From an uncultured Candidatus Saccharibacteria bacterium (GTDB lineage: Bacteria > Patescibacteriota > Minisyncoccia > UBA6257 > GWB1-50-10), in the NCBI GenBank assembly GCA_964495575.1, contig CAZBVS010000002.1, forward strand, positions 1 through 51,374: a DNA stretch of 51,374 nt, read 5' to 3'. Under the pieces are notes generated by a model, which had not been told where the DNA came from, searched no databases, and saw only the letters and a program-made list of their open reading frames with translations. A program made the position numbers and the translations under genes. The first letter of the stretch is position 1; each line of letters opens with the position of its first letter. Below, piece by piece: positions 1-51,374 of this stretch.

Positions 1-83
1 GCAATCATACTGGCTATACTGGATTGAATACTACCGATTACTGAATTAACAAATTCACCAAAAGTAGCCGTTCCTTCCATCAT
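1..83 (-). CDS. possible 5' end of a CDS running off the left edge (MMEGTATFGEFVNSVIGSIQSSIASMI...)
   Basis: Reverse-strand ATG-ATG at 83/80 opens a frame with no stop down to position 1. Only about 27 codons are visible and no domain is recognisable. Confidence 0.25.
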   Translation of the reverse strand, partial: MMEGTATFGEFVNSVIGSIQSSIASMI

Positions 84-574
84 GCGCTGCAAACCTTGCT
101 CAAAAGAATCAGCCAAATTATAATACCCAAAATAAATCTCAGAAAAACTCTAATCCAGCTTTTGAAAATCAAGCTCCCGTAAAACCACAACAGCAGCAAA
201 CTCAACCAAACCAAAACCAATCTCAAAACCAAAAACCAAATAAACCTCCCGTCATCAAAAGAGGCAACAAACAAAAACCTCCTGTATACTATCCTCCCGG
301 ACAAAAAAACAAACAGAATAATCAACAATCTCAACCCCAGAATCAGCCTGCACCTAACCCCCCTAAACAAGATCAAACTACTCAGCAAAATAATCAACAA
401 CAACGCCCTCAACCTAATACCCAACAACAGACTGAACCAGCACCGTTTAAAGTTGATTTTGAAGAAAAAACTCCTAATCAATCTCAATCATCAACAACTC
501 CTCAACCTCAAAATCAAGAACCTAAACAACCTCAAGAAGAAACTTCTCAACCTCAAACTCCTCCTCAAGAAGAT
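68..574 (+). other. Gln/Pro/Asn/Lys-rich low-complexity reading frame continuous with parB (possible N-terminal extension)
   Basis: Same frame as parB, open from the TAG at 65-67. A/C-rich strand made of CAA/CCT/AAT/AAA codons. The stop triplets I checked fall in one alternative frame only. No ATG/GTG/TTG in frame. Confidence 0.45.
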
Positions 575-1405
575 CTGACCGAGAAAAAAGATGAAAACCA
601 AGCAATATTCCAAATAGAGGTAGACAAAATAAAACCTAACCCCTTTCAACCAAGAAAGGAGTATGATCCTCAAGGATTAAAGGAACTTGCTCAATCAATC
701 AGAGAGGTTGGTATTATCCAACCTTTAGTTGTTTCACGAATAGAGGAGGAAGTAGAGAACGGAACTAAGGTTCATTATCAATTAATCTCTGGAGAAAGAC
801 GTCTTCGAGCTTCTAAAATGATCGGTCTTAAAACAGTTCCTGCGGTAGTAAGGAGAGAAGAGGTAAAACAGGATAAACTGTCTATGGCTCTTATTGAAAA
901 TATTCAACGTTCTGATCTAAACCCTATAGAAACTGCCCGCGCTTACTCCCGACTTCAAGATGAGTTTAGCCTTACCCAAAGAGAGATAGCTACCAGGGTA
1001 GGGAAGAGCCGAGAATCAGTATCCAATACCTTAAGACTCTTGAATCTTCCTACCGATATCCAAAACGCTCTTTCTCAAGGAAAATTAAATGAGTCTCAAG
1101 CTCGAATCTTATTATCTATAAAAAACCCAAGTCTTCGAGATGAACTTTTTAACGAACTATTAAAAAGAGATATAAGCACTAGAAAATTAAGAACCTTAGC
1201 TAAGGGTAGAAAGAAGAGAAGATCAAGGAGTAACTCAACTAATTCTAGTCAACAAGAAAATTTCTGGGCCAAACAAATTGAAGATACGTTAGGTATTCCT
1301 GTATCTATAAATAATAGTGGAAAAGAAAAGCGTCTTACCTTTAAACTCCACACCCAAGAAGAATGGGATACTTTAATGAAAAGACTTATTGATCAAGAAG
1401 ATTAA
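575..1405 (+). CDS. parB: ParB/Spo0J chromosome partitioning protein; start codon unresolved (the ORF-track ATG at 818 would truncate the conserved N-terminal domain)
   Basis: In-frame translation upstream of 818 reads AIFQIEVDKIKPNPFQPRKEY..GIIQPLVV..YQLISGERRLRASK (ParB N-domain, GERRxRA box). It is followed by the HTH segment LTQREIATRVGKSRESVSNTLRLL. Position 575 is an in-frame CTG just before the domain. The stop overlaps the rel stop (TTAA at 1402-1405). Confidence 0.85.
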   Translation: MTEKKDENQAIFQIEVDKIKPNPFQPRKEYDPQGLKELAQSIREVGIIQPLVVSRIEEEVENGTKVHYQLISGERRLRASKMIGLKTVPAVVRREEVKQDKLSMALIENIQRSDLNPIETARAYSRLQDEFSLTQREIATRVGKSRESVSNTLRLLNLPTDIQNALSQGKLNESQARILLSIKNPSLRDELFNELLKRDISTRKLRTLAKGRKKRRSRSNSTNSSQQENFWAKQIEDTLGIPVSINNSGKEKRLTFKLHTQEEWDTLMKRLIDQED

Positions 1406-3120
1406 CGATCAAATTTATAAGAAACTTTTTTCACTCCGGCTATTTTTTTTAGCTTCACCAATACATTCTCCAACTTTCTCCCTTTTATCTCCTCGCATAT
1501 TAATCTGATCCTTGCAAAGGATCCTTTATTTTTTCTATAAAAATCACTACTTTCTATATCAACGTTTAAATTAGAAAGTGTGTTAACTACGTCTTTCAAT
1601 ATCTGAGACCGATTTTCTACCGTCATATTCATTCTTATCTTTGGCTTTGTATGTTTTTTCTTAAACAGAATACCCTTTTTCTTTAATGCGTTTTTAATCT
1701 TTGACTTTGCTATTGATGTCTTCACGAACTCCAACCATGACTTTGATGGTTTTTTACCTTTCTGAGTTAATATCTCAACCACATCTCCGGAACGAAGTTT
1801 ATAATCTAAAGAAACAATCTCTCCGTTCACCTTAGCCCCGGTACATTGATTACCTACCTCTGTATGAATACGGTACGCAAAATCTACCGGAGTAGAACCA
1901 TCCGGAAGATCTATTACATCCTGTTCCGGAGTGACAATAAATATTCTATCCTTGAAAAAATCAACCTTTAAAGAGTTGATAAACTCATCAGGATCCTTAA
2001 AATTCTCCTGCCAGTTTCTTAACTGTTCTACCCAATTGATATCCTTTTCATCAGCTTTCCATTTTGTTTTTCCCTTTTTAAATTTCTTCCGATCTCTGGC
2101 TTGTTGATATGCCCAGTGAGCAGTCGCTCCCATCTCCGCCTCTTCATGCATCTTCTGAGTTCTTATCTGAATCTCTGTTATCTTATCATCGACACAGAAT
2201 ACAGTAGTGTGAAGACTGCGGTATCCATTGGGTTTAGGCATCGCGATGTAATCTTTGATTCTTCCGGGCATCGGAAGCCAATTTTTATGAATAACTCCTA
2301 AGGCTGAATAACAATCTTCTATAGAATCAACAATTATCCTCAAAGCTACCAAATCATGAATCTTATCAAACTGCATGTCATACCGTTGAAGTTTCTGGAA
2401 AAGACTGTAATAACGTTTTGCTCTTGCATCTACCTTGATAGGTTTGATTCCTTCTTCCTTAAGTTTTTTTCTTAAGATAGGTTTAACCTTCTTGGCGTAC
2501 TTTTTTCGTTCTTCATATTTTTCCTCTGTTTGATCAATAACCCACTTATACTTCTCAGGGTAGAGATACGAAAAGGCTAAATCTTCTAATCTCCCGCTTA
2601 GTTTCTGCATTCCTAATCGATAAGCTAGGGTGGCATAAATATCAATGGTCTCCGCTGCTATTCTTTTCTGACTTTTTTCATCCAGACTTTCCAAAGTTTT
2701 TATATTATGCAGCCGATCAGCAAGCTTAATAAATATAACTCTAAGATCCTGACTGGTAGCCACAATCAACTTTCTCATATTTTCTGATTTTTTCTTATCT
2801 GGATTATCCTTATCCGGATCGTACTTTATTCTTTTCAACTTAGTAACTCCGTCTACCAAAAAAGAAATTTCCTCACCAAACTCTTCCTCTATATCTTCAA
2901 CAGTATGCCCCGTATCTTCTACCACATCGTGTAATAAAGCAGCGGCTGTTGTTGCATCATCAAACTCCCATTCATCAATGGTTTTTGCTACTGACAAAGG
3001 ATGTTCAATATATGGCATACCGCTTTTCCTCTTTGTCCCTTCATGAGCTTTCTTAGCAAACTTATACGCCTTCCAAACAACACTACCCTTTTTAAATTTT
3101 TTAAGCCATTTATCGGTCAT
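1402..3120 (-). CDS. rel: bifunctional (p)ppGpp synthetase/hydrolase, RelA/SpoT family
   Basis: HD hydrolase motif LLHDVVEDT. Synthetase-domain segment NGYRSLHTTV. TGS domain (VIDLPDGSTPVDFAYRIHTEVG..GAKVNG). C-terminal ACT-like region. 572 aa. Confidence 0.9.
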   Translation of the reverse strand: MTDKWLKKFKKGSVVWKAYKFAKKAHEGTKRKSGMPYIEHPLSVAKTIDEWEFDDATTAAALLHDVVEDTGHTVEDIEEEFGEEISFLVDGVTKLKRIKYDPDKDNPDKKKSENMRKLIVATSQDLRVIFIKLADRLHNIKTLESLDEKSQKRIAAETIDIYATLAYRLGMQKLSGRLEDLAFSYLYPEKYKWVIDQTEEKYEERKKYAKKVKPILRKKLKEEGIKPIKVDARAKRYYSLFQKLQRYDMQFDKIHDLVALRIIVDSIEDCYSALGVIHKNWLPMPGRIKDYIAMPKPNGYRSLHTTVFCVDDKITEIQIRTQKMHEEAEMGATAHWAYQQARDRKKFKKGKTKWKADEKDINWVEQLRNWQENFKDPDEFINSLKVDFFKDRIFIVTPEQDVIDLPDGSTPVDFAYRIHTEVGNQCTGAKVNGEIVSLDYKLRSGDVVEILTQKGKKPSKSWLEFVKTSIAKSKIKNALKKKGILFKKKHTKPKIRMNMTVENRSQILKDVVNTLSNLNVDIESSDFYRKNKGSFARIRLICEEIKGRKLENVLVKLKKIAGVKKVSYKFDR

Positions 3121-3176
3121 ATATATTCATCATTCAACAATTATCACCAATTTTCAACTCTAAATGATAAAAATAC

Positions 3177-3205
3177 TTGACACCAAACATCCTATGCATA
3201 ATACT
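3177..3205 (+). promoter_or_regulatory. sigma70-type promoter of groES-groEL
   Basis: TTGACA at 3177-3182, then a -10-like TAATAC(T) about 16-17 nt downstream (3199-3205). Lies just upstream of the CIRCE element. Confidence 0.5.
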
Positions 3206-3219
3206 TTTATATGAAATAA

Positions 3220-3246
3220 TTAGCAGTAAAAGGTCGTAAGTGCTAA
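3220..3246 (+). promoter_or_regulatory. CIRCE (HrcA operator) inverted repeat
   Basis: TTAGCAGTA-N9-AAGTGCTAA versus the consensus TTAGCACTC-N9-GAGTGCTAA (7/9 and 8/9). Located 22 nt upstream of the groES ATG. Confidence 0.65.
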
Positions 3247-3268
3247 TAACGTTTAAAAATAAAAAAAT

Positions 3269-3562
3269 ATGAATCTAAAACCATTAGGAAACAGGGTTTT
3301 AGTTGAAGAAGTTAAAAAAGAAGAAAAAACGGATTCCGGTATTATCCTCCCGGATACCGCTGAGAAGGAAGGACCTGTCCGAGGTAAGGTAGTTGCCGTC
3401 GGTGAAGGACTTCCTAATAAAGAAGGGGATAGAATCTCTTTATCTGTAAAGGTCGGAGATAAAGTTTTATTCAAAAAAGGTTATGGCGTTGATGAGATAA
3501 AGCTTGATGGTCAAGACTATCTCATTATGAAAGAAGACGACATAATCGGAATCATTAAATAA
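3269..3562 (+). CDS. groES: co-chaperonin GroES
   Basis: 97 aa. [31 protein letters not shown] is the typical Cpn10 pattern. Immediately upstream of groEL. Confidence 0.97.
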
Positions 3563-3571
3563 ATAAAATAA

Positions 3572-5242
<1,671 letters not shown>

Positions 5243-5270
5243 TAAGCATCTCCTCAAAATACCTAACAAA

Positions 5271-5296
5271 ACAGCCCCAAAACCGGGGCTGTTTTG
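5271..5296 (+). terminator. intrinsic terminator after groEL
   Basis: Stem ACAGCCCC / GGGGCTGT with a 6-nt loop, followed by TTTT. Confidence 0.7.
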
Positions 5297-5367
5297 CAAT
5301 TTATTCAATTTAAAAGTTTAATTAAGATAGATCCTTTTAAAACACATAAAAGAGTTAGGAGAGAAAA

Positions 5368-5871
5368 ATGATGCCCATATCGATATTAGTTGCTATCTCA
5401 GAAAGTGGGTTAATCGCAGAAAAAAGGGGAGTCCCATGGGAAATAATAGAAAACCCAAGAAGGTATCACAAAATTACAAATGAGAATCCCGTTATCATAG
5501 ACTACAAAACTTACAAAGCTCTAGGGAACCCTTTACCAAACAAAATTAACCTTGTCTTAAAAAGAAGTGTTCAACGATACCCTAAAAGCACTATCATGTG
5601 CAACTCTCTTAGGACAGCCATTAAGAAAGCTAACGAAAAAGCCACCAAAGAATCAAAAGAAATAATGGTAATCGGTGGAAAAAGAATTTATAAAAAGTTT
5701 CTCCCGAAAGCTGATTTTTTATATATCACTACAATCCACGGATTATTTGGGGGCAATGAATATTTTCCTATCAAGAAAATTAGGAAAAGCAAGAAATGGA
5801 AGAAAATGATTGAATTAAATAAAAGAGATTATTCTTTTGAACTTTTCAAAAGAATGAAAAAGCCCTCATGA
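5368..5871 (+). CDS. folA: dihydrofolate reductase-like protein
   Basis: 167 aa. The layout aligns by eye with E. coli FolA (GVPW.., IIDYKTYKALG vs IMGRHTWESIG, VIGGKRIYKKFLPKA vs VIGGGRVYEQFLPKA). AGGAG Shine-Dalgarno upstream. Confidence 0.7.
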   Translation: MMPISILVAISESGLIAEKRGVPWEIIENPRRYHKITNENPVIIDYKTYKALGNPLPNKINLVLKRSVQRYPKSTIMCNSLRTAIKKANEKATKESKEIMVIGGKRIYKKFLPKADFLYITTIHGLFGGNEYFPIKKIRKSKKWKKMIELNKRDYSFELFKRMKKPS

Positions 5872-5891
5872 ATATTACTATTCACGAGGGC
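5862..5891. terminator. hairpin between the convergent folA-like and topA genes
   Basis: GCCCTCATG ... CACGAGGGC stem with one mismatch. It overlaps the folA-like stop codon and has T-rich flanks. Confidence 0.5.
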
Positions 5892-5910
5892 TATTCTTTA
5901 CAAAATAATA

Positions 5911-7944
5911 TTATTCCTCATTAACTCCTTCCTTCTGAGCTTTTTCTAAGGCTTTTTTATCCCATTTTGCAAAATCACAATCAGGGTACCTATCACACCC
6001 AAAGAAAAACTTTCCTTTCTTAGTTCTTTTTTTAACAACCGTTCCTTTTTTACACTTTGGACACTTTCCAAAAGTATTATTCTCACTCTCTAAAGGTTTG
6101 GTATTCTTACATTCTGGGAAACCAGAACAAGCTAAGAATTTTCCATACCTACTTTGTTTAATAACCATAGGTTTACCACATTTATCACACTTTTCATCCG
6201 TTTCTTCTGGTTCTCCAACAGTATCTTCTTTTGAGACTTCTTCATACTTTTTCTCAAGATTCTCTTCAAAAGGAATATAGAACTCTTTTATAACTCTTCG
6301 CCAATCTTTGTTTCCTTCCGCAATGCTATCTAAATCATCCTCCATATCGGCAGTGAAGTGAACATCTACAATATCCGGGAAGTGTTCCTTAAGAATCTTG
6401 GTTACTAAATCACCCATCTCTGTAGCGTGAAACCTTCTATTGCTATCAACTTCTACATAATTTCTGTATTTTATTACAGAAATTATCGAAGCATAGGTTG
6501 AAGGACGTCCAATCCCATTTTTCTCTAATGTTTTTACTAAACTAGCTTCGTTATATCGAGGTGGGGGAGAGGTTTCATGTTCCTCAGCCTCTGCCTCCTT
6601 CAAGTGAACTGTATCTTTCTTATTCAAATCAGGTATTTCCTTTTCTTCATATTTTTGATTCCACACCTTCATATATCCATCAAACTTCAAAACTTGGCCA
6701 TTGGATCTCAAAAGATATTTATTCTCACCTGATTTATTTTTAATATCAAGTTTGGTTTTTTCAAAAACAGCTGGGGGCATCTGAGAGGCAATAAATCTAT
6801 CTTTTATCAGGTTAAATAGTTTAAGCTCCTTCTTTTCAAGCTTTGAATCATCAATCTTTAGTTTAGTGGGTCGGATAGCTTCATGAGCTTCCTGAGCCAT
6901 TTTTGATTTTGTTTTAAACTGTCTTGGTTTATTCAAACTGTACTTATCACCATACTTATCATCAATCCAACCCTTAGCCATCGCTAAAGCTCCTTTAGAA
7001 AGGTTTACAGAATCAGTTCGCATGTATGTAATTAAACCTTTTTCATATAGTCTTTGAGCAAACATCATTGTTTGCTTTGCGGAGAAGTAAAGTCTTCTAC
7101 TTGCTACCTGTTGGAGAGTGCTGGTAATAAAGGGAGGTTTAGGATATTTCTTTTTATCCTTCTTTTCTAAGCTGTCTACAACCAACTCTGATGCTTGAAT
7201 ATCAGAAACCATCTTACCAGCCTTTTCTTTTTTCATAATCCCTGGCTTTGGGAAAGAATCACCGTTTATCTTCAAAAGAGAAGCGTCAAACTCAATATCT
7301 TTTTCTTTAAACAAAGCTTCAATAGTCCAGTATTTTTCTGGTTCAAACTCCTCAATCTCATGCTCTCTATCAACAATCAATCGTAAAGCAACTGACTGAA
7401 CCCTTCCTGCAGAAAGATGGTTAGCCACCTTCTTCCAAAGAAAAGGAGAAAGTTTATACCCTACTAATCTATCCAAAATTCTTCTTGCTTGTTGAGCATC
7501 AACAAGATTCATTTTAATATCTCTCGGATTTTCTAAAGCTTCTTCAATTGCTTCTTCTGTAATTTCGTGAAACGCAATTCTATGAATCTCTTTGTCATCA
7601 TCAATCTTTAATCTCTTGCTGTGAGCTTCATCACCATCTAAACCAAAGGTTTTGATAATGTGCCAGGCAATTGCTTCCCCTTCCCGATCTTCATCAGTAG
7701 CTAAGATTAATTCATCTGATTTTTCAATTGATTTCTTTAAGCTGGTTACTTTTTTTCTAACTTTGGTAGGAACTACATACTTAGGATCAAAATTATGTTC
7801 TGTGTCCACTCCTATAGAGCCTTTAGGGAGATCCCTAACATGTCCATAAGATGAAACTACTTTATAACCATTTCCTAAAAATTTGTTTATTGTTTTAGCC
7901 TTTGTGGGAGACTCTACAACAACTAATTTTTTTTCTTTAGCCAT
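5911..7944 (-). CDS. topA: DNA topoisomerase I
   Basis: 677 aa. TOPRIM segment LILATDEDREGEAIAWH. Active-site region ITYMRTDS. Two or three C-terminal Cys4 zinc ribbons (CDKCGKPM..CSGFPEC, CPKCKKG..CDRYPDC). Confidence 0.97.
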   Translation of the reverse strand: MAKEKKLVVVESPTKAKTINKFLGNGYKVVSSYGHVRDLPKGSIGVDTEHNFDPKYVVPTKVRKKVTSLKKSIEKSDELILATDEDREGEAIAWHIIKTFGLDGDEAHSKRLKIDDDKEIHRIAFHEITEEAIEEALENPRDIKMNLVDAQQARRILDRLVGYKLSPFLWKKVANHLSAGRVQSVALRLIVDREHEIEEFEPEKYWTIEALFKEKDIEFDASLLKINGDSFPKPGIMKKEKAGKMVSDIQASELVVDSLEKKDKKKYPKPPFITSTLQQVASRRLYFSAKQTMMFAQRLYEKGLITYMRTDSVNLSKGALAMAKGWIDDKYGDKYSLNKPRQFKTKSKMAQEAHEAIRPTKLKIDDSKLEKKELKLFNLIKDRFIASQMPPAVFEKTKLDIKNKSGENKYLLRSNGQVLKFDGYMKVWNQKYEEKEIPDLNKKDTVHLKEAEAEEHETSPPPRYNEASLVKTLEKNGIGRPSTYASIISVIKYRNYVEVDSNRRFHATEMGDLVTKILKEHFPDIVDVHFTADMEDDLDSIAEGNKDWRRVIKEFYIPFEENLEKKYEEVSKEDTVGEPEETDEKCDKCGKPMVIKQSRYGKFLACSGFPECKNTKPLESENNTFGKCPKCKKGTVVKKRTKKGKFFFGCDRYPDCDFAKWDKKALEKAQKEGVNEE

Positions 7945-8009
7945 TTTATATTTATTATTTATTATTTAGTTAAAAGAATGAGCTCTAAAAAAGCGTTTGT
8001 CAAATATCT

Positions 8010-8693
8010 TTAAAAATTTAGTTTGTCTTTGTTTAAATATCTATCTAGATCTTCAATTATATCATCCACGTTTCTTACAAGTCTTGCCCCGTCTCTTATC
8101 AACTTATGAGAACCCTCATAATTAGGGTGATCCGCCGGGCCAGGTAAGACAAAAACATCTCTTCCTTGTCTCAAGGCATGGTTGGCTGTGGATAATGTTC
8201 CTGATCTTGCCGGCGCTTCAATTATAACAACCGCTAATGACATACCGCTAATAATTCTATTTCTTTCTAAAAAATAATTAGGTTTAGGAGAAACCCCTTT
8301 TCTATGCTCGGATACTAAACCCCCGTTTTTATTTAAAATACGTTTAGCTAAATTTTTATGTTTCTTGGGATAAACTGAATCTAATCCACCAGCTAATACC
8401 GCGATAGTTTTCCCATTCGTCTCAAGAGCTCCTTTATGAGCTGCTCCATCCACCCCTAAAGCTAAGCCGCTGATAACAGCTATTCCTTGTTTGGATAATC
8501 TAAAACTAATCTCCTGAGCCATTCTTAAACCCTTTTTAGTTGCTTTTCTGGTTCCTACTATAGCTATAGCAGGTTCTTCTTCCTCTAAAAGAGATCCTCG
8601 ATAATAAAGTCTATGAGGGGCATCATCTATTTTCCTTAACAAAGTAGGGAACTGCTGATCCTTTTTATTAACTTTTTTAATGGGAAATCTCAT
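8010..8693 (-). CDS. dprA: DNA processing protein DprA/Smf
   Basis: Rossmann-like DprA core IAIVGTRKAT..VISGLALGVDGAAHKGAL..GGLDSVYP..ARSGTLSTA. The ORF-track start at 8732 is a TTG; I prefer the ATG at 8693 (MRFPIKK). Confidence 0.9.
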   Translation of the reverse strand: MRFPIKKVNKKDQQFPTLLRKIDDAPHRLYYRGSLLEEEEPAIAIVGTRKATKKGLRMAQEISFRLSKQGIAVISGLALGVDGAAHKGALETNGKTIAVLAGGLDSVYPKKHKNLAKRILNKNGGLVSEHRKGVSPKPNYFLERNRIISGMSLAVVIIEAPARSGTLSTANHALRQGRDVFVLPGPADHPNYEGSHKLIRDGARLVRNVDDIIEDLDRYLNKDKLNF

Positions 8694-8735
8694 ACTACTT
8701 ATGATAAAATAAATACAAAGACTTGTCTTCAATTT

Positions 8736-9296
8736 ATGAAAGAAAAATCCATTACGAAAAAAATATTAATCCAAGCAGGTATTGCGGTTGCTATTATTAT
8801 ACCGCTTTTTCTGGGATCGCTATACCTTAGATCTATTATATCAAAAACAACCTCCAGGATTGTTCAATCAAGAAAAGAATTTGCTCAAAAATCTGCTTCA
8901 CTTAGTACTTTGGTAAATCTTCAATCTCAATATAAAAACTTTGGAAGAGATTACCTTCAGGTACTATACAACATAGTTCCTCAAAAAGATGACCTGATTA
9001 ATATATCAAGTCAATTTCAAAGAATCGCTGCAGAACATAATCTAGGTTTTGGATTTTCCTTTTCCGGAGAGCAAGAAGCTTCTCAAAGCCAATTAGGTTA
9101 TATATCATACTCAATAAGAGTCACTGGCAGTAATGACGAAGAAATAAAAAAATTCATTAATGATCTAAACAACTTTCAATATTTGAATAAAGTTGAAAGT
9201 TTAAGTATGAGTAAGGAAAATATCGGAGAAGGAGATAACCAAAGATCAGAAATTGAAGCAACATTAAAAGGAAAGGTATACTTCCGACAAAGTTAA
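8736..9296 (+). CDS. hypothetical membrane-anchored protein: one N-terminal TM helix, a coiled-coil region, then an alpha/beta domain (PilO-like architecture, unverified)
   Basis: 186-aa ORF with an ATG start, divergent from dprA. Hydrophobic segment ILIQAGIAVAIIIPLFLGSLYL. No diagnostic motif. Confidence 0.55.
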   Translation: MKEKSITKKILIQAGIAVAIIIPLFLGSLYLRSIISKTTSRIVQSRKEFAQKSASLSTLVNLQSQYKNFGRDYLQVLYNIVPQKDDLINISSQFQRIAAEHNLGFGFSFSGEQEASQSQLGYISYSIRVTGSNDEEIKKFINDLNNFQYLNKVESLSMSKENIGEGDNQRSEIEATLKGKVYFRQS

Positions 9297-9305
9297 TAAA
9301 TTAAC

Positions 9306-9533
9306 ATGGATAAACTTAAAAAAATACTCACCAAAACAAAATCACGAGAAGCGCTCTTCTTTGTGTTGGCTGCTATTATGATTGCAATATCAGCTTGGTT
9401 TATTTTTTCAAGCTCTATTTTCTTAATCAAAAACCTAAACGATGCTTTTAGTTCAGAACCAACTATTCAAGCTGAACAAATATCATTTGACAAAGAAGGT
9501 TTCCAAAAGTTAAACTTACTTAAAGAAAGATAA
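9306..9533 (+). CDS. small single-pass membrane protein, hypothetical
   Basis: 75 aa, starting 9 nt after the previous stop. TM segment ALFFVLAAIMIAISAWFIFSSSIFLI. Confidence 0.5.
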   Translation: MDKLKKILTKTKSREALFFVLAAIMIAISAWFIFSSSIFLIKNLNDAFSSEPTIQAEQISFDKEGFQKLNLLKER

Positions 9534-9537
9534 ATAA

Positions 9538-9609
9538 GGGCACATAGTTCAGTGGTAGAACGCTATCCTGATAAGATAGAGGTCCCAGGTTCGATCCCTG
9601 GTGTGCCCA
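9538..9609 (+). tRNA. tRNA-Ile (anticodon GAU)
   Basis: 72-nt cloverleaf resolved by hand. Acceptor GGGCACA/TGTGCCC. Anticodon stem CTATC/GATAG with loop CTGATAA. T-arm CCAGG-TTCGATC-CCTGG. CCA not encoded. Confidence 0.95.
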
Positions 9610-9615
9610 CAAAAG

Positions 9616-9648
9616 AACAACTCATACCGTGTGAGTTGTTTTTATTTT
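9616..9648 (+). terminator. intrinsic terminator after tRNA-Ile
   Basis: Stem AACAACTCA / TGAGTTGTT with a 7-nt loop, followed by TTTATTTTT. Confidence 0.75.
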
Positions 9649-9654
9649 TACCTA

Positions 9655-9682
9655 ACAAAAAAAGGAGCTCAAAAAGAGCTCC
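9655..9682 (-). terminator. intrinsic terminator after the coiled-coil lipoprotein gene
   Basis: GGAGCTC-AAAAA-GAGCTCC hairpin. On the minus strand it is followed by a T-run (plus-strand A-run at 9655-9663). Confidence 0.7.
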
Positions 9683-9697
9683 CTTAAACACAATAAA

Positions 9698-10273
9698 TTA
9701 TTTTTTGTACAAAACTACACCTAAAGCGATAGCCAATACAAAAATAACTAAGAAAGAAATATAAGTTGCTAAACGAAACCACTCTGTCTTATCCAGGAAA
9801 GTTTCTAATTTTTCTATCCTCTTTTCATAATACTCTTTCAATCCGTTCCACTCTTTAACTTTATCATTCTTATAACTCATATCCTTTTTCAATACATCTA
9901 TCCGAGACTCTAAATCAAATATCTCCTTTTGTTTCTCATCCAACTTCTGTTGGTAATCCTTTCTTAATCTCAAAAGATCTCCCTGGGCTTTTTCTTTCTT
10001 AGACTTCATTTTTTGATAATCACTTACTGCTTCATCTAAGGCAGCCTTTAAAGAATCTACCTTTAAACCTAACTTCTTTCTCTGGCTAAGTAACTGTTCC
10101 TGTTCTGATCCTAAACTATTAATCTTTTTTTCGGCTTTCTCTATATTCATCTCAAGACTATCAACTTTATTCTTATAATCATCCAAAACAGGTGTCTCTT
10201 TTACCTGTTGTACTGATGAAGCACAACCTAAAATAAATACAGCCAATACAAATAAAACAATAAGTTTCTTCAT
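9698..10273 (-). CDS. coiled-coil lipoprotein with an additional C-terminal TM helix, hypothetical
   Basis: Signal peptide plus lipobox MKKLIVLFVLAVFILGC. Long heptad-like K/E/L-rich middle. C-terminal TM ATYISFLVIFVLAIALGVVLY. GGAGG Shine-Dalgarno upstream. Confidence 0.7.
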   Translation of the reverse strand: MKKLIVLFVLAVFILGCASSVQQVKETPVLDDYKNKVDSLEMNIEKAEKKINSLGSEQEQLLSQRKKLGLKVDSLKAALDEAVSDYQKMKSKKEKAQGDLLRLRKDYQQKLDEKQKEIFDLESRIDVLKKDMSYKNDKVKEWNGLKEYYEKRIEKLETFLDKTEWFRLATYISFLVIFVLAIALGVVLYKK

Positions 10274-10396
10274 AGCTTATACCTCCTTTTATTTAATTAC
10301 CAAGTACTAATCTGATAATAACATTAATTTATAAAAGGTCAACAAAACAGTTTATTTTTTCTCAATTTATGATAGAATAGGTTCTGTAAAAGAGAA

Positions 10397-10470
10397 GGGC
10401 CCGTAGCTCAGCTGGCCAGAGCATCTGTTTTGCATACAGAAGGTCACCGGTTCGACTCCGGTCGGGTCCA
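10397..10470 (+). tRNA. tRNA-Ala (anticodon UGC)
   Basis: 74-nt cloverleaf. Acceptor GGGCCCG/CGGGTCC with the G3:U70 alanine identity pair. Anticodon loop TTTGCAT. T-arm ACCGG-TTCGACT-CCGGT. CCA not encoded. Confidence 0.95.
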
Positions 10471-10533
10471 CACAAAGAAAATGCTTTTTATAAAGTAATT
10501 TAAACCCAAAGACGCCTTTTCCTTTATTTATCA

Positions 10534-10561
10534 TTGACAATACGATATTTTCTGATATACT
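10534..10561 (+). promoter_or_regulatory. near-consensus sigma70-type promoter
   Basis: TTGACA (10534-10539), 16-nt spacer, extended -10 TG-a-TATACT (10553-10561). Confidence 0.6.
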
Positions 10562-10567
10562 ATAAAA

Positions 10568-10699
10568 TAGTAACTTTAAAACACACCTTCTATTAGAGAG
10601 GCTGGGGAATAGACCCGCATAACAATCTCCTATACAAAAATATAAAGGGATTCTCCGCCTCTCACTCATAATTCCTCTTTAAACAAGGGGAATTTTTTT
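10568..10699 (+). ncRNA. candidate structured RNA (cis-acting leader/attenuator of wecB-murA, or an independent sRNA of about 130 nt)
   Basis: 14-bp bulged helix 10596-10610 / 10650-10663. Intrinsic terminator 10671-10693 plus U6. GGGGAAU is duplicated (10604-10610 and 10687-10693), which allows an antiterminator alternative. Confidence 0.4.
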
Positions 10700-10724
10700 A
10701 TATCCAAACCAAATTTCATCAGTT

Positions 10725-10733
10725 TGTTATAAT
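10725..10733 (+). promoter_or_regulatory. extended -10 element (TGtTATAAT) positioned for a leaderless wecB mRNA
   Basis: The TATAAT hexamer occupies -12..-7 relative to the A of the wecB ATG (10740), with TG at -15/-14. No Shine-Dalgarno sequence is present. Confidence 0.4.
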
Positions 10734-10739
10734 AAAACT

Positions 10740-11837
10740 ATGAAAAACAAAAACTTTAAAATAGACTTAATAGCCGGAACCCGGCCAAACTTTATCAAAA
10801 TAGCCCCGTTATACAAAACTTTTAAAAAAGCTTCCGATATTAAAGCCCGACTTGTTCATACTGGTCAACACTATGATAAAGAGATGTCTCAAATTTTTTT
10901 TGAAGAACTCAATATTCCAAAACCTGATATTAACTTAGAAGTCGGCTCTGATACTCATTCAAAACAAACCGCTAAAATAATGGTGGAGTATGAAAAGCTA
11001 ATAGAAAACGACAAACCAGATATGGTTTTGGTAGTAGGGGATGTAAACTCAACCGCTGCTGCGGCCATAACAGCTAAAAAACTAAATACTCTTTTAGGAC
11101 ACATTGAAGCAGGTTTAAGAAGCTTTGATAGAACTATGCCGGAAGAAATAAACCGAATTATCACCGATAGCATCTCTGATCATCTTTTTACCACCAGCCA
11201 AAATGCTAACGACCATCTTTCTAACGAAGGTCACGAACCAGAAAGCATTCACTTTGTTGGAAACATAATGATCGATTCCTTAAACTCCTTCAAAAACAAA
11301 ACCAAAGAAAAATCAATCCTCAAATCTTTAAAAATAAAACCAAAAGAATATATTCTTGTTACCCTTCACCGCCCCTCAAACGTAGATACCCCTAAAATCT
11401 TTAAAAAACTAACAACAACCCTAGATTCAATCAGTAAAAAAACCCCCGTTATTTTCCCTGCTCATCCAAGAACCAAAGAAAAAATCAATAACCTTAAACT
11501 TTCAAAAAACTTTCATATCACAGAACCTCTTGGATATTTAGAGTTTCTAGGTCTTCAAAAACAGGCTAAAGCTGTTATTACTGACTCCGGGGGTATCCAA
11601 GAAGAAACCACCGTCTTACAAACTCCTTGTATCACTCTCCGAGAAAACACAGAACGCCCCATCACCATTACGGAAGGTTCTAACACCTTAATCAAACCAT
11701 CTGATAAAAACCTGAAAAAGAAAATTAAACGAGCAATAAAAGACCAAAAGAAAATAAATAAAGTGCCTGAATACTGGGATGGGAAAACCGCCCAAAGAAT
11801 ATTAAAAATAATCCAAAAAATTAAAAATAATAATTAA
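10740..11837 (+). CDS. wecB: UDP-N-acetylglucosamine 2-epimerase (non-hydrolysing)
   Basis: 365 aa. GTRPNFIK, VVGDVNSTAAAA and HIEAGLRSFDRTMPEEINR are typical epimerase_2 motifs. Confidence 0.93.
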   Translation: MKNKNFKIDLIAGTRPNFIKIAPLYKTFKKASDIKARLVHTGQHYDKEMSQIFFEELNIPKPDINLEVGSDTHSKQTAKIMVEYEKLIENDKPDMVLVVGDVNSTAAAAITAKKLNTLLGHIEAGLRSFDRTMPEEINRIITDSISDHLFTTSQNANDHLSNEGHEPESIHFVGNIMIDSLNSFKNKTKEKSILKSLKIKPKEYILVTLHRPSNVDTPKIFKKLTTTLDSISKKTPVIFPAHPRTKEKINNLKLSKNFHITEPLGYLEFLGLQKQAKAVITDSGGIQEETTVLQTPCITLRENTERPITITEGSNTLIKPSDKNLKKKIKRAIKDQKKINKVPEYWDGKTAQRILKIIQKIKNNN

Positions 11838-11907
11838 TTAATAAGTTTTGGATTTCCTTTTCAAATAATGATATATTAATAATATAAACTCTTAATCAAA
11901 AAATAAT

Positions 11908-13239
11908 ATGGATCCAAAAAAAGCTCTGAATTTCAAAATTAATGGAGGAAGAGAGTTAACAGGTGAAATAAAGGTAAACACGGCCAAAAACTCGGCCGTC
12001 GCTTTATTATGTGCTTCTTTAATTAACAAAGGCACCACCACCCTAAAAAGAGTCCCGAGAATAGAAGAGGTATTTAGAATAATAGAGGTATTAGAAAGCA
12101 TCGATATAGAAGTAGAATGGAAAAATGACCATACCCTCAAAATTACCCCTCCTAAAGAAATAGACCTCTCAAAAATAGACAAAGAGGCCGGAATGAGAAC
12201 AAGAAGCATCATCATGTTCATCGGCCCTCTCGTAAACAAACTAGATCACTTCAAAATACCTCAAGCTGGTGGTTGTAAACTAGGCTCAAGAACAGTAAAA
12301 CCTCATTTCTATGCTTTAGAACCTCTTGGTGTAGATATAAGAGCAACCAAGGAAGCATATGATGTAAAAGCCCCTAAGAGCCTAAAAAAGAATCAAAGAG
12401 TCGTTTTATACGAATCAGGAGACACCGTTACAGAGAACCTTATCATGGCTGCTTCACTAATTCCCGGAAAAACAGAGATAAGATTTGCCTCGGCCAACTA
12501 TCAAGTTCAAGATCTCTGTCACTTCCTCAAAAAACTAGGTGTGGAAATAGAAGGGATAGGCTCCACAAACCTAACCATAAAAGGAGTAAAAGAGATCAAC
12601 CAAGATATTGAATTCAGCCTTAGTGAAGACCCAATTGAAGCCATGCTTTTTCTCTCCATCGCCGCTACAACAAACTCTGAAATAGAAATAAAAGGAGCTC
12701 CAGTAGATTTTGTAGAACTAGAACTTCTCAAACTTGAAAAAATGGGCTTCAAATATGAAATAACAAATGAATATAAATCTGAGAACGGATTTAGAGATCT
12801 TATTGATATAAAAACAAAAAAATCAGAACTAAAATCATTAGACGAAAAAATATCCGCCAGACCCTTCCCAGGCTTAAACATAGATAATCTTCCTTTCTTC
12901 GTCCCGGTTGCCGCAAAAGCAAAAGGTCAAACCCTAATCCATGACTGGGTATACGAAAACAGAGCAATATATTATATGGAATTAACAAAACTAAACGCAG
13001 ATATGATATTAGCCGACCCTCATCGTGTATACGTAGAAGGCCCTACCAAATTTAAACCAGCCGAAGTCATCTGTCCACCAGCTCTAAGACCTGCTGCTAT
13101 AATCTTAATTGGTATGCTTGCTGCTCCAGGTAAGTCAATATTAAGAAATGTATATTCAATAAACCGAGGCTACGAAGATCTTGCAAAAAGATTAAGAACC
13201 ATCGGTGCTGATGTAAAAATGATAGAAAACAACGATTAA
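11908..13239 (+). CDS. murA: UDP-N-acetylglucosamine 1-carboxyvinyltransferase
   Basis: 443 aa. EPSP-synthase-type fold signature. Active-site loop PQAGGCKLGSRTVKPH with Cys. C-terminal RGYEDLAKRLRTIGADV. Confidence 0.93.
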   Translation: MDPKKALNFKINGGRELTGEIKVNTAKNSAVALLCASLINKGTTTLKRVPRIEEVFRIIEVLESIDIEVEWKNDHTLKITPPKEIDLSKIDKEAGMRTRSIIMFIGPLVNKLDHFKIPQAGGCKLGSRTVKPHFYALEPLGVDIRATKEAYDVKAPKSLKKNQRVVLYESGDTVTENLIMAASLIPGKTEIRFASANYQVQDLCHFLKKLGVEIEGIGSTNLTIKGVKEINQDIEFSLSEDPIEAMLFLSIAATTNSEIEIKGAPVDFVELELLKLEKMGFKYEITNEYKSENGFRDLIDIKTKKSELKSLDEKISARPFPGLNIDNLPFFVPVAAKAKGQTLIHDWVYENRAIYYMELTKLNADMILADPHRVYVEGPTKFKPAEVICPPALRPAAIILIGMLAAPGKSILRNVYSINRGYEDLAKRLRTIGADVKMIENND

Positions 13240-13262
13240 ACATCCCTCAATATAAAAATACA

Positions 13263-13292
13263 CCCTGCAGAGAAAATCTCTGCAGGGATTTT
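13263..13292. terminator. strong hairpin terminator between the convergent murA and membrane-protein genes
   Basis: 11-bp stem CCCTGCAGAGA / TCTCTGCAGGG with a 3-nt loop, followed by TTTT. Confidence 0.8.
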
Positions 13293-13306
13293 AAATATAA
13301 ATTTAA

Positions 13307-13930
13307 TTACTCATTCGCTGCAGTGAGCCACTTCCAAGTATTTTTCCAAAACCTGAAAGTAAATAGGCCCTTCAAAAACCAACCCACTGAAGTACCTAAA
13401 ATAATAAACAATAATAACTCCAGACCAGAGAACAGACCAAAAATTAAAGCAGACACTAAACTTAGAAAATACAAACAAACTAACACAGTCATCATCCTGG
13501 ATTTATCCTTCTTTGAAAAAACTCCGGCATAAAAACCGGCACAAATTATTAATACGCCTAACGATTTAATAACCTCAAAATTCTCTGTATAGAAGTTACT
13601 AAAAACAGGCTCTATTAAATGTGCAAAAATCATTGCCCCGCCAATCATAATCGAGAAACCCCCTACAATACCAGCGTTAGACTGTTTTCCGGCAGGAAAA
13701 TTCATAAAAATCAAAACACCAATTATTGACCACATCGGGCCAATTAAAAAATCTACCCAACGATAGATTTCTCCTGATAAATAGGCAGGAAGCAAGATAA
13801 AACCAAGATCTTCTGAAACAGGCATGTTACCGGCAATAAAATAATAGACTATCCAAAACATCAAAATCAAAGCTCCCGAAAGCAAGGAAAATCTAACCAT
13901 CATCTTAAATTCATCTCTTTCTTTGTTCAT
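13307..13930 (-). CDS. polytopic membrane protein, hypothetical
   Basis: About 6 hydrophobic segments. GGAGG abuts the first ATG (13936), so I prefer the second ATG at 13930 (MNKERDEF). Confidence 0.65.
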   Translation of the reverse strand: MNKERDEFKMMVRFSLLSGALILMFWIVYYFIAGNMPVSEDLGFILLPAYLSGEIYRWVDFLIGPMWSIIGVLIFMNFPAGKQSNAGIVGGFSIMIGGAMIFAHLIEPVFSNFYTENFEVIKSLGVLIICAGFYAGVFSKKDKSRMMTVLVCLYFLSLVSALIFGLFSGLELLLFIILGTSVGWFLKGLFTFRFWKNTWKWLTAANE

Positions 13931-14018
13931 AACCATCCTCCTTATTCAATTATTAATAACTATCATAAAAATAACATAATATGTAATATTGTCAAATATT
14001 ACCATCTATCAATATTAA

Positions 14019-14027
14019 TGATAAAAT
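14019..14027 (+). promoter_or_regulatory. extended -10 element (TGaTAAAAT) positioned for a leaderless pcm mRNA
   Basis: Hexamer TAAAAT at -12..-7 and TG at -15/-14 relative to the pcm ATG (14034). No Shine-Dalgarno sequence. Confidence 0.35.
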
Positions 14028-14033
14028 AAAGAT

Positions 14034-14690
14034 ATGACCAATATGACTCAAAAAAAGCTAATTGAAAAGCTTATTGAAGAAAAATACCTAAAATCCCCTC
14101 TAATAATAGAGGCTTTCCAGAAAATAGACCGCCAGGACTTTGTTCTAGAAAAACAAAAAGAATACGCGTATGTAAATCAAGCCATGCCAATAGGGGAGAA
14201 CCAAACTATTTCTCAACCGCTTACCGTCGCTTTTATGCTTGAAAAACTAAACCCACAACCGGGTGAAAAAATATTAGACATAGGTTCTGGGTCAGGTTGG
14301 CAAGCCGCTCTCCTTTCATATATCGTTAGTAAAAACAATAATGAAGCCGGTAAAGTATTTTCTATAGAAAGAGTAGCTGAATTAAAAAAGATGGCAGAAA
14401 CCAACCTTAAAAAATACAACTTTATTGAAAAAGAAATCGCTCAAGTAATCAAAGGTAACGGTATAGATGGATATATATCCCAAGCTCCGTATGATAAAAT
14501 AATTGCTGCAGCAGCAGGAGATAAAGTTCCTCAAGCCTGGAAAAAGCAACTTAAAACAGGCGGAAGAATAGTAGCTCCTGTAAAATCAAGCATCTACGTC
14601 CTTAATAAAACAAGCAATGAAGATTTTGACGAAAAACAATATTTTGGATTCAGTTTTGTTCCTTTAATAAATAAAAAGAATGAAAAATGA
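14034..14690 (+). CDS. pcm: protein-L-isoaspartate O-methyltransferase
   Basis: 218 aa. TISQPLTVAFMLE and the SAM-binding ILDIGSGSGWQAALLS are typical PCMT motifs. Confidence 0.92.
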   Translation: MTNMTQKKLIEKLIEEKYLKSPLIIEAFQKIDRQDFVLEKQKEYAYVNQAMPIGENQTISQPLTVAFMLEKLNPQPGEKILDIGSGSGWQAALLSYIVSKNNNEAGKVFSIERVAELKKMAETNLKKYNFIEKEIAQVIKGNGIDGYISQAPYDKIIAAAAGDKVPQAWKKQLKTGGRIVAPVKSSIYVLNKTSNEDFDEKQYFGFSFVPLINKKNEK

Positions 14691-15036
14691 AAAAATAAAT
14701 ATTAGCTCTTTAGCCATCTTAAAAACCGGTTTAGGTGCTGTTTTTACATACGCTGGCATATCTATTATTACCTCTCCTGGACGTTGGCTTGAATTTGTAC
14801 CTCAATGGATATCAAACCCTGACCTAATCTTAAACATCATCGGTGTATTAAATCTAATAATAGGAATATGTATAATAATAGGGATAGCTCTACCAATAAT
14901 GTCCTTCCTTGCTTTTTTAACCCTTTTAGCAATAATGATCTTTGTGGGAGTAGGGGATCAAACATTTCAAAACTTTGGTCTTGCAATGATGTCTCTCGCA
15001 ATTTTTATTCAATCCATTAAAAAACCAGATAATTAA
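14680..15036 (+). CDS. small integral membrane protein (3-4 TM), hypothetical
   Basis: 118 aa. Overlaps the pcm stop by 11 nt. Strongly hydrophobic throughout. Confidence 0.55.
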   Translation: MKNEKINISSLAILKTGLGAVFTYAGISIITSPGRWLEFVPQWISNPDLILNIIGVLNLIIGICIIIGIALPIMSFLAFLTLLAIMIFVGVGDQTFQNFGLAMMSLAIFIQSIKKPDN

Positions 15037-15039
15037 AAT

Positions 15040-15738
15040 ATGTTTACTGTCCAAACTCAAGATTTTCAAGGCCCCTTAGACAAACTCTTAGGTCTTGTAA
15101 GAAAAGAAGAGCTAAACATTAACCAAATAAGCCTTGCTAAAGTAACCGGAGACTTTCTTCAGTACGTTAATCACCTAAGATCAGAAGGTGATGTCTCTGA
15201 ATCAACCTTAGCTGATTTTCTTGTAATCGCTTCTAAATTAATTTTAATAAAATCTAAGGTTCTAATTCCTGCTCTAGAACTTGAAGAAGAGGAGGAGGAA
15301 GATATAGAAGAATTACAAATACAACTAAAACTATACAAACAAATCAAAAAAGCAGAAGGTAACATAGAGAATAACTGGTCAAAAAAACCAAAGACAGCTA
15401 CCAGAGAGTTCTTGTCCGGTAACGAAACTATATTCTCTCCAGGAAAGGTTACCACCGATGATATGATAAATGCTTTATCTTCTGTAATTAAAGAAATTAA
15501 AAAATTCAAGCCAGTTCAGAAAATAAGAAAAGAGGTTATCAACCTTAAAGACAAAATAAAAGATATTATGTCTCGGGTTAGCCACCAGCCAACAGGCTTT
15601 AAAAACTTCTTTCAATCAGGAAGTAAAAGTGAGATTGTAGTTATCTTCCTTGCTGTTCTTCATCTTTTCCGGGATGAAAAAATTGAGTTCCAACAAGAAA
15701 AAAGATTCGGAGAAATCCACATAAAGAAAAATAAATAA
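15040..15738 (+). CDS. scpA: segregation and condensation protein A (kleisin)
   Basis: N-terminal FQGPLDKLLGLVRKEELNINQISLAKVTGDFLQYV is the typical ScpA motif. Followed by scpB. Confidence 0.9.
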   Translation: MFTVQTQDFQGPLDKLLGLVRKEELNINQISLAKVTGDFLQYVNHLRSEGDVSESTLADFLVIASKLILIKSKVLIPALELEEEEEEDIEELQIQLKLYKQIKKAEGNIENNWSKKPKTATREFLSGNETIFSPGKVTTDDMINALSSVIKEIKKFKPVQKIRKEVINLKDKIKDIMSRVSHQPTGFKNFFQSGSKSEIVVIFLAVLHLFRDEKIEFQQEKRFGEIHIKKNK

Positions 15739-15775
15739 TTTCAAACTAAATATTTTTTTGCTAACATAAACAAAT

Positions 15776-16315
15776 ATGAATAATAAATCTAAAAAAATAT
15801 CCCAGCTAGAAGCCTTACTTTTCCAATATGGAAAACCAATATCATATAAAAAGGTAGGTAATATCTTAGATCTCGATAAAAAAGATTGCCAAGAAATAAT
15901 TGAAGAATACGAAACAAACCTTAAAGAAGATAAGGAAAGAGGGTTGTGTATTATTAAAAAAGAGAAAAAAATACAGTTAGCCACTAAACCTAACCTAAAA
16001 AACATCAGTCAGGAGATAGCTAAAGAAGAATTTACTGAAGAACTAACTCCCGCTGCTTTAGAAACTTTAACCTTAATCGCTTACCTAGGCCCCGTACCCC
16101 GAACAACTGTGGACTTCATCCGCGGAGTAAACTCAAGTTATATTCTTAGAAACCTCTTAATGAGAGGTTTAATTGAGAGAGAACGTTCAGGTCATACATT
16201 TAACTATCAAGTAACCTTTGACTTCTTAAAGCATCTTGGGTTAAGCTCAATTAAGGAGCTTCCAGAGTATGAAAAATATAAAAATATTTTAGAAGAATAC
16301 GAAACTAATATATAA
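15776..16315 (+). CDS. scpB: segregation and condensation protein B
   Basis: LEALLFQYGKPISYKKV, LTPAALETLTLIAYLGPVPRTTVDFIRGVNS and LRNLLMRGLI form the tandem winged-helix ScpB pattern. Confidence 0.9.
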   Translation: MNNKSKKISQLEALLFQYGKPISYKKVGNILDLDKKDCQEIIEEYETNLKEDKERGLCIIKKEKKIQLATKPNLKNISQEIAKEEFTEELTPAALETLTLIAYLGPVPRTTVDFIRGVNSSYILRNLLMRGLIERERSGHTFNYQVTFDFLKHLGLSSIKELPEYEKYKNILEEYETNI

Positions 16316-16319
16316 ATCT

Positions 16320-17252
16320 ATGTCTATTAAGTGGCAAACATTAATATTAATAATTTTAATTCTTGTTTCTGTAACCGTAACTAAACTTTACGGAATTTCT
16401 CCTTCTTCTGAAAATATCTCCAATAACGCAACCACAACCTCTTCTAATCAGCAAGCTTCTTTGTCAGACATCGACCCCGTTAAAAAGATCCCTACCAGAA
16501 AATGGGACGTTCTTGATCCTAAACTTTCTGCGGATGTAGTTATCGCTCACTCACTAGATGACAATCTCCCTTTCTATTACCAAAATATAAGAGACCCTCA
16601 TGTTCTCGCTTCCTTAACAAAACTCCTAACCACAGTAGTAGTTATGGAAGATATCGGTCTTGATAAAAAAATACCAGTTACAAAGGAAGCTATAGAAACT
16701 AAGGGGCTAGCTGGAGATCTAAAAAGTGGAGAGTCGTACTCAGCCCGTGATCTGTTAAAGATAATGCTTCTTACCTCCTCAAATGATGCTGCTGCCACCT
16801 TTGAAGAATTCTTAGGAGGGAAAGAAGAAATGGCGAAAAAAATCAATAACAAAGCTATAGAAATGGGTCTTGATTCAATATCTGTAGAAGATGCTTCCGG
16901 TCTTTGTGACTACAACATGGGAGAAGGAATAGACTTTTTAAAACTAACCAAATACATCCTGAAACATCATCCTGAAATATTCACCTGGACTCAAGCTCAT
17001 GATATCTGGGTTCAACCTTGGAACGGAGCTAACCAAAGAAAGGTGTATAACATAAATCCTCTTTCTAATAACAAAAGCTTCTTAGGAGGCAAAACAGGCA
17101 CTTCAAAAGTAGCCGGGGAAAACCTTGTCTCTATATTTAATATAAAAAGCAGAAGAGTTGTTATAATACTTATGGGCTCCCAGAATAGAGTAGAGGACTC
17201 CCAAAAACTAATATCCTGGATTAAAAAAGCCTATACCTTCCCTGAAGAATAA
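16320..17252 (+). CDS. D-alanyl-D-alanine carboxypeptidase (peptidase S11, low-MW PBP)
   Basis: N-terminal TM helix. SxxK (ASLTKLLT), SxN (SSND) and KTG (GKTGTS) motifs in canonical order. Confidence 0.88.
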   Translation: MSIKWQTLILIILILVSVTVTKLYGISPSSENISNNATTTSSNQQASLSDIDPVKKIPTRKWDVLDPKLSADVVIAHSLDDNLPFYYQNIRDPHVLASLTKLLTTVVVMEDIGLDKKIPVTKEAIETKGLAGDLKSGESYSARDLLKIMLLTSSNDAAATFEEFLGGKEEMAKKINNKAIEMGLDSISVEDASGLCDYNMGEGIDFLKLTKYILKHHPEIFTWTQAHDIWVQPWNGANQRKVYNINPLSNNKSFLGGKTGTSKVAGENLVSIFNIKSRRVVIILMGSQNRVEDSQKLISWIKKAYTFPEE

Positions 17253-17267
17253 TAAATAAATATAAAC

Positions 17268-18314
17268 ATGGTTTTATTTGCAGCAGTAAGAATATTGATA
17301 ATTTTCGCTCTTGCTTTTATTATCGCTCTTTTTATAACTCCTCTTGTTTTCAAAGCCTTACTTAAATTAGATTTTAGAAAAAAGAATATAAGAAGCAAGG
17401 ACGAAGCTCCTGTATTTCACAAATTTCATAAAAATAAATCAGACACCCCTACAATGGGAGGTGTAATAATTTGGGGAACCGTTTTAGGAATGGCTATTGT
17501 ATTCCTAATCCTTGCTAAAACAATTGATGGTTTCTTTGAATACTTTAACTTTGTAGATAGAGCTCAAACTTACCTTCCCTTGGCTGCTTTATTTATCGCC
17601 GCTATCGTTGGGTTGATAGATGATCTATTCGGCATCCTGGGTAAAGGAGCAAAAAGTGGGGGATTAAAAATGAAACACAAACTTCTTCTATATTCAGGAG
17701 TAGCAGTATTGGGTGCCTGGTGGTTTTACTTCAAACTTGGCTTTACAACCCTCTATGTTCCTTTTATAGGGTCTTTTGATATCGGAGCCTGGTATATCCC
17801 TTTCTTTATCTTTATTCTCGTAGCAACCGCTTTTTCATCCAACGAAACAGACGGGCTTGATGGTCTTGCTGGAGGAGTGCTTTTCTTTGCCTTTGGAGCT
17901 TTAGCGGTTGTAGCTTTTGTAATTGGTAGATATGAATTAGCCGCCATGATAGCTGCAATTCTTGGTTCCTTATTAGCTTTTCTATGGTTTAATATCTACC
18001 CCGCCAAATTCTTTATGGGAGATACCGGATCTATGTCATTAGGAATAACCTTAGGAGTTATTGCCATGCTTACCAACACTGCCTTTTTCCTTCCTTTCTT
18101 CGGAATTGTCTTAATCGGAGAATCAATCTCGGTCATTATTCAAACAATAAGTAAAAAATTCAGAGGGCAAAAAATATTCCACTCCACGCCAATCCATCAT
18201 CATTTTGAAGCTTTAAAATGGCCGGAATCACAAATTACCATGAGATTTTGGATAATCTCGGCTGTTTTTGCAACTATAGGCTTAGTGCTATACTTTCTCG
18301 CTCACTTTGCATAA
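17268..18314 (+). CDS. mraY: phospho-N-acetylmuramoyl-pentapeptide transferase
   Basis: 348 aa, polytopic. GLIDD, NETDGLDGLA, FMGDTGS and STPIHHHFE motifs. Confidence 0.95.
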   Translation: MVLFAAVRILIIFALAFIIALFITPLVFKALLKLDFRKKNIRSKDEAPVFHKFHKNKSDTPTMGGVIIWGTVLGMAIVFLILAKTIDGFFEYFNFVDRAQTYLPLAALFIAAIVGLIDDLFGILGKGAKSGGLKMKHKLLLYSGVAVLGAWWFYFKLGFTTLYVPFIGSFDIGAWYIPFFIFILVATAFSSNETDGLDGLAGGVLFFAFGALAVVAFVIGRYELAAMIAAILGSLLAFLWFNIYPAKFFMGDTGSMSLGITLGVIAMLTNTAFFLPFFGIVLIGESISVIIQTISKKFRGQKIFHSTPIHHHFEALKWPESQITMRFWIISAVFATIGLVLYFLAHFA

Positions 18315-18337
18315 AAAATTTATTAGATGTTTTTTAA

Positions 18338-18361
18338 GCCACCTCCGGGTGGCTTTTTTTA
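18338..18361 (+). terminator. intrinsic terminator after mraY
   Basis: GCCACC-TCCG-GGTGGC hairpin followed by T8. Confidence 0.8.
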
Positions 18362-18426
18362 TATCCACAAAACATAAAAATTAAATATCCTTTATAATAT
18401 AAATACAATCAAAATAAAATAATCTT

Positions 18427-19893
18427 ATGTCCATTCTTATCAAAAACGGTTTAATATACAACGGCACCGGACAGAAACCAGAGAAAAAAAATATATTAAT
18501 CAGAAAAAATCAGATAAAAAGCATTGGCAACTTAAAAGATACTCAAGCAGATAAAGTAATTGACGCAGAAGGAAAATATATTCTCCCTGGCTTCATTGAT
18601 ATAAACTCAGGGATTGATCATCATCTAAAAATCCTAACCAGTTCTCACCAAAAAACATTCCTCGAACAAGGGGTCACCACCGCCATAGGCGGCAACAATG
18701 GATCCTCCTTAGCTCCTTTTTCTACACACTCCCTAGAAACCATTAAAAAATGGGGGAGTGATGAACTTCAAAAAACTAACATTGACTGGGAAAACTTTGG
18801 CGAATTCTTAAACTCCATAAATAAAAAAGGATTGAAAATAAATTTTGGAAGCTTTATTGGTCACTCATCTATAAAAAGACTCATCACTAAAAACAAACCA
18901 AGAGACATGACTAAAAGAGAGATTAATCTCTCACAAGAAATATTAAAAGAATCAATAAGCCAAGGAGCTCTTGGTTTATCTGCTAGTTTCGAATATGGAT
19001 TTACTTCAGAAACACCTAAAAACGAAATAAAAGAACTTCTCAAAGTTATCAAAGAAACAAATAAAATATACGTTACAGATTTTCAATACCCAGAAAAAGA
19101 CCCTCAAAAATCCCTGAAAGAAATAATTAATTTGACCGAAAATATTAAAACAGAAATAAACCATCTTGAACCCCTAAAATCATCATCCGAACAGTACTTA
19201 AACATCACCGACAAACTTAAAAAAATATCTTCCCAAACTGATATTAATTTTGACTCTTACCCTGCAAAATTTATAAAAACTCCGGTCTACCAATTTCTTC
19301 CTGACTGGCTTGAAAAACCTACCCTGAAAGAAACCTCAAAAATAGTTAAATCCGGTAGATATGATAAAGAAATAAAAGAACATTTAAAACAATATACAAG
19401 AAGAAAAATAAAATTCACTCATGTCCCTGTAGGTTTTCCTACACTTAAAAACAAAACCCTGAAAAAACTTTCTGAAAACAGAGAGCAAACCCAGATAGAA
19501 ACTATGCTTGAAATTATGAAAATTACCGACCTTCAACCTGTTTGTACATATTACAATGTAGATCAAAAAATACTTTCTAAACTTATAAAATCAGAAAGTT
19601 CAATAATCGCTTCAAACGGAACTCATTTTGAGATACCAAAATACAATCCTTTCCTTGAATATCTTAAGTTTTCAAGAGATAACAAAATATCATTAGAAAA
19701 AGCTATTACCAAAATAACATCTGAACCAGCGGCTAAACTAAACATTAAAAAAAGAGGGAAAATTAAAGAAGGTTATTACGCTGATATATTAATAATGGAA
19801 AACAAAAAGATTGATACTGTTTTTGTAAACGGAGAAGTAGCCTACAAAAATAACAACCCTACTAAAACAAAAAGTGGAGAAGTAATAAAATAA
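18427..19893 (+). CDS. amidohydrolase-superfamily protein of D-aminoacylase type, with non-canonical metal-ligand positions
   Basis: N-terminal ILIKNGLIYNGTG...DAEGKYILPGFIDI and C-terminal GKIKEGYYADILIM..VFVNGEV flanks are typical of the composite amidohydrolase fold. The expected HxH reads INSGIDHH. Confidence 0.7.
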   Translation: MSILIKNGLIYNGTGQKPEKKNILIRKNQIKSIGNLKDTQADKVIDAEGKYILPGFIDINSGIDHHLKILTSSHQKTFLEQGVTTAIGGNNGSSLAPFSTHSLETIKKWGSDELQKTNIDWENFGEFLNSINKKGLKINFGSFIGHSSIKRLITKNKPRDMTKREINLSQEILKESISQGALGLSASFEYGFTSETPKNEIKELLKVIKETNKIYVTDFQYPEKDPQKSLKEIINLTENIKTEINHLEPLKSSSEQYLNITDKLKKISSQTDINFDSYPAKFIKTPVYQFLPDWLEKPTLKETSKIVKSGRYDKEIKEHLKQYTRRKIKFTHVPVGFPTLKNKTLKKLSENREQTQIETMLEIMKITDLQPVCTYYNVDQKILSKLIKSESSIIASNGTHFEIPKYNPFLEYLKFSRDNKISLEKAITKITSEPAAKLNIKKRGKIKEGYYADILIMENKKIDTVFVNGEVAYKNNNPTKTKSGEVIK

Positions 19894-21011
19894 TGAGTAA
19901 ACTGTTCAAAAAACCCCCTAAACCAAAATCAAGCGCCGACTACCTGTTTATAATCTTAATCGGTATCCTCATTATATTTGGTTTAGTAATGCTAACCAGC
20001 GCTTCTTCAGATCTGGCTAAAGAACAGTTTGGTTCAAGTTATTATTATTTAAAACATCAACTGATCTACGGACTCTCTTTTGGGATCATCGGATTTCTGA
20101 TCACCTCGTTCCTTTACCACCAAAAACTAAAAAAATTAGCCCTCCCTCTTCTTGTCTTAAATGTTATAGCGCTTCTCCTCGTATTCACCCCTTTGGGTAT
20201 GAGCGCCAAAGGAGCTAGCAGGTGGCTTCAAATTGGAGGTTTTTCATTTCAACCTGGAGAACTCTTAAAGATAACCCTTATCATCTACGTAGCTTCCTGG
20301 GCATGCGGTAACAAAAAAAGAGGGAAGAGTATAACTGAGGGACTTATCCCATTACTGGTCATCATGGGAATAATAGCCTTTCTTTTGATAATGCAACCAG
20401 CAACAACAATTGCCGCAATAATTATCAGCGCTTCCGTAATCGTCTATTTCACCTCCGGAGCTAAGTTTCAATACATTGCCGGCATAATATTACTTGGCCT
20501 TATCTTCCTTTCGGCTGTAATATATTTCACTCCTTATCGAATGGAAAGAATTCAAACCTTCCTTCATCCAAAATCTGATACCTTAGGAGACGCTTATCAT
20601 CTCAATCAATCTCAAATTGCAATAGGGTCTGGAGGACTAACTGGGGTAGGGTTTGGTCAATCTACCACCAAGTTAAACTATCTCCCGGAACCAATCGGGG
20701 ACTCAATATTTGCTGTAATTGCAGAAGAATTAGGTTTCATAGGATCGGTCAGCGTCTTATTAATCTTTTTTGCTGTTGTTTATCGCGGCCTAGCTATCGC
20801 TAAAAAAGCCTCTGACTCTTTTGGAAGACTTGTCACTGTCGGCTTTACCTCAATCATCGGTATCCAAACAGTAATTAATATCGGCGCCATCTCAGGTATT
20901 CTTCCTCTGACCGGAATACCGCTGCCGTTCATAAGCTACGGAGGAACTGCTCTCGCTACCTTCATGACAATGGCCGGGATAATAACTAACGTTTCTAAAT
21001 ACAGAAAATAA
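19893..21011 (+). CDS. ftsW: SEDS-family peptidoglycan glycosyltransferase FtsW
   Basis: 372 aa, about 10 TM. QPGELLKI, LPEPIGDSIFAVIAEELGFIG and PLPFISYGGT motifs. Lies in dcw context after mraY. ATGA start/stop overlap with the upstream gene. Confidence 0.88.
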   Translation: MSKLFKKPPKPKSSADYLFIILIGILIIFGLVMLTSASSDLAKEQFGSSYYYLKHQLIYGLSFGIIGFLITSFLYHQKLKKLALPLLVLNVIALLLVFTPLGMSAKGASRWLQIGGFSFQPGELLKITLIIYVASWACGNKKRGKSITEGLIPLLVIMGIIAFLLIMQPATTIAAIIISASVIVYFTSGAKFQYIAGIILLGLIFLSAVIYFTPYRMERIQTFLHPKSDTLGDAYHLNQSQIAIGSGGLTGVGFGQSTTKLNYLPEPIGDSIFAVIAEELGFIGSVSVLLIFFAVVYRGLAIAKKASDSFGRLVTVGFTSIIGIQTVINIGAISGILPLTGIPLPFISYGGTALATFMTMAGIITNVSKYRK

Positions 21012-21012
21012 A

Positions 21013-22116
21013 ATGATTAAATACTTAAATAACATAGATATTAAAAAATATATAAATAAAACTGCTTTTCTAAGAATCGACCTTAACGCAAAAGAAGGAG
21101 AAGAAGAAAACTTCTTTAGACTTCAAAGGGTGATCCCTACGATCAAAAAATTAATTGAAAACCAATCTCCAGTTATCATCGCTGCTCACCGAGGCAGATA
21201 CAACGAAAACCCTCCTTCTAACAAACCATTCCAAAAAATAATCCAAGAAAAGATAAAAGAAAAAGTGGCCTTCATCAAAGAAACCCAACCTGATCAAATA
21301 AAAGAAAAAATAAAAGAAAAGAAAACTTCGGTAATTCTTCTTGAAAACCTAAGGATGAATAAGAAGGAACAAGAAAACGACACAAAATATGCTGAAAAAC
21401 TCTCTCAATTAGCCCAATTTTATATAAATGACGCATTCCCCGTATGTCACCGAAAAAACGCCTCAGTAACTAAAATAACCCACTTTTTACCTTCATTTGG
21501 AGGTTTAGGACTCCAAAAAGAGATCGAAAAACTTACAAAATTCAAGAAAAACCCAAAACCACCCTTTACCCTAATAATCGGTGGTAAAAAAACCAAAAGC
21601 AAATTAGCCACCATAAAGAACCTCTGGAATAAAATAGATAATCTTCTTCTCGGAGGAGGACCAGCTAATACCTTTCTTTTTCAAAGAGGAGTGGATATCA
21701 AAAACTCGATATATGATAAAAATTCAGTCAAAAAAATAAAACCTTTCTCAATGGCTGATAAAACCTTTGTCCCGGTTGATTACAAAACCTCTGATGGTAA
21801 AATTCTTGATATTGGGGAAGAAACATCCAGAATATACACAGACATAATAAAAGAATCAAAAACAATAATCTGGAACGGTCCTATGGGACTTTTCGAAAAA
21901 GAAAAATTTGAAAAAGGAACTAAGAAAATTTGGAATGCTATTATTAATAACCAAAAAGCCAACACTGTTATCGGAGGCGGAGAAACTGTTAATTCAAAAA
22001 AATTAACCGATAAAGACATCCCCAAAAACATATTTCTTTCCACGGGCGGTGGCGCTATGCTAACCTTTTTAGCAAATAAAAAAATGCCGGGAATAAACGC
22101 ACTAAAAAATGAATAA
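21013..22116 (+). CDS. pgk: phosphoglycerate kinase (compact, divergent)
   Basis: RIDLNA, AHRGR and NLRMNKKE..YINDAFPVCHRKNAS align with the E. coli NVRFNKGE..VMDAFGTAHRAQAS. C-terminal GGGE and STGGGAMLTFL. Confidence 0.85.
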   Translation: MIKYLNNIDIKKYINKTAFLRIDLNAKEGEEENFFRLQRVIPTIKKLIENQSPVIIAAHRGRYNENPPSNKPFQKIIQEKIKEKVAFIKETQPDQIKEKIKEKKTSVILLENLRMNKKEQENDTKYAEKLSQLAQFYINDAFPVCHRKNASVTKITHFLPSFGGLGLQKEIEKLTKFKKNPKPPFTLIIGGKKTKSKLATIKNLWNKIDNLLLGGGPANTFLFQRGVDIKNSIYDKNSVKKIKPFSMADKTFVPVDYKTSDGKILDIGEETSRIYTDIIKESKTIIWNGPMGLFEKEKFEKGTKKIWNAIINNQKANTVIGGGETVNSKKLTDKDIPKNIFLSTGGGAMLTFLANKKMPGINALKNE

Positions 22117-22942
22117 AAAAATAACAATTGTATATCACAAAAACTGCGCTGACGGTTTTTCCGGAGCCTGGACGGCCTGGAAAAAGTTAAAAAATAAAGC
22201 TGAGTACATTCCTTGTGACGACCGAAATAAAAACTTAGACATAAAAAACAAAGATAAGGTATACCTTATAGACTTTATATTCTATAAACCAGTCCTTAAA
22301 AAACTAATTAAAGACAACAAACAGGTAATAGTAATCGATCATCACAAAACTGCTCAAGAAAGGGCCCAACTTGCTAACACCACTATATATAATAAAGAAA
22401 AATCAGGATCAGTCCTTGCCTGGGAATATTTCTTTCCAGAAAAAGATCTACCTCAAGCCCTAAAATACATAGAAGATGTTGATCTCTGGAACTGGAACCT
22501 AAAACACACCAAAGAAATATTTGCGATCATCGACTCAACAGAACACGATTTTAAGGAATGGAACAAACTAATTAAAAAAATTGAGAACAAAAAATCAAGA
22601 AAAAAGATAATTAAGAAAGGAAAGGTAATTGTTAACTCAGAAAACGAAATCATCGATCGTATTGTATCAAAAAAATACTTAATAAACCTAGACGGCCACG
22701 AAGTTTTTGCTGTAAACTCTCCCGTCTTTAAATCAGAAATAGGACATATCCTTTCTATGAAACACCCTCCTTTCGGAATTATCTGGCATCAATCTAAAGA
22801 AGGGATCAAGGTATCATTAAGAGCTAATGATACAATTGATGTATCAGAAATAGCCCAAAAACACGGTGGAGGTGGACACCCAAACGCAGCCGGATTTTTA
22901 ATCAAAAATAACCAATCAAAACCATGGAAAAAAATAAAATAA
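22109..22942 (+). CDS. DHH/DHHA1-family phosphoesterase (NrnA-like)
   Basis: HKNCADGFSGAW, the DHH motif VIVIDHHKT, and the DHHA1 motif GGGGHPNAAGF. Overlaps pgk by 8 nt. Confidence 0.8.
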   Translation: MNKKITIVYHKNCADGFSGAWTAWKKLKNKAEYIPCDDRNKNLDIKNKDKVYLIDFIFYKPVLKKLIKDNKQVIVIDHHKTAQERAQLANTTIYNKEKSGSVLAWEYFFPEKDLPQALKYIEDVDLWNWNLKHTKEIFAIIDSTEHDFKEWNKLIKKIENKKSRKKIIKKGKVIVNSENEIIDRIVSKKYLINLDGHEVFAVNSPVFKSEIGHILSMKHPPFGIIWHQSKEGIKVSLRANDTIDVSEIAQKHGGGGHPNAAGFLIKNNQSKPWKKIK

Positions 22943-23346
22943 AAATAAATACCGATGGAGGAGCAAGGGGAAACCCTGGACCCGCTGCTATAGGAGTAGT
23001 TATTAACCTAAATAACGAAGAAAAAACCTATAGCAAACCAATAGGAGAAACCACAAATAACGTTGCTGAATATCAAGCAATTATATTTTCTCTTAAAAAA
23101 TTAAAAAAACTAATTGGGAAAAAAGAATCAAAGAGTAGAGAAGTGGTAATAAATACCGACTCCGAATTAATAACAAAACAAATTAATCACGAATACAAAA
23201 TAAAAAACGAAGGTCTTAAAGAATATTTCATAGAACTCTGGAACCTGATGCTTGATTTTCAAAATGTAACCATCAAGCATATAAAAAGAGAAGAAAATAA
23301 AGAAGCTGATAAACTTGTAAATCAAGCTCTAGATACACTTATCTAA
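22924..23346 (+). CDS. rnhA: ribonuclease HI
   Basis: 140 aa. TDGGARGNPGPAAIG, NNVAEYQAI, TDSELI and NKEADKL supply the DEDD catalytic positions. Overlaps the DHH gene by 19 nt. Confidence 0.88.
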   Translation: MEKNKIKINTDGGARGNPGPAAIGVVINLNNEEKTYSKPIGETTNNVAEYQAIIFSLKKLKKLIGKKESKSREVVINTDSELITKQINHEYKIKNEGLKEYFIELWNLMLDFQNVTIKHIKREENKEADKLVNQALDTLI

Positions 23347-23348
23347 AT

Positions 23349-23377
23349 TTGACTCAACCCTTCTTTATTTATATAAT
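23349..23377 (+). promoter_or_regulatory. consensus sigma70-type promoter of rnpB
   Basis: TTGACT (23349-23354), 17-nt spacer, TATAAT (23372-23377). The predicted start near 23384 coincides with the 5' end of the extended P1 helix. Confidence 0.7.
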
Positions 23378-23383
23378 ATAAAT

Positions 23384-23747
23384 GTAGTTTAACAAGGTAA
23401 GTCGAGAAGTGGCGGTTATTTTTAATTAAGTAACCGAGGAAAGTCCGGACACTCACGAAAGCATTCTTCTTCTATAGGGAAGAAGGCTTGCGTTAAAAAA
23501 GTAGTGGGTAACACCCATCGTTCGTAAGAATCGAGGTGCGAACAGAGACGTTTTAATGTGCAAACATTAAAAAACCCATCTCGGGTGAGTCTAATGGCAA
23601 CATTAGAAATGAAACGGCTAAAACCTTACTTGAGTGCAAAGTCGTACCCCAAAATAGGGGAGTGCCGCATAAAGTTTTAGAGTAATCTAAAACTTAGATA
23701 AATCACTTCATAAACAGAATCCGGCTTATGACTTACCTTTAAACTAC
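23384..23747 (+). ncRNA. rnpB: RNase P RNA, bacterial type A
   Basis: P4 strands GAGGAAAGTCCGG (about 23439) and ACAGAATCCGGCTTA (23714-23728). P1 pairing AAGGTAAGTC (23394-23403) / GACTTACCTT (23730-23739), extended by GTAGTTTAA / TTAAACTAC. Confidence 0.93.
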
Positions 23748-23748
23748 A

Positions 23749-23776
23749 AAACCACCTTTAGAAAAGGTGGTTTTTT
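23749..23776. terminator. bidirectional hairpin terminator after rnpB and the convergent nuclease gene
   Basis: 11-bp stem AAACCACCTTT / AAAGGTGGTTT with a 3-nt loop, followed by T6. The nuclease stop codon (23775-23777) lies in the T-run. Confidence 0.8.
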
Positions 23777-24545
23777 AATTGAAATAATCCATCTTATCTA
23801 ACCATTTCTTATGCTCCCATTCCCATAATTTTTTAGCTCCTAAAAACCCATCATAATCTTCCTCCCAATAAGGAAATTCTTTCAACTCAACTTCCCCCAC
23901 AACCTTACCCCAATCATGCTTACAAGTTCTTTGAAAAGTATTAGACCAATCAATCTTAACTTTTTTCCTGCCTCCTTTCTCTCTTAACTTTGCGCCACAC
24001 CTTTTACAAACTCTGTGTTGATCAATCCTTAATATCCACTTAGTTTCCAAATCAGAAACTTCATCTTTCAAACCAGCCATATAAGCTGCTGTTTGAAGGT
24101 TATAGTCTCGATATATTGACTGAGATGTTTTAATATCCATCACTCCGGTCTTACCATCAATCAAGGCTAAAGCATCAATTGTACCGGCATAATGATCATC
24201 ATAGTTTATAACTCTTTTTTCAATGTAATCAGAATCAACCTCTATCTTGTTATTTTTTAAAAACTTACGAAAAGCTTTTACAGAAGGGGCAATATCTTTT
24301 TTAAACTCAGCTTCCTCACCGATCAATATACTTTGTACAGCTTCATGAACCCGAGTTCCTTCGTCGGCTGATATCTTTTTTATTCTTTCTCCTTCAGAAT
24401 AACTATTTAAACTAGCGTAAAAATAGTGTAAACCAGGCTTAGACTTTATTCCTATTATCTTAGTAACCCTAGGAAACCACGTGCCGTCTATCTCATAACC
24501 TGATTCTTCCTTAAACTCATCTAAATTTTTATATCCAAATGCCAT
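23775..24545 (-). CDS. PD-(D/E)XK nuclease family protein (RecB/Cas4-like fold) with an inserted zinc-ribbon-like segment
   Basis: GTRVHEAVQ, YAGTIDALALI, GVMDIKTSQ and NLQTAAY give the D..D/E-x-K..QxxxY order. Insertion CKRCGAKL...CKHDW. Confidence 0.7.
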   Translation of the reverse strand: MAFGYKNLDEFKEESGYEIDGTWFPRVTKIIGIKSKPGLHYFYASLNSYSEGERIKKISADEGTRVHEAVQSILIGEEAEFKKDIAPSVKAFRKFLKNNKIEVDSDYIEKRVINYDDHYAGTIDALALIDGKTGVMDIKTSQSIYRDYNLQTAAYMAGLKDEVSDLETKWILRIDQHRVCKRCGAKLREKGGRKKVKIDWSNTFQRTCKHDWGKVVGEVELKEFPYWEEDYDGFLGAKKLWEWEHKKWLDKMDYFN

Positions 24546-24590
24546 AGAGTATATAATATCAGTAATTAATATTTTTTTAAACTTAAATCA

Positions 24591-24619
24591 TTGACAATAA
24601 ATGTAATATAATACATAAT
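24591..24619 (+). promoter_or_regulatory. candidate promoter for the 102-aa membrane protein gene
   Basis: TTGACA (24591-24596), 17-nt spacer, CATAAT (24614-24619). A GAGGAG Shine-Dalgarno precedes the ATG at 24666. Confidence 0.4.
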
Positions 24620-24665
24620 ACATTCAGTAAATTGTTAATTTAAAATAGAGTAGAGGAGTGCAGAA

Positions 24666-24974
24666 ATGATTTATCCGCCAAACTATCTATATTCTTTTAA
24701 ACATCAACCTCAAAAGAAAAGTTTCTCTCTGGTTTGGTTAGCTTCGTTAATTCTTTTAATTGTCTCACCATTCATGTCCTGGCCATTTGGAATAACTGTC
24801 TACGCTTTATTATTTCTATCTTCAGGGATAATTGTAGCAACTCTAGGAACCCAAAACTTTCTTCTAGTATTATTTGCTATGGTTATGTTATTTAGTATAA
24901 TGTTAGCCTTTATAAGCATCGCTTCCTGGAGAGGATACGCAGAAAAATTAAAGAAGACTATATGGCACGGATAA
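24666..24974 (+). CDS. small membrane protein (3 TM), hypothetical
   Basis: 102 aa with a good Shine-Dalgarno (GAGGAG), three hydrophobic helices and its own terminator. Confidence 0.6.
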   Translation: MIYPPNYLYSFKHQPQKKSFSLVWLASLILLIVSPFMSWPFGITVYALLFLSSGIIVATLGTQNFLLVLFAMVMLFSIMLAFISIASWRGYAEKLKKTIWHG

Positions 24975-24998
24975 AAAAATCATCACAATTTCATATTC

Positions 24999-25026
24999 AA
25001 CCGCCGATTTTTATCGGCGGTTTTTC
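24999..25026. terminator. hairpin terminator between the convergent membrane-protein and recombinase genes
   Basis: AACCGCCGAT-TTTT-ATCGGCGGTT followed by T5. Confidence 0.8.
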
Positions 25027-25983
25027 TTATCCTAAATCACCCCCATGAAACTTCTCATGAACATCCTTCAATTTTTTATTCGTCACATGCGTATATATCT
25101 GAGTAGCGGTAATACTTTTATGACCTAAAAATTCCTGCACTGTACGCATATCAACCCCTTGAGATAATAAATTAGTAGCAAAAGAATGACGTAGTACATG
25201 AGGCGTTGTATTAGATGGTAACCCAGCCTTTAAAGCTGACTTCTTAACAATATTTTCAATAGAACGAACCGTTAATCTCCTGGAGGCATCACTTCTTTTT
25301 CTTAAATTAACAAACAAAGCCTCTGCATCATCTTCACCCCGCTTATCTAAATATTTTTTTAACCACTCAAGCGTACGTGGAGAAAAATATACTGTCCGAG
25401 CCCGACCTCCCTTACCAACAATACCTAACTCAAGATAGTCTTCATCTAAAAATGAATCTACCTGATCCCTGTCTAAACTAACAAGCTCTGAAACTCTCAT
25501 CCCGGTAGAAAACAAAACCTCAAGAATAGCCCGGTTCCTCAACCCTTTTAATCTACTTACATCCGGAACAGCAAACAAGCGCTTTAACTGTTCTAAGTCC
25601 AAAAACTGTACCTCTGTATCACCCTTATCTCTAGGTAACTCAATCTTCTCTGGAGGCATTGCTTGAATATCCCGACTTGCAAAATAGGCGAGTAGAGAAC
25701 GTAAAGCTATTAAGTATGAACTCTGAGTAGATCTTGAAAGAGTTCCCGATGAGTTCTTGGAAGTAGTTTTACGAGCTAAATAAATTCTATAATTCCAAAC
25801 ATGCTTAGGGGTAAGTTCATGAGGCTTAATATTAGATAAATCATTATTATCCAGCCAACCCAAAAACCTACTTAAAAAACGAGAATAGTTTTCTTGAGTT
25901 TTAGAAGATAATCCTTTTTCTACATCAATCCAGTCTAAATAATCATTTATATGCTGGGGAAGTGGTTTATCGCTTTTTTTCAT
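25027..25983 (-). CDS. tyrosine site-specific recombinase, XerC/XerD-like
   Basis: N-terminal SAM-like domain (YLDWIDVEKGLSSKTQENYSRFLSRFLGWL). Catalytic pattern GMRVSEL (R), HVLRHSFAT (HxxR), LGHKS and IYTHV (Tyr). Confidence 0.88.
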   Translation of the reverse strand: MKKSDKPLPQHINDYLDWIDVEKGLSSKTQENYSRFLSRFLGWLDNNDLSNIKPHELTPKHVWNYRIYLARKTTSKNSSGTLSRSTQSSYLIALRSLLAYFASRDIQAMPPEKIELPRDKGDTEVQFLDLEQLKRLFAVPDVSRLKGLRNRAILEVLFSTGMRVSELVSLDRDQVDSFLDEDYLELGIVGKGGRARTVYFSPRTLEWLKKYLDKRGEDDAEALFVNLRKRSDASRRLTVRSIENIVKKSALKAGLPSNTTPHVLRHSFATNLLSQGVDMRTVQEFLGHKSITATQIYTHVTNKKLKDVHEKFHGGDLG

Positions 25984-26130
25984 AAAACCAGTCTTATTAT
26001 TTCGCTTAAGTTAAATTATACGAACCTTTCTTCTTATCCTTATTATAATATATCTCCACCTCTCTTTAAACTAACCTCATCACTATATCTTAATATCATA
26101 TATATCATTACATATATAATATAGATTACC

Positions 26131-26156
26131 TTATAGATAACACAGATTATTAATAA
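26131..26156. repeat. copy 1 of a duplicated motif of about 25 bp: TTATA-g-ATAACACAGAT-t-ATTAATAA
   Basis: The 11-mer ATAACACAGAT (26137-26147) plus flanks recurs at 26971-26996. This copy lies about 150 nt upstream of the recombinase start. Confidence 0.6.
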
Positions 26157-26391
26157 AACCTATATAACATTCTTTTAATAAATTAATTAGATATATTAAT
26201 AAACTTCCTCCAACCTACCTAATAATCTCTTACATTACCCAGTTTGAGAATAAATCTCGTCTTTTACCTCCGGTCATAAAGGTAATTATACCAATAGAAA
26301 ATAAAAACCGCTTAGAATCCAAATTAGAGCAATTACCTTGAAAAACCCCTTAATAAAGCCAACGAGAGAATTTTACCCTAAAACACTACCC

Positions 26392-26440
26392 GACAAACAC
26401 TGTAAAACATGACAAACATCGATAAACATCTGATAAACAT
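26392..26440. repeat. array of five tandem 9-bp iterons, consensus G-A/T-Y/A-AAACAY, helically phased
   Basis: GACAAACAC (26392), GTAAAACAT (26402), GACAAACAT (26411), GATAAACAT (26421), GATAAACAT (26432). Spacings are 10/9/10/11 bp. A degenerate sixth unit CTAAAACAC sits at 26378. Confidence 0.75.
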
Positions 26441-26515
26441 TTTATATATTCAAAAATAAAATAATTTTAAATCTAAATTTAAATAAAAAAAATATAAAGT
26501 CCTAGAAAAATATCT

Positions 26516-26550
26516 AAAAACAAAAAAGACCAATTAAAATAATTGATCTT
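26516..26550 (-). terminator. intrinsic terminator after the 120-aa secreted-protein gene
   Basis: On the minus strand: AAGATCAATTA-TTT-TAATTGGTCTT (one G:U pair) followed by TTTTTGTTTTT. Confidence 0.65.
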
Positions 26551-26605
26551 CCCTACTTTATAAAAATTAATCCCTATAATATTTTACGACAGGTTACCAA
26601 AACCC

Positions 26606-26968
26606 CTAGCCCACCACCTTCGTTATTAACTCAATCATTACTCCAACTATCCCAATGGTTACATTAATTAATTCTGTCAAAATTTGACCCAAACTAAAAC
26701 CAGTTACCTCCTCTAAAAATGTACTGGCTACCCCCCAAACCGTTACCACTAAACTTTTTACCTGCTTCCCAAGTTTATACAAATTCTTAAAAAAACTTAA
26801 AGCCTCGCCGGAAGAAAGCCCTTCTCCACTTGATTCAAATGAAAAATCCGGCAACTTATCTAAATTCAAGTTTTCAAAATCAATCTGATTTAAATTTATC
26901 TCCTGGGCTTGAGCTACAGGAACAACAAAAAAACTAAATATCAAAAATATAATCAATAAATATCTCAT
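26606..26968 (-). CDS. small secreted/membrane-active protein, hypothetical
   Basis: Signal peptide MRYLLIIFLIFSFFVVPVAQA|QE. Acidic middle. Gly/Val/Ile-rich hydrophobic C-terminal half. Confidence 0.6.
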   Translation of the reverse strand: MRYLLIIFLIFSFFVVPVAQAQEINLNQIDFENLNLDKLPDFSFESSGEGLSSGEALSFFKNLYKLGKQVKSLVVTVWGVASTFLEEVTGFSLGQILTELINVTIGIVGVMIELITKVVG

Positions 26969-26970
26969 AT

Positions 26971-26996
26971 TTATATAATAACACAGATATTAATAA
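26971..26996. repeat. copy 2 of the duplicated motif of about 25 bp; includes a minus-strand extended -10 (TGTTATTAT, 26983-26975) positioned for a leaderless transcript
   Basis: ATAACACAGAT at 26978-26988. Lies between the M23 peptidase stop (26990) and the 120-aa gene ATG (26968). The hexamer TATTAT occupies -12..-7 relative to that ATG. Confidence 0.55.
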
Positions 26997-28324
26997 CAAC
27001 TGCTCATTGATTTCATATAATCCATAGGATTCAATGTTGCTCCCACAGGAACTAAACCAGCCGCAGGTGGAATCTCAATTAAACCTCCCTCCTCTCGTGC
27101 TTTATTCTCAGAATAAGATTTTTGCCATCCCATAACTGGTGTAGCATAAACCCCAAAATGAAGATGGGGGCCAAATGAATAACCGGTGCTCCCAGAATAC
27201 CCAATTATATCACCTTGTTTAACTTTATCTCCTTCAGAAACTACCTGTCGAGAAAGATGCGCATAAAGACTACTTAAATTATTATCGTGTTCGATAATAA
27301 TATATCTTCCATACTGATATTTCTCCCACCTTGCAGATCCTTTATCATTATTATCCACTACCGCAGCTACACCATCAGCGGCTGCAAAAATAGGATCTCC
27401 GGTAGGAGCCCTAAAATCAACCCCTGTATGGAAATTAGTTCTATAAGCCTTCTTTGCAAACTCAGTCTCTCCATAAAACTGAGTAACACAAGAGTCTGTC
27501 TTTACAGGATAACTCAAAAGACCTGGTCTCTTAGAAGGTAACAATGAAGAGTCTAGTTGTAATCTCAACCTCTCTTCAATATCAGTCATTATCTGAGATA
27601 TCTCCATCTGTCTTTTTTCAAGCTCGTCAATCTTTTCTTGATATAACTGCTCCTCACTCTTCGTCTTGTTAAGCAAATATGTTTTACTTTCTTTTCTGTC
27701 TTTGATTAACTCCTGCCTATTTTCAATAGTTCTCTGCTCTACCTCCACATCCTCTTTCTTCTCCGCCACCATATTTGACTTTTTAACTAATTCATTTTGT
27801 AATTCACGAAGGTCATTTACATTTTTAGTCAAGTTATCTCCCAAAGTCATAATGGATTGAATCTCAGAAACACTATCCGCTAAAGTACCGTTTCTTAAAA
27901 ATATAGTTAAAAAACTTTCGTTATCCCTTTGTTGTAATCTTACAAGAAGCTTTCCTACAGTCTTCTCCTTATTCCCAATTTCTTCTTCAATACCTTTTAT
28001 ATCTTCCTGCAACGACTGTTCTTCTAATCTTAACTTCTCAATAGTTAACTGGTTACTTCTCATCGAAACCTCCAACTGATTAATCTGCCAGTTAATACTA
28101 GAAATCTCCTGTTGCAAAGAACTTTTCTTATCACTAGTTTCCTCCAACTTTTCTTCAAGCACCCTTCTTCGGGCTTCCAAATCCTGCAACTCCTTACTCT
28201 TTTCATTAATCTGCTCCCGTAAACTTTTTACTTTGTCCGTATTCTCCTCAGCAAAAACAGCCCCTGAAAAACCAAGGAATAGCAAAAGAACAAAAAATAT
28301 TAACGTTATTTTTTTGAAATTCAT
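26990..28324 (-). CDS. M23-family peptidoglycan metalloendopeptidase with an N-terminal coiled coil (EnvC-like architecture)
   Basis: Signal peptide MNFKKITLIFFVLLLFLGFSGAVFA. About 230 aa of coiled coil. M23 motifs HTGVDFRAP and GPHLHFGVY. The ORF-track TTG at 28333 is replaced here by the ATG at 28324. Confidence 0.9.
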   Translation of the reverse strand: MNFKKITLIFFVLLLFLGFSGAVFAEENTDKVKSLREQINEKSKELQDLEARRRVLEEKLEETSDKKSSLQQEISSINWQINQLEVSMRSNQLTIEKLRLEEQSLQEDIKGIEEEIGNKEKTVGKLLVRLQQRDNESFLTIFLRNGTLADSVSEIQSIMTLGDNLTKNVNDLRELQNELVKKSNMVAEKKEDVEVEQRTIENRQELIKDRKESKTYLLNKTKSEEQLYQEKIDELEKRQMEISQIMTDIEERLRLQLDSSLLPSKRPGLLSYPVKTDSCVTQFYGETEFAKKAYRTNFHTGVDFRAPTGDPIFAAADGVAAVVDNNDKGSARWEKYQYGRYIIIEHDNNLSSLYAHLSRQVVSEGDKVKQGDIIGYSGSTGYSFGPHLHFGVYATPVMGWQKSYSENKAREEGGLIEIPPAAGLVPVGATLNPMDYMKSMSSCY

Positions 28325-28325
28325 T

Positions 28326-29771
28326 TTAATCAAGCATGTGAAGCCCCTCTGATTTTTCTACAGCCTTCTTTAATCTTTTTTCTGATTCCTCCTTACCTAA
28401 AACCTCTAAAATATCCAGGCCTCCAGGCGAAGCTTTTTTCCCGGATAATGCCACTCGGAACGGCCAAAAAACTTCCCCTTTTCCACCAAACTCATCAGAA
28501 AGATCTAACAAGAATTGTTCTACCTTCTCCTTGTTAAACTCATCCTCGTCTAAGTTTTGGACAAATTCATAAACCTTCTTCAAGCTTTCCATTGACTCTG
28601 CTCTATTCTCCTTCCAGATCAACATATCTGCGTTATAATCAGGTAACTCAAAGAAGAAATCAGCTAATTCTTTAAAGTCAGTTAATCTCTTCATTCTCTC
28701 CTGCTCTGCCTCCACAGCCTTTTTTAATAATTCTGGTCTATCTTTCCAACTAGAAGGAATAAACTCAGACAAATAACTTACAATTTTTTGGGGTGGCAGA
28801 TTTTGAATATAATGACTGTTATACCATTCTAATTTAGTTTCATCATATCCTGCCCCACTCTTTTGTACTCTTTTCAAACTAAACTCATCAACAGCCTCTT
28901 CTCTACTCACTAACTCTCTATCCTCTTTTGGGTGCCAACCCATAAGAGCTAAGAAATTAAACATTGCCTCCGGAATATATCCTTCTGATTTATAATCCAT
29001 CAATGATTTTTTCAAATCACGTTTAGATAACTTCTTCCCTCCCGGAGCTAATATTAAAGGAAGATGAGCATACTTCACCTCATCAAAATCTAAAGCTTTC
29101 CGAATTGCTATCTGTTTTGGAGTATTAGAAATATGATCCTCTCCTCGGATAACATGAGATACGTCCATCGCTTCATCATCAACAACTACTGCAAAGTTAT
29201 ACAACGGATGATCAAAATCTTTAGCAATAATAAAATCACCTATTAGCTCCCCATTAAACTCAACCTTACCCCTTACTGAATCTTTAAAACTAATTTTCGC
29301 CTTCGGCATTCTAAACCTTATTACATAATCTTCTCCATTCTCTATTTTTTTCTCCACCTCTTCATCAGAAAGATTTCTACATCTCCCAGAATATGTAGGA
29401 GGCAATCCCTGACTTAATTTTGCTTCCTTGTCAGCTTCTAAATCTTCTTCCGAACAAAAACATCTAAAAGCCTTTCCTTCATCGATTAATTTTTCCAAAT
29501 ACTTTTTATATATATCCTTTCTTTCACTTTGATGAACAAGCTCTTCATCCCAATCAAAACCTAGCCACTCTAATCCATCTAATATTAGCTCTTCATACTC
29601 TTTTTTAGAACGCTTCTCATCAGTATCTTCAATTCTCAACAAAAACTTACCCTTTCTATGTCGGGCATATAACCAGTTAAAAAGAGCTGTTCTTGCGTTC
29701 CCGATAGAAAAAGGACCTGTTGGTGAAGGCGCAAAACGCACTCTAACCTCTTTTTTTGATTTTGGTGTCAT
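28326..29771 (-). CDS. gltX: glutamyl-tRNA synthetase
   Basis: RFAPSPTGPFSIGNARTALFNW (HIGH-type motif) and the KLSKR (KMSKS-type) motif. 481 aa. Confidence 0.95.
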   Translation of the reverse strand: MTPKSKKEVRVRFAPSPTGPFSIGNARTALFNWLYARHRKGKFLLRIEDTDEKRSKKEYEELILDGLEWLGFDWDEELVHQSERKDIYKKYLEKLIDEGKAFRCFCSEEDLEADKEAKLSQGLPPTYSGRCRNLSDEEVEKKIENGEDYVIRFRMPKAKISFKDSVRGKVEFNGELIGDFIIAKDFDHPLYNFAVVVDDEAMDVSHVIRGEDHISNTPKQIAIRKALDFDEVKYAHLPLILAPGGKKLSKRDLKKSLMDYKSEGYIPEAMFNFLALMGWHPKEDRELVSREEAVDEFSLKRVQKSGAGYDETKLEWYNSHYIQNLPPQKIVSYLSEFIPSSWKDRPELLKKAVEAEQERMKRLTDFKELADFFFELPDYNADMLIWKENRAESMESLKKVYEFVQNLDEDEFNKEKVEQFLLDLSDEFGGKGEVFWPFRVALSGKKASPGGLDILEVLGKEESEKRLKKAVEKSEGLHMLD

Positions 29772-29850
29772 ATATTAAATTTATTTAATTTTACTAATAC
29801 CTATATACCTTTATTTTGCCAGAATTTAAGAGATTTATAAAGTCAAAATC

Positions 29851-29882
29851 AAAAAAATATAGCCCAGAAATTTTCTGGGCTA
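29851..29882 (-). terminator. intrinsic terminator after rpsR
   Basis: TAGCCCAGAAA / TTTCTGGGCTA hairpin. On the minus strand it is followed by T7. Confidence 0.75.
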
Positions 29883-29904
29883 TCTAAATCTCAACAACTC
29901 AATT

Positions 29905-30120
29905 CTATTCCTGTCCTTGATAAGGCAGTAAAGCCATTCTTCTTGCTCGCTTTATAGCTTTAGCAAGTTGACGCTGATGCCTTGAACAAACCCCCGTATG
30001 AACAGGGTCAATTATCTTATGCTGAGAAGAAACATACCTCTTTAAAATATCTATGTTTCTAAAATCAATATGTTTTACATCCTTAGAACAGAATGTACAT
30101 TGTTTTTTATTTTTTGCCAT
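29905..30120 (-). CDS. rpsR: 30S ribosomal protein S18
   Basis: 71 aa. CTFCSK..IDFRN..LKRYVS..GKI pattern and QRQLAKAIKRARRMALLPY. Confidence 0.95.
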   Translation of the reverse strand: MAKNKKQCTFCSKDVKHIDFRNIDILKRYVSSQHKIIDPVHTGVCSRHQRQLAKAIKRARRMALLPYQGQE

Positions 30121-30159
30121 ACTTAATCTATACTAATCAAAATTAAATTAATATCAAGC

Positions 30160-30615
30160 TTAAAAAGGAATATCATCTCCTTTGATCTCATCATCCTCTT
30201 CTCCTAAGTCATCAATATCAATTTCAGGAACATCTTCTTTAGCAGACTGATCAGCCTTCTTACCACCTGAAAAATCCCCTTTATTTGACCCCTTAGGACC
30301 AAACTGGATGTTCTGAGCCACAATCTCCGTCGTCCTTCTCTTCTGACCATCCTGGCCTTCCCAGGTTCTGGTTTGCAACCTTCCCTCAATCATAATCAAG
30401 GACCCTTTATTCAAAAACTGATTAACAACCTCGGCTTGTCTTCCCCAAACAACTACATTATGAAACTGAGTTTCTTCTTGCTTCTCCCCATCATTATTAG
30501 TCCAATACCGGTTAGTAGCCACACTAAAATTAGTAACAGCATTCCCTGATGAAGTATTCTTCAACTCAGGATCAACGGTCATTCGACCAATTATAATAAC
30601 TTTATTTAAATTCAT
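30160..30615 (-). CDS. ssb: single-stranded DNA-binding protein
   Basis: OB-fold N-terminus MNLNKVIIIGRMTVDPEL. Gly-rich linker. Acidic tip ending DDIPF. Sits between rpsF and rpsR. Confidence 0.95.
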   Translation of the reverse strand: MNLNKVIIIGRMTVDPELKNTSSGNAVTNFSVATNRYWTNNDGEKQEETQFHNVVVWGRQAEVVNQFLNKGSLIMIEGRLQTRTWEGQDGQKRRTTEIVAQNIQFGPKGSNKGDFSGGKKADQSAKEDVPEIDIDDLGEEDDEIKGDDIPF

Positions 30616-30684
30616 ATTTTTTAAATATTATTCAATTACGACCTTATAAGTAAATCATAACACATTATAAACTAAACAACGAAT

Positions 30685-31071
30685 CTACTCACTGATCTCC
30701 TTAATCTTCTCTTCCAAGTCTTCATTGCTAACAAACTTCTTCTCTTCTTTCTTTGACCCAACTTTCTTCCTCTTCTTTTTCTTCTCATCTCCTCTATCTG
30801 CTGCTTCTAACATCAAATGACGCAAAAAGACATCTTTCATCTTTAAGTCCTGCTTTAAATCTTCAACCTTATCTGTCTCTAAAACAAACTCAAAAGCCGC
30901 CAAGAAAGCACGCTGTTCTCCTTCAACCTCATAAGCAAGATCAACCTTTGTTAATGATTTTACAATTGACAAATCTTCACCGCCATGTTTCTTAATTAAT
31001 TCTTTTAACGAAGAATCATCTTCCTCCCTCAAAAGAACCGTTAGATCATATTTATTTTTTCTTTTTTCCAT
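30685..31071 (-). CDS. rpsF: 30S ribosomal protein S6 (with a Lys/Glu-rich C-terminal tail)
   Basis: 128 aa, YDLTVLLRE start. Conserved rpsF-ssb-rpsR gene order. Confidence 0.85.
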   Translation of the reverse strand: MEKRKNKYDLTVLLREEDDSSLKELIKKHGGEDLSIVKSLTKVDLAYEVEGEQRAFLAAFEFVLETDKVEDLKQDLKMKDVFLRHLMLEAADRGDEKKKKRKKVGSKKEEKKFVSNEDLEEKIKEISE

Positions 31072-31082
31072 ATTTTTTATTT

Positions 31083-34000
31083 TTATTCTTCTTTATTATC
31101 CCCTTCATGTTTCCTCTCCCATTCTTCTTCAATCTGATCTTCTGGTACTCCTCTCCAACCAGTACCTGCAGGAATCAATTTACCAATAATAACATTTTCT
31201 TTCAAGCTTCTTAACACATCTGTCTTGCCTTCAATAGACGCATTCACTAAAACCTTGCTTGTTTCCTGGAATGAAGCCGCAGACAAGAAACTCTCAGTGT
31301 TCAAAGCTACCTTGGTAATACCGAGTACTTCTTGTTTTGCTTTTGCAGAATCACCACCAGCTGCTCTAACCCTCTTGTTCTCTTCTCTTAACTTTGATCT
31401 ATCAACCAATTCTCCATATAAGAAATCAGTATCTCCTGGATCTTCAATAGTTAGCTTAGAAAGCATCTGTCTTACAATAATCTCAACATGCTTATCATTT
31501 ATCGATGCTCCCTCAGGAACATAAATCTTCTGAATCTCGTTAATAATGTATCTTCTTAACCGATCTACTCCTTTATGCTCTAAAATATCTTCAGGGTTCA
31601 AAGGACCCTCGGAAAGAATCTGTCCTTCCTCAACCTCGTCACCTTCCTTCACATAAAGCTTCACTCCCTTAGGTACGGTATATGTTTTGGTAGAAGATTT
31701 TTTCTTTCCTCCTTTATCAATAACAATCTTCTTAACTGTTCTTTTCTCTTCAATTGAGCCAACTACTCCCTCAACCTTACTCATAACAGCTCGCCCTTTA
31801 GGATTACGAGCCTCAAACAACTCCTCAGCTCTTGGTAAACCATGAGTAATATCAACTCCTGCAACACCACCAACGTGGAAAGTTCTCATTGTAAGCTGAG
31901 TACCCGGCTCACCAATGGACTGAGCGGCAATTACTCCAACAGCCTCTCCTTCTTCTACTAACTCTCCAGTTGTTAAATCTAATCCATAACACTTTGCACA
32001 AACTCCCCATGGCGTATTACAAGTAATAGGAGAACGGACCTTCACTTTATCAATATCACTTTCCGCAATTTTTTTAGCTATCTTTTTATCAATAATTTCA
32101 CCTGATTTTACCAATACTTTATTACCGTCTTTAACATCATCAACTACCGTTCGAGAATATAACCTATCTGCAAAATCATGACCGTATTCTTCTCCATCCT
32201 CTCTTCTTATCTCAATACCCGTTACCGTCCTACAATCCCTTTCTCTAACTATCACACTCTGAGATACATCAACAAGCCTTCTTGTTAAGTACCCTGCTGT
32301 AGCGGTCTTTAAGGCAGTATCAGTAGTACCTTTCCTTGCTCCATGAGTAGAAATGAAGAACTCAAGAACAGACAAACCTTCTTTATATGAACTTCTAACC
32401 GGTAACTCAATGGTTTCACCTTTTGGGTTGGACACTAAACCTCTCATTCCCATAACCTGGTTTAGCTGACTCCAACTTCCTCGTGCCTTACAGGTAATAA
32501 TCTGATTAATAGAATTTTCCTCCCCCAAAGCATCCGGCACCATATCTCCCACTTTGTCTTTTGTGTCCGTCCAAACTCGGATAACTTTTTTCTTCCTCTC
32601 TTCGTTAGTTAACAAACCTTCCTCATACTGAGATTCAATCTCATCAATCTCCTCCTCAGCTTCTTCAATAACATCACTCTTACCTTCAGGAATTTTTGCA
32701 TCAACCATTCCCAAAGATATAGAAGAAATAGTAGAATACTTAAACCCAAGCTTCTTAATCCTGTCCAAATATACATGAGCCTGTTTAATACCATGTAAGT
32801 CTACAATCTCAGCAATAACTGATTTCAAATCTTTTTTACCCAACTCCTCATTAACATATCGGAAATTATCAGGCATTAAGGTATTGAAGATCAGTCGTCC
32901 ATAACTTGTTTCTATTAACTCCCCATCCATAGGGATCTTTATCTTCGCGTTCAAATCAATAAAACCATACTCAAAAGCATGAACAACTTCTTCAAAACTT
33001 GAAAACTCCTTACCTTCTCCATGAGCATTCTTAGCAATTCTTGTTAGGTAATAAATACCAAGCACCATATCTTGGGTAGGAGAAACGATTGGATCTCCAC
33101 TAGCAGGCTTCAAAATATTATTCTTAGCATCCATCAATGTTTTACACTCATGCTGAGCTTCCTCAGTTAATGGAAGATGAACTGCCATCTGATCCCCATC
33201 AAAGTCAGCGTTGAAAGCCGAACAAACAAGAGGGTGAATACGAATTACCAAATCTTCAATTAAAACTGGCTTGAAAGCTTGAATACCAAGCCTGTGTAAT
33301 GTAGGGGCTCTGTTTAGAAGGACCATCCGGTCTTGAATAACCTCTTCCAAAGCTTCCCACACCTCTGTTACCTCTTGCTCAATCAGTCTATTAGACTGCT
33401 TTATGTTATAAGCTAACCCTTTATCAATTAACTCATGGATCACAAACGGTCTGAATATCTCCAAAGCAAGCTCCTTAGGTAAACCACACTCATTTAAATC
33501 AAGTTCCGGACCTACAGCAATAACTGAACGACCGGAGTAATCAACTCGCTTTCCTAGAAGGTTTCTCCTAAACCTTCCCTGCTTCCCTTTTAACATATCG
33601 GCTAATGACTTCAAAGGTCTTCGCCTAGAAGACATTACCTGACTACCTGAACGCTTTGTATTATCAATCAAGGCATCTACTGCCTCCTGCAGCATCCTCT
33701 TCTCATTAGTCAAAATTACGTCAGGTGATTTAAGTTCGATAAGCTTCTTCAAACGATTATTCCTGTTTATAACTCTACGATATAAATCATTTAAATCAGC
33801 GGTAGCAAAACGACCTCCATCCAAAGCCACCATTGGCCTCAAATCAGGCGGTAAAACAGGGATAACACTCATCACCATCCACTCCGGCTTGCTCTCTGAG
33901 TTAAGAAAAGCTTTTGCCACCTTTAATCTCTTTACAATTTTCTTCCGTCTGTTTTTGCTCCCTGTACTTTCCATCTCTTCCTCTAACTCTTCAATTAACT

Positions 34001-34685
34001 CCTCAAGGTCAAGATTCTTTAATATTTCTAAAACAGCTTCTGCGCCTCTTCCAGCTTTAAACACATCCGCAAACCTCTTAGCAAAGAAAAGATACTCATC
34101 CTCGGAAATAATCATTCCTTCATGAAGATTCTTTAAAATCTTCTCACTCTTCTTCTTTGATTTTTCAAGCTCTTCTAAATCAGTACTATCCTTATCTTTC
34201 AAATTCTTATACTCTTCTTCAATCAAATCCAAAGCTCTTTTCCTGTTATCTTCATTTACTTCTGTAACTACATAAGCAGCATAATAAATAACCTTCTCAA
34301 GCTTAGACATACTCATTCCCAAAAGAGTCCCTAGCTTAGAAGGAATAGTTCTTAAAAACCATATATTGACCACTGGAGCAGCTAACTTAATGTGCCCCAT
34401 TCTTTCACGACGAACACTTGATCTGGTAACCTCTACACCACAACGCTCACAAACAACTCCTTTATATCTCCTCTTCTTATATTTTCCACAATAACATTCG
34501 TAATCTTTTGTAGGGCCAAAAATCCTTTCTGAGAATAACCCTTCCTTTTCAGGACGCTGGGTTCTATAATTCAACGTCTCAGGTTTTGTAACCTCTCCGT
34601 GAGACCAAGAAAGTATCTCCTCTGGTGAAGCAAGGGATATAGAGAGTCGGTCAATATCTTTTATGTTTCTCAATTTATTAGACAT
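31083..34685 (-). CDS. rpoC: DNA-directed RNA polymerase subunit beta'
   Basis: 1200 aa. Zn-finger CYCGKYKKRRYKGVVCERCG. Catalytic NADFDGDQMAVH. Trigger-loop and bridge-helix regions recognisable. Confidence 0.98.
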   Translation of the reverse strand: MSNKLRNIKDIDRLSISLASPEEILSWSHGEVTKPETLNYRTQRPEKEGLFSERIFGPTKDYECYCGKYKKRRYKGVVCERCGVEVTRSSVRRERMGHIKLAAPVVNIWFLRTIPSKLGTLLGMSMSKLEKVIYYAAYVVTEVNEDNRKRALDLIEEEYKNLKDKDSTDLEELEKSKKKSEKILKNLHEGMIISEDEYLFFAKRFADVFKAGRGAEAVLEILKNLDLEELIEELEEEMESTGSKNRRKKIVKRLKVAKAFLNSESKPEWMVMSVIPVLPPDLRPMVALDGGRFATADLNDLYRRVINRNNRLKKLIELKSPDVILTNEKRMLQEAVDALIDNTKRSGSQVMSSRRRPLKSLADMLKGKQGRFRRNLLGKRVDYSGRSVIAVGPELDLNECGLPKELALEIFRPFVIHELIDKGLAYNIKQSNRLIEQEVTEVWEALEEVIQDRMVLLNRAPTLHRLGIQAFKPVLIEDLVIRIHPLVCSAFNADFDGDQMAVHLPLTEEAQHECKTLMDAKNNILKPASGDPIVSPTQDMVLGIYYLTRIAKNAHGEGKEFSSFEEVVHAFEYGFIDLNAKIKIPMDGELIETSYGRLIFNTLMPDNFRYVNEELGKKDLKSVIAEIVDLHGIKQAHVYLDRIKKLGFKYSTISSISLGMVDAKIPEGKSDVIEEAEEEIDEIESQYEEGLLTNEERKKKVIRVWTDTKDKVGDMVPDALGEENSINQIITCKARGSWSQLNQVMGMRGLVSNPKGETIELPVRSSYKEGLSVLEFFISTHGARKGTTDTALKTATAGYLTRRLVDVSQSVIVRERDCRTVTGIEIRREDGEEYGHDFADRLYSRTVVDDVKDGNKVLVKSGEIIDKKIAKKIAESDIDKVKVRSPITCNTPWGVCAKCYGLDLTTGELVEEGEAVGVIAAQSIGEPGTQLTMRTFHVGGVAGVDITHGLPRAEELFEARNPKGRAVMSKVEGVVGSIEEKRTVKKIVIDKGGKKKSSTKTYTVPKGVKLYVKEGDEVEEGQILSEGPLNPEDILEHKGVDRLRRYIINEIQKIYVPEGASINDKHVEIIVRQMLSKLTIEDPGDTDFLYGELVDRSKLREENKRVRAAGGDSAKAKQEVLGITKVALNTESFLSAASFQETSKVLVNASIEGKTDVLRSLKENVIIGKLIPAGTGWRGVPEDQIEEEWERKHEGDNKEE

Positions 34686-34702
34686 GTTTTTTTATATAAA
34701 AT

Positions 34703-37700
34703 TTAATCTTCGTCCTCAAAGCTATCCTCTTCTTCATCACTTTCATAATCAACATCAAGCCCTAATGACTTAATCTCATTCATCAAAACATTGAATGAAG
34801 CAGGGATAGTAGGTTTCTTTATTCGTCGACCACGAATAATTGACTCAAAGGCCGAAGAACGACCAAGGACATCGTCTGATTTAATAGTTAACATTTCCTG
34901 TAGAGAGTATGCTGCACCATAACCTTCAAGAGCCCAGACCTCCATTTCTCCAAATCTCTGACCTCCCAACTGTGCTTTTCCACCTAATGGCTGCTGGGTA
35001 ATTAAGGAGTATGGGCCTGTAGAACGCATATGAATTTTATCCTCAACCAGATGGTGAAGTTTCAACATGTACATATAACCAACGGTAATCGGTTTATCAA
35101 ATCTCTCCCCGGTCAACCCATTATACAAATCAACCTGACCAGTTTCCGGAACACCAGCCTTCTTTAACTCTTCCTGAATAACTTCCTGGTCACCACCCAC
35201 AAAGTTAGGAACTACGGCTCGATAACCATTTTTAGCCGCTGCAAAACCAAGATGGGTCTCAAAAATCTGACCAAGGTTCATACGGGATACAACTCCCAAA
35301 GGATTCAACACAATATCTATCGGAGTTCCATCCTCCAAGAAAGGCATATCCTCAACTGGTCTTATCTGAGAAATAACTCCCTTGTTACCATGCCGACCAG
35401 CAAGCTTATCCCCTGCTTTTATCTTTCTTATCTGAGCTACCTCAACCTGAACCTTTTTGATAATTCCAGCATCCATCTTATCACCCTTTTCCTGAGAAAA
35501 TACCTTAATTCCAATAACTCTTCCTCGCTTACCATGAGGCAACTTTAATGAAGTATCTTTTATATCTCTTGCTTTTTCACCAAAAATAGCCCTGAGCAAT
35601 CTTTCCTCAGGAGTAAGCTCTGTTTCTCCTTTAGGAGAAATCTTTCCAACTAAAATATCATTTTCTTGAACCTCCGCTCCAATCCTAACAATTCCTTCTT
35701 CATCTAAGTTACGAAGTTTATCTTCCGCAACGTTAGGAATGTCAGGTGTAGTAATCTCCGGACCAAGCTTAGTTTCTCGCACAGAACATGTATATGTTTC
35801 TATGTTTATAGAGTCAAAATATCCTTCTTCTGCCACTCTTTCAGAAATTAAAATGGCATCTTCAAAATTTGTTCCTTCCCAAGGCATAAAGGCAACCAAC
35901 AAATTCTGCCCTAAAGCAAGCACTCCATCATCGGTAGAAGGACCATCAGCTAACAGATCATTTTTCTTCACCTTATCTCCTGGCTCAACAACGGGGCGTT
36001 GTGAAATACAACTTGAATCATTTGATCTTCTAAACTTTATAAGAGGATATTTTTTCTTGCCTGACTTACCTTTAACCACCACTTCTTCTCCATCACTTTT
36101 AACTACCTCTCCCTTTTCTTCTGCAAATACTGCTAACTTCGAATCAAAAACAACTTTTTCTTCTACTCCTGTTCCCACCAAAGGTGCTTGTGGTTCTAAA
36201 GTAGGTACCGCCTGTCTCTGCATATTAGATCCCATTAAAGCTCGGTTTGCATCATCATGCTCCAAAAATGGTATTAAGGAAGTGGAGACACTTATCATCT
36301 GCTGTGGAGCTACATCTATATAATCTACTTCTTTCCTCTTACACTTCCCTACACTACCGTTAACACGGATTGCAATCTCTTTATCTTTAAACTTACCCTT
36401 ATCATCAACCTGAGCATCAGACTGAGCAATATTGTACTGTTGCTCCTCAACAGCATCTAACCACTCAACTTTCTTGGTAACTTTACCGTTTTTAACTTTG
36501 AAGTATGGGGTCTCAATAAACCCTAGATCATTTAATCTGGCGTAGTTAGCTAAGTAATTAACTAAACCAATATTAGAACCTTCTGGAGTTTGAATAGGAC
36601 ATATCCTTCCGTAATAAGATGTATGAACATCTCGAACCTCAAATCCAGCTCTTTCACGAGTCAAACCTCCTGGACCCATCGCTGACAACCTTCTCTTATG
36701 CTCAAGCTCAGACAAAGGATTAGACTGATCCATAAACTGGGAAAGCTGAGAAGATGACATAAAACTATTAACAACAGAGGTAATAATTTTATAATTTATA
36801 AGCTGAGCAGGCTGCAACTCTCCTTTTTCTAAAGTAGACATCTTATCCTGTACAGCTCTTCTCAACCGAGCAAACCCTACCCTTAAACGAGACTGGATCA
36901 ACTCACCAACCGCTCTTATTCTTCGATTTCCTAAATGATCAATATCATCAGGCTCTGCTTCTGGATCATTGTTAGAACGAATAATCTCTCGAACAATCTC
37001 AACAACGTCCTCCTTACCTAACAAACCTTCTCGATCATTATCAAACCCTAATCTTTGATTCATTTTGTACCGCCCTACCTCATCAAGATCATATCTATCC
37101 TCATCTTCAAACATAGGTTTGATTAAGTTCTTAGCGTTATCGATACTAGCAGCGTCCCCTGGCCTCATTACCTTATATATCTCTACATATGATTCATCAA
37201 CGGTCTCCGCCGGATCCTTGCTTAAAGTTTTCTCTATATACTTAGTCTCTCCCGTATCTATATCCTCAAACTCATCTAATATCTCATCATTGGTCTCCAA
37301 ACCAAATATTCGAAGTAACTGGGTCACAGGAGTTTTTCTTTTTCTGTCTATTTTTACATTAATAACTCCTCTTTTTCGAGTTTCAAAATCAAGCCAAGAT
37401 CCACGATTTGGGATAACCTTGGCTCCAAAACGTTTATTTCCTTGATCTGATTTAGCAGTGAAATACACTCCTGGGGAACGAATCAACTGAGAAACAATAA
37501 CTCTTTCAACTCCGTTTATAATGAAGGTTCCTCTCTTAGTCATAATAGGAAAATCACCCAGATAAACTTCCTGGGTATTTTCATGACCATCTTCTTTATC
37601 AACTAACTTCACGTCAGCCCTTAAAGCAGCTTGGTATGTTTGATCTTTAGCTCTTGCTTGAGCCTCTGTGTATTTAGGCTCATCAAACTTATACTCTAAA

Positions 37701-37879
37701 AAGTGAAGTTCTAACTTTTTCCCTGTATGGTCTGTAATAGGAGAAATTTCATCTAAAAGTTCTCTCAAACCTTTTTCTACAAACCACTCAAAAGAATCGT
37801 ACTGAATATCCAAAAAACCTGGCTGGTCAGTTTTAGGACCTTTATACGAAGAGAATACTTTTGGTTTGGGTGCTGACAT
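34703..37879 (-). CDS. rpoB: DNA-directed RNA polymerase subunit beta
   Basis: 1058 aa. [22 protein letters not shown] and [20 protein letters not shown] motifs. Confidence 0.98.
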   Translation of the reverse strand: [1058 protein letters not shown]

Positions 37880-37925
37880 TTTTGTTTTTAACTTATTTTT
37901 TTAAATTAAATGACTTTTTTATTTG

Positions 37926-38951
37926 TTATAAATACCTTTGACGATTTAAGTTGTGTTCCTGTAATGTTCTGGAAAAAATAGTGTCTCCACTTTCCTTAGC
38001 TGATAAATAGTACCAATAAGGACTCGGTTTAGGATTTATAGCTGCTTTAATTGCCTTTTCTCCTGGATTGGAAATAGGAGTCGGAGTCCATCCCATCTTT
38101 TTATATGTATTAAAAGGTGATGAAACATTATCTAAATCACCGTTGGTAACCTTGATATCTGAAGTATCACATTCAAGAAAACCTCCGTTACACTTTACAT
38201 AGCTTATAGTTGCATCAATCTGCAACGGAATACCAGACCCTAGCCTCTTCCTTATTATCCCCGCAACTATTCTTCTATCTTCATATTCAGGAACCTCTTT
38301 TTCTAAATATGAAGCCAAAATCAAATCCTCATACCAATTATCTCTGTTCTTCAACTCTTCCCAAACCTTTTCCTCAAAATTATCAAGCATCACTCTTACA
38401 ACCTCCTCCGGATCTGAATCTATATGAAATCTGTATGTATCAGGGAAAAGAAAACCTTCCAAGAAACTCATATCCACACTGAACTCACTAAACGAATGAC
38501 GAAGAAATACATAATCTTCGTCTAATGAATCAATCTTATATTTTTCAATCTGTCCTGGTTCGATAACCTCAGCCTTAGATAAAATATAATCTATATCCTT
38601 TACCGTTGATCCCTCAGGAATAACTACTCGAACCTCATTCTCTCCTCCAGCCGATATATTTCCTACAATCTCCGGCACACTCATTTCATAACTCAACTCA
38701 TAAATACCAGGCTGAAACCTAGTCGCCCTTCCTGTTAAAAATGAGTAAAGCTTAAAAACAAATATTGACTTAATCAATGACTGTTGAGACAAGCGAGCTC
38801 CAATACTCCGGAAACTCTCTCCTTTTGATATTTTAAATTCTACAAGGTCATTGCCGGCAAGTGTAGGCTGAAGGCTATAAAAAAAATATCCAAGTCCTAA
38901 TAAAATTAAGACAGCCAAACCCAGCGCGACCATAAAACGCGCATCTAGCAT
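37926..38951 (-). CDS. mltG: endolytic murein transglycosylase MltG (YceG family)
   Basis: N-terminal TM helix, LysM-like segment, and YceG core (LILASYLEKEV, LQIDATISY, SPFNTYKK.GWTPTPISNPG). Confidence 0.88.
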   Translation of the reverse strand: MLDARFMVALGLAVLILLGLGYFFYSLQPTLAGNDLVEFKISKGESFRSIGARLSQQSLIKSIFVFKLYSFLTGRATRFQPGIYELSYEMSVPEIVGNISAGGENEVRVVIPEGSTVKDIDYILSKAEVIEPGQIEKYKIDSLDEDYVFLRHSFSEFSVDMSFLEGFLFPDTYRFHIDSDPEEVVRVMLDNFEEKVWEELKNRDNWYEDLILASYLEKEVPEYEDRRIVAGIIRKRLGSGIPLQIDATISYVKCNGGFLECDTSDIKVTNGDLDNVSSPFNTYKKMGWTPTPISNPGEKAIKAAINPKPSPYWYYLSAKESGDTIFSRTLQEHNLNRQRYL

Positions 38952-38964
38952 GCTTTATTTTTAT

Positions 38965-40044
38965 TTAATATGATGATTCAATTTTATTGCGTTCTATTAT
39001 AGCTAATGCTAGGGATGAAATCAACAAGTTCGAACCTCCATAGCTTACAAACGGAAGACTAATACCTATAACGGGCACCAGCCCAAGATTCGAACCAATA
39101 TTTATAAAAAAGTGTATTAAAAATATCAATCCCATTCCCAACACAACAAACTTAAGGTCATTCCTTCTCAACCTCAAGCCGACAATAGTCATTCTAAGTA
39201 TAAGACCAAGATATGTCAAGACCAAAACCAATCCTCCAAACACTCCCCACTCCTCTACAAAAGAAGCAAACAAAAAATCAGTATGGGCCTCCGGCAAAAA
39301 ATCAAACTGAACCTGAGTTCCTCCTTTAAAGCCTTTACCCCAAAAACCAGCAGATCCAATAGCAATCTTTGATTGTGTAACATTATAATTCACCCCTAAA
39401 GGATCTGCTTCTGGAGACAAAAATCCCAATATCCTTTCTTTTTGGTACGGCTTTAAAAAGCTAGTCCACATCACTGCTAAAATAATAAACACTACCAACA
39501 CTCCTATCAAAAATCTCTTCTTATTAATTCCGCTCATCAAAATAAAACCAACCCATATCCCCATCACCACAATAGCAGAACCGAGATCAGGCTGCACAGC
39601 AATAATCCCTACCGGGACAATGGTATAAAAAAATGAAACAAATATATTCTTACTCTGCCAAGCAGCTAAATACTTTCTCGAGAAAAAACCTGCTAATAAA
39701 ATTATTAAACTTATCTTCACTAACTCTGACGGCTGAAAATTAATAAAACCTAAGCTAATCCACGACTCTGTCCCTCTCACTACTCCCGGCTGTAAAAAAG
39801 GAACCGCTAACAATACAATACTAGACCAATAAAAACCATGCCGAAACCAATCCTGAGTTATCAACCAACCCCATTTTATCTGACTCCCCAATAAAATCAC
39901 TAAAAACGAAATAACATACCAAATAGCCTGGCGAGAAAAATAAGTTTTATTAATACTGTATAAGGTTACCAAACTAATACAGGCTAGTATTACTACCAGC
40001 CCCAACAAAACCCAATCAAATTTTTTATAATCATTTAAACTCAT
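38965..40044 (-). CDS. rodA: SEDS-family peptidoglycan glycosyltransferase RodA
   Basis: 359 aa, polytopic. QPSELVKI, LPEAHTDFLFASFVEEWG and SLPFVSYGGS motifs. Second SEDS paralog in the window. Confidence 0.85.
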   Translation of the reverse strand: MSLNDYKKFDWVLLGLVVILACISLVTLYSINKTYFSRQAIWYVISFLVILLGSQIKWGWLITQDWFRHGFYWSSIVLLAVPFLQPGVVRGTESWISLGFINFQPSELVKISLIILLAGFFSRKYLAAWQSKNIFVSFFYTIVPVGIIAVQPDLGSAIVVMGIWVGFILMSGINKKRFLIGVLVVFIILAVMWTSFLKPYQKERILGFLSPEADPLGVNYNVTQSKIAIGSAGFWGKGFKGGTQVQFDFLPEAHTDFLFASFVEEWGVFGGLVLVLTYLGLILRMTIVGLRLRRNDLKFVVLGMGLIFLIHFFINIGSNLGLVPVIGISLPFVSYGGSNLLISSLALAIIERNKIESSY

Positions 40045-40749
40045 TTACTCCAAGTTTATATAAACCTCAGTACTCGTAGCGTTAACATTTTCCTTTACTT
40101 CTTGATTAACTGGAACAAAAATTTCAAAATTCCTATCTTCAAAAGAAGGGATATCCTCTAAAACTGTTTTAGCCCCCGACAACCTAAAACCGTATTCATC
40201 AGCTAAAACTGCAATTAACTCTAACCTCGGAACAGAAACAAAACTCTCATTCCTTACACTACCAGAAACTACCGCCCTGTCTTCTTCTAAAGAGGTATTA
40301 ATATTTTTTACTAATAACTTTTCCCTGATTGAACCAACTGCTTTTTTATACCCTCCATCTTCAACAACAAACTCAACATCACTAACCTTTCCATCAAACG
40401 ATGTTGTTTCAATTAAATACTCTTCTGAAGAGGGAGCTAACCTCTCATCACCAAAAACCTCTTTTTCAACAGATCCTCCTGACTTAATATCAAAACGATA
40501 GGAAAAGTAAGCTGTTTTCTCTAAATTAGTATTTTTTACCTGAACTAAAAATGATACTCTCTCAGGATCCAATCGAAAAATTTCTACATCATCTACAATC
40601 TTCACTTCAAAATCAGTCTCTTCTTCTTCAACAGACTTAGAATTCTTTTTATTAAAATCAAATGATATTAAAAATATCAAACCAGCTAAAAAAGCCAAAA
40701 ACACAAACCCATATACAATTTGTTTTAATCTACGTGACATTATATTCAT
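40045..40749 (-). CDS. membrane-anchored hypothetical protein
   Basis: 234 aa. One N-terminal TM (IVYGFVFLAFLAGLIFLISF), then an acidic, apparently beta-rich ectodomain. Its stop abuts the rodA start. Confidence 0.55.
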   Translation of the reverse strand: MNIMSRRLKQIVYGFVFLAFLAGLIFLISFDFNKKNSKSVEEEETDFEVKIVDDVEIFRLDPERVSFLVQVKNTNLEKTAYFSYRFDIKSGGSVEKEVFGDERLAPSSEEYLIETTSFDGKVSDVEFVVEDGGYKKAVGSIREKLLVKNINTSLEEDRAVVSGSVRNESFVSVPRLELIAVLADEYGFRLSGAKTVLEDIPSFEDRNFEIFVPVNQEVKENVNATSTEVYINLE

Positions 40750-40784
40750 TATATAACACCTAACAAACAGCTTCCATTTAAATA

Positions 40785-41525
40785 TTAAGCTGCATCAATT
40801 ATTTTTAAAAACTCATCTGCTTCAAGACTAGCCCTTCCAACTAACACTCCGTTAATTTCTTTTGTTCTCAAAAACTTACCGGCGTTATCTCCATTAATTG
40901 ACCCCCCATACAAAACAGGGGTACCTCCATTTAAATCATTGATCTTTAAATACTTTTTAATGAATGAAATCATCTCCAAAACATCATCTACTGATGCAGG
41001 TCCTTTACTCTGAGTACTTATCGCCCAAATTGGTTCATAAGCTATCATTAAAGAATCATCATCTATAGAAACTCCCTCTAATCCTTTTTCCAGCTCTCCA
41101 GACACAAATCTCTTTGCTACATCCACTCCTTTATTTCTCATATTCTCCGGCTCCCCTACACAAAGAACTACCTTTAAATCATTTTCCAAAACCTGCTTAA
41201 CCTTTTTATTCACCTCCTCATCACTCTCTCCCAACCCTCTTCTTTCAGAGTGGCCTATAATAACAAATTCAACCCCTAAAGATTTTAGCTCATCAACTGA
41301 AACCTCTCCTGTATGACTACCTTCATCTTCCCAAAAAACATCCTGAGCCCCTAACATTACTGAAGAATCACTAACAACATCACTGACATCACTCAAAAAA
41401 ACTAACGGAGGAGCAACACCAACGACATTCTTACCAGACCTCTCAACAATTTTTTTCGCTAAGCCAACTGCCTCCTCTTTTTCTTGAGGATTCATCTTCC
41501 AATTTCCTAAAATTATTTTCTCCAT
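40785..41525 (-). CDS. tpiA: triosephosphate isomerase
   Basis: GNWKMN, IGHSERR, AYEPIWAIST and YGGSIN motifs. Confidence 0.95.
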   Translation of the reverse strand: MEKIILGNWKMNPQEKEEAVGLAKKIVERSGKNVVGVAPPLVFLSDVSDVVSDSSVMLGAQDVFWEDEGSHTGEVSVDELKSLGVEFVIIGHSERRGLGESDEEVNKKVKQVLENDLKVVLCVGEPENMRNKGVDVAKRFVSGELEKGLEGVSIDDDSLMIAYEPIWAISTQSKGPASVDDVLEMISFIKKYLKINDLNGGTPVLYGGSINGDNAGKFLRTKEINGVLVGRASLEADEFLKIIDAA

Positions 41526-42157
41526 ATCTTTTTAATTAAATTATTAAACCCGTGTGATATAAGATGTCTCCAAACACAACCATAATTAGAAAATCCTAAC
41601 TTCAAACCATCTTCGTTATCCAATACCTTAACTGAATACCCTCTTAAAACTCCCATCACCCAAGCCTTAGAAAAATTAAATAAAGAAACTTCTTCTAAAA
41701 CGCTAGGATCAAAATATGCTAACCCAAGATTAGAAACAACTCTTATCTCCGGTTTAATCTTTAAAACTTTCCTTAAAACCTGAGTAATCTTCTCCAAAAA
41801 ATGCCTCTTCTCTTCTCTCATGAAACCCATATCAAAATCATCTTTAGAAACATCTATCATTTCCTCAAAATCGTTAAAAGATACATCATTAAAATCATTA
41901 ACAACCAGAACTCTTTCTCCAGAAATATTCGATAAAATATTTTCTTCGCTAACCTCTAAAACAGACGGTAAAAAATCATCAAAGCTATCAACTGTCTTCC
42001 CAATATCTAACGAGCCATCGTCTACCACTAAAATCTCATACGAACTATATCTCAACTTTGATAGATAGCTATCTACATCCACCAAATCTAACACAACCTC
42101 TTCCCTACTTCTCCCTAATCCTGAGATTAATATTGATAAAGAGTATTCTTTAGACAT
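41513..42157 (-). CDS. hypothetical protein with a degenerate glycosyltransferase family 2 (GT-A)-like N-terminus
   Basis: SILISGLGRSREEV...YEILVVDDGSLD resembles the GT2 signature (xIVIPxxNE...YEIIVVDDGSTD). No clear DxD motif. Overlaps the tpiA start by 13 nt. Confidence 0.4.
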   Translation of the reverse strand: MSKEYSLSILISGLGRSREEVVLDLVDVDSYLSKLRYSSYEILVVDDGSLDIGKTVDSFDDFLPSVLEVSEENILSNISGERVLVVNDFNDVSFNDFEEMIDVSKDDFDMGFMREEKRHFLEKITQVLRKVLKIKPEIRVVSNLGLAYFDPSVLEEVSLFNFSKAWVMGVLRGYSVKVLDNEDGLKLGFSNYGCVWRHLISHGFNNLIKKIWRK

Positions 42158-42160
42158 AAA

Positions 42161-44518
42161 TTACTCCATTAAACGTTTGGTAATATCTTTCTCTACTTCT
42201 TCCCGAGGTCTTCCATACTTTTTCTCAAGTAAACTCTTCAACTCATCCCTTGAGTTAATATCCGGTCCTGGAGCAGGAAAAGCGTGCATATTAAATGGAT
42301 CTGTAGTTTCTCCATTTATCAACAACTTTACATACAAGTTATAATTATCAATATTTATTAAATCTCTCTCAGATACTTTGGGTTCAAACTGCTTTGCTAA
42401 AAACTCAGCATCCTGAGCGCTTACCCTAAATGACAACATGGAACCTACATTACCAAAAACAGAGTCTCTTATCTCTTCTGGAAGTTGAGCAATAAACTGA
42501 TGAGCTACCGTCAAACTCAACTTATACTTTCTAGCTTCTGACAAAATCGTAGAAATGGAATCTGTAGTAAAGTTCTGAAACTCATCAATAAACAAATTAA
42601 AGTCTCTTCTTTTTTCTTCATCAACATCAGCCCTTCCTAAAGCAGCCATCATAATCTTACCCACCACAATCATCCCCAATAAATTAGCGTTCAACTCCCC
42701 TATCTTACCTTTTGAGAGATTAACTAACAAAATCTTTCCTGAATCCATCGCTTTTCTAAAATTAAAACTTGATTCTTTCTGACCAACAATAACCCTCATA
42801 TAATCATTGGCAATAAAGTTATTAAACTTAGAGGTTACATACGGTGTAATATTTTCTAAGGAAGCCTCTCCCCCAGCCTTCTCAGCCTGTTTCCTCCAAA
42901 AGTTTATAACTGTAGCATTATTTATCCTGTTTAACTTCTTATTCCTATACTCACTATCAGAAAACACTCTAGGCACCTCCATTAAAGTAGCTGGTTCATT
43001 TGGAGCATCTTCCATCAACAATAACAAAGCATTTCTCATATATTGTTCAAACGCCGGCCCACCAGTTCTTTTCAAGTCATACAACTTATCCAGTATTCCA
43101 ATCATCTCATTGACAATAAAGGTTTTCTGTTCTGGTCTATCAAAATCATACTCCAGCATATTCAACCCCATCGGCCTTTTTAAAGAGGTTGGATCAAACA
43201 AAATTACATCATCATATCTTTCCTTAGGTATTAACCCTAAAATATGCTCCACTGCATCACCATGAGGATCTAAAAACGCAATCCCCTTTCCATCCTGGAT
43301 ATCCTGGTTAATCAAGGAAACCAAAAAATTAGTCTTACCTGTCCCGGTCTGCCCTATGACATAAAAATGACGTCTTCTATCTTCATCAGATATATAAACT
43401 TTTTTCTCCTGACCTTGAAATATATTCTCTCCCAATAAAGTACCTTGCCCAGGAATAGACGCCGGCATCGGTAACTGTTTAGATTTTAAATATTTAATTT
43501 TAGGCGTTTTTGTAAAAGGGGTTGGCAGATGAAAAACGCTTGCAAGTTCTTCTGAGTTTAAGATTAAACTCTTTTTACTATCAAAATTTCTAAAAGAAAA
43601 ATCATGAGCTATCTGTTTTACATTTCTTACTTTTCTTAAACTCAAATCATTTTTCTCCGGAGAAGCAAACTGAGAAAAACCAGATGATATACCATCATAT
43701 ATTGACTCTGCCTTAAAAGTACTTGGCCCGGAAGCCAACACTCTTATATTAACCTTAAAAAATGGTTTTTGGAGTTTTGATTTTACCGCCTCGACCAAAC
43801 TATCATCAACTGTCCTATCCTTCATCTTCTCTTTATCTTTTTCTTCTTTCCCTAAAAACTTATCCCATATCTCAAAAATTAATAGCCTAGAATTACCAGC
43901 TCCAGATAATCCCTTCCCTTCCTTCAAGTCCTTTAAAACGGCCTTGGCTTTCTTTTTCTTTGAAGAACCCGCTGGTTTGATAATAACTTGAACGACCCCT
44001 CCTTCTCCAACATCATCTATCTTTGCTAAACCACCTAACACAGACTGAAAGGTATCTGCTTCTAAATCAGCGTATGTTCTAATAGGAATTACATAATCTT
44101 CAGAACAACCCACATACCCTCCTACCGTCGTACCATCATGATGAAACACATTATAATCATCCACCTCCTCAACTAAAGCATCGTTCCAAATTCCCTGCAC
44201 CTGCCTTACAAAAGACTCCGCTAAACTAACCGGCACCGAGGCATAAAAACAAATCTCTCTTCCGACATGAGAAACAGCCGTTTCAAAAACTACCGGCTTA
44301 TTAAACTTACTCAAACTACTAAAAAGTTGCTCACTCTTATTAATCTCACTACTCAAATCATTTCCTTCCTCACTCCCTTTCGGTAACTGAATTAAAAACA
44401 ACTTTGTGTCTAAACCTCTAACTATTTTTTTTCTCCTCCAACGAATAAAAAGGATTGTTCCAACAATCCCTCCACCAATTAACAAAAAAGCAATTATTAA
44501 AGTAACTAAAAAAGACAT
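42161..44518 (-). CDS. membrane-anchored P-loop ATPase of the FtsK/HerA/VirD4 (DUF87 / T4SS coupling protein-like) superfamily
   Basis: 785 aa. N-terminal TM. About 370 aa of unrecognised domain. Walker A VIGQTGTGKTN, AFLDPHGD, Walker B NLFIDEFQNF, and SEARKYKLSLTVAHQFIAQL. Confidence 0.75.
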   Translation of the reverse strand: MSFLVTLIIAFLLIGGGIVGTILFIRWRRKKIVRGLDTKLFLIQLPKGSEEGNDLSSEINKSEQLFSSLSKFNKPVVFETAVSHVGREICFYASVPVSLAESFVRQVQGIWNDALVEEVDDYNVFHHDGTTVGGYVGCSEDYVIPIRTYADLEADTFQSVLGGLAKIDDVGEGGVVQVIIKPAGSSKKKKAKAVLKDLKEGKGLSGAGNSRLLIFEIWDKFLGKEEKDKEKMKDRTVDDSLVEAVKSKLQKPFFKVNIRVLASGPSTFKAESIYDGISSGFSQFASPEKNDLSLRKVRNVKQIAHDFSFRNFDSKKSLILNSEELASVFHLPTPFTKTPKIKYLKSKQLPMPASIPGQGTLLGENIFQGQEKKVYISDEDRRRHFYVIGQTGTGKTNFLVSLINQDIQDGKGIAFLDPHGDAVEHILGLIPKERYDDVILFDPTSLKRPMGLNMLEYDFDRPEQKTFIVNEMIGILDKLYDLKRTGGPAFEQYMRNALLLLMEDAPNEPATLMEVPRVFSDSEYRNKKLNRINNATVINFWRKQAEKAGGEASLENITPYVTSKFNNFIANDYMRVIVGQKESSFNFRKAMDSGKILLVNLSKGKIGELNANLLGMIVVGKIMMAALGRADVDEEKRRDFNLFIDEFQNFTTDSISTILSEARKYKLSLTVAHQFIAQLPEEIRDSVFGNVGSMLSFRVSAQDAEFLAKQFEPKVSERDLINIDNYNLYVKLLINGETTDPFNMHAFPAPGPDINSRDELKSLLEKKYGRPREEVEKDITKRLME

Positions 44519-44520
44519 GA

Positions 44521-44955
44521 TTATAAAATTCCTTTTTCTTTTAATTTAGGAAGAAGCTTATCAACTAAAGAATCATGAAAAGCGTCCTGAACAAAAGGAG
44601 GGAATTTTTTTGATCTTCTTAACGCTACAAACACTCCCTTATCAACCGCTAACTGAAGTAAAGATTCAATAACCTCTTTAGTTTGATCACTTACTTCTTC
44701 CTCTTCAAGATAATCTGCTAAATACTCATCTTCTTCAGAAGACGGTTCTTCCATTTTTTTCTTTATTTCTTCATCAGCCAACTCACTTACTGACTGCTTA
44801 ACAATCTCCTTGTCTTTATCCAAAACCTGAGAAGCTTTCTCTTTATCTTCAAATTTAGACTCGACTCTTTCCTTAACCTCCTGAACCTTCTTCTCTACCC
44901 TCTCTACATCCTTCTTCACTTTTTCACTTTGATGAAATTTATCTATATTCTTCAT
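44521..44955 (-). CDS. acidic coiled-coil protein, hypothetical
   Basis: 144 aa, Lys/Glu-rich, no TM helix. Its stop is 2 nt from the ATPase start. Confidence 0.5.
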   Translation of the reverse strand: MKNIDKFHQSEKVKKDVERVEKKVQEVKERVESKFEDKEKASQVLDKDKEIVKQSVSELADEEIKKKMEEPSSEEDEYLADYLEEEEVSDQTKEVIESLLQLAVDKGVFVALRRSKKFPPFVQDAFHDSLVDKLLPKLKEKGIL

Positions 44956-44993
44956 ATATTTATATTATATAACTACTCATCAATTATCACCAA

Positions 44994-46274
44994 CTAAAAT
45001 CCCTCTATCTTTATCTCTCCTAAATCTGAATAATCTACGTCTGTGGAGCTTGAAAAGGAATCTGTATAATCAGTCACCGGGCCATCCAACCCTTCTCCAC
45101 CTGACCAATCAGACTGGGTAAACACATCATTCTTCCATCTTGTAATATATTCAGACAACGAGAAGTTTGTTTCTTCTTCTTTGCCCGGCCACTCAATAAC
45201 AGCAGTAACCTTCTGAGTCAAAGGGTCCAACGCCTCTCCCGCCCCGCAAGGAGAAACTCCGCCAATTTCATAGTTAGCGTCATTAGTTCTACATACGTTC
45301 TCGACATAAAAATATCTATCAAACATTGTTGAATCATACAAACTTTCAACCTCATTAGATGTTAACGCTCTACTATATATCCTTACATCATCCAAATAAC
45401 CATCAAAAGGATTGCTTCCTGCGATACTACCAAAATACAAATTATTACCAGAAGAATTTACTGCTTCTGCACTACCACCAGTCGATACCACTTTACCATC
45501 AACATATGCAGTTGACCCTGAATTTTCATCATGAATATACGAAAAATGATGCCATTGTTCTGTAGAAACATCAGAATAATTTAAAACAGTAGCATTCCAT
45601 GACGCACCATCATAATAAGTAAATCTAATATCAGAACCTGAATCCCACATAACGTAAGAATTATTCTTATGCAAAAACCTTTGACTAGAACCCCAAGCTT
45701 TAGGATAAATCCATAAACTAATAGTAAAACTTGATACATCCAAAACATTATCATCAGAAACTTCCACATAATCATCCGTTCCATCAAAGTCTAAACATCC
45801 CCCCACCCAACAAACGCTGGAAGTAGCTTGTAAAACCCCGTTATTCAAAACCCCATCATTATCATTTCCTGAAAAATCATAAACTGTACTCCCCGTTACA
45901 GAATCTAATTTCCAATGCCCCGCCAATCCTGACTGTATCCCATTATCAACAATCCCTTCCTTTCCTTCTAAATGAAAATTGTCCGTACTAGAAGAATGCA
46001 TAAAATACACGGTACTAGAAGTTTTATTTAATCCATAAACATTAGACCAATCAGAAAATGCATACACCCTCACATTCTCTACTAATCCTTGGGCTAACGC
46101 TGTCGCACTCTGTTGAATCTGGCTCGTTTTACTAGATTGTAAAACAACTACTATCGCCGTACTTGCCCCTCCAATTAAAATAGCTCCTATCGCCAAAGCA
46201 ATCACAATCTCAACCAAAGATTGACCTTCTTGCTTTAAAAATAAACTCTTTATTTTTTTTAAAAATAACTTCAT
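44994..46274 (-). CDS. type IV pilin-like protein with a LamG/concanavalin-A-like lectin domain
   Basis: Class III signal MKLFLKKIKSLFLKQEG|QSLVEIVIALAIGAILIG (Gly -1, Glu +5). LamG-type segment CLDFDGTDDYVEV..FTISLWIYPK..GYLDDVRIYSRALTSNEV. Confidence 0.8.
   Translation of the reverse strand: MKLFLKKIKSLFLKQEGQSLVEIVIALAIGAILIGGASTAIVVVLQSSKTSQIQQSATALAQGLVENVRVYAFSDWSNVYGLNKTSSTVYFMHSSSTDNFHLEGKEGIVDNGIQSGLAGHWKLDSVTGSTVYDFSGNDNDGVLNNGVLQATSSVCWVGGCLDFDGTDDYVEVSDDNVLDVSSFTISLWIYPKAWGSSQRFLHKNNSYVMWDSGSDIRFTYYDGASWNATVLNYSDVSTEQWHHFSYIHDENSGSTAYVDGKVVSTGGSAEAVNSSGNNLYFGSIAGSNPFDGYLDDVRIYSRALTSNEVESLYDSTMFDRYFYVENVCRTNDANYEIGGVSPCGAGEALDPLTQKVTAVIEWPGKEEETNFSLSEYITRWKNDVFTQSDWSGGEGLDGPVTDYTDSFSSSTDVDYSDLGEIKIEGF
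45763..45803. repeat. nucleotide-identity island shared with 46736-46776 (35/35 identical, 40/41 overall)
   Basis: TCCACATAATCATCCGTTCCATCAAAGTCTAAACA is identical in both LamG-pilin genes. It encodes (G)CLDFDGTDDYVEV on the minus strand. Confidence 0.9.
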
Positions 46275-46275
46275 A

Positions 46276-47379
46276 TTATTTCAAATCATCATAATGAGCT
46301 TGAATTGTACTCGAAGATAAAACTGTATTATACACTCGAACCTCATCTATTCTTCCATTATGTAATCCTGCACTCTTTTCCCAACCTCTTGAACCAATAA
46401 CTAACTCTCTAGCCCCCAATTTCATATCCCCCGTTAAAGAACCACTTGCTACTTCTTCTCCATCTACATAAAGCTTTACATATCCCCCATTTATTCCATT
46501 TGTCACAAACGCTAAATGATACCACTGATTAATATTAATAGAAGCATAAATTGCTTCACCAACATTACTAGCACCATCATAAACTTGAGCCCTTAAAGAG
46601 CCATCATAATGAATAAACTGCCATTGATCATCACTTGAATTATCACGTTTATTTAATAACCAATTATCACCTAAACCATCAAATCTTACCCAGGCTTCAA
46701 CAGTAAGCTCACCAGTGTTATTCAAAGAATTAACCTCCACATAATCATCCGTTCCATCAAAGTCTAAACACCCCCCTGATTTACAATCGTTCCCCGACAA
46801 CCAACTAACTCCACTTATCAACTCACCATCATTTCCTTCCCCAGAAGCATCTAAAGTACTTGTTCCTACTCCTTCATCAAAATGCCAATAACCTACAACA
46901 TCATCTACCATTCTTCTTGTTACTCTACCCAAAGAATTTACAAGCACGTCCCCAGCCTGATCATTCTCATTCTCATGAGTTAAGGTAATAATCTTTCTTT
47001 CATTTAACTTACCTGTCCTGGAATCAAAAATCATATCATACGTCCTTCCTCCTGAAGGCTCAGAAAACCTTACTGGTCTTCGAAACTTTTTGCTAGTTTC
47101 GACAGTACTAGAAGAATACGTACTTCCTTTAAATAGCTCGTACCCATCCTCTCCTGTACTTGAACTATTAAACCTCACTCCCCATCCGCTACCCCCTTCC
47201 TGAACTACTGATCTATTTTGAGCACTTTTCACAACTGAGAAAACTTCATCAACTGCAAACTCCAAATCTTTTCTTTCTTTATAATTAGAATACGTCAAAA
47301 AACTACCGGTCGCTAAAACAACACCGATAGCCATAACTACAATAAACTCTATTAAAGTAAACCCATCTTGTTTTCTCAT
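46276..47379 (-). CDS. type IV pilin-like protein with a LamG/concanavalin-A-like lectin domain (paralog)
   Basis: Class III signal MRKQDG|FTLIEFIVVMAIGVVLATG. LamG-type segment CLDFDGTDDYVEV..LTVEAWVRFD..GRIDEVRVYNTVLSSSTI. Confidence 0.82.
   Translation of the reverse strand: MRKQDGFTLIEFIVVMAIGVVLATGSFLTYSNYKERKDLEFAVDEVFSVVKSAQNRSVVQEGGSGWGVRFNSSSTGEDGYELFKGSTYSSSTVETSKKFRRPVRFSEPSGGRTYDMIFDSRTGKLNERKIITLTHENENDQAGDVLVNSLGRVTRRMVDDVVGYWHFDEGVGTSTLDASGEGNDGELISGVSWLSGNDCKSGGCLDFDGTDDYVEVNSLNNTGELTVEAWVRFDGLGDNWLLNKRDNSSDDQWQFIHYDGSLRAQVYDGASNVGEAIYASININQWYHLAFVTNGINGGYVKLYVDGEEVASGSLTGDMKLGARELVIGSRGWEKSAGLHNGRIDEVRVYNTVLSSSTIQAHYDDLK
46736..46776. repeat. second copy of the nucleotide-identity island (see 45763-45803)
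   Basis: Same 35-mer, then one mismatch, then five further identical bases. Confidence 0.9.
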
Positions 47380-47384
47380 ACCTT

Positions 47385-48608
47385 TTAAAACTGAGTAGTC
47401 AACTGATAAATAGGAATGATAATAGACAAAGCAATTGTACCAATTACAAACCCGATAATAAGAAGCAATAACGGTTCTAGCAACGCAACAAGCCTCTTTA
47501 TCGAATTATCAACCTCTGTAATATAAAAATCTGCTAAGGTCCCTAAAATATTTTCAAGATGACCTGCTTGTTCAGCAATCGCGATTAAGTTTACCATTAC
47601 GTTTGGGAAAAATGGCTCTCTTCTAAAGGCTTCTCCCAATGTTAATCCCTTAGCCAAACCTTCTTTATTTATTCTCTCTAAAGCATCCTTTAACTCTACA
47701 TGCCCTGCTGCATTAGCAGTAATATTTAACACTTTATTTATCGGAATCCCTGCTTTAATCAAATTAGAGGAAGTGGAAGCAAATCTTTGTAACGCTCTTT
47801 TTTTAACAATTTCTTTTACTACTGGAATATCAGTAATAATATTCCAAACTACTTTTTGAACAAACAAAGATTTTTTATATGCCATAATAAATCCAACAAT
47901 AGCTCCTACCAACCCTCCTATCACCAAATACCAAATTTTTCCAAAGAATAACCCTACCGAAAAAACAATTTTAGAAAACAATGGCGGCTCAAAACCACTT
48001 TCCATAAACACACTTGCAATCTTTGGTAAAGCAAAAGTAACCAAAAATACTAATATTAAAACAGAAATACCAAGCAACAACACGGGATAAATCAAAGCAT
48101 TTTTAATCTTATCCTTTAACTCTTTTTCCTTATTCAAAGAAGAAGTAATATTCTGAAAAACTTGATGTAAATTCCCTGAAACCTCTCCCGCTCTTATTAA
48201 ATTAACATGAACATCGCTAAACACCTTTGGATAATTTTCAAAAGTAGAATAAAACGGAGCCCCTTTCTCTAAATTAGATCTAACCTCCATCAAGAAATCC
48301 CTTACCGCCGGCTTCTCAAAATCTTCGATAAGAATATTAATTGCCTTTAACAAGTTAGTACCAATACCAAGCATCAAAGACAAATACCGAAAAATAAATA
48401 TCTGATCTTCCATCTCTATCTTCCCTTTCCCAAAAAGATGGATTTCTTTTTTCATACCTCCTTTACCACCCTTAACAGGCTCTACACTCAAAGGCTTCAT
48501 ATTCTTGGCAGTAAGGTAGCTCAAAACATCAGAGGTTTCATTAGCCTCTACGTTTCCTTCTACTACCTCCCCGTTAGGTTTTGATGCTGTGTAATGATAT
48601 CTTGCCAT
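47385..48608 (-). CDS. pilC: type IV pilus / T2SS platform protein (GspF/PilC family)
   Basis: 407 aa. Two GspF-type repeats (LIRAGEVSGNL.., AIAEQAGHLENIL..) with three TM segments. Directly downstream of pilB. Confidence 0.9.
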   Translation of the reverse strand: MARYHYTASKPNGEVVEGNVEANETSDVLSYLTAKNMKPLSVEPVKGGKGGMKKEIHLFGKGKIEMEDQIFIFRYLSLMLGIGTNLLKAINILIEDFEKPAVRDFLMEVRSNLEKGAPFYSTFENYPKVFSDVHVNLIRAGEVSGNLHQVFQNITSSLNKEKELKDKIKNALIYPVLLLGISVLILVFLVTFALPKIASVFMESGFEPPLFSKIVFSVGLFFGKIWYLVIGGLVGAIVGFIMAYKKSLFVQKVVWNIITDIPVVKEIVKKRALQRFASTSSNLIKAGIPINKVLNITANAAGHVELKDALERINKEGLAKGLTLGEAFRREPFFPNVMVNLIAIAEQAGHLENILGTLADFYITEVDNSIKRLVALLEPLLLLIIGFVIGTIALSIIIPIYQLTTQF

Positions 48609-48634
48609 ATTACTATTATTATATACTAAAACCT

Positions 48635-50347
48635 TTACTCCCTAATAACCCTAAACACCTCTTCAACAGTAGTCATCCCCTGCTCAATCTTTTTTAAGCC
48701 ATCCTCAAACATGCTAATCATCCCGTGTTCTCTTGCTAAATCTTGCAAATCATCAAGGTTAAAGTCCTCACTATTTATAAACTTCCTTATCTCCTCATTT
48801 ATCTCCATTATCTCAAAAATACCAACTCGCCCTTTGTAACCCAAACCACTACAAGCCTCACAACCCTCTCCTTTATAGAACTTTTTAGGAATCTCTACCT
48901 CATCTTTCGGAATTTCAAGTCGTTCTAACTGATCCTTAATCGAGTTTATCACTGAATCTTCAGGTGTATACTCTTTTTTACACCTTGGACAAACCTTACG
49001 AACCAAACGCTGGGCGGTCACAAGATTCAAAACAGCCGAAACCAAGAACCTCTTCACGTTCATATCAATTAAACGAGGTACGGTGGTTGGGGCATCATTG
49101 GTATGCAAGCTGGATAGCACCAAATGACCTGTTAACGCAGACTGAACTGCAATTCCTGCTGTCTCAGAATCACGAATCTCACCTACCATAATAATGTTTG
49201 GGTCCTGACGTAAAATAGACCTTAAACCATTTGCAAAAGTAAGATCAGCTGCTGGATTTACCTGCATCTGATTAATATATCTCATATCGTACTCAATTGG
49301 ATCCTCAACAGTCACAATGTTAACCTCTGGTTGATTCAAGATATTCATAATAGAATACAACGTAGTCGTCTTACCAGAACCGGTAGGACCACACACAAGA
49401 ATCATTCCATAGCTTGTACTGATCGCATCCTTAACCATCTCTCTTGTTTGTTTAAACATCCCTAACTCCTTCAGAGAAAGTGGCTTCTGAGCCGCGTCTA
49501 ATAAACGAAGCTCTACCTTCTCACCATAGAAGGTAGGAATAACTGAAACACGAACATCAATCTCTTTATCTCCTAAATCATGACGAAATCTTCCATCTTG
49601 AGGTTTAGAATGTTCATCAATCCTTAACCCTGATAAAATCTTTATCCTTGCTACCACTGCTGGATGAATCTCCTTTGGCATCCTAACTATCTCGTGCAAA
49701 ATACCATCAATCCTAAACCTTACCAACACTATATCCTCTAATATCTCAAAATGAACATCAGAAGCTCGAGAAGAAACAGCGTAAGCAAGAAGATTATCAA
49801 CAATTGCAACGATAGGAATATCTTCGGCTGCCTCCTCTACTCCCTGAGCTTTAGAGCGCAAAGACTCCTTAATACTTTCTTCGATAACCTCCTTGAAGTC
49901 CTCAGCCTGCTTCTGACCATACATCGTATACCCTTTATTCAGATCAGACTCTTCGGCCAAATACGCTCTAATAGGGGCGCCTAACTTAACCGAAAGAAAG
50001 TTTATGGCATCTAAGTCCGCCGGATTCTCCATCGCCACGTTATACGAACCATCATCATTCTTTCCAAAAACAATTGCTCTTCTCTGTCGAGCAACATTCT
50101 CCGGCAATAAATTCAAAACTTCCTCATTAATCTCAGTCTCCTGAAGATCAACCTGGGGAACATTTAAATACTGGGAAAGAAGATCATAAAACTTTCCTTC
50201 TTTAATAATTCCTCTAGATATCAAAACATCAGAAGGATTTTGTTTCCTTCTAATAGCATCTTTATATACGGAATCGAAGGTTTGTTCGTCAGTAAAACCT
50301 TCCCCAACTATTATTTGTTTAAGCTTTTGCTTTGAAAGATTTATCAT
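48635..50347 (-). CDS. pilB: type IV pilus assembly ATPase (GspE/PilB family)
   Basis: 570 aa. N-terminal T2SSE_N-like domain. Walker A GPTGSGKTT. Asp box and His box (LTGHLVLSSLHTNDA). Tetracysteine motif CPRC..CEAC. Confidence 0.93.
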   Translation of the reverse strand: MINLSKQKLKQIIVGEGFTDEQTFDSVYKDAIRRKQNPSDVLISRGIIKEGKFYDLLSQYLNVPQVDLQETEINEEVLNLLPENVARQRRAIVFGKNDDGSYNVAMENPADLDAINFLSVKLGAPIRAYLAEESDLNKGYTMYGQKQAEDFKEVIEESIKESLRSKAQGVEEAAEDIPIVAIVDNLLAYAVSSRASDVHFEILEDIVLVRFRIDGILHEIVRMPKEIHPAVVARIKILSGLRIDEHSKPQDGRFRHDLGDKEIDVRVSVIPTFYGEKVELRLLDAAQKPLSLKELGMFKQTREMVKDAISTSYGMILVCGPTGSGKTTTLYSIMNILNQPEVNIVTVEDPIEYDMRYINQMQVNPAADLTFANGLRSILRQDPNIIMVGEIRDSETAGIAVQSALTGHLVLSSLHTNDAPTTVPRLIDMNVKRFLVSAVLNLVTAQRLVRKVCPRCKKEYTPEDSVINSIKDQLERLEIPKDEVEIPKKFYKGEGCEACSGLGYKGRVGIFEIMEINEEIRKFINSEDFNLDDLQDLAREHGMISMFEDGLKKIEQGMTTVEEVFRVIRE

Positions 50348-50349
50348 AT

Positions 50350-50916
50350 CTATATCACTATATTAATAAGTATAACTAATATCCCCACTGGAAGCCACAA
50401 TGAATAAAGTGGCATCCTTTCTTTAATCCCAAAAAACTTCTCTCTCACAAATGAAATACTCAAAGAAATCACCGCCATTAACAATAGATACCAAACCCAA
50501 CCCCAATACCAATTAGGATTCCCTAACAGAAATATTGATAAAGCAGCAAAATAAGGTTCCTCATTTTCAAAAAATCTAAACCCTTTCTTTCTGTTAAACT
50601 TCTTAGAAAGATACAAAAACAAAATCGCAACTCCAAAGGAAATTAAATAGTACAAACCAAAACGAATAAAGTGATGATTCAATAAGTAAAAAATATTTTC
50701 ATACGGTGGTAAAAAATAAACAAAAGGAGTTCCATTAGTTTTCCAAATAAAATACTGGGCCACGGTTAGAAACACATAATACAGAAAAACCATCCCAGAT
50801 GATCCAAAAAACAAAAACTTAACCCAGAACTCAGATCTAGCACTGGACCTTTCCCAAAATACTTGAATAACTAATCCTAATAAAAAAATTCCCAAACTCA
50901 AATAAATAGCACTCAT
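50350..50916 (-). CDS. polytopic membrane protein, hypothetical (occupies the slot where a prepilin peptidase is often found, but contains no aspartate)
   Basis: 188 aa, about 6 hydrophobic segments, Trp/Tyr-rich (NPNWYWGWVWYLL). Zero Asp residues, so it is not an A24 aspartic peptidase. Confidence 0.55.
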   Translation of the reverse strand: MSAIYLSLGIFLLGLVIQVFWERSSARSEFWVKFLFFGSSGMVFLYYVFLTVAQYFIWKTNGTPFVYFLPPYENIFYLLNHHFIRFGLYYLISFGVAILFLYLSKKFNRKKGFRFFENEEPYFAALSIFLLGNPNWYWGWVWYLLLMAVISLSISFVREKFFGIKERMPLYSLWLPVGILVILINIVI

Positions 50917-50932
50917 ATATATTATTATAACA

Positions 50933-50964
50933 ACAAATTAAAAACGGCTAAATAATTAGCCGTT
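50933..50964 (-). terminator. intrinsic terminator after the pilin gene
   Basis: On the minus strand: AACGGCTAA-TTAT-TTAGCCGTT followed by TTTTTAATTT. Confidence 0.7.
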
Positions 50965-50988
50965 TTCCACTAACTTAAAATCTCTTCT

Positions 50989-51374
50989 TTACCACAGATC
51001 TAAAGAAGGATCATTCCCTATCTCATACCAACCACTATCCTCTCCTCCATCAGTGCTCTCTACATCACTTCCTCCATCATTTGCATATCGGGTGCTCTCC
51101 ATCTTCGTCGCGATCTCATACTCCATACTATCATTAGCTTTATACGCATAAAACCAGTCAGTATCATTTACCGGATCAAGTGGTAATCGAGATAAAGGAG
51201 ACCCGCTAGAAATACTCGTAAAATCAATATTTACCCAACCACCACCATCTACAGCTGTAGAGGTCGTGACTGTAGTACAACTCCCAGAAGGAAGTGTACC
51301 ATCAGCTGTACACCTACTTGTGTTTGTAAAACTTGGACTATTAGTATCTGCTAAATACAATGCTATTGCGCTAT
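50989..51374 (-). CDS. C-terminal part of a probable secreted/pilin-type protein (5' end lies beyond the window)
   Basis: The frame is open to the right edge, and the ORF-track start at 51360 is an internal TTG. Ser/Thr/Gly/Asp-rich. First gene of the pil string, with its own terminator as for major pilin genes. The N-terminus is not visible. Confidence 0.4.
   Translation of the reverse strand, partial: SAIALYLADTNSPSFTNTSRCTADGTLPSGSCTTVTTSTAVDGGGWVNIDFTSISSGSPLSRLPLDPVNDTDWFYAYKANDSMEYEIATKMESTRYANDGGSDVESTDGGEDSGWYEIGNDPSLDLW

Follow-up and report, generated by a model that had tools for sequence, protein, structure and literature searches.

Type IV pilus genes beside a coupling-protein-type ATPase and its small partner in a Candidatus Saccharibacteria contig

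Genes of the string

Nine genes lie on the minus strand between positions 41513 and 51374 of the window (the whole 51,374-nt stretch of DNA analysed), and the ORF listing agrees with their order and their spacing of 1-72 nt as given in a preliminary description. The string begins with the C-terminal part of a major pilin (50989-51374; ORF 50989-51360), whose frame is open to the window end and which matches N_methyl pilins of 178-199 aa at the same position in the related loci L001, L084, L087 and L088 (phmmer). The pilin gene is followed by an intrinsic-terminator-like hairpin with a 12-bp stem and a T-run at 50940-50967; the terminator, earlier placed at 50933-50964, is present. The next gene (50350-50916) encodes a membrane protein of 188 aa that has five hydrophobic segments and no family match. 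Its homologues occupy the same place, flanked by the pilin gene and pilB, in L001/2, L084 and L087, and are absent at L088. An A24 prepilin peptidase is ruled out for this protein, since its sequence is devoid of aspartate.

The assembly proteins are readily classified. The PilB-type pilus extension ATPase (570 aa; 48635-50347) contains MshEN and T2SSE domains and CPRC/CEAC cysteine motifs (Pfam T2SSE, 9e-127; NCBIfam TIGR02538, 8.5e-166), and the PilC/GspF platform protein (407 aa; 47385-48608) matches T2SSF (2.7e-51) and GspF (1e-82). Two modular minor prepilins follow, both carrying a LamG module. LamG1 (367 aa; 46276-47379) has a G|FTLIE signal and a LamG/ConA-like lectin module (Pfam N_methyl, 3.5e-8; Laminin_G_3, 7e-26), and LamG2 (426 aa; 44994-46274) an atypical G|QSLVE signal, with matches to N_methyl and Laminin_G_3 (Pfam/NCBIfam). 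As previously described, VirB, PilT, PilM, PilN and PilQ genes are absent from the string. A PilO-like gene is located elsewhere in the window, beside dprA (8736-9296; PF04350, E 5e-6).

Beyond LamG2 lie the genes for a 144-aa protein (p144; 44521-44955), preceded by a gap of 38 nt, and for a 785-aa ATPase (42161-44518), preceded by one of 2 nt. No terminator was found in the window after the LamG2 gene, and given the tight same-strand packing, co-transcription of p144 and the ATPase with the pil genes is plausible here on sequence grounds. Several relatives whose ATPases are 59-66% identical show similar one-strand packing. The composition of the ATPase region is the same as that of the remaining window.

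The last gene of the string (214 aa; 41513-42157) overlaps tpiA (40785-41525) by 13 nt. Its product has no Pfam match, and alignment with intact GT2 orthologues reveals a degenerate GT2 whose central region is lost along with the DAD motif. Intact GtrA-GT2-GalT genes are present in L001 and L085, together with PMT_2, and in L086 without it. To judge from this alignment, the gene is no longer functional and is what remains of an adjoining glycosylation cluster of Gtr type (GtrA / GT2 / PMT_2), which relatives have kept intact. The 144-, 188- and 214-aa proteins all lack significant family matches in profile searches, in keeping with the earlier view of the middle components as uncharacterised.

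The ATPase and its partner

The 785-aa ATPase is of the coupling-protein class (VirD4/TrwB-type) and consists of a single hydrophobic helix (residues 7-25), a DUF8128, or VirB4-NTD-like, domain (residues ~34-352) and a nucleotide-binding domain (residues ~355-785) that is TrwB-like and contains an all-alpha insertion. Walker A (GQTGTGKT, residues 389-396; 43331-43354) and Walker B (LFIDEF, residues 642-647; 42578-42595) are followed by ARKY (residues 662-665) and HQ (residues 673-674). In an alignment of 62 homologues at 54-78% identity, Walker A is invariant, as are D645, E646, F647, Q648, N649, R663, K664, Y665, H673 and Q674; the motifs noted earlier (VIGQTGTGKTN, AFLDPHGD, LFIDEFQNF and ARKYKLSLTVAHQ) are all in the translation and fall on invariant columns. 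The original placement in the FtsK/HerA/VirD4 group, as a coupling-protein-like member, is upheld by Pfam/NCBIfam matches to DUF87 (1e-8), T4SS-DNA_transf (7e-8), TrwB_AAD_bind and TraG-D_C, by a family-profile search of PDB sequences (TrwB first, 5.7e-7), by Foldseek (TrwB, TMt 0.65 across ~410 columns; VirB4 across ~900 columns) and by BLASTP.

The N-terminal stretch was initially described as about 370 aa without a recognised motif. It is a catalogued Pfam domain (DUF8128, ~320 aa; 43463-44419), and its predicted fold (AF2, pLDDT 83) resembles only the VirB4 N-terminal domain, as all 14 Foldseek matches in the PDB at E<=1e-3 are TrwK/VirB4 chains (TMq ~0.5). The term membrane-anchored suits the window protein, which has the helix, but not the family, as about half of the relatives are without one.

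The small acidic soluble p144 (pI 5.0), defined by a family HMM and alignment, has no match in Pfam or PDB searches. Its conserved part is a C-terminal helical module of ~55 aa with invariant G107, D124 and L130 and the motif D-x-F-H-D. In 39 loci p144 is a separate gene directly upstream (-1) of an ATPase that has the TM helix, and in 37 loci it is fused in-frame to the N-terminus of an ATPase that does not. The membrane helix occurs only with the split form, and the fused state and the helix are mutually exclusive. Judged by gene arrangement, p144 is an apparently obligate partner of the ATPase, whether separate or fused.

The family is large, with more than 5900 homologues of ~785 aa and with DUF8128 in 1042 clusters at 50% identity. 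The more distant relatives, which have the fused form, are mostly located among housekeeping genes, e.g., S5-L15-SecY-Adk-Map-[ATPase]-Ndk. A survey (Quinonero-Coronel et al. 2025, PMC12102498) has already recorded orphan coupling-protein homologues in Patescibacteria, with 5,713 of VirD4 type in 2,918 of 3,035 genomes (96%) and only 148 close to virB4. By its counts, at least ~500 genomes hold a homologue but no VirB4, relaxases are nearly absent, and a Southlakia t4cp homologue is reported as non-essential and the T4SS as essential; its authors do not exclude exaptation and regard the function as unknown (PMC12102498). The Southlakia T4SS cluster is without a recognisable coupling protein or relaxase (PMC10633639).

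Linkage in relatives and interpretation of the string

The preliminary description proposed a dedicated hybrid pilus-plus-translocase apparatus, which the neighbourhood survey does not support. Neither pilB nor pilC lies within 10 kb of the ATPase gene at any of the 48 assessable GTDB species-representative loci, and a prepilin-motif ORF does so at only 9 of 83 loci. Adjacent pilB/pilC are seen in L001/2, L084, L087 and L088, and in L095 pilC and the rest of the string after it lie beside the ATPase gene; where known, the ATPases of these pil-linked relatives are 56-66% identical. The linkage holds only in this narrow clade, and even there pilB/pilC are not adjacent in L003, L085, L086 and L089. 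In two of these clade members the block sits at a distance on the contig of the ATPase gene, ~17 kb from it in one and 10-30 kb in the other; on contig_42607, LamG2-p144-ATPase are cut off from PilC-LamG1 by ~17 kb of housekeeping genes. Outside the clade, homologues are not syntenic with pil genes, an observation that the preliminary description itself named as refuting its proposal, and the string does not look like one dedicated apparatus. VirB and relaxase genes are absent near the ATPase gene at every one of ~90 loci.

LamG2 is always found upstream of the p144-ATPase pair, although only inside the clade of the window. It adjoins the p144 homologue in L003, L004, L010, L084-L088 and L095, and keeps to the pair even where pilB/pilC have moved off; in L001 and L085 an opposite-strand PMT_2 gene sits between LamG2 and p144.

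The neighbourhood of pilus and ATPase genes is probably a local accident of gene order and is no evidence for a hybrid machine. The reading that fits best, held at somewhat better than even odds, is that two independent units and a decayed third have come to lie side by side in this lineage, with the ATPase and p144 forming a translocase that is not part of the pilus. One unit would be a type IV pilus assembly locus of the standard Patescibacterial kind, comprising the major pilin with its own terminator, the small membrane protein, PilB, PilC and the two LamG minor pilins. The other would be a core module, vertically inherited across the sampled Parcubacteria/Paceibacteria-labelled genomes, of p144 and an ATPase that joins a VirB4-like N-domain (DUF8128) to a TrwB-like motor whose Walker A, Walker B and Arg-finger motifs are intact. 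At the inner face of the membrane, the ATPase may form an ATP-driven hexamer that translocates a substrate or serves as its receptor, and p144 may be its docking or regulatory subunit, by analogy with CagZ on Cag-beta. Rather than serving the pilus, the ATPase would feed a channel encoded elsewhere, most likely the Patescibacterial monoderm-type T4SS and, as second choice, the ComEC competence channel. The persistence of LamG2 beside the pair and the tight packing in the window and relatives count against the independence of the units; the VirB4-less genomes, near-absent relaxases and reportedly non-essential Southlakia homologue count against coupling to a T4SS (PMC12102498).

Alternatively, pilus and ATPase could form the one hybrid apparatus first proposed, in which the pilus would capture or contact DNA or a host cell and the anchored ATPase and p144 would pump DNA or nucleotides through the membrane, much as in PAPI-1 (T4P + VirB4/VirD4) or archaeal Ups/Ced. 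This is improbable, though it ranks ahead of the remaining alternatives. In its favour are the one-strand packing in the window, the identical order in L001/2, L084, L087, L088 and L095, the unfailing position of LamG2 ahead of p144 within the clade, the dprA and PilO-like genes, weak CedD and CedB HMM matches, nucleotide-related neighbours in the fused clade (Adk, Ndk, a beta-CASP nuclease, a SLOG protein) and the precedent of type IV pili working with VirB4/VirD4 (PMC12857230). However, the linkage is limited to a narrow clade (0/48 species loci), pilB/pilC are parted from the ATPase even inside it, the LamG2/p144 junction is split in L001 and L085, and half of the ATPase family has no membrane anchor. 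In addition, no competence system is known to use a coupling protein.

Slightly less probable still is a housekeeping DNA motor independent of both T4SS and pilus, e.g., an FtsK substitute in chromosome segregation or repair with p144 as its tether or regulator. The ATPase is near-universal and vertically inherited, it has soluble fused forms, its neighbours include ftsW, yceG, PBP2, dnaX and the ribosomal/SecY cluster, and T4CPs are akin to FtsK/SpoIIIE (PMC12857230). Against such a motor, the Pfam FtsK_SpoIIIE match reaches only E 0.012 and no gamma/KOPS domain is seen, a literature search for the role returned nothing, and the Southlakia homologue is reported to be non-essential (PMC12102498).

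It is very unlikely that an integrated element, conjugative or mobilisable, has left the ATPase behind as a coupling protein without a current role. The closest homologue of characterised context does sit on a conjugative plasmid, the adjoining GT2 is decayed, and the window contains a tyrosine recombinase gene (25027-25983); however, catalytic motifs invariant over the 62 homologues (54-78% identity), full-length orthologues in the thousands, conserved chromosomal housekeeping contexts, ~90 loci free of relaxase and VirB genes and a composition matching the remaining window all speak against a relic. An anti-phage defence ATPase of HerA or MADS mad8-like type is the least credible, as the PADLOC mad8 (E 3e-14) and several HerA matches span only the generic P-loop core, no locus has a nuclease, Sir2, methylase or other mad partner nearby, and core-gene conservation with fixed housekeeping synteny differs from defence islands.

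Comparison with known systems

The window ATPase almost certainly belongs to the same population as the orphan T4CP homologues of Patescibacteria (PMC12102498). In its accessible portion, that survey gives no account of the DUF8128/VirB4-like N-domain, of p144 as a partner or in fused form, of ATPases that have lost the TM helix or of the gene contexts. Cag-beta, bound by CagZ (PDB 8dol), is likewise a coupling ATPase with a small helical regulatory partner and is among the structural matches of the ATPase; the parallel between CagZ and p144 would be one of analogy only. PAPI-1 (type IV pilus, VirB4 and VirD4) and archaeal Ups/Ced combine a type IV-class pilus with a VirB4/VirD4-class ATPase (PMC12857230), but these DNA-transfer systems are inducible or belong to mobile elements and have additional dedicated parts in the membrane, whereas the linkage in the window is not conserved and includes no relaxase, VirB4 or Ced membrane protein.

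Among T4SS ATPases, TrwB/VirD4 of R388 (PDB 1e9r/1gl6) superposes on the C-terminal half of the window protein (TMt ~0.65, ~410 columns) and has the Walker A, Walker B and ARKY...HQ motifs in common with it. TrwB has two TM helices, in contrast to one or none in the window ATPase family, and lacks the extra ~320-aa N-domain; the window gene has no adjacent relaxosome or T4SS genes. TrwK/VirB4 of R388 (PDB 7o42, 8rtd) gives the best structural match over the full length (E 2e-15), is the only one that the N-domain matches significantly (E 2.5e-6, TMq 0.5), and is alike in two-domain layout and size (~800 aa). Unlike VirB4, the ATPase scores 22 bits on TIGR00929 (cutoff 643), has no AAA_10/CagE match in Pfam/NCBIfam, and its gene is without VirB3, VirB6 or VirB8 neighbours.

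A Bacillus plasmid coupling protein, the 885-aa 'DUF87 domain-containing protein' WP_128472464.1 (NZ_CP035190.1), is homologous to the ATPase in both domains and over nearly all of the length of the latter (BLASTP, 26% identity over 699 columns, E 3e-46). It has a DUF8128-like N-domain, its N-terminus aligning with the N-domain of the ATPase (hhalign probability 97%, E 6e-11), and a P-loop motor with a helical insertion; a p144 homologue was not detected on the plasmid. The plasmid gene is directly followed by genes for a Replic_Relax relaxase and a VirB4-like AAA_10 ATPase and by conjugal-transfer genes, inside a conjugation operon with VirB4, VirB6 and a cell-wall hydrolase, none of which lies beside the window gene. 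The window ATPase, by contrast, is encoded by a chromosomal core gene and has an N-terminal TM helix and a p144 partner.

Pilus genes of the string

The nine minus-strand open reading frames (ORFs) at 41513-51374 are arranged as the preliminary description listed them, with gaps of 1-72 nt and a last gene that overlaps tpiA by 13 nt. Profile searches identify PilB (T2SSE, E 9e-127, plus an MshEN N-terminal domain), PilC (T2SSF) and two prepilins, LamG1 and LamG2, each combining an N_methyl with a Laminin_G_3 module. The truncated ORF at the window edge matches the N_methyl pilins of 178-199 aa found at the same position in related loci, and the terminator reported 3' of it is confirmed as a 12-bp stem at 50940-50967. 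The 188-aa protein is indeed polytopic, with five hydrophobic segments, and contains no Asp; neither it nor the 214- and 234-aa proteins gave a meaningful match in Pfam, NCBIfam or PADLOC. An extension ATPase (PilB), a platform protein (PilC) and prepilins with a class III signal, all expected of a type IV pilus (T4P), are present in the string. No prepilin peptidase (A24) occurs in the string or among the window ORFs scanned against Pfam (all but a few short ones), and its gene may be located outside the window. PilT is absent from the window, and the only PilO-like gene there (8736-9296) is distant from the string. The region shows no excess of promoter-like sites (34, against 32.6 in shuffled sequence), and an Rfam scan of the window returned two tRNAs only. 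As a whole, the pilus genes form an ordinary T4P locus of Patescibacterial type whose minor pilins carry lectin modules.

Several other features of the window deserve mention. The PilO-like gene (186 aa, plus strand; PF04350, E 5e-6) is divergently paired with dprA (8010-8732, minus strand; DNA_processg_A, 4e-75), thus placing a pilus alignment-type gene ~40 kb from the pil string and beside a competence gene. Genes for tRNA-Ile(GAU) and tRNA-Ala(UGC), a pair usual in rRNA spacers, lie ~790 nt apart at 9538-10470, with no rRNA in the window; between them is a 191-aa minus-strand ORF with a weak DUF4407-like match under the Pfam cut-off. Two FtsW/RodA-family paralogues (19893-21011 and 38965-40044), together with MraY, MurA, a D-Ala-D-Ala carboxypeptidase, YceG and an M23 peptidase, amount to a dense cell-wall content for a reduced genome. 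The 234-aa protein (40045-40749) has a single membrane pass and lies between tpiA and ftsW in most members of the window's clade examined, being kept in six related loci (L001, L003, L004, L010, L084, L088), displaced in two (L085, L087) and not found in L086.

Architecture and ancestry of the coupling-type ATPase

The nucleotide-binding motifs previously read in the 785-aa protein (42161-44518) are all present and occupy columns that never vary in an alignment of 62 members; Walker A, Walker B and the Arg-finger/sensor motifs are those of a VirD4/TrwB-type P-loop ATPase. The coupling-protein assignment is borne out by profile searches, in which the protein exceeds the Pfam cut-offs for DUF87, T4SS-DNA_transf, TrwB_AAD_bind and TraG-D_C, and a family profile finds TrwB closest among PDB sequences (5.7e-7). 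More than 5900 homologues, nearly all of ~785 aa, come from Patescibacteria (Paceibacterota, Jorgensenbacteria, Brennerbacteria) and are annotated as 'DUF87' or 'type IV secretion system DNA-binding domain-containing protein'; their N-terminus carries the precomputed Pfam domain PF26449 (DUF8128). Used alone as a query, the N-domain retrieves 1042 clusters at 50% identity, and most of the 150 of these listed have 750-940 aa or are shorter fragments.

The AlphaFold model of the ATPase (pLDDT 85) predicts a helical insertion in the nucleotide-binding domain (residues ~463-578) that matches the all-alpha domain expected of coupling proteins. In Foldseek searches of the PDB, the top match of this model is TrwK/VirB4 of R388 (~900 aligned columns, E 2e-15), with Cag-beta and HerA ranked lower; the C-terminal half matches TrwB (TMt 0.63-0.67). 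A separate model of residues 34-352 (pLDDT 83) has TrwK/VirB4 chains as 14 of its 14 PDB matches at E<=1e-3 (best 2.5e-6, TMq ~0.5). On these models, DUF8128 is predicted to be a VirB4-N-terminal-like domain. The likeness to VirB4 is structural only, resting on the two-domain layout and an N-domain that matches nothing but TrwK/VirB4: VirB4/TraC/CagE identity was rejected by sequence (TIGR00929, E 3e-5, 22 bits against a cut-off of 643; no AAA_10 or CagE_TrbE_VirB match in Pfam), and no VirB3, VirB6 or VirB8 gene adjoins the ATPase in the window or in the neighbourhoods of related loci. A HerA helicase is rejected by the equivalog HMM (21 bits against a cut-off of 970) and by an N-domain with an alpha/beta VirB4-like fold in place of a HAS-barrel, and the window holds no NurA or other nuclease partner. 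FtsK/SpoIIIE matches below cut-off (PF01580, E 0.012), with no gamma (KOPS-binding) or further domain found, and the PADLOC mad8 and HerA matches reflect the generic P-loop, their partner genes being absent.

Plasmid homologues bear on ancestry. A tblastn search of plasmids returned 639 records. On Bacillus licheniformis plasmid NZ_CP035190.1 the homologue (885 aa) lies directly upstream of a Replic_Relax relaxase, in an operon that also encodes a cell-wall hydrolase and, among its conjugal-transfer proteins, a VirB4-like AAA_10 ATPase. Window residues 88-752 align with this protein (26% identity, E 3e-46), and the N-domain profile matches its N-terminus (hhalign probability 97%). By this alignment and the profile match, the 785-aa protein is a true relative of monoderm conjugative coupling proteins across both domains. 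The best plasmid match of the C-terminal domain alone is on Bradyrhizobium plasmid NZ_CP064708.1 (150073-152199; 34% identity, E 9e-72), in a 708-aa protein whose N-terminus differs, with CHAT-domain and TPR proteins and no conjugation genes on its flanks, and thus another non-conjugative setting for this type of ATPase. As its N-terminus is not DUF8128-like, plasmid relatives do not all share the N-domain.

The ATPase has a small companion, p144 (144 aa, acidic; 44521-44955). An HMM built from the first-recognised 26 upstream proteins of ~140 aa finds the family in 69 of 83 loci searched. Directly upstream of the ATPase, 39 loci encode the p144 homologue as a gene of its own; in 37 it is fused in frame to the ATPase N-terminus, giving ORFs of 888-971 aa, and independent public gene calls (909-932 aa, DUF8128 from ~residue 145) agree with the fusion. 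This split/fused ("Rosetta stone") pattern strongly indicates that p144 works together with the ATPase. The single N-terminal hydrophobic helix noted earlier in the window protein is confirmed, and helix and fusion are mutually exclusive, the helix being found in 39/39 split and 0/37 fused forms. The N-terminal transmembrane anchor of coupling proteins typically consists of two helices; the window protein has one, and the fused relatives and the Bacillus plasmid homologue have none, so that membrane anchoring does not hold as a requirement of the family. The p144 alignment shows a conserved C-terminal module of ~55 aa with invariant G107, D124 and L130 and a D-x-F-H-D motif. No significant relative was found with a 23-sequence profile against PDB sequences or with single members against Pfam (best RecX, E 0.013), and p144 was not detected adjoining the plasmid homologues. 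In five loci of Falkowbacteria and Komeilibacteria type (L038, L050, L051, L055, L068), the position directly upstream is held by another family of ~165 aa, missed by the p144 HMM, which may be either a p144 that has diverged very far or a partner analogous to it. Some loci of Nomurabacteria type (L028, 4390-5880 and flanks; L030, L060, L062) carry between SecY/Adk and Map one to three copies of a ~580-aa cysteine-rich CxxC-repeat family without a Pfam match, and L028 also holds a truncated second copy (496 aa) of the ATPase C-terminal domain.

Genomic setting of the ATPase

The preliminary description proposed a hybrid pilus-plus-translocase apparatus; its observations stand, and its interpretation is only partly supported. 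In favour of one machine, the gene order recurs in relatives whose ATPases are 56-66% identical to that of the window: four loci (L001/2, L084, L087, L088) keep pilin-(188 aa)-PilB-PilC-LamG-LamG-p14x-ATPase, and a fifth, L095, to which the search with PilC led, has the window order from PilC onward. It was one long locus among four close ones in a reciprocal PilC scan of metagenome contigs, a scan too shallow to gauge breadth. A neighbourhood survey (80 GTDB species-representative loci and nine loci from exact-protein look-ups) shows that the linkage is not a trait of the family: pilB or pilC lies within 10 kb of the ATPase in 0 of the 48 GTDB loci with at least 6 kb upstream, and any ORF with a prepilin-type motif in only 9 of 83 loci. 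The outcome that the preliminary description named as refuting its proposal, ATPase homologues without synteny to pil genes, thus holds for the family at large. Close relatives also dissociate the two parts. Three loci (L003, L085, L086) read S16-KhpA-TrmD-S2-EF-Ts-x-LamG2-p14x-ATPase without pilB or pilC, and in L089 the context of the ATPase is unrelated. On one contig of the clade (contig_42607), ~17 kb of housekeeping genes stand between a pilB-pilC-LamG1 block and LamG2-p142-ATPase; on another (contig_38233), the block forms a separate locus 10-30 kb from the ATPase. An opposite-strand PMT_2 gene even intervenes between LamG2 and the p144 homologue in L001 and L085. Among pilus genes, LamG2 is the sole constant neighbour of p144-ATPase, and this within the window's clade only. 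More distant relatives place the ATPase in a housekeeping context, typically S5-L15-SecY-Adk-Map-[ATPase]-Ndk-beta-CASP nuclease-SLOG, or near dnaX. The local gene order is lineage-specific synteny, and the pilus adjacency, seemingly the main lead, should not be relied on. We consider it somewhat more probable than the alternatives together that the string is two independent units side by side; a single hybrid machine of pilus and ATPase is improbable.

The window holds no relaxase or VirB-like gene, and no relaxase or VirB gene was identified within 10 kb of the ATPase in ~90 related loci, judged by Pfam labels where available and otherwise by recurrent neighbour families only. PAPI-1-like chimeric T4P-dependent conjugation was rejected: VirB4 and relaxase are absent, and the chromosomal housekeeping synteny is conserved.

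The block on contig_42607 (L086, L098) between PilC-LamG1 and LamG2-ATPase comprises L33, PCMT, PGK, DHH/DHHA1, RNase H, GatB, RNase III, SMC and S16...EF-Ts. In the window, genes of this block sit 20-30 kb off on the other strand, within 14034-23346 (PCMT 14034, PGK 21013, DHH 22109, RNase H 22924), and the two positions therefore point to a rearrangement whose breakpoint falls precisely between LamG1 and LamG2. Close to this breakpoint region, L003 (5265-6056) and L085 (5488-6279) each carry a free-standing LAGLIDADG_3 homing-endonuclease gene immediately upstream of LamG2. On the other side of the ATPase, the 214-aa protein (41513-42157) aligns with intact GT2 orthologues but lacks the DAD motif and the central region, losses that mark it as a degenerate GT2 remnant. 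Relatives embed p144-ATPase in an intact Gtr/Arn-like three-part surface-glycosylation set (L001, 7862-14834; L085, 7834-14778; L086, 12372-14802), with PMT_2 (GT-C) upstream on the opposite strand and GtrA, GT2 and GalT downstream. The degenerate GT2 is all that is left of the set in the window, and L084 has lost even this.

Possible roles and comparison with known systems

Patescibacteria account for a large part of bacterial diversity and rely both on hosts and on imported building blocks. The ATPase family is catalogued but uncharacterised, as Pfam DUF8128 and, in a 2025 survey, as 'orphan T4CP homologues' (PMC12102498). Our literature search found no paper containing 'DUF8128', and nothing relevant on DUF87 with CPR and pili, on coupling proteins with PilB/PilC in Patescibacteria or on FtsK in Parcubacteria. 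Apparently new are the recognition that DUF8128 is VirB4-like and also occurs in a conjugative coupling protein of Bacillus, the pairing with p144 in its split/fused and TM/no-TM dichotomy, and the finding that linkage to pil genes is not conserved. A conjugation-type coupling ATPase retained in nearly every Patescibacteria genome, without a relaxase and rarely near a type IV secretion system (T4SS), represents an unexplained core function. It now has an anatomy (a VirB4-like N-domain, a TrwB-like motor, a fixed partner in p144, and soluble forms), which makes the family experimentally approachable, with a T4SS substrate receptor and a DNA-uptake motor as concrete hypotheses.

The established elements are an intact coupling-type P-loop motor, a VirB4-like N-domain, an obligate small partner, core-gene conservation and the lack of any conserved linkage to pil, VirB or relaxase genes. 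Given two independent units, the ATPase would act on the inner face of the membrane as a hexameric translocase or receptor driven by ATP, and p144 may serve it as adaptor or regulator, in analogy to CagZ acting on Cag-beta, itself one of the structural matches. The most economical guess for the channel served would be a Patescibacterial monoderm-type T4SS, preferred because of the ancestry of the ATPase and because genes for coupling proteins often lie far from virB4. Findings of the 2025 survey complicate this guess: it reports T4CP homologues in 2,918 and VirB4 in 2,417 of 3,035 genomes, with only 148 of 5,713 T4CP genes near virB4 and relaxases in 103 genomes (PMC12102498). The survey also notes that the t4cp of Southlakia is non-essential while its T4SS is essential, which makes exaptation possible (PMC12102498; PMC10633639). 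ComEC-type DNA uptake would be the second option, the hints being confined to the nucleotide-metabolism neighbours of the fused clade and the local pilus adjacency.

That T4P can work with VirB4/VirD4 has a precedent in PAPI-1 (PMC12857230), although PAPI-1 has VirB4 and a mobile-island location and the string has neither. It is rather unlikely that p144 and the DUF8128 ATPase form a Patescibacteria-wide, T4SS-independent DNA motor, physically coupled to the pilus in this lineage through the LamG2 minor pilin. If true, DNA would be driven across the membrane for nucleotide salvage or transformation, and the string would be a bacterial counterpart of archaeal Ups/Ced or of the PAPI-1 pilus-plus-VirB4/VirD4 arrangement.
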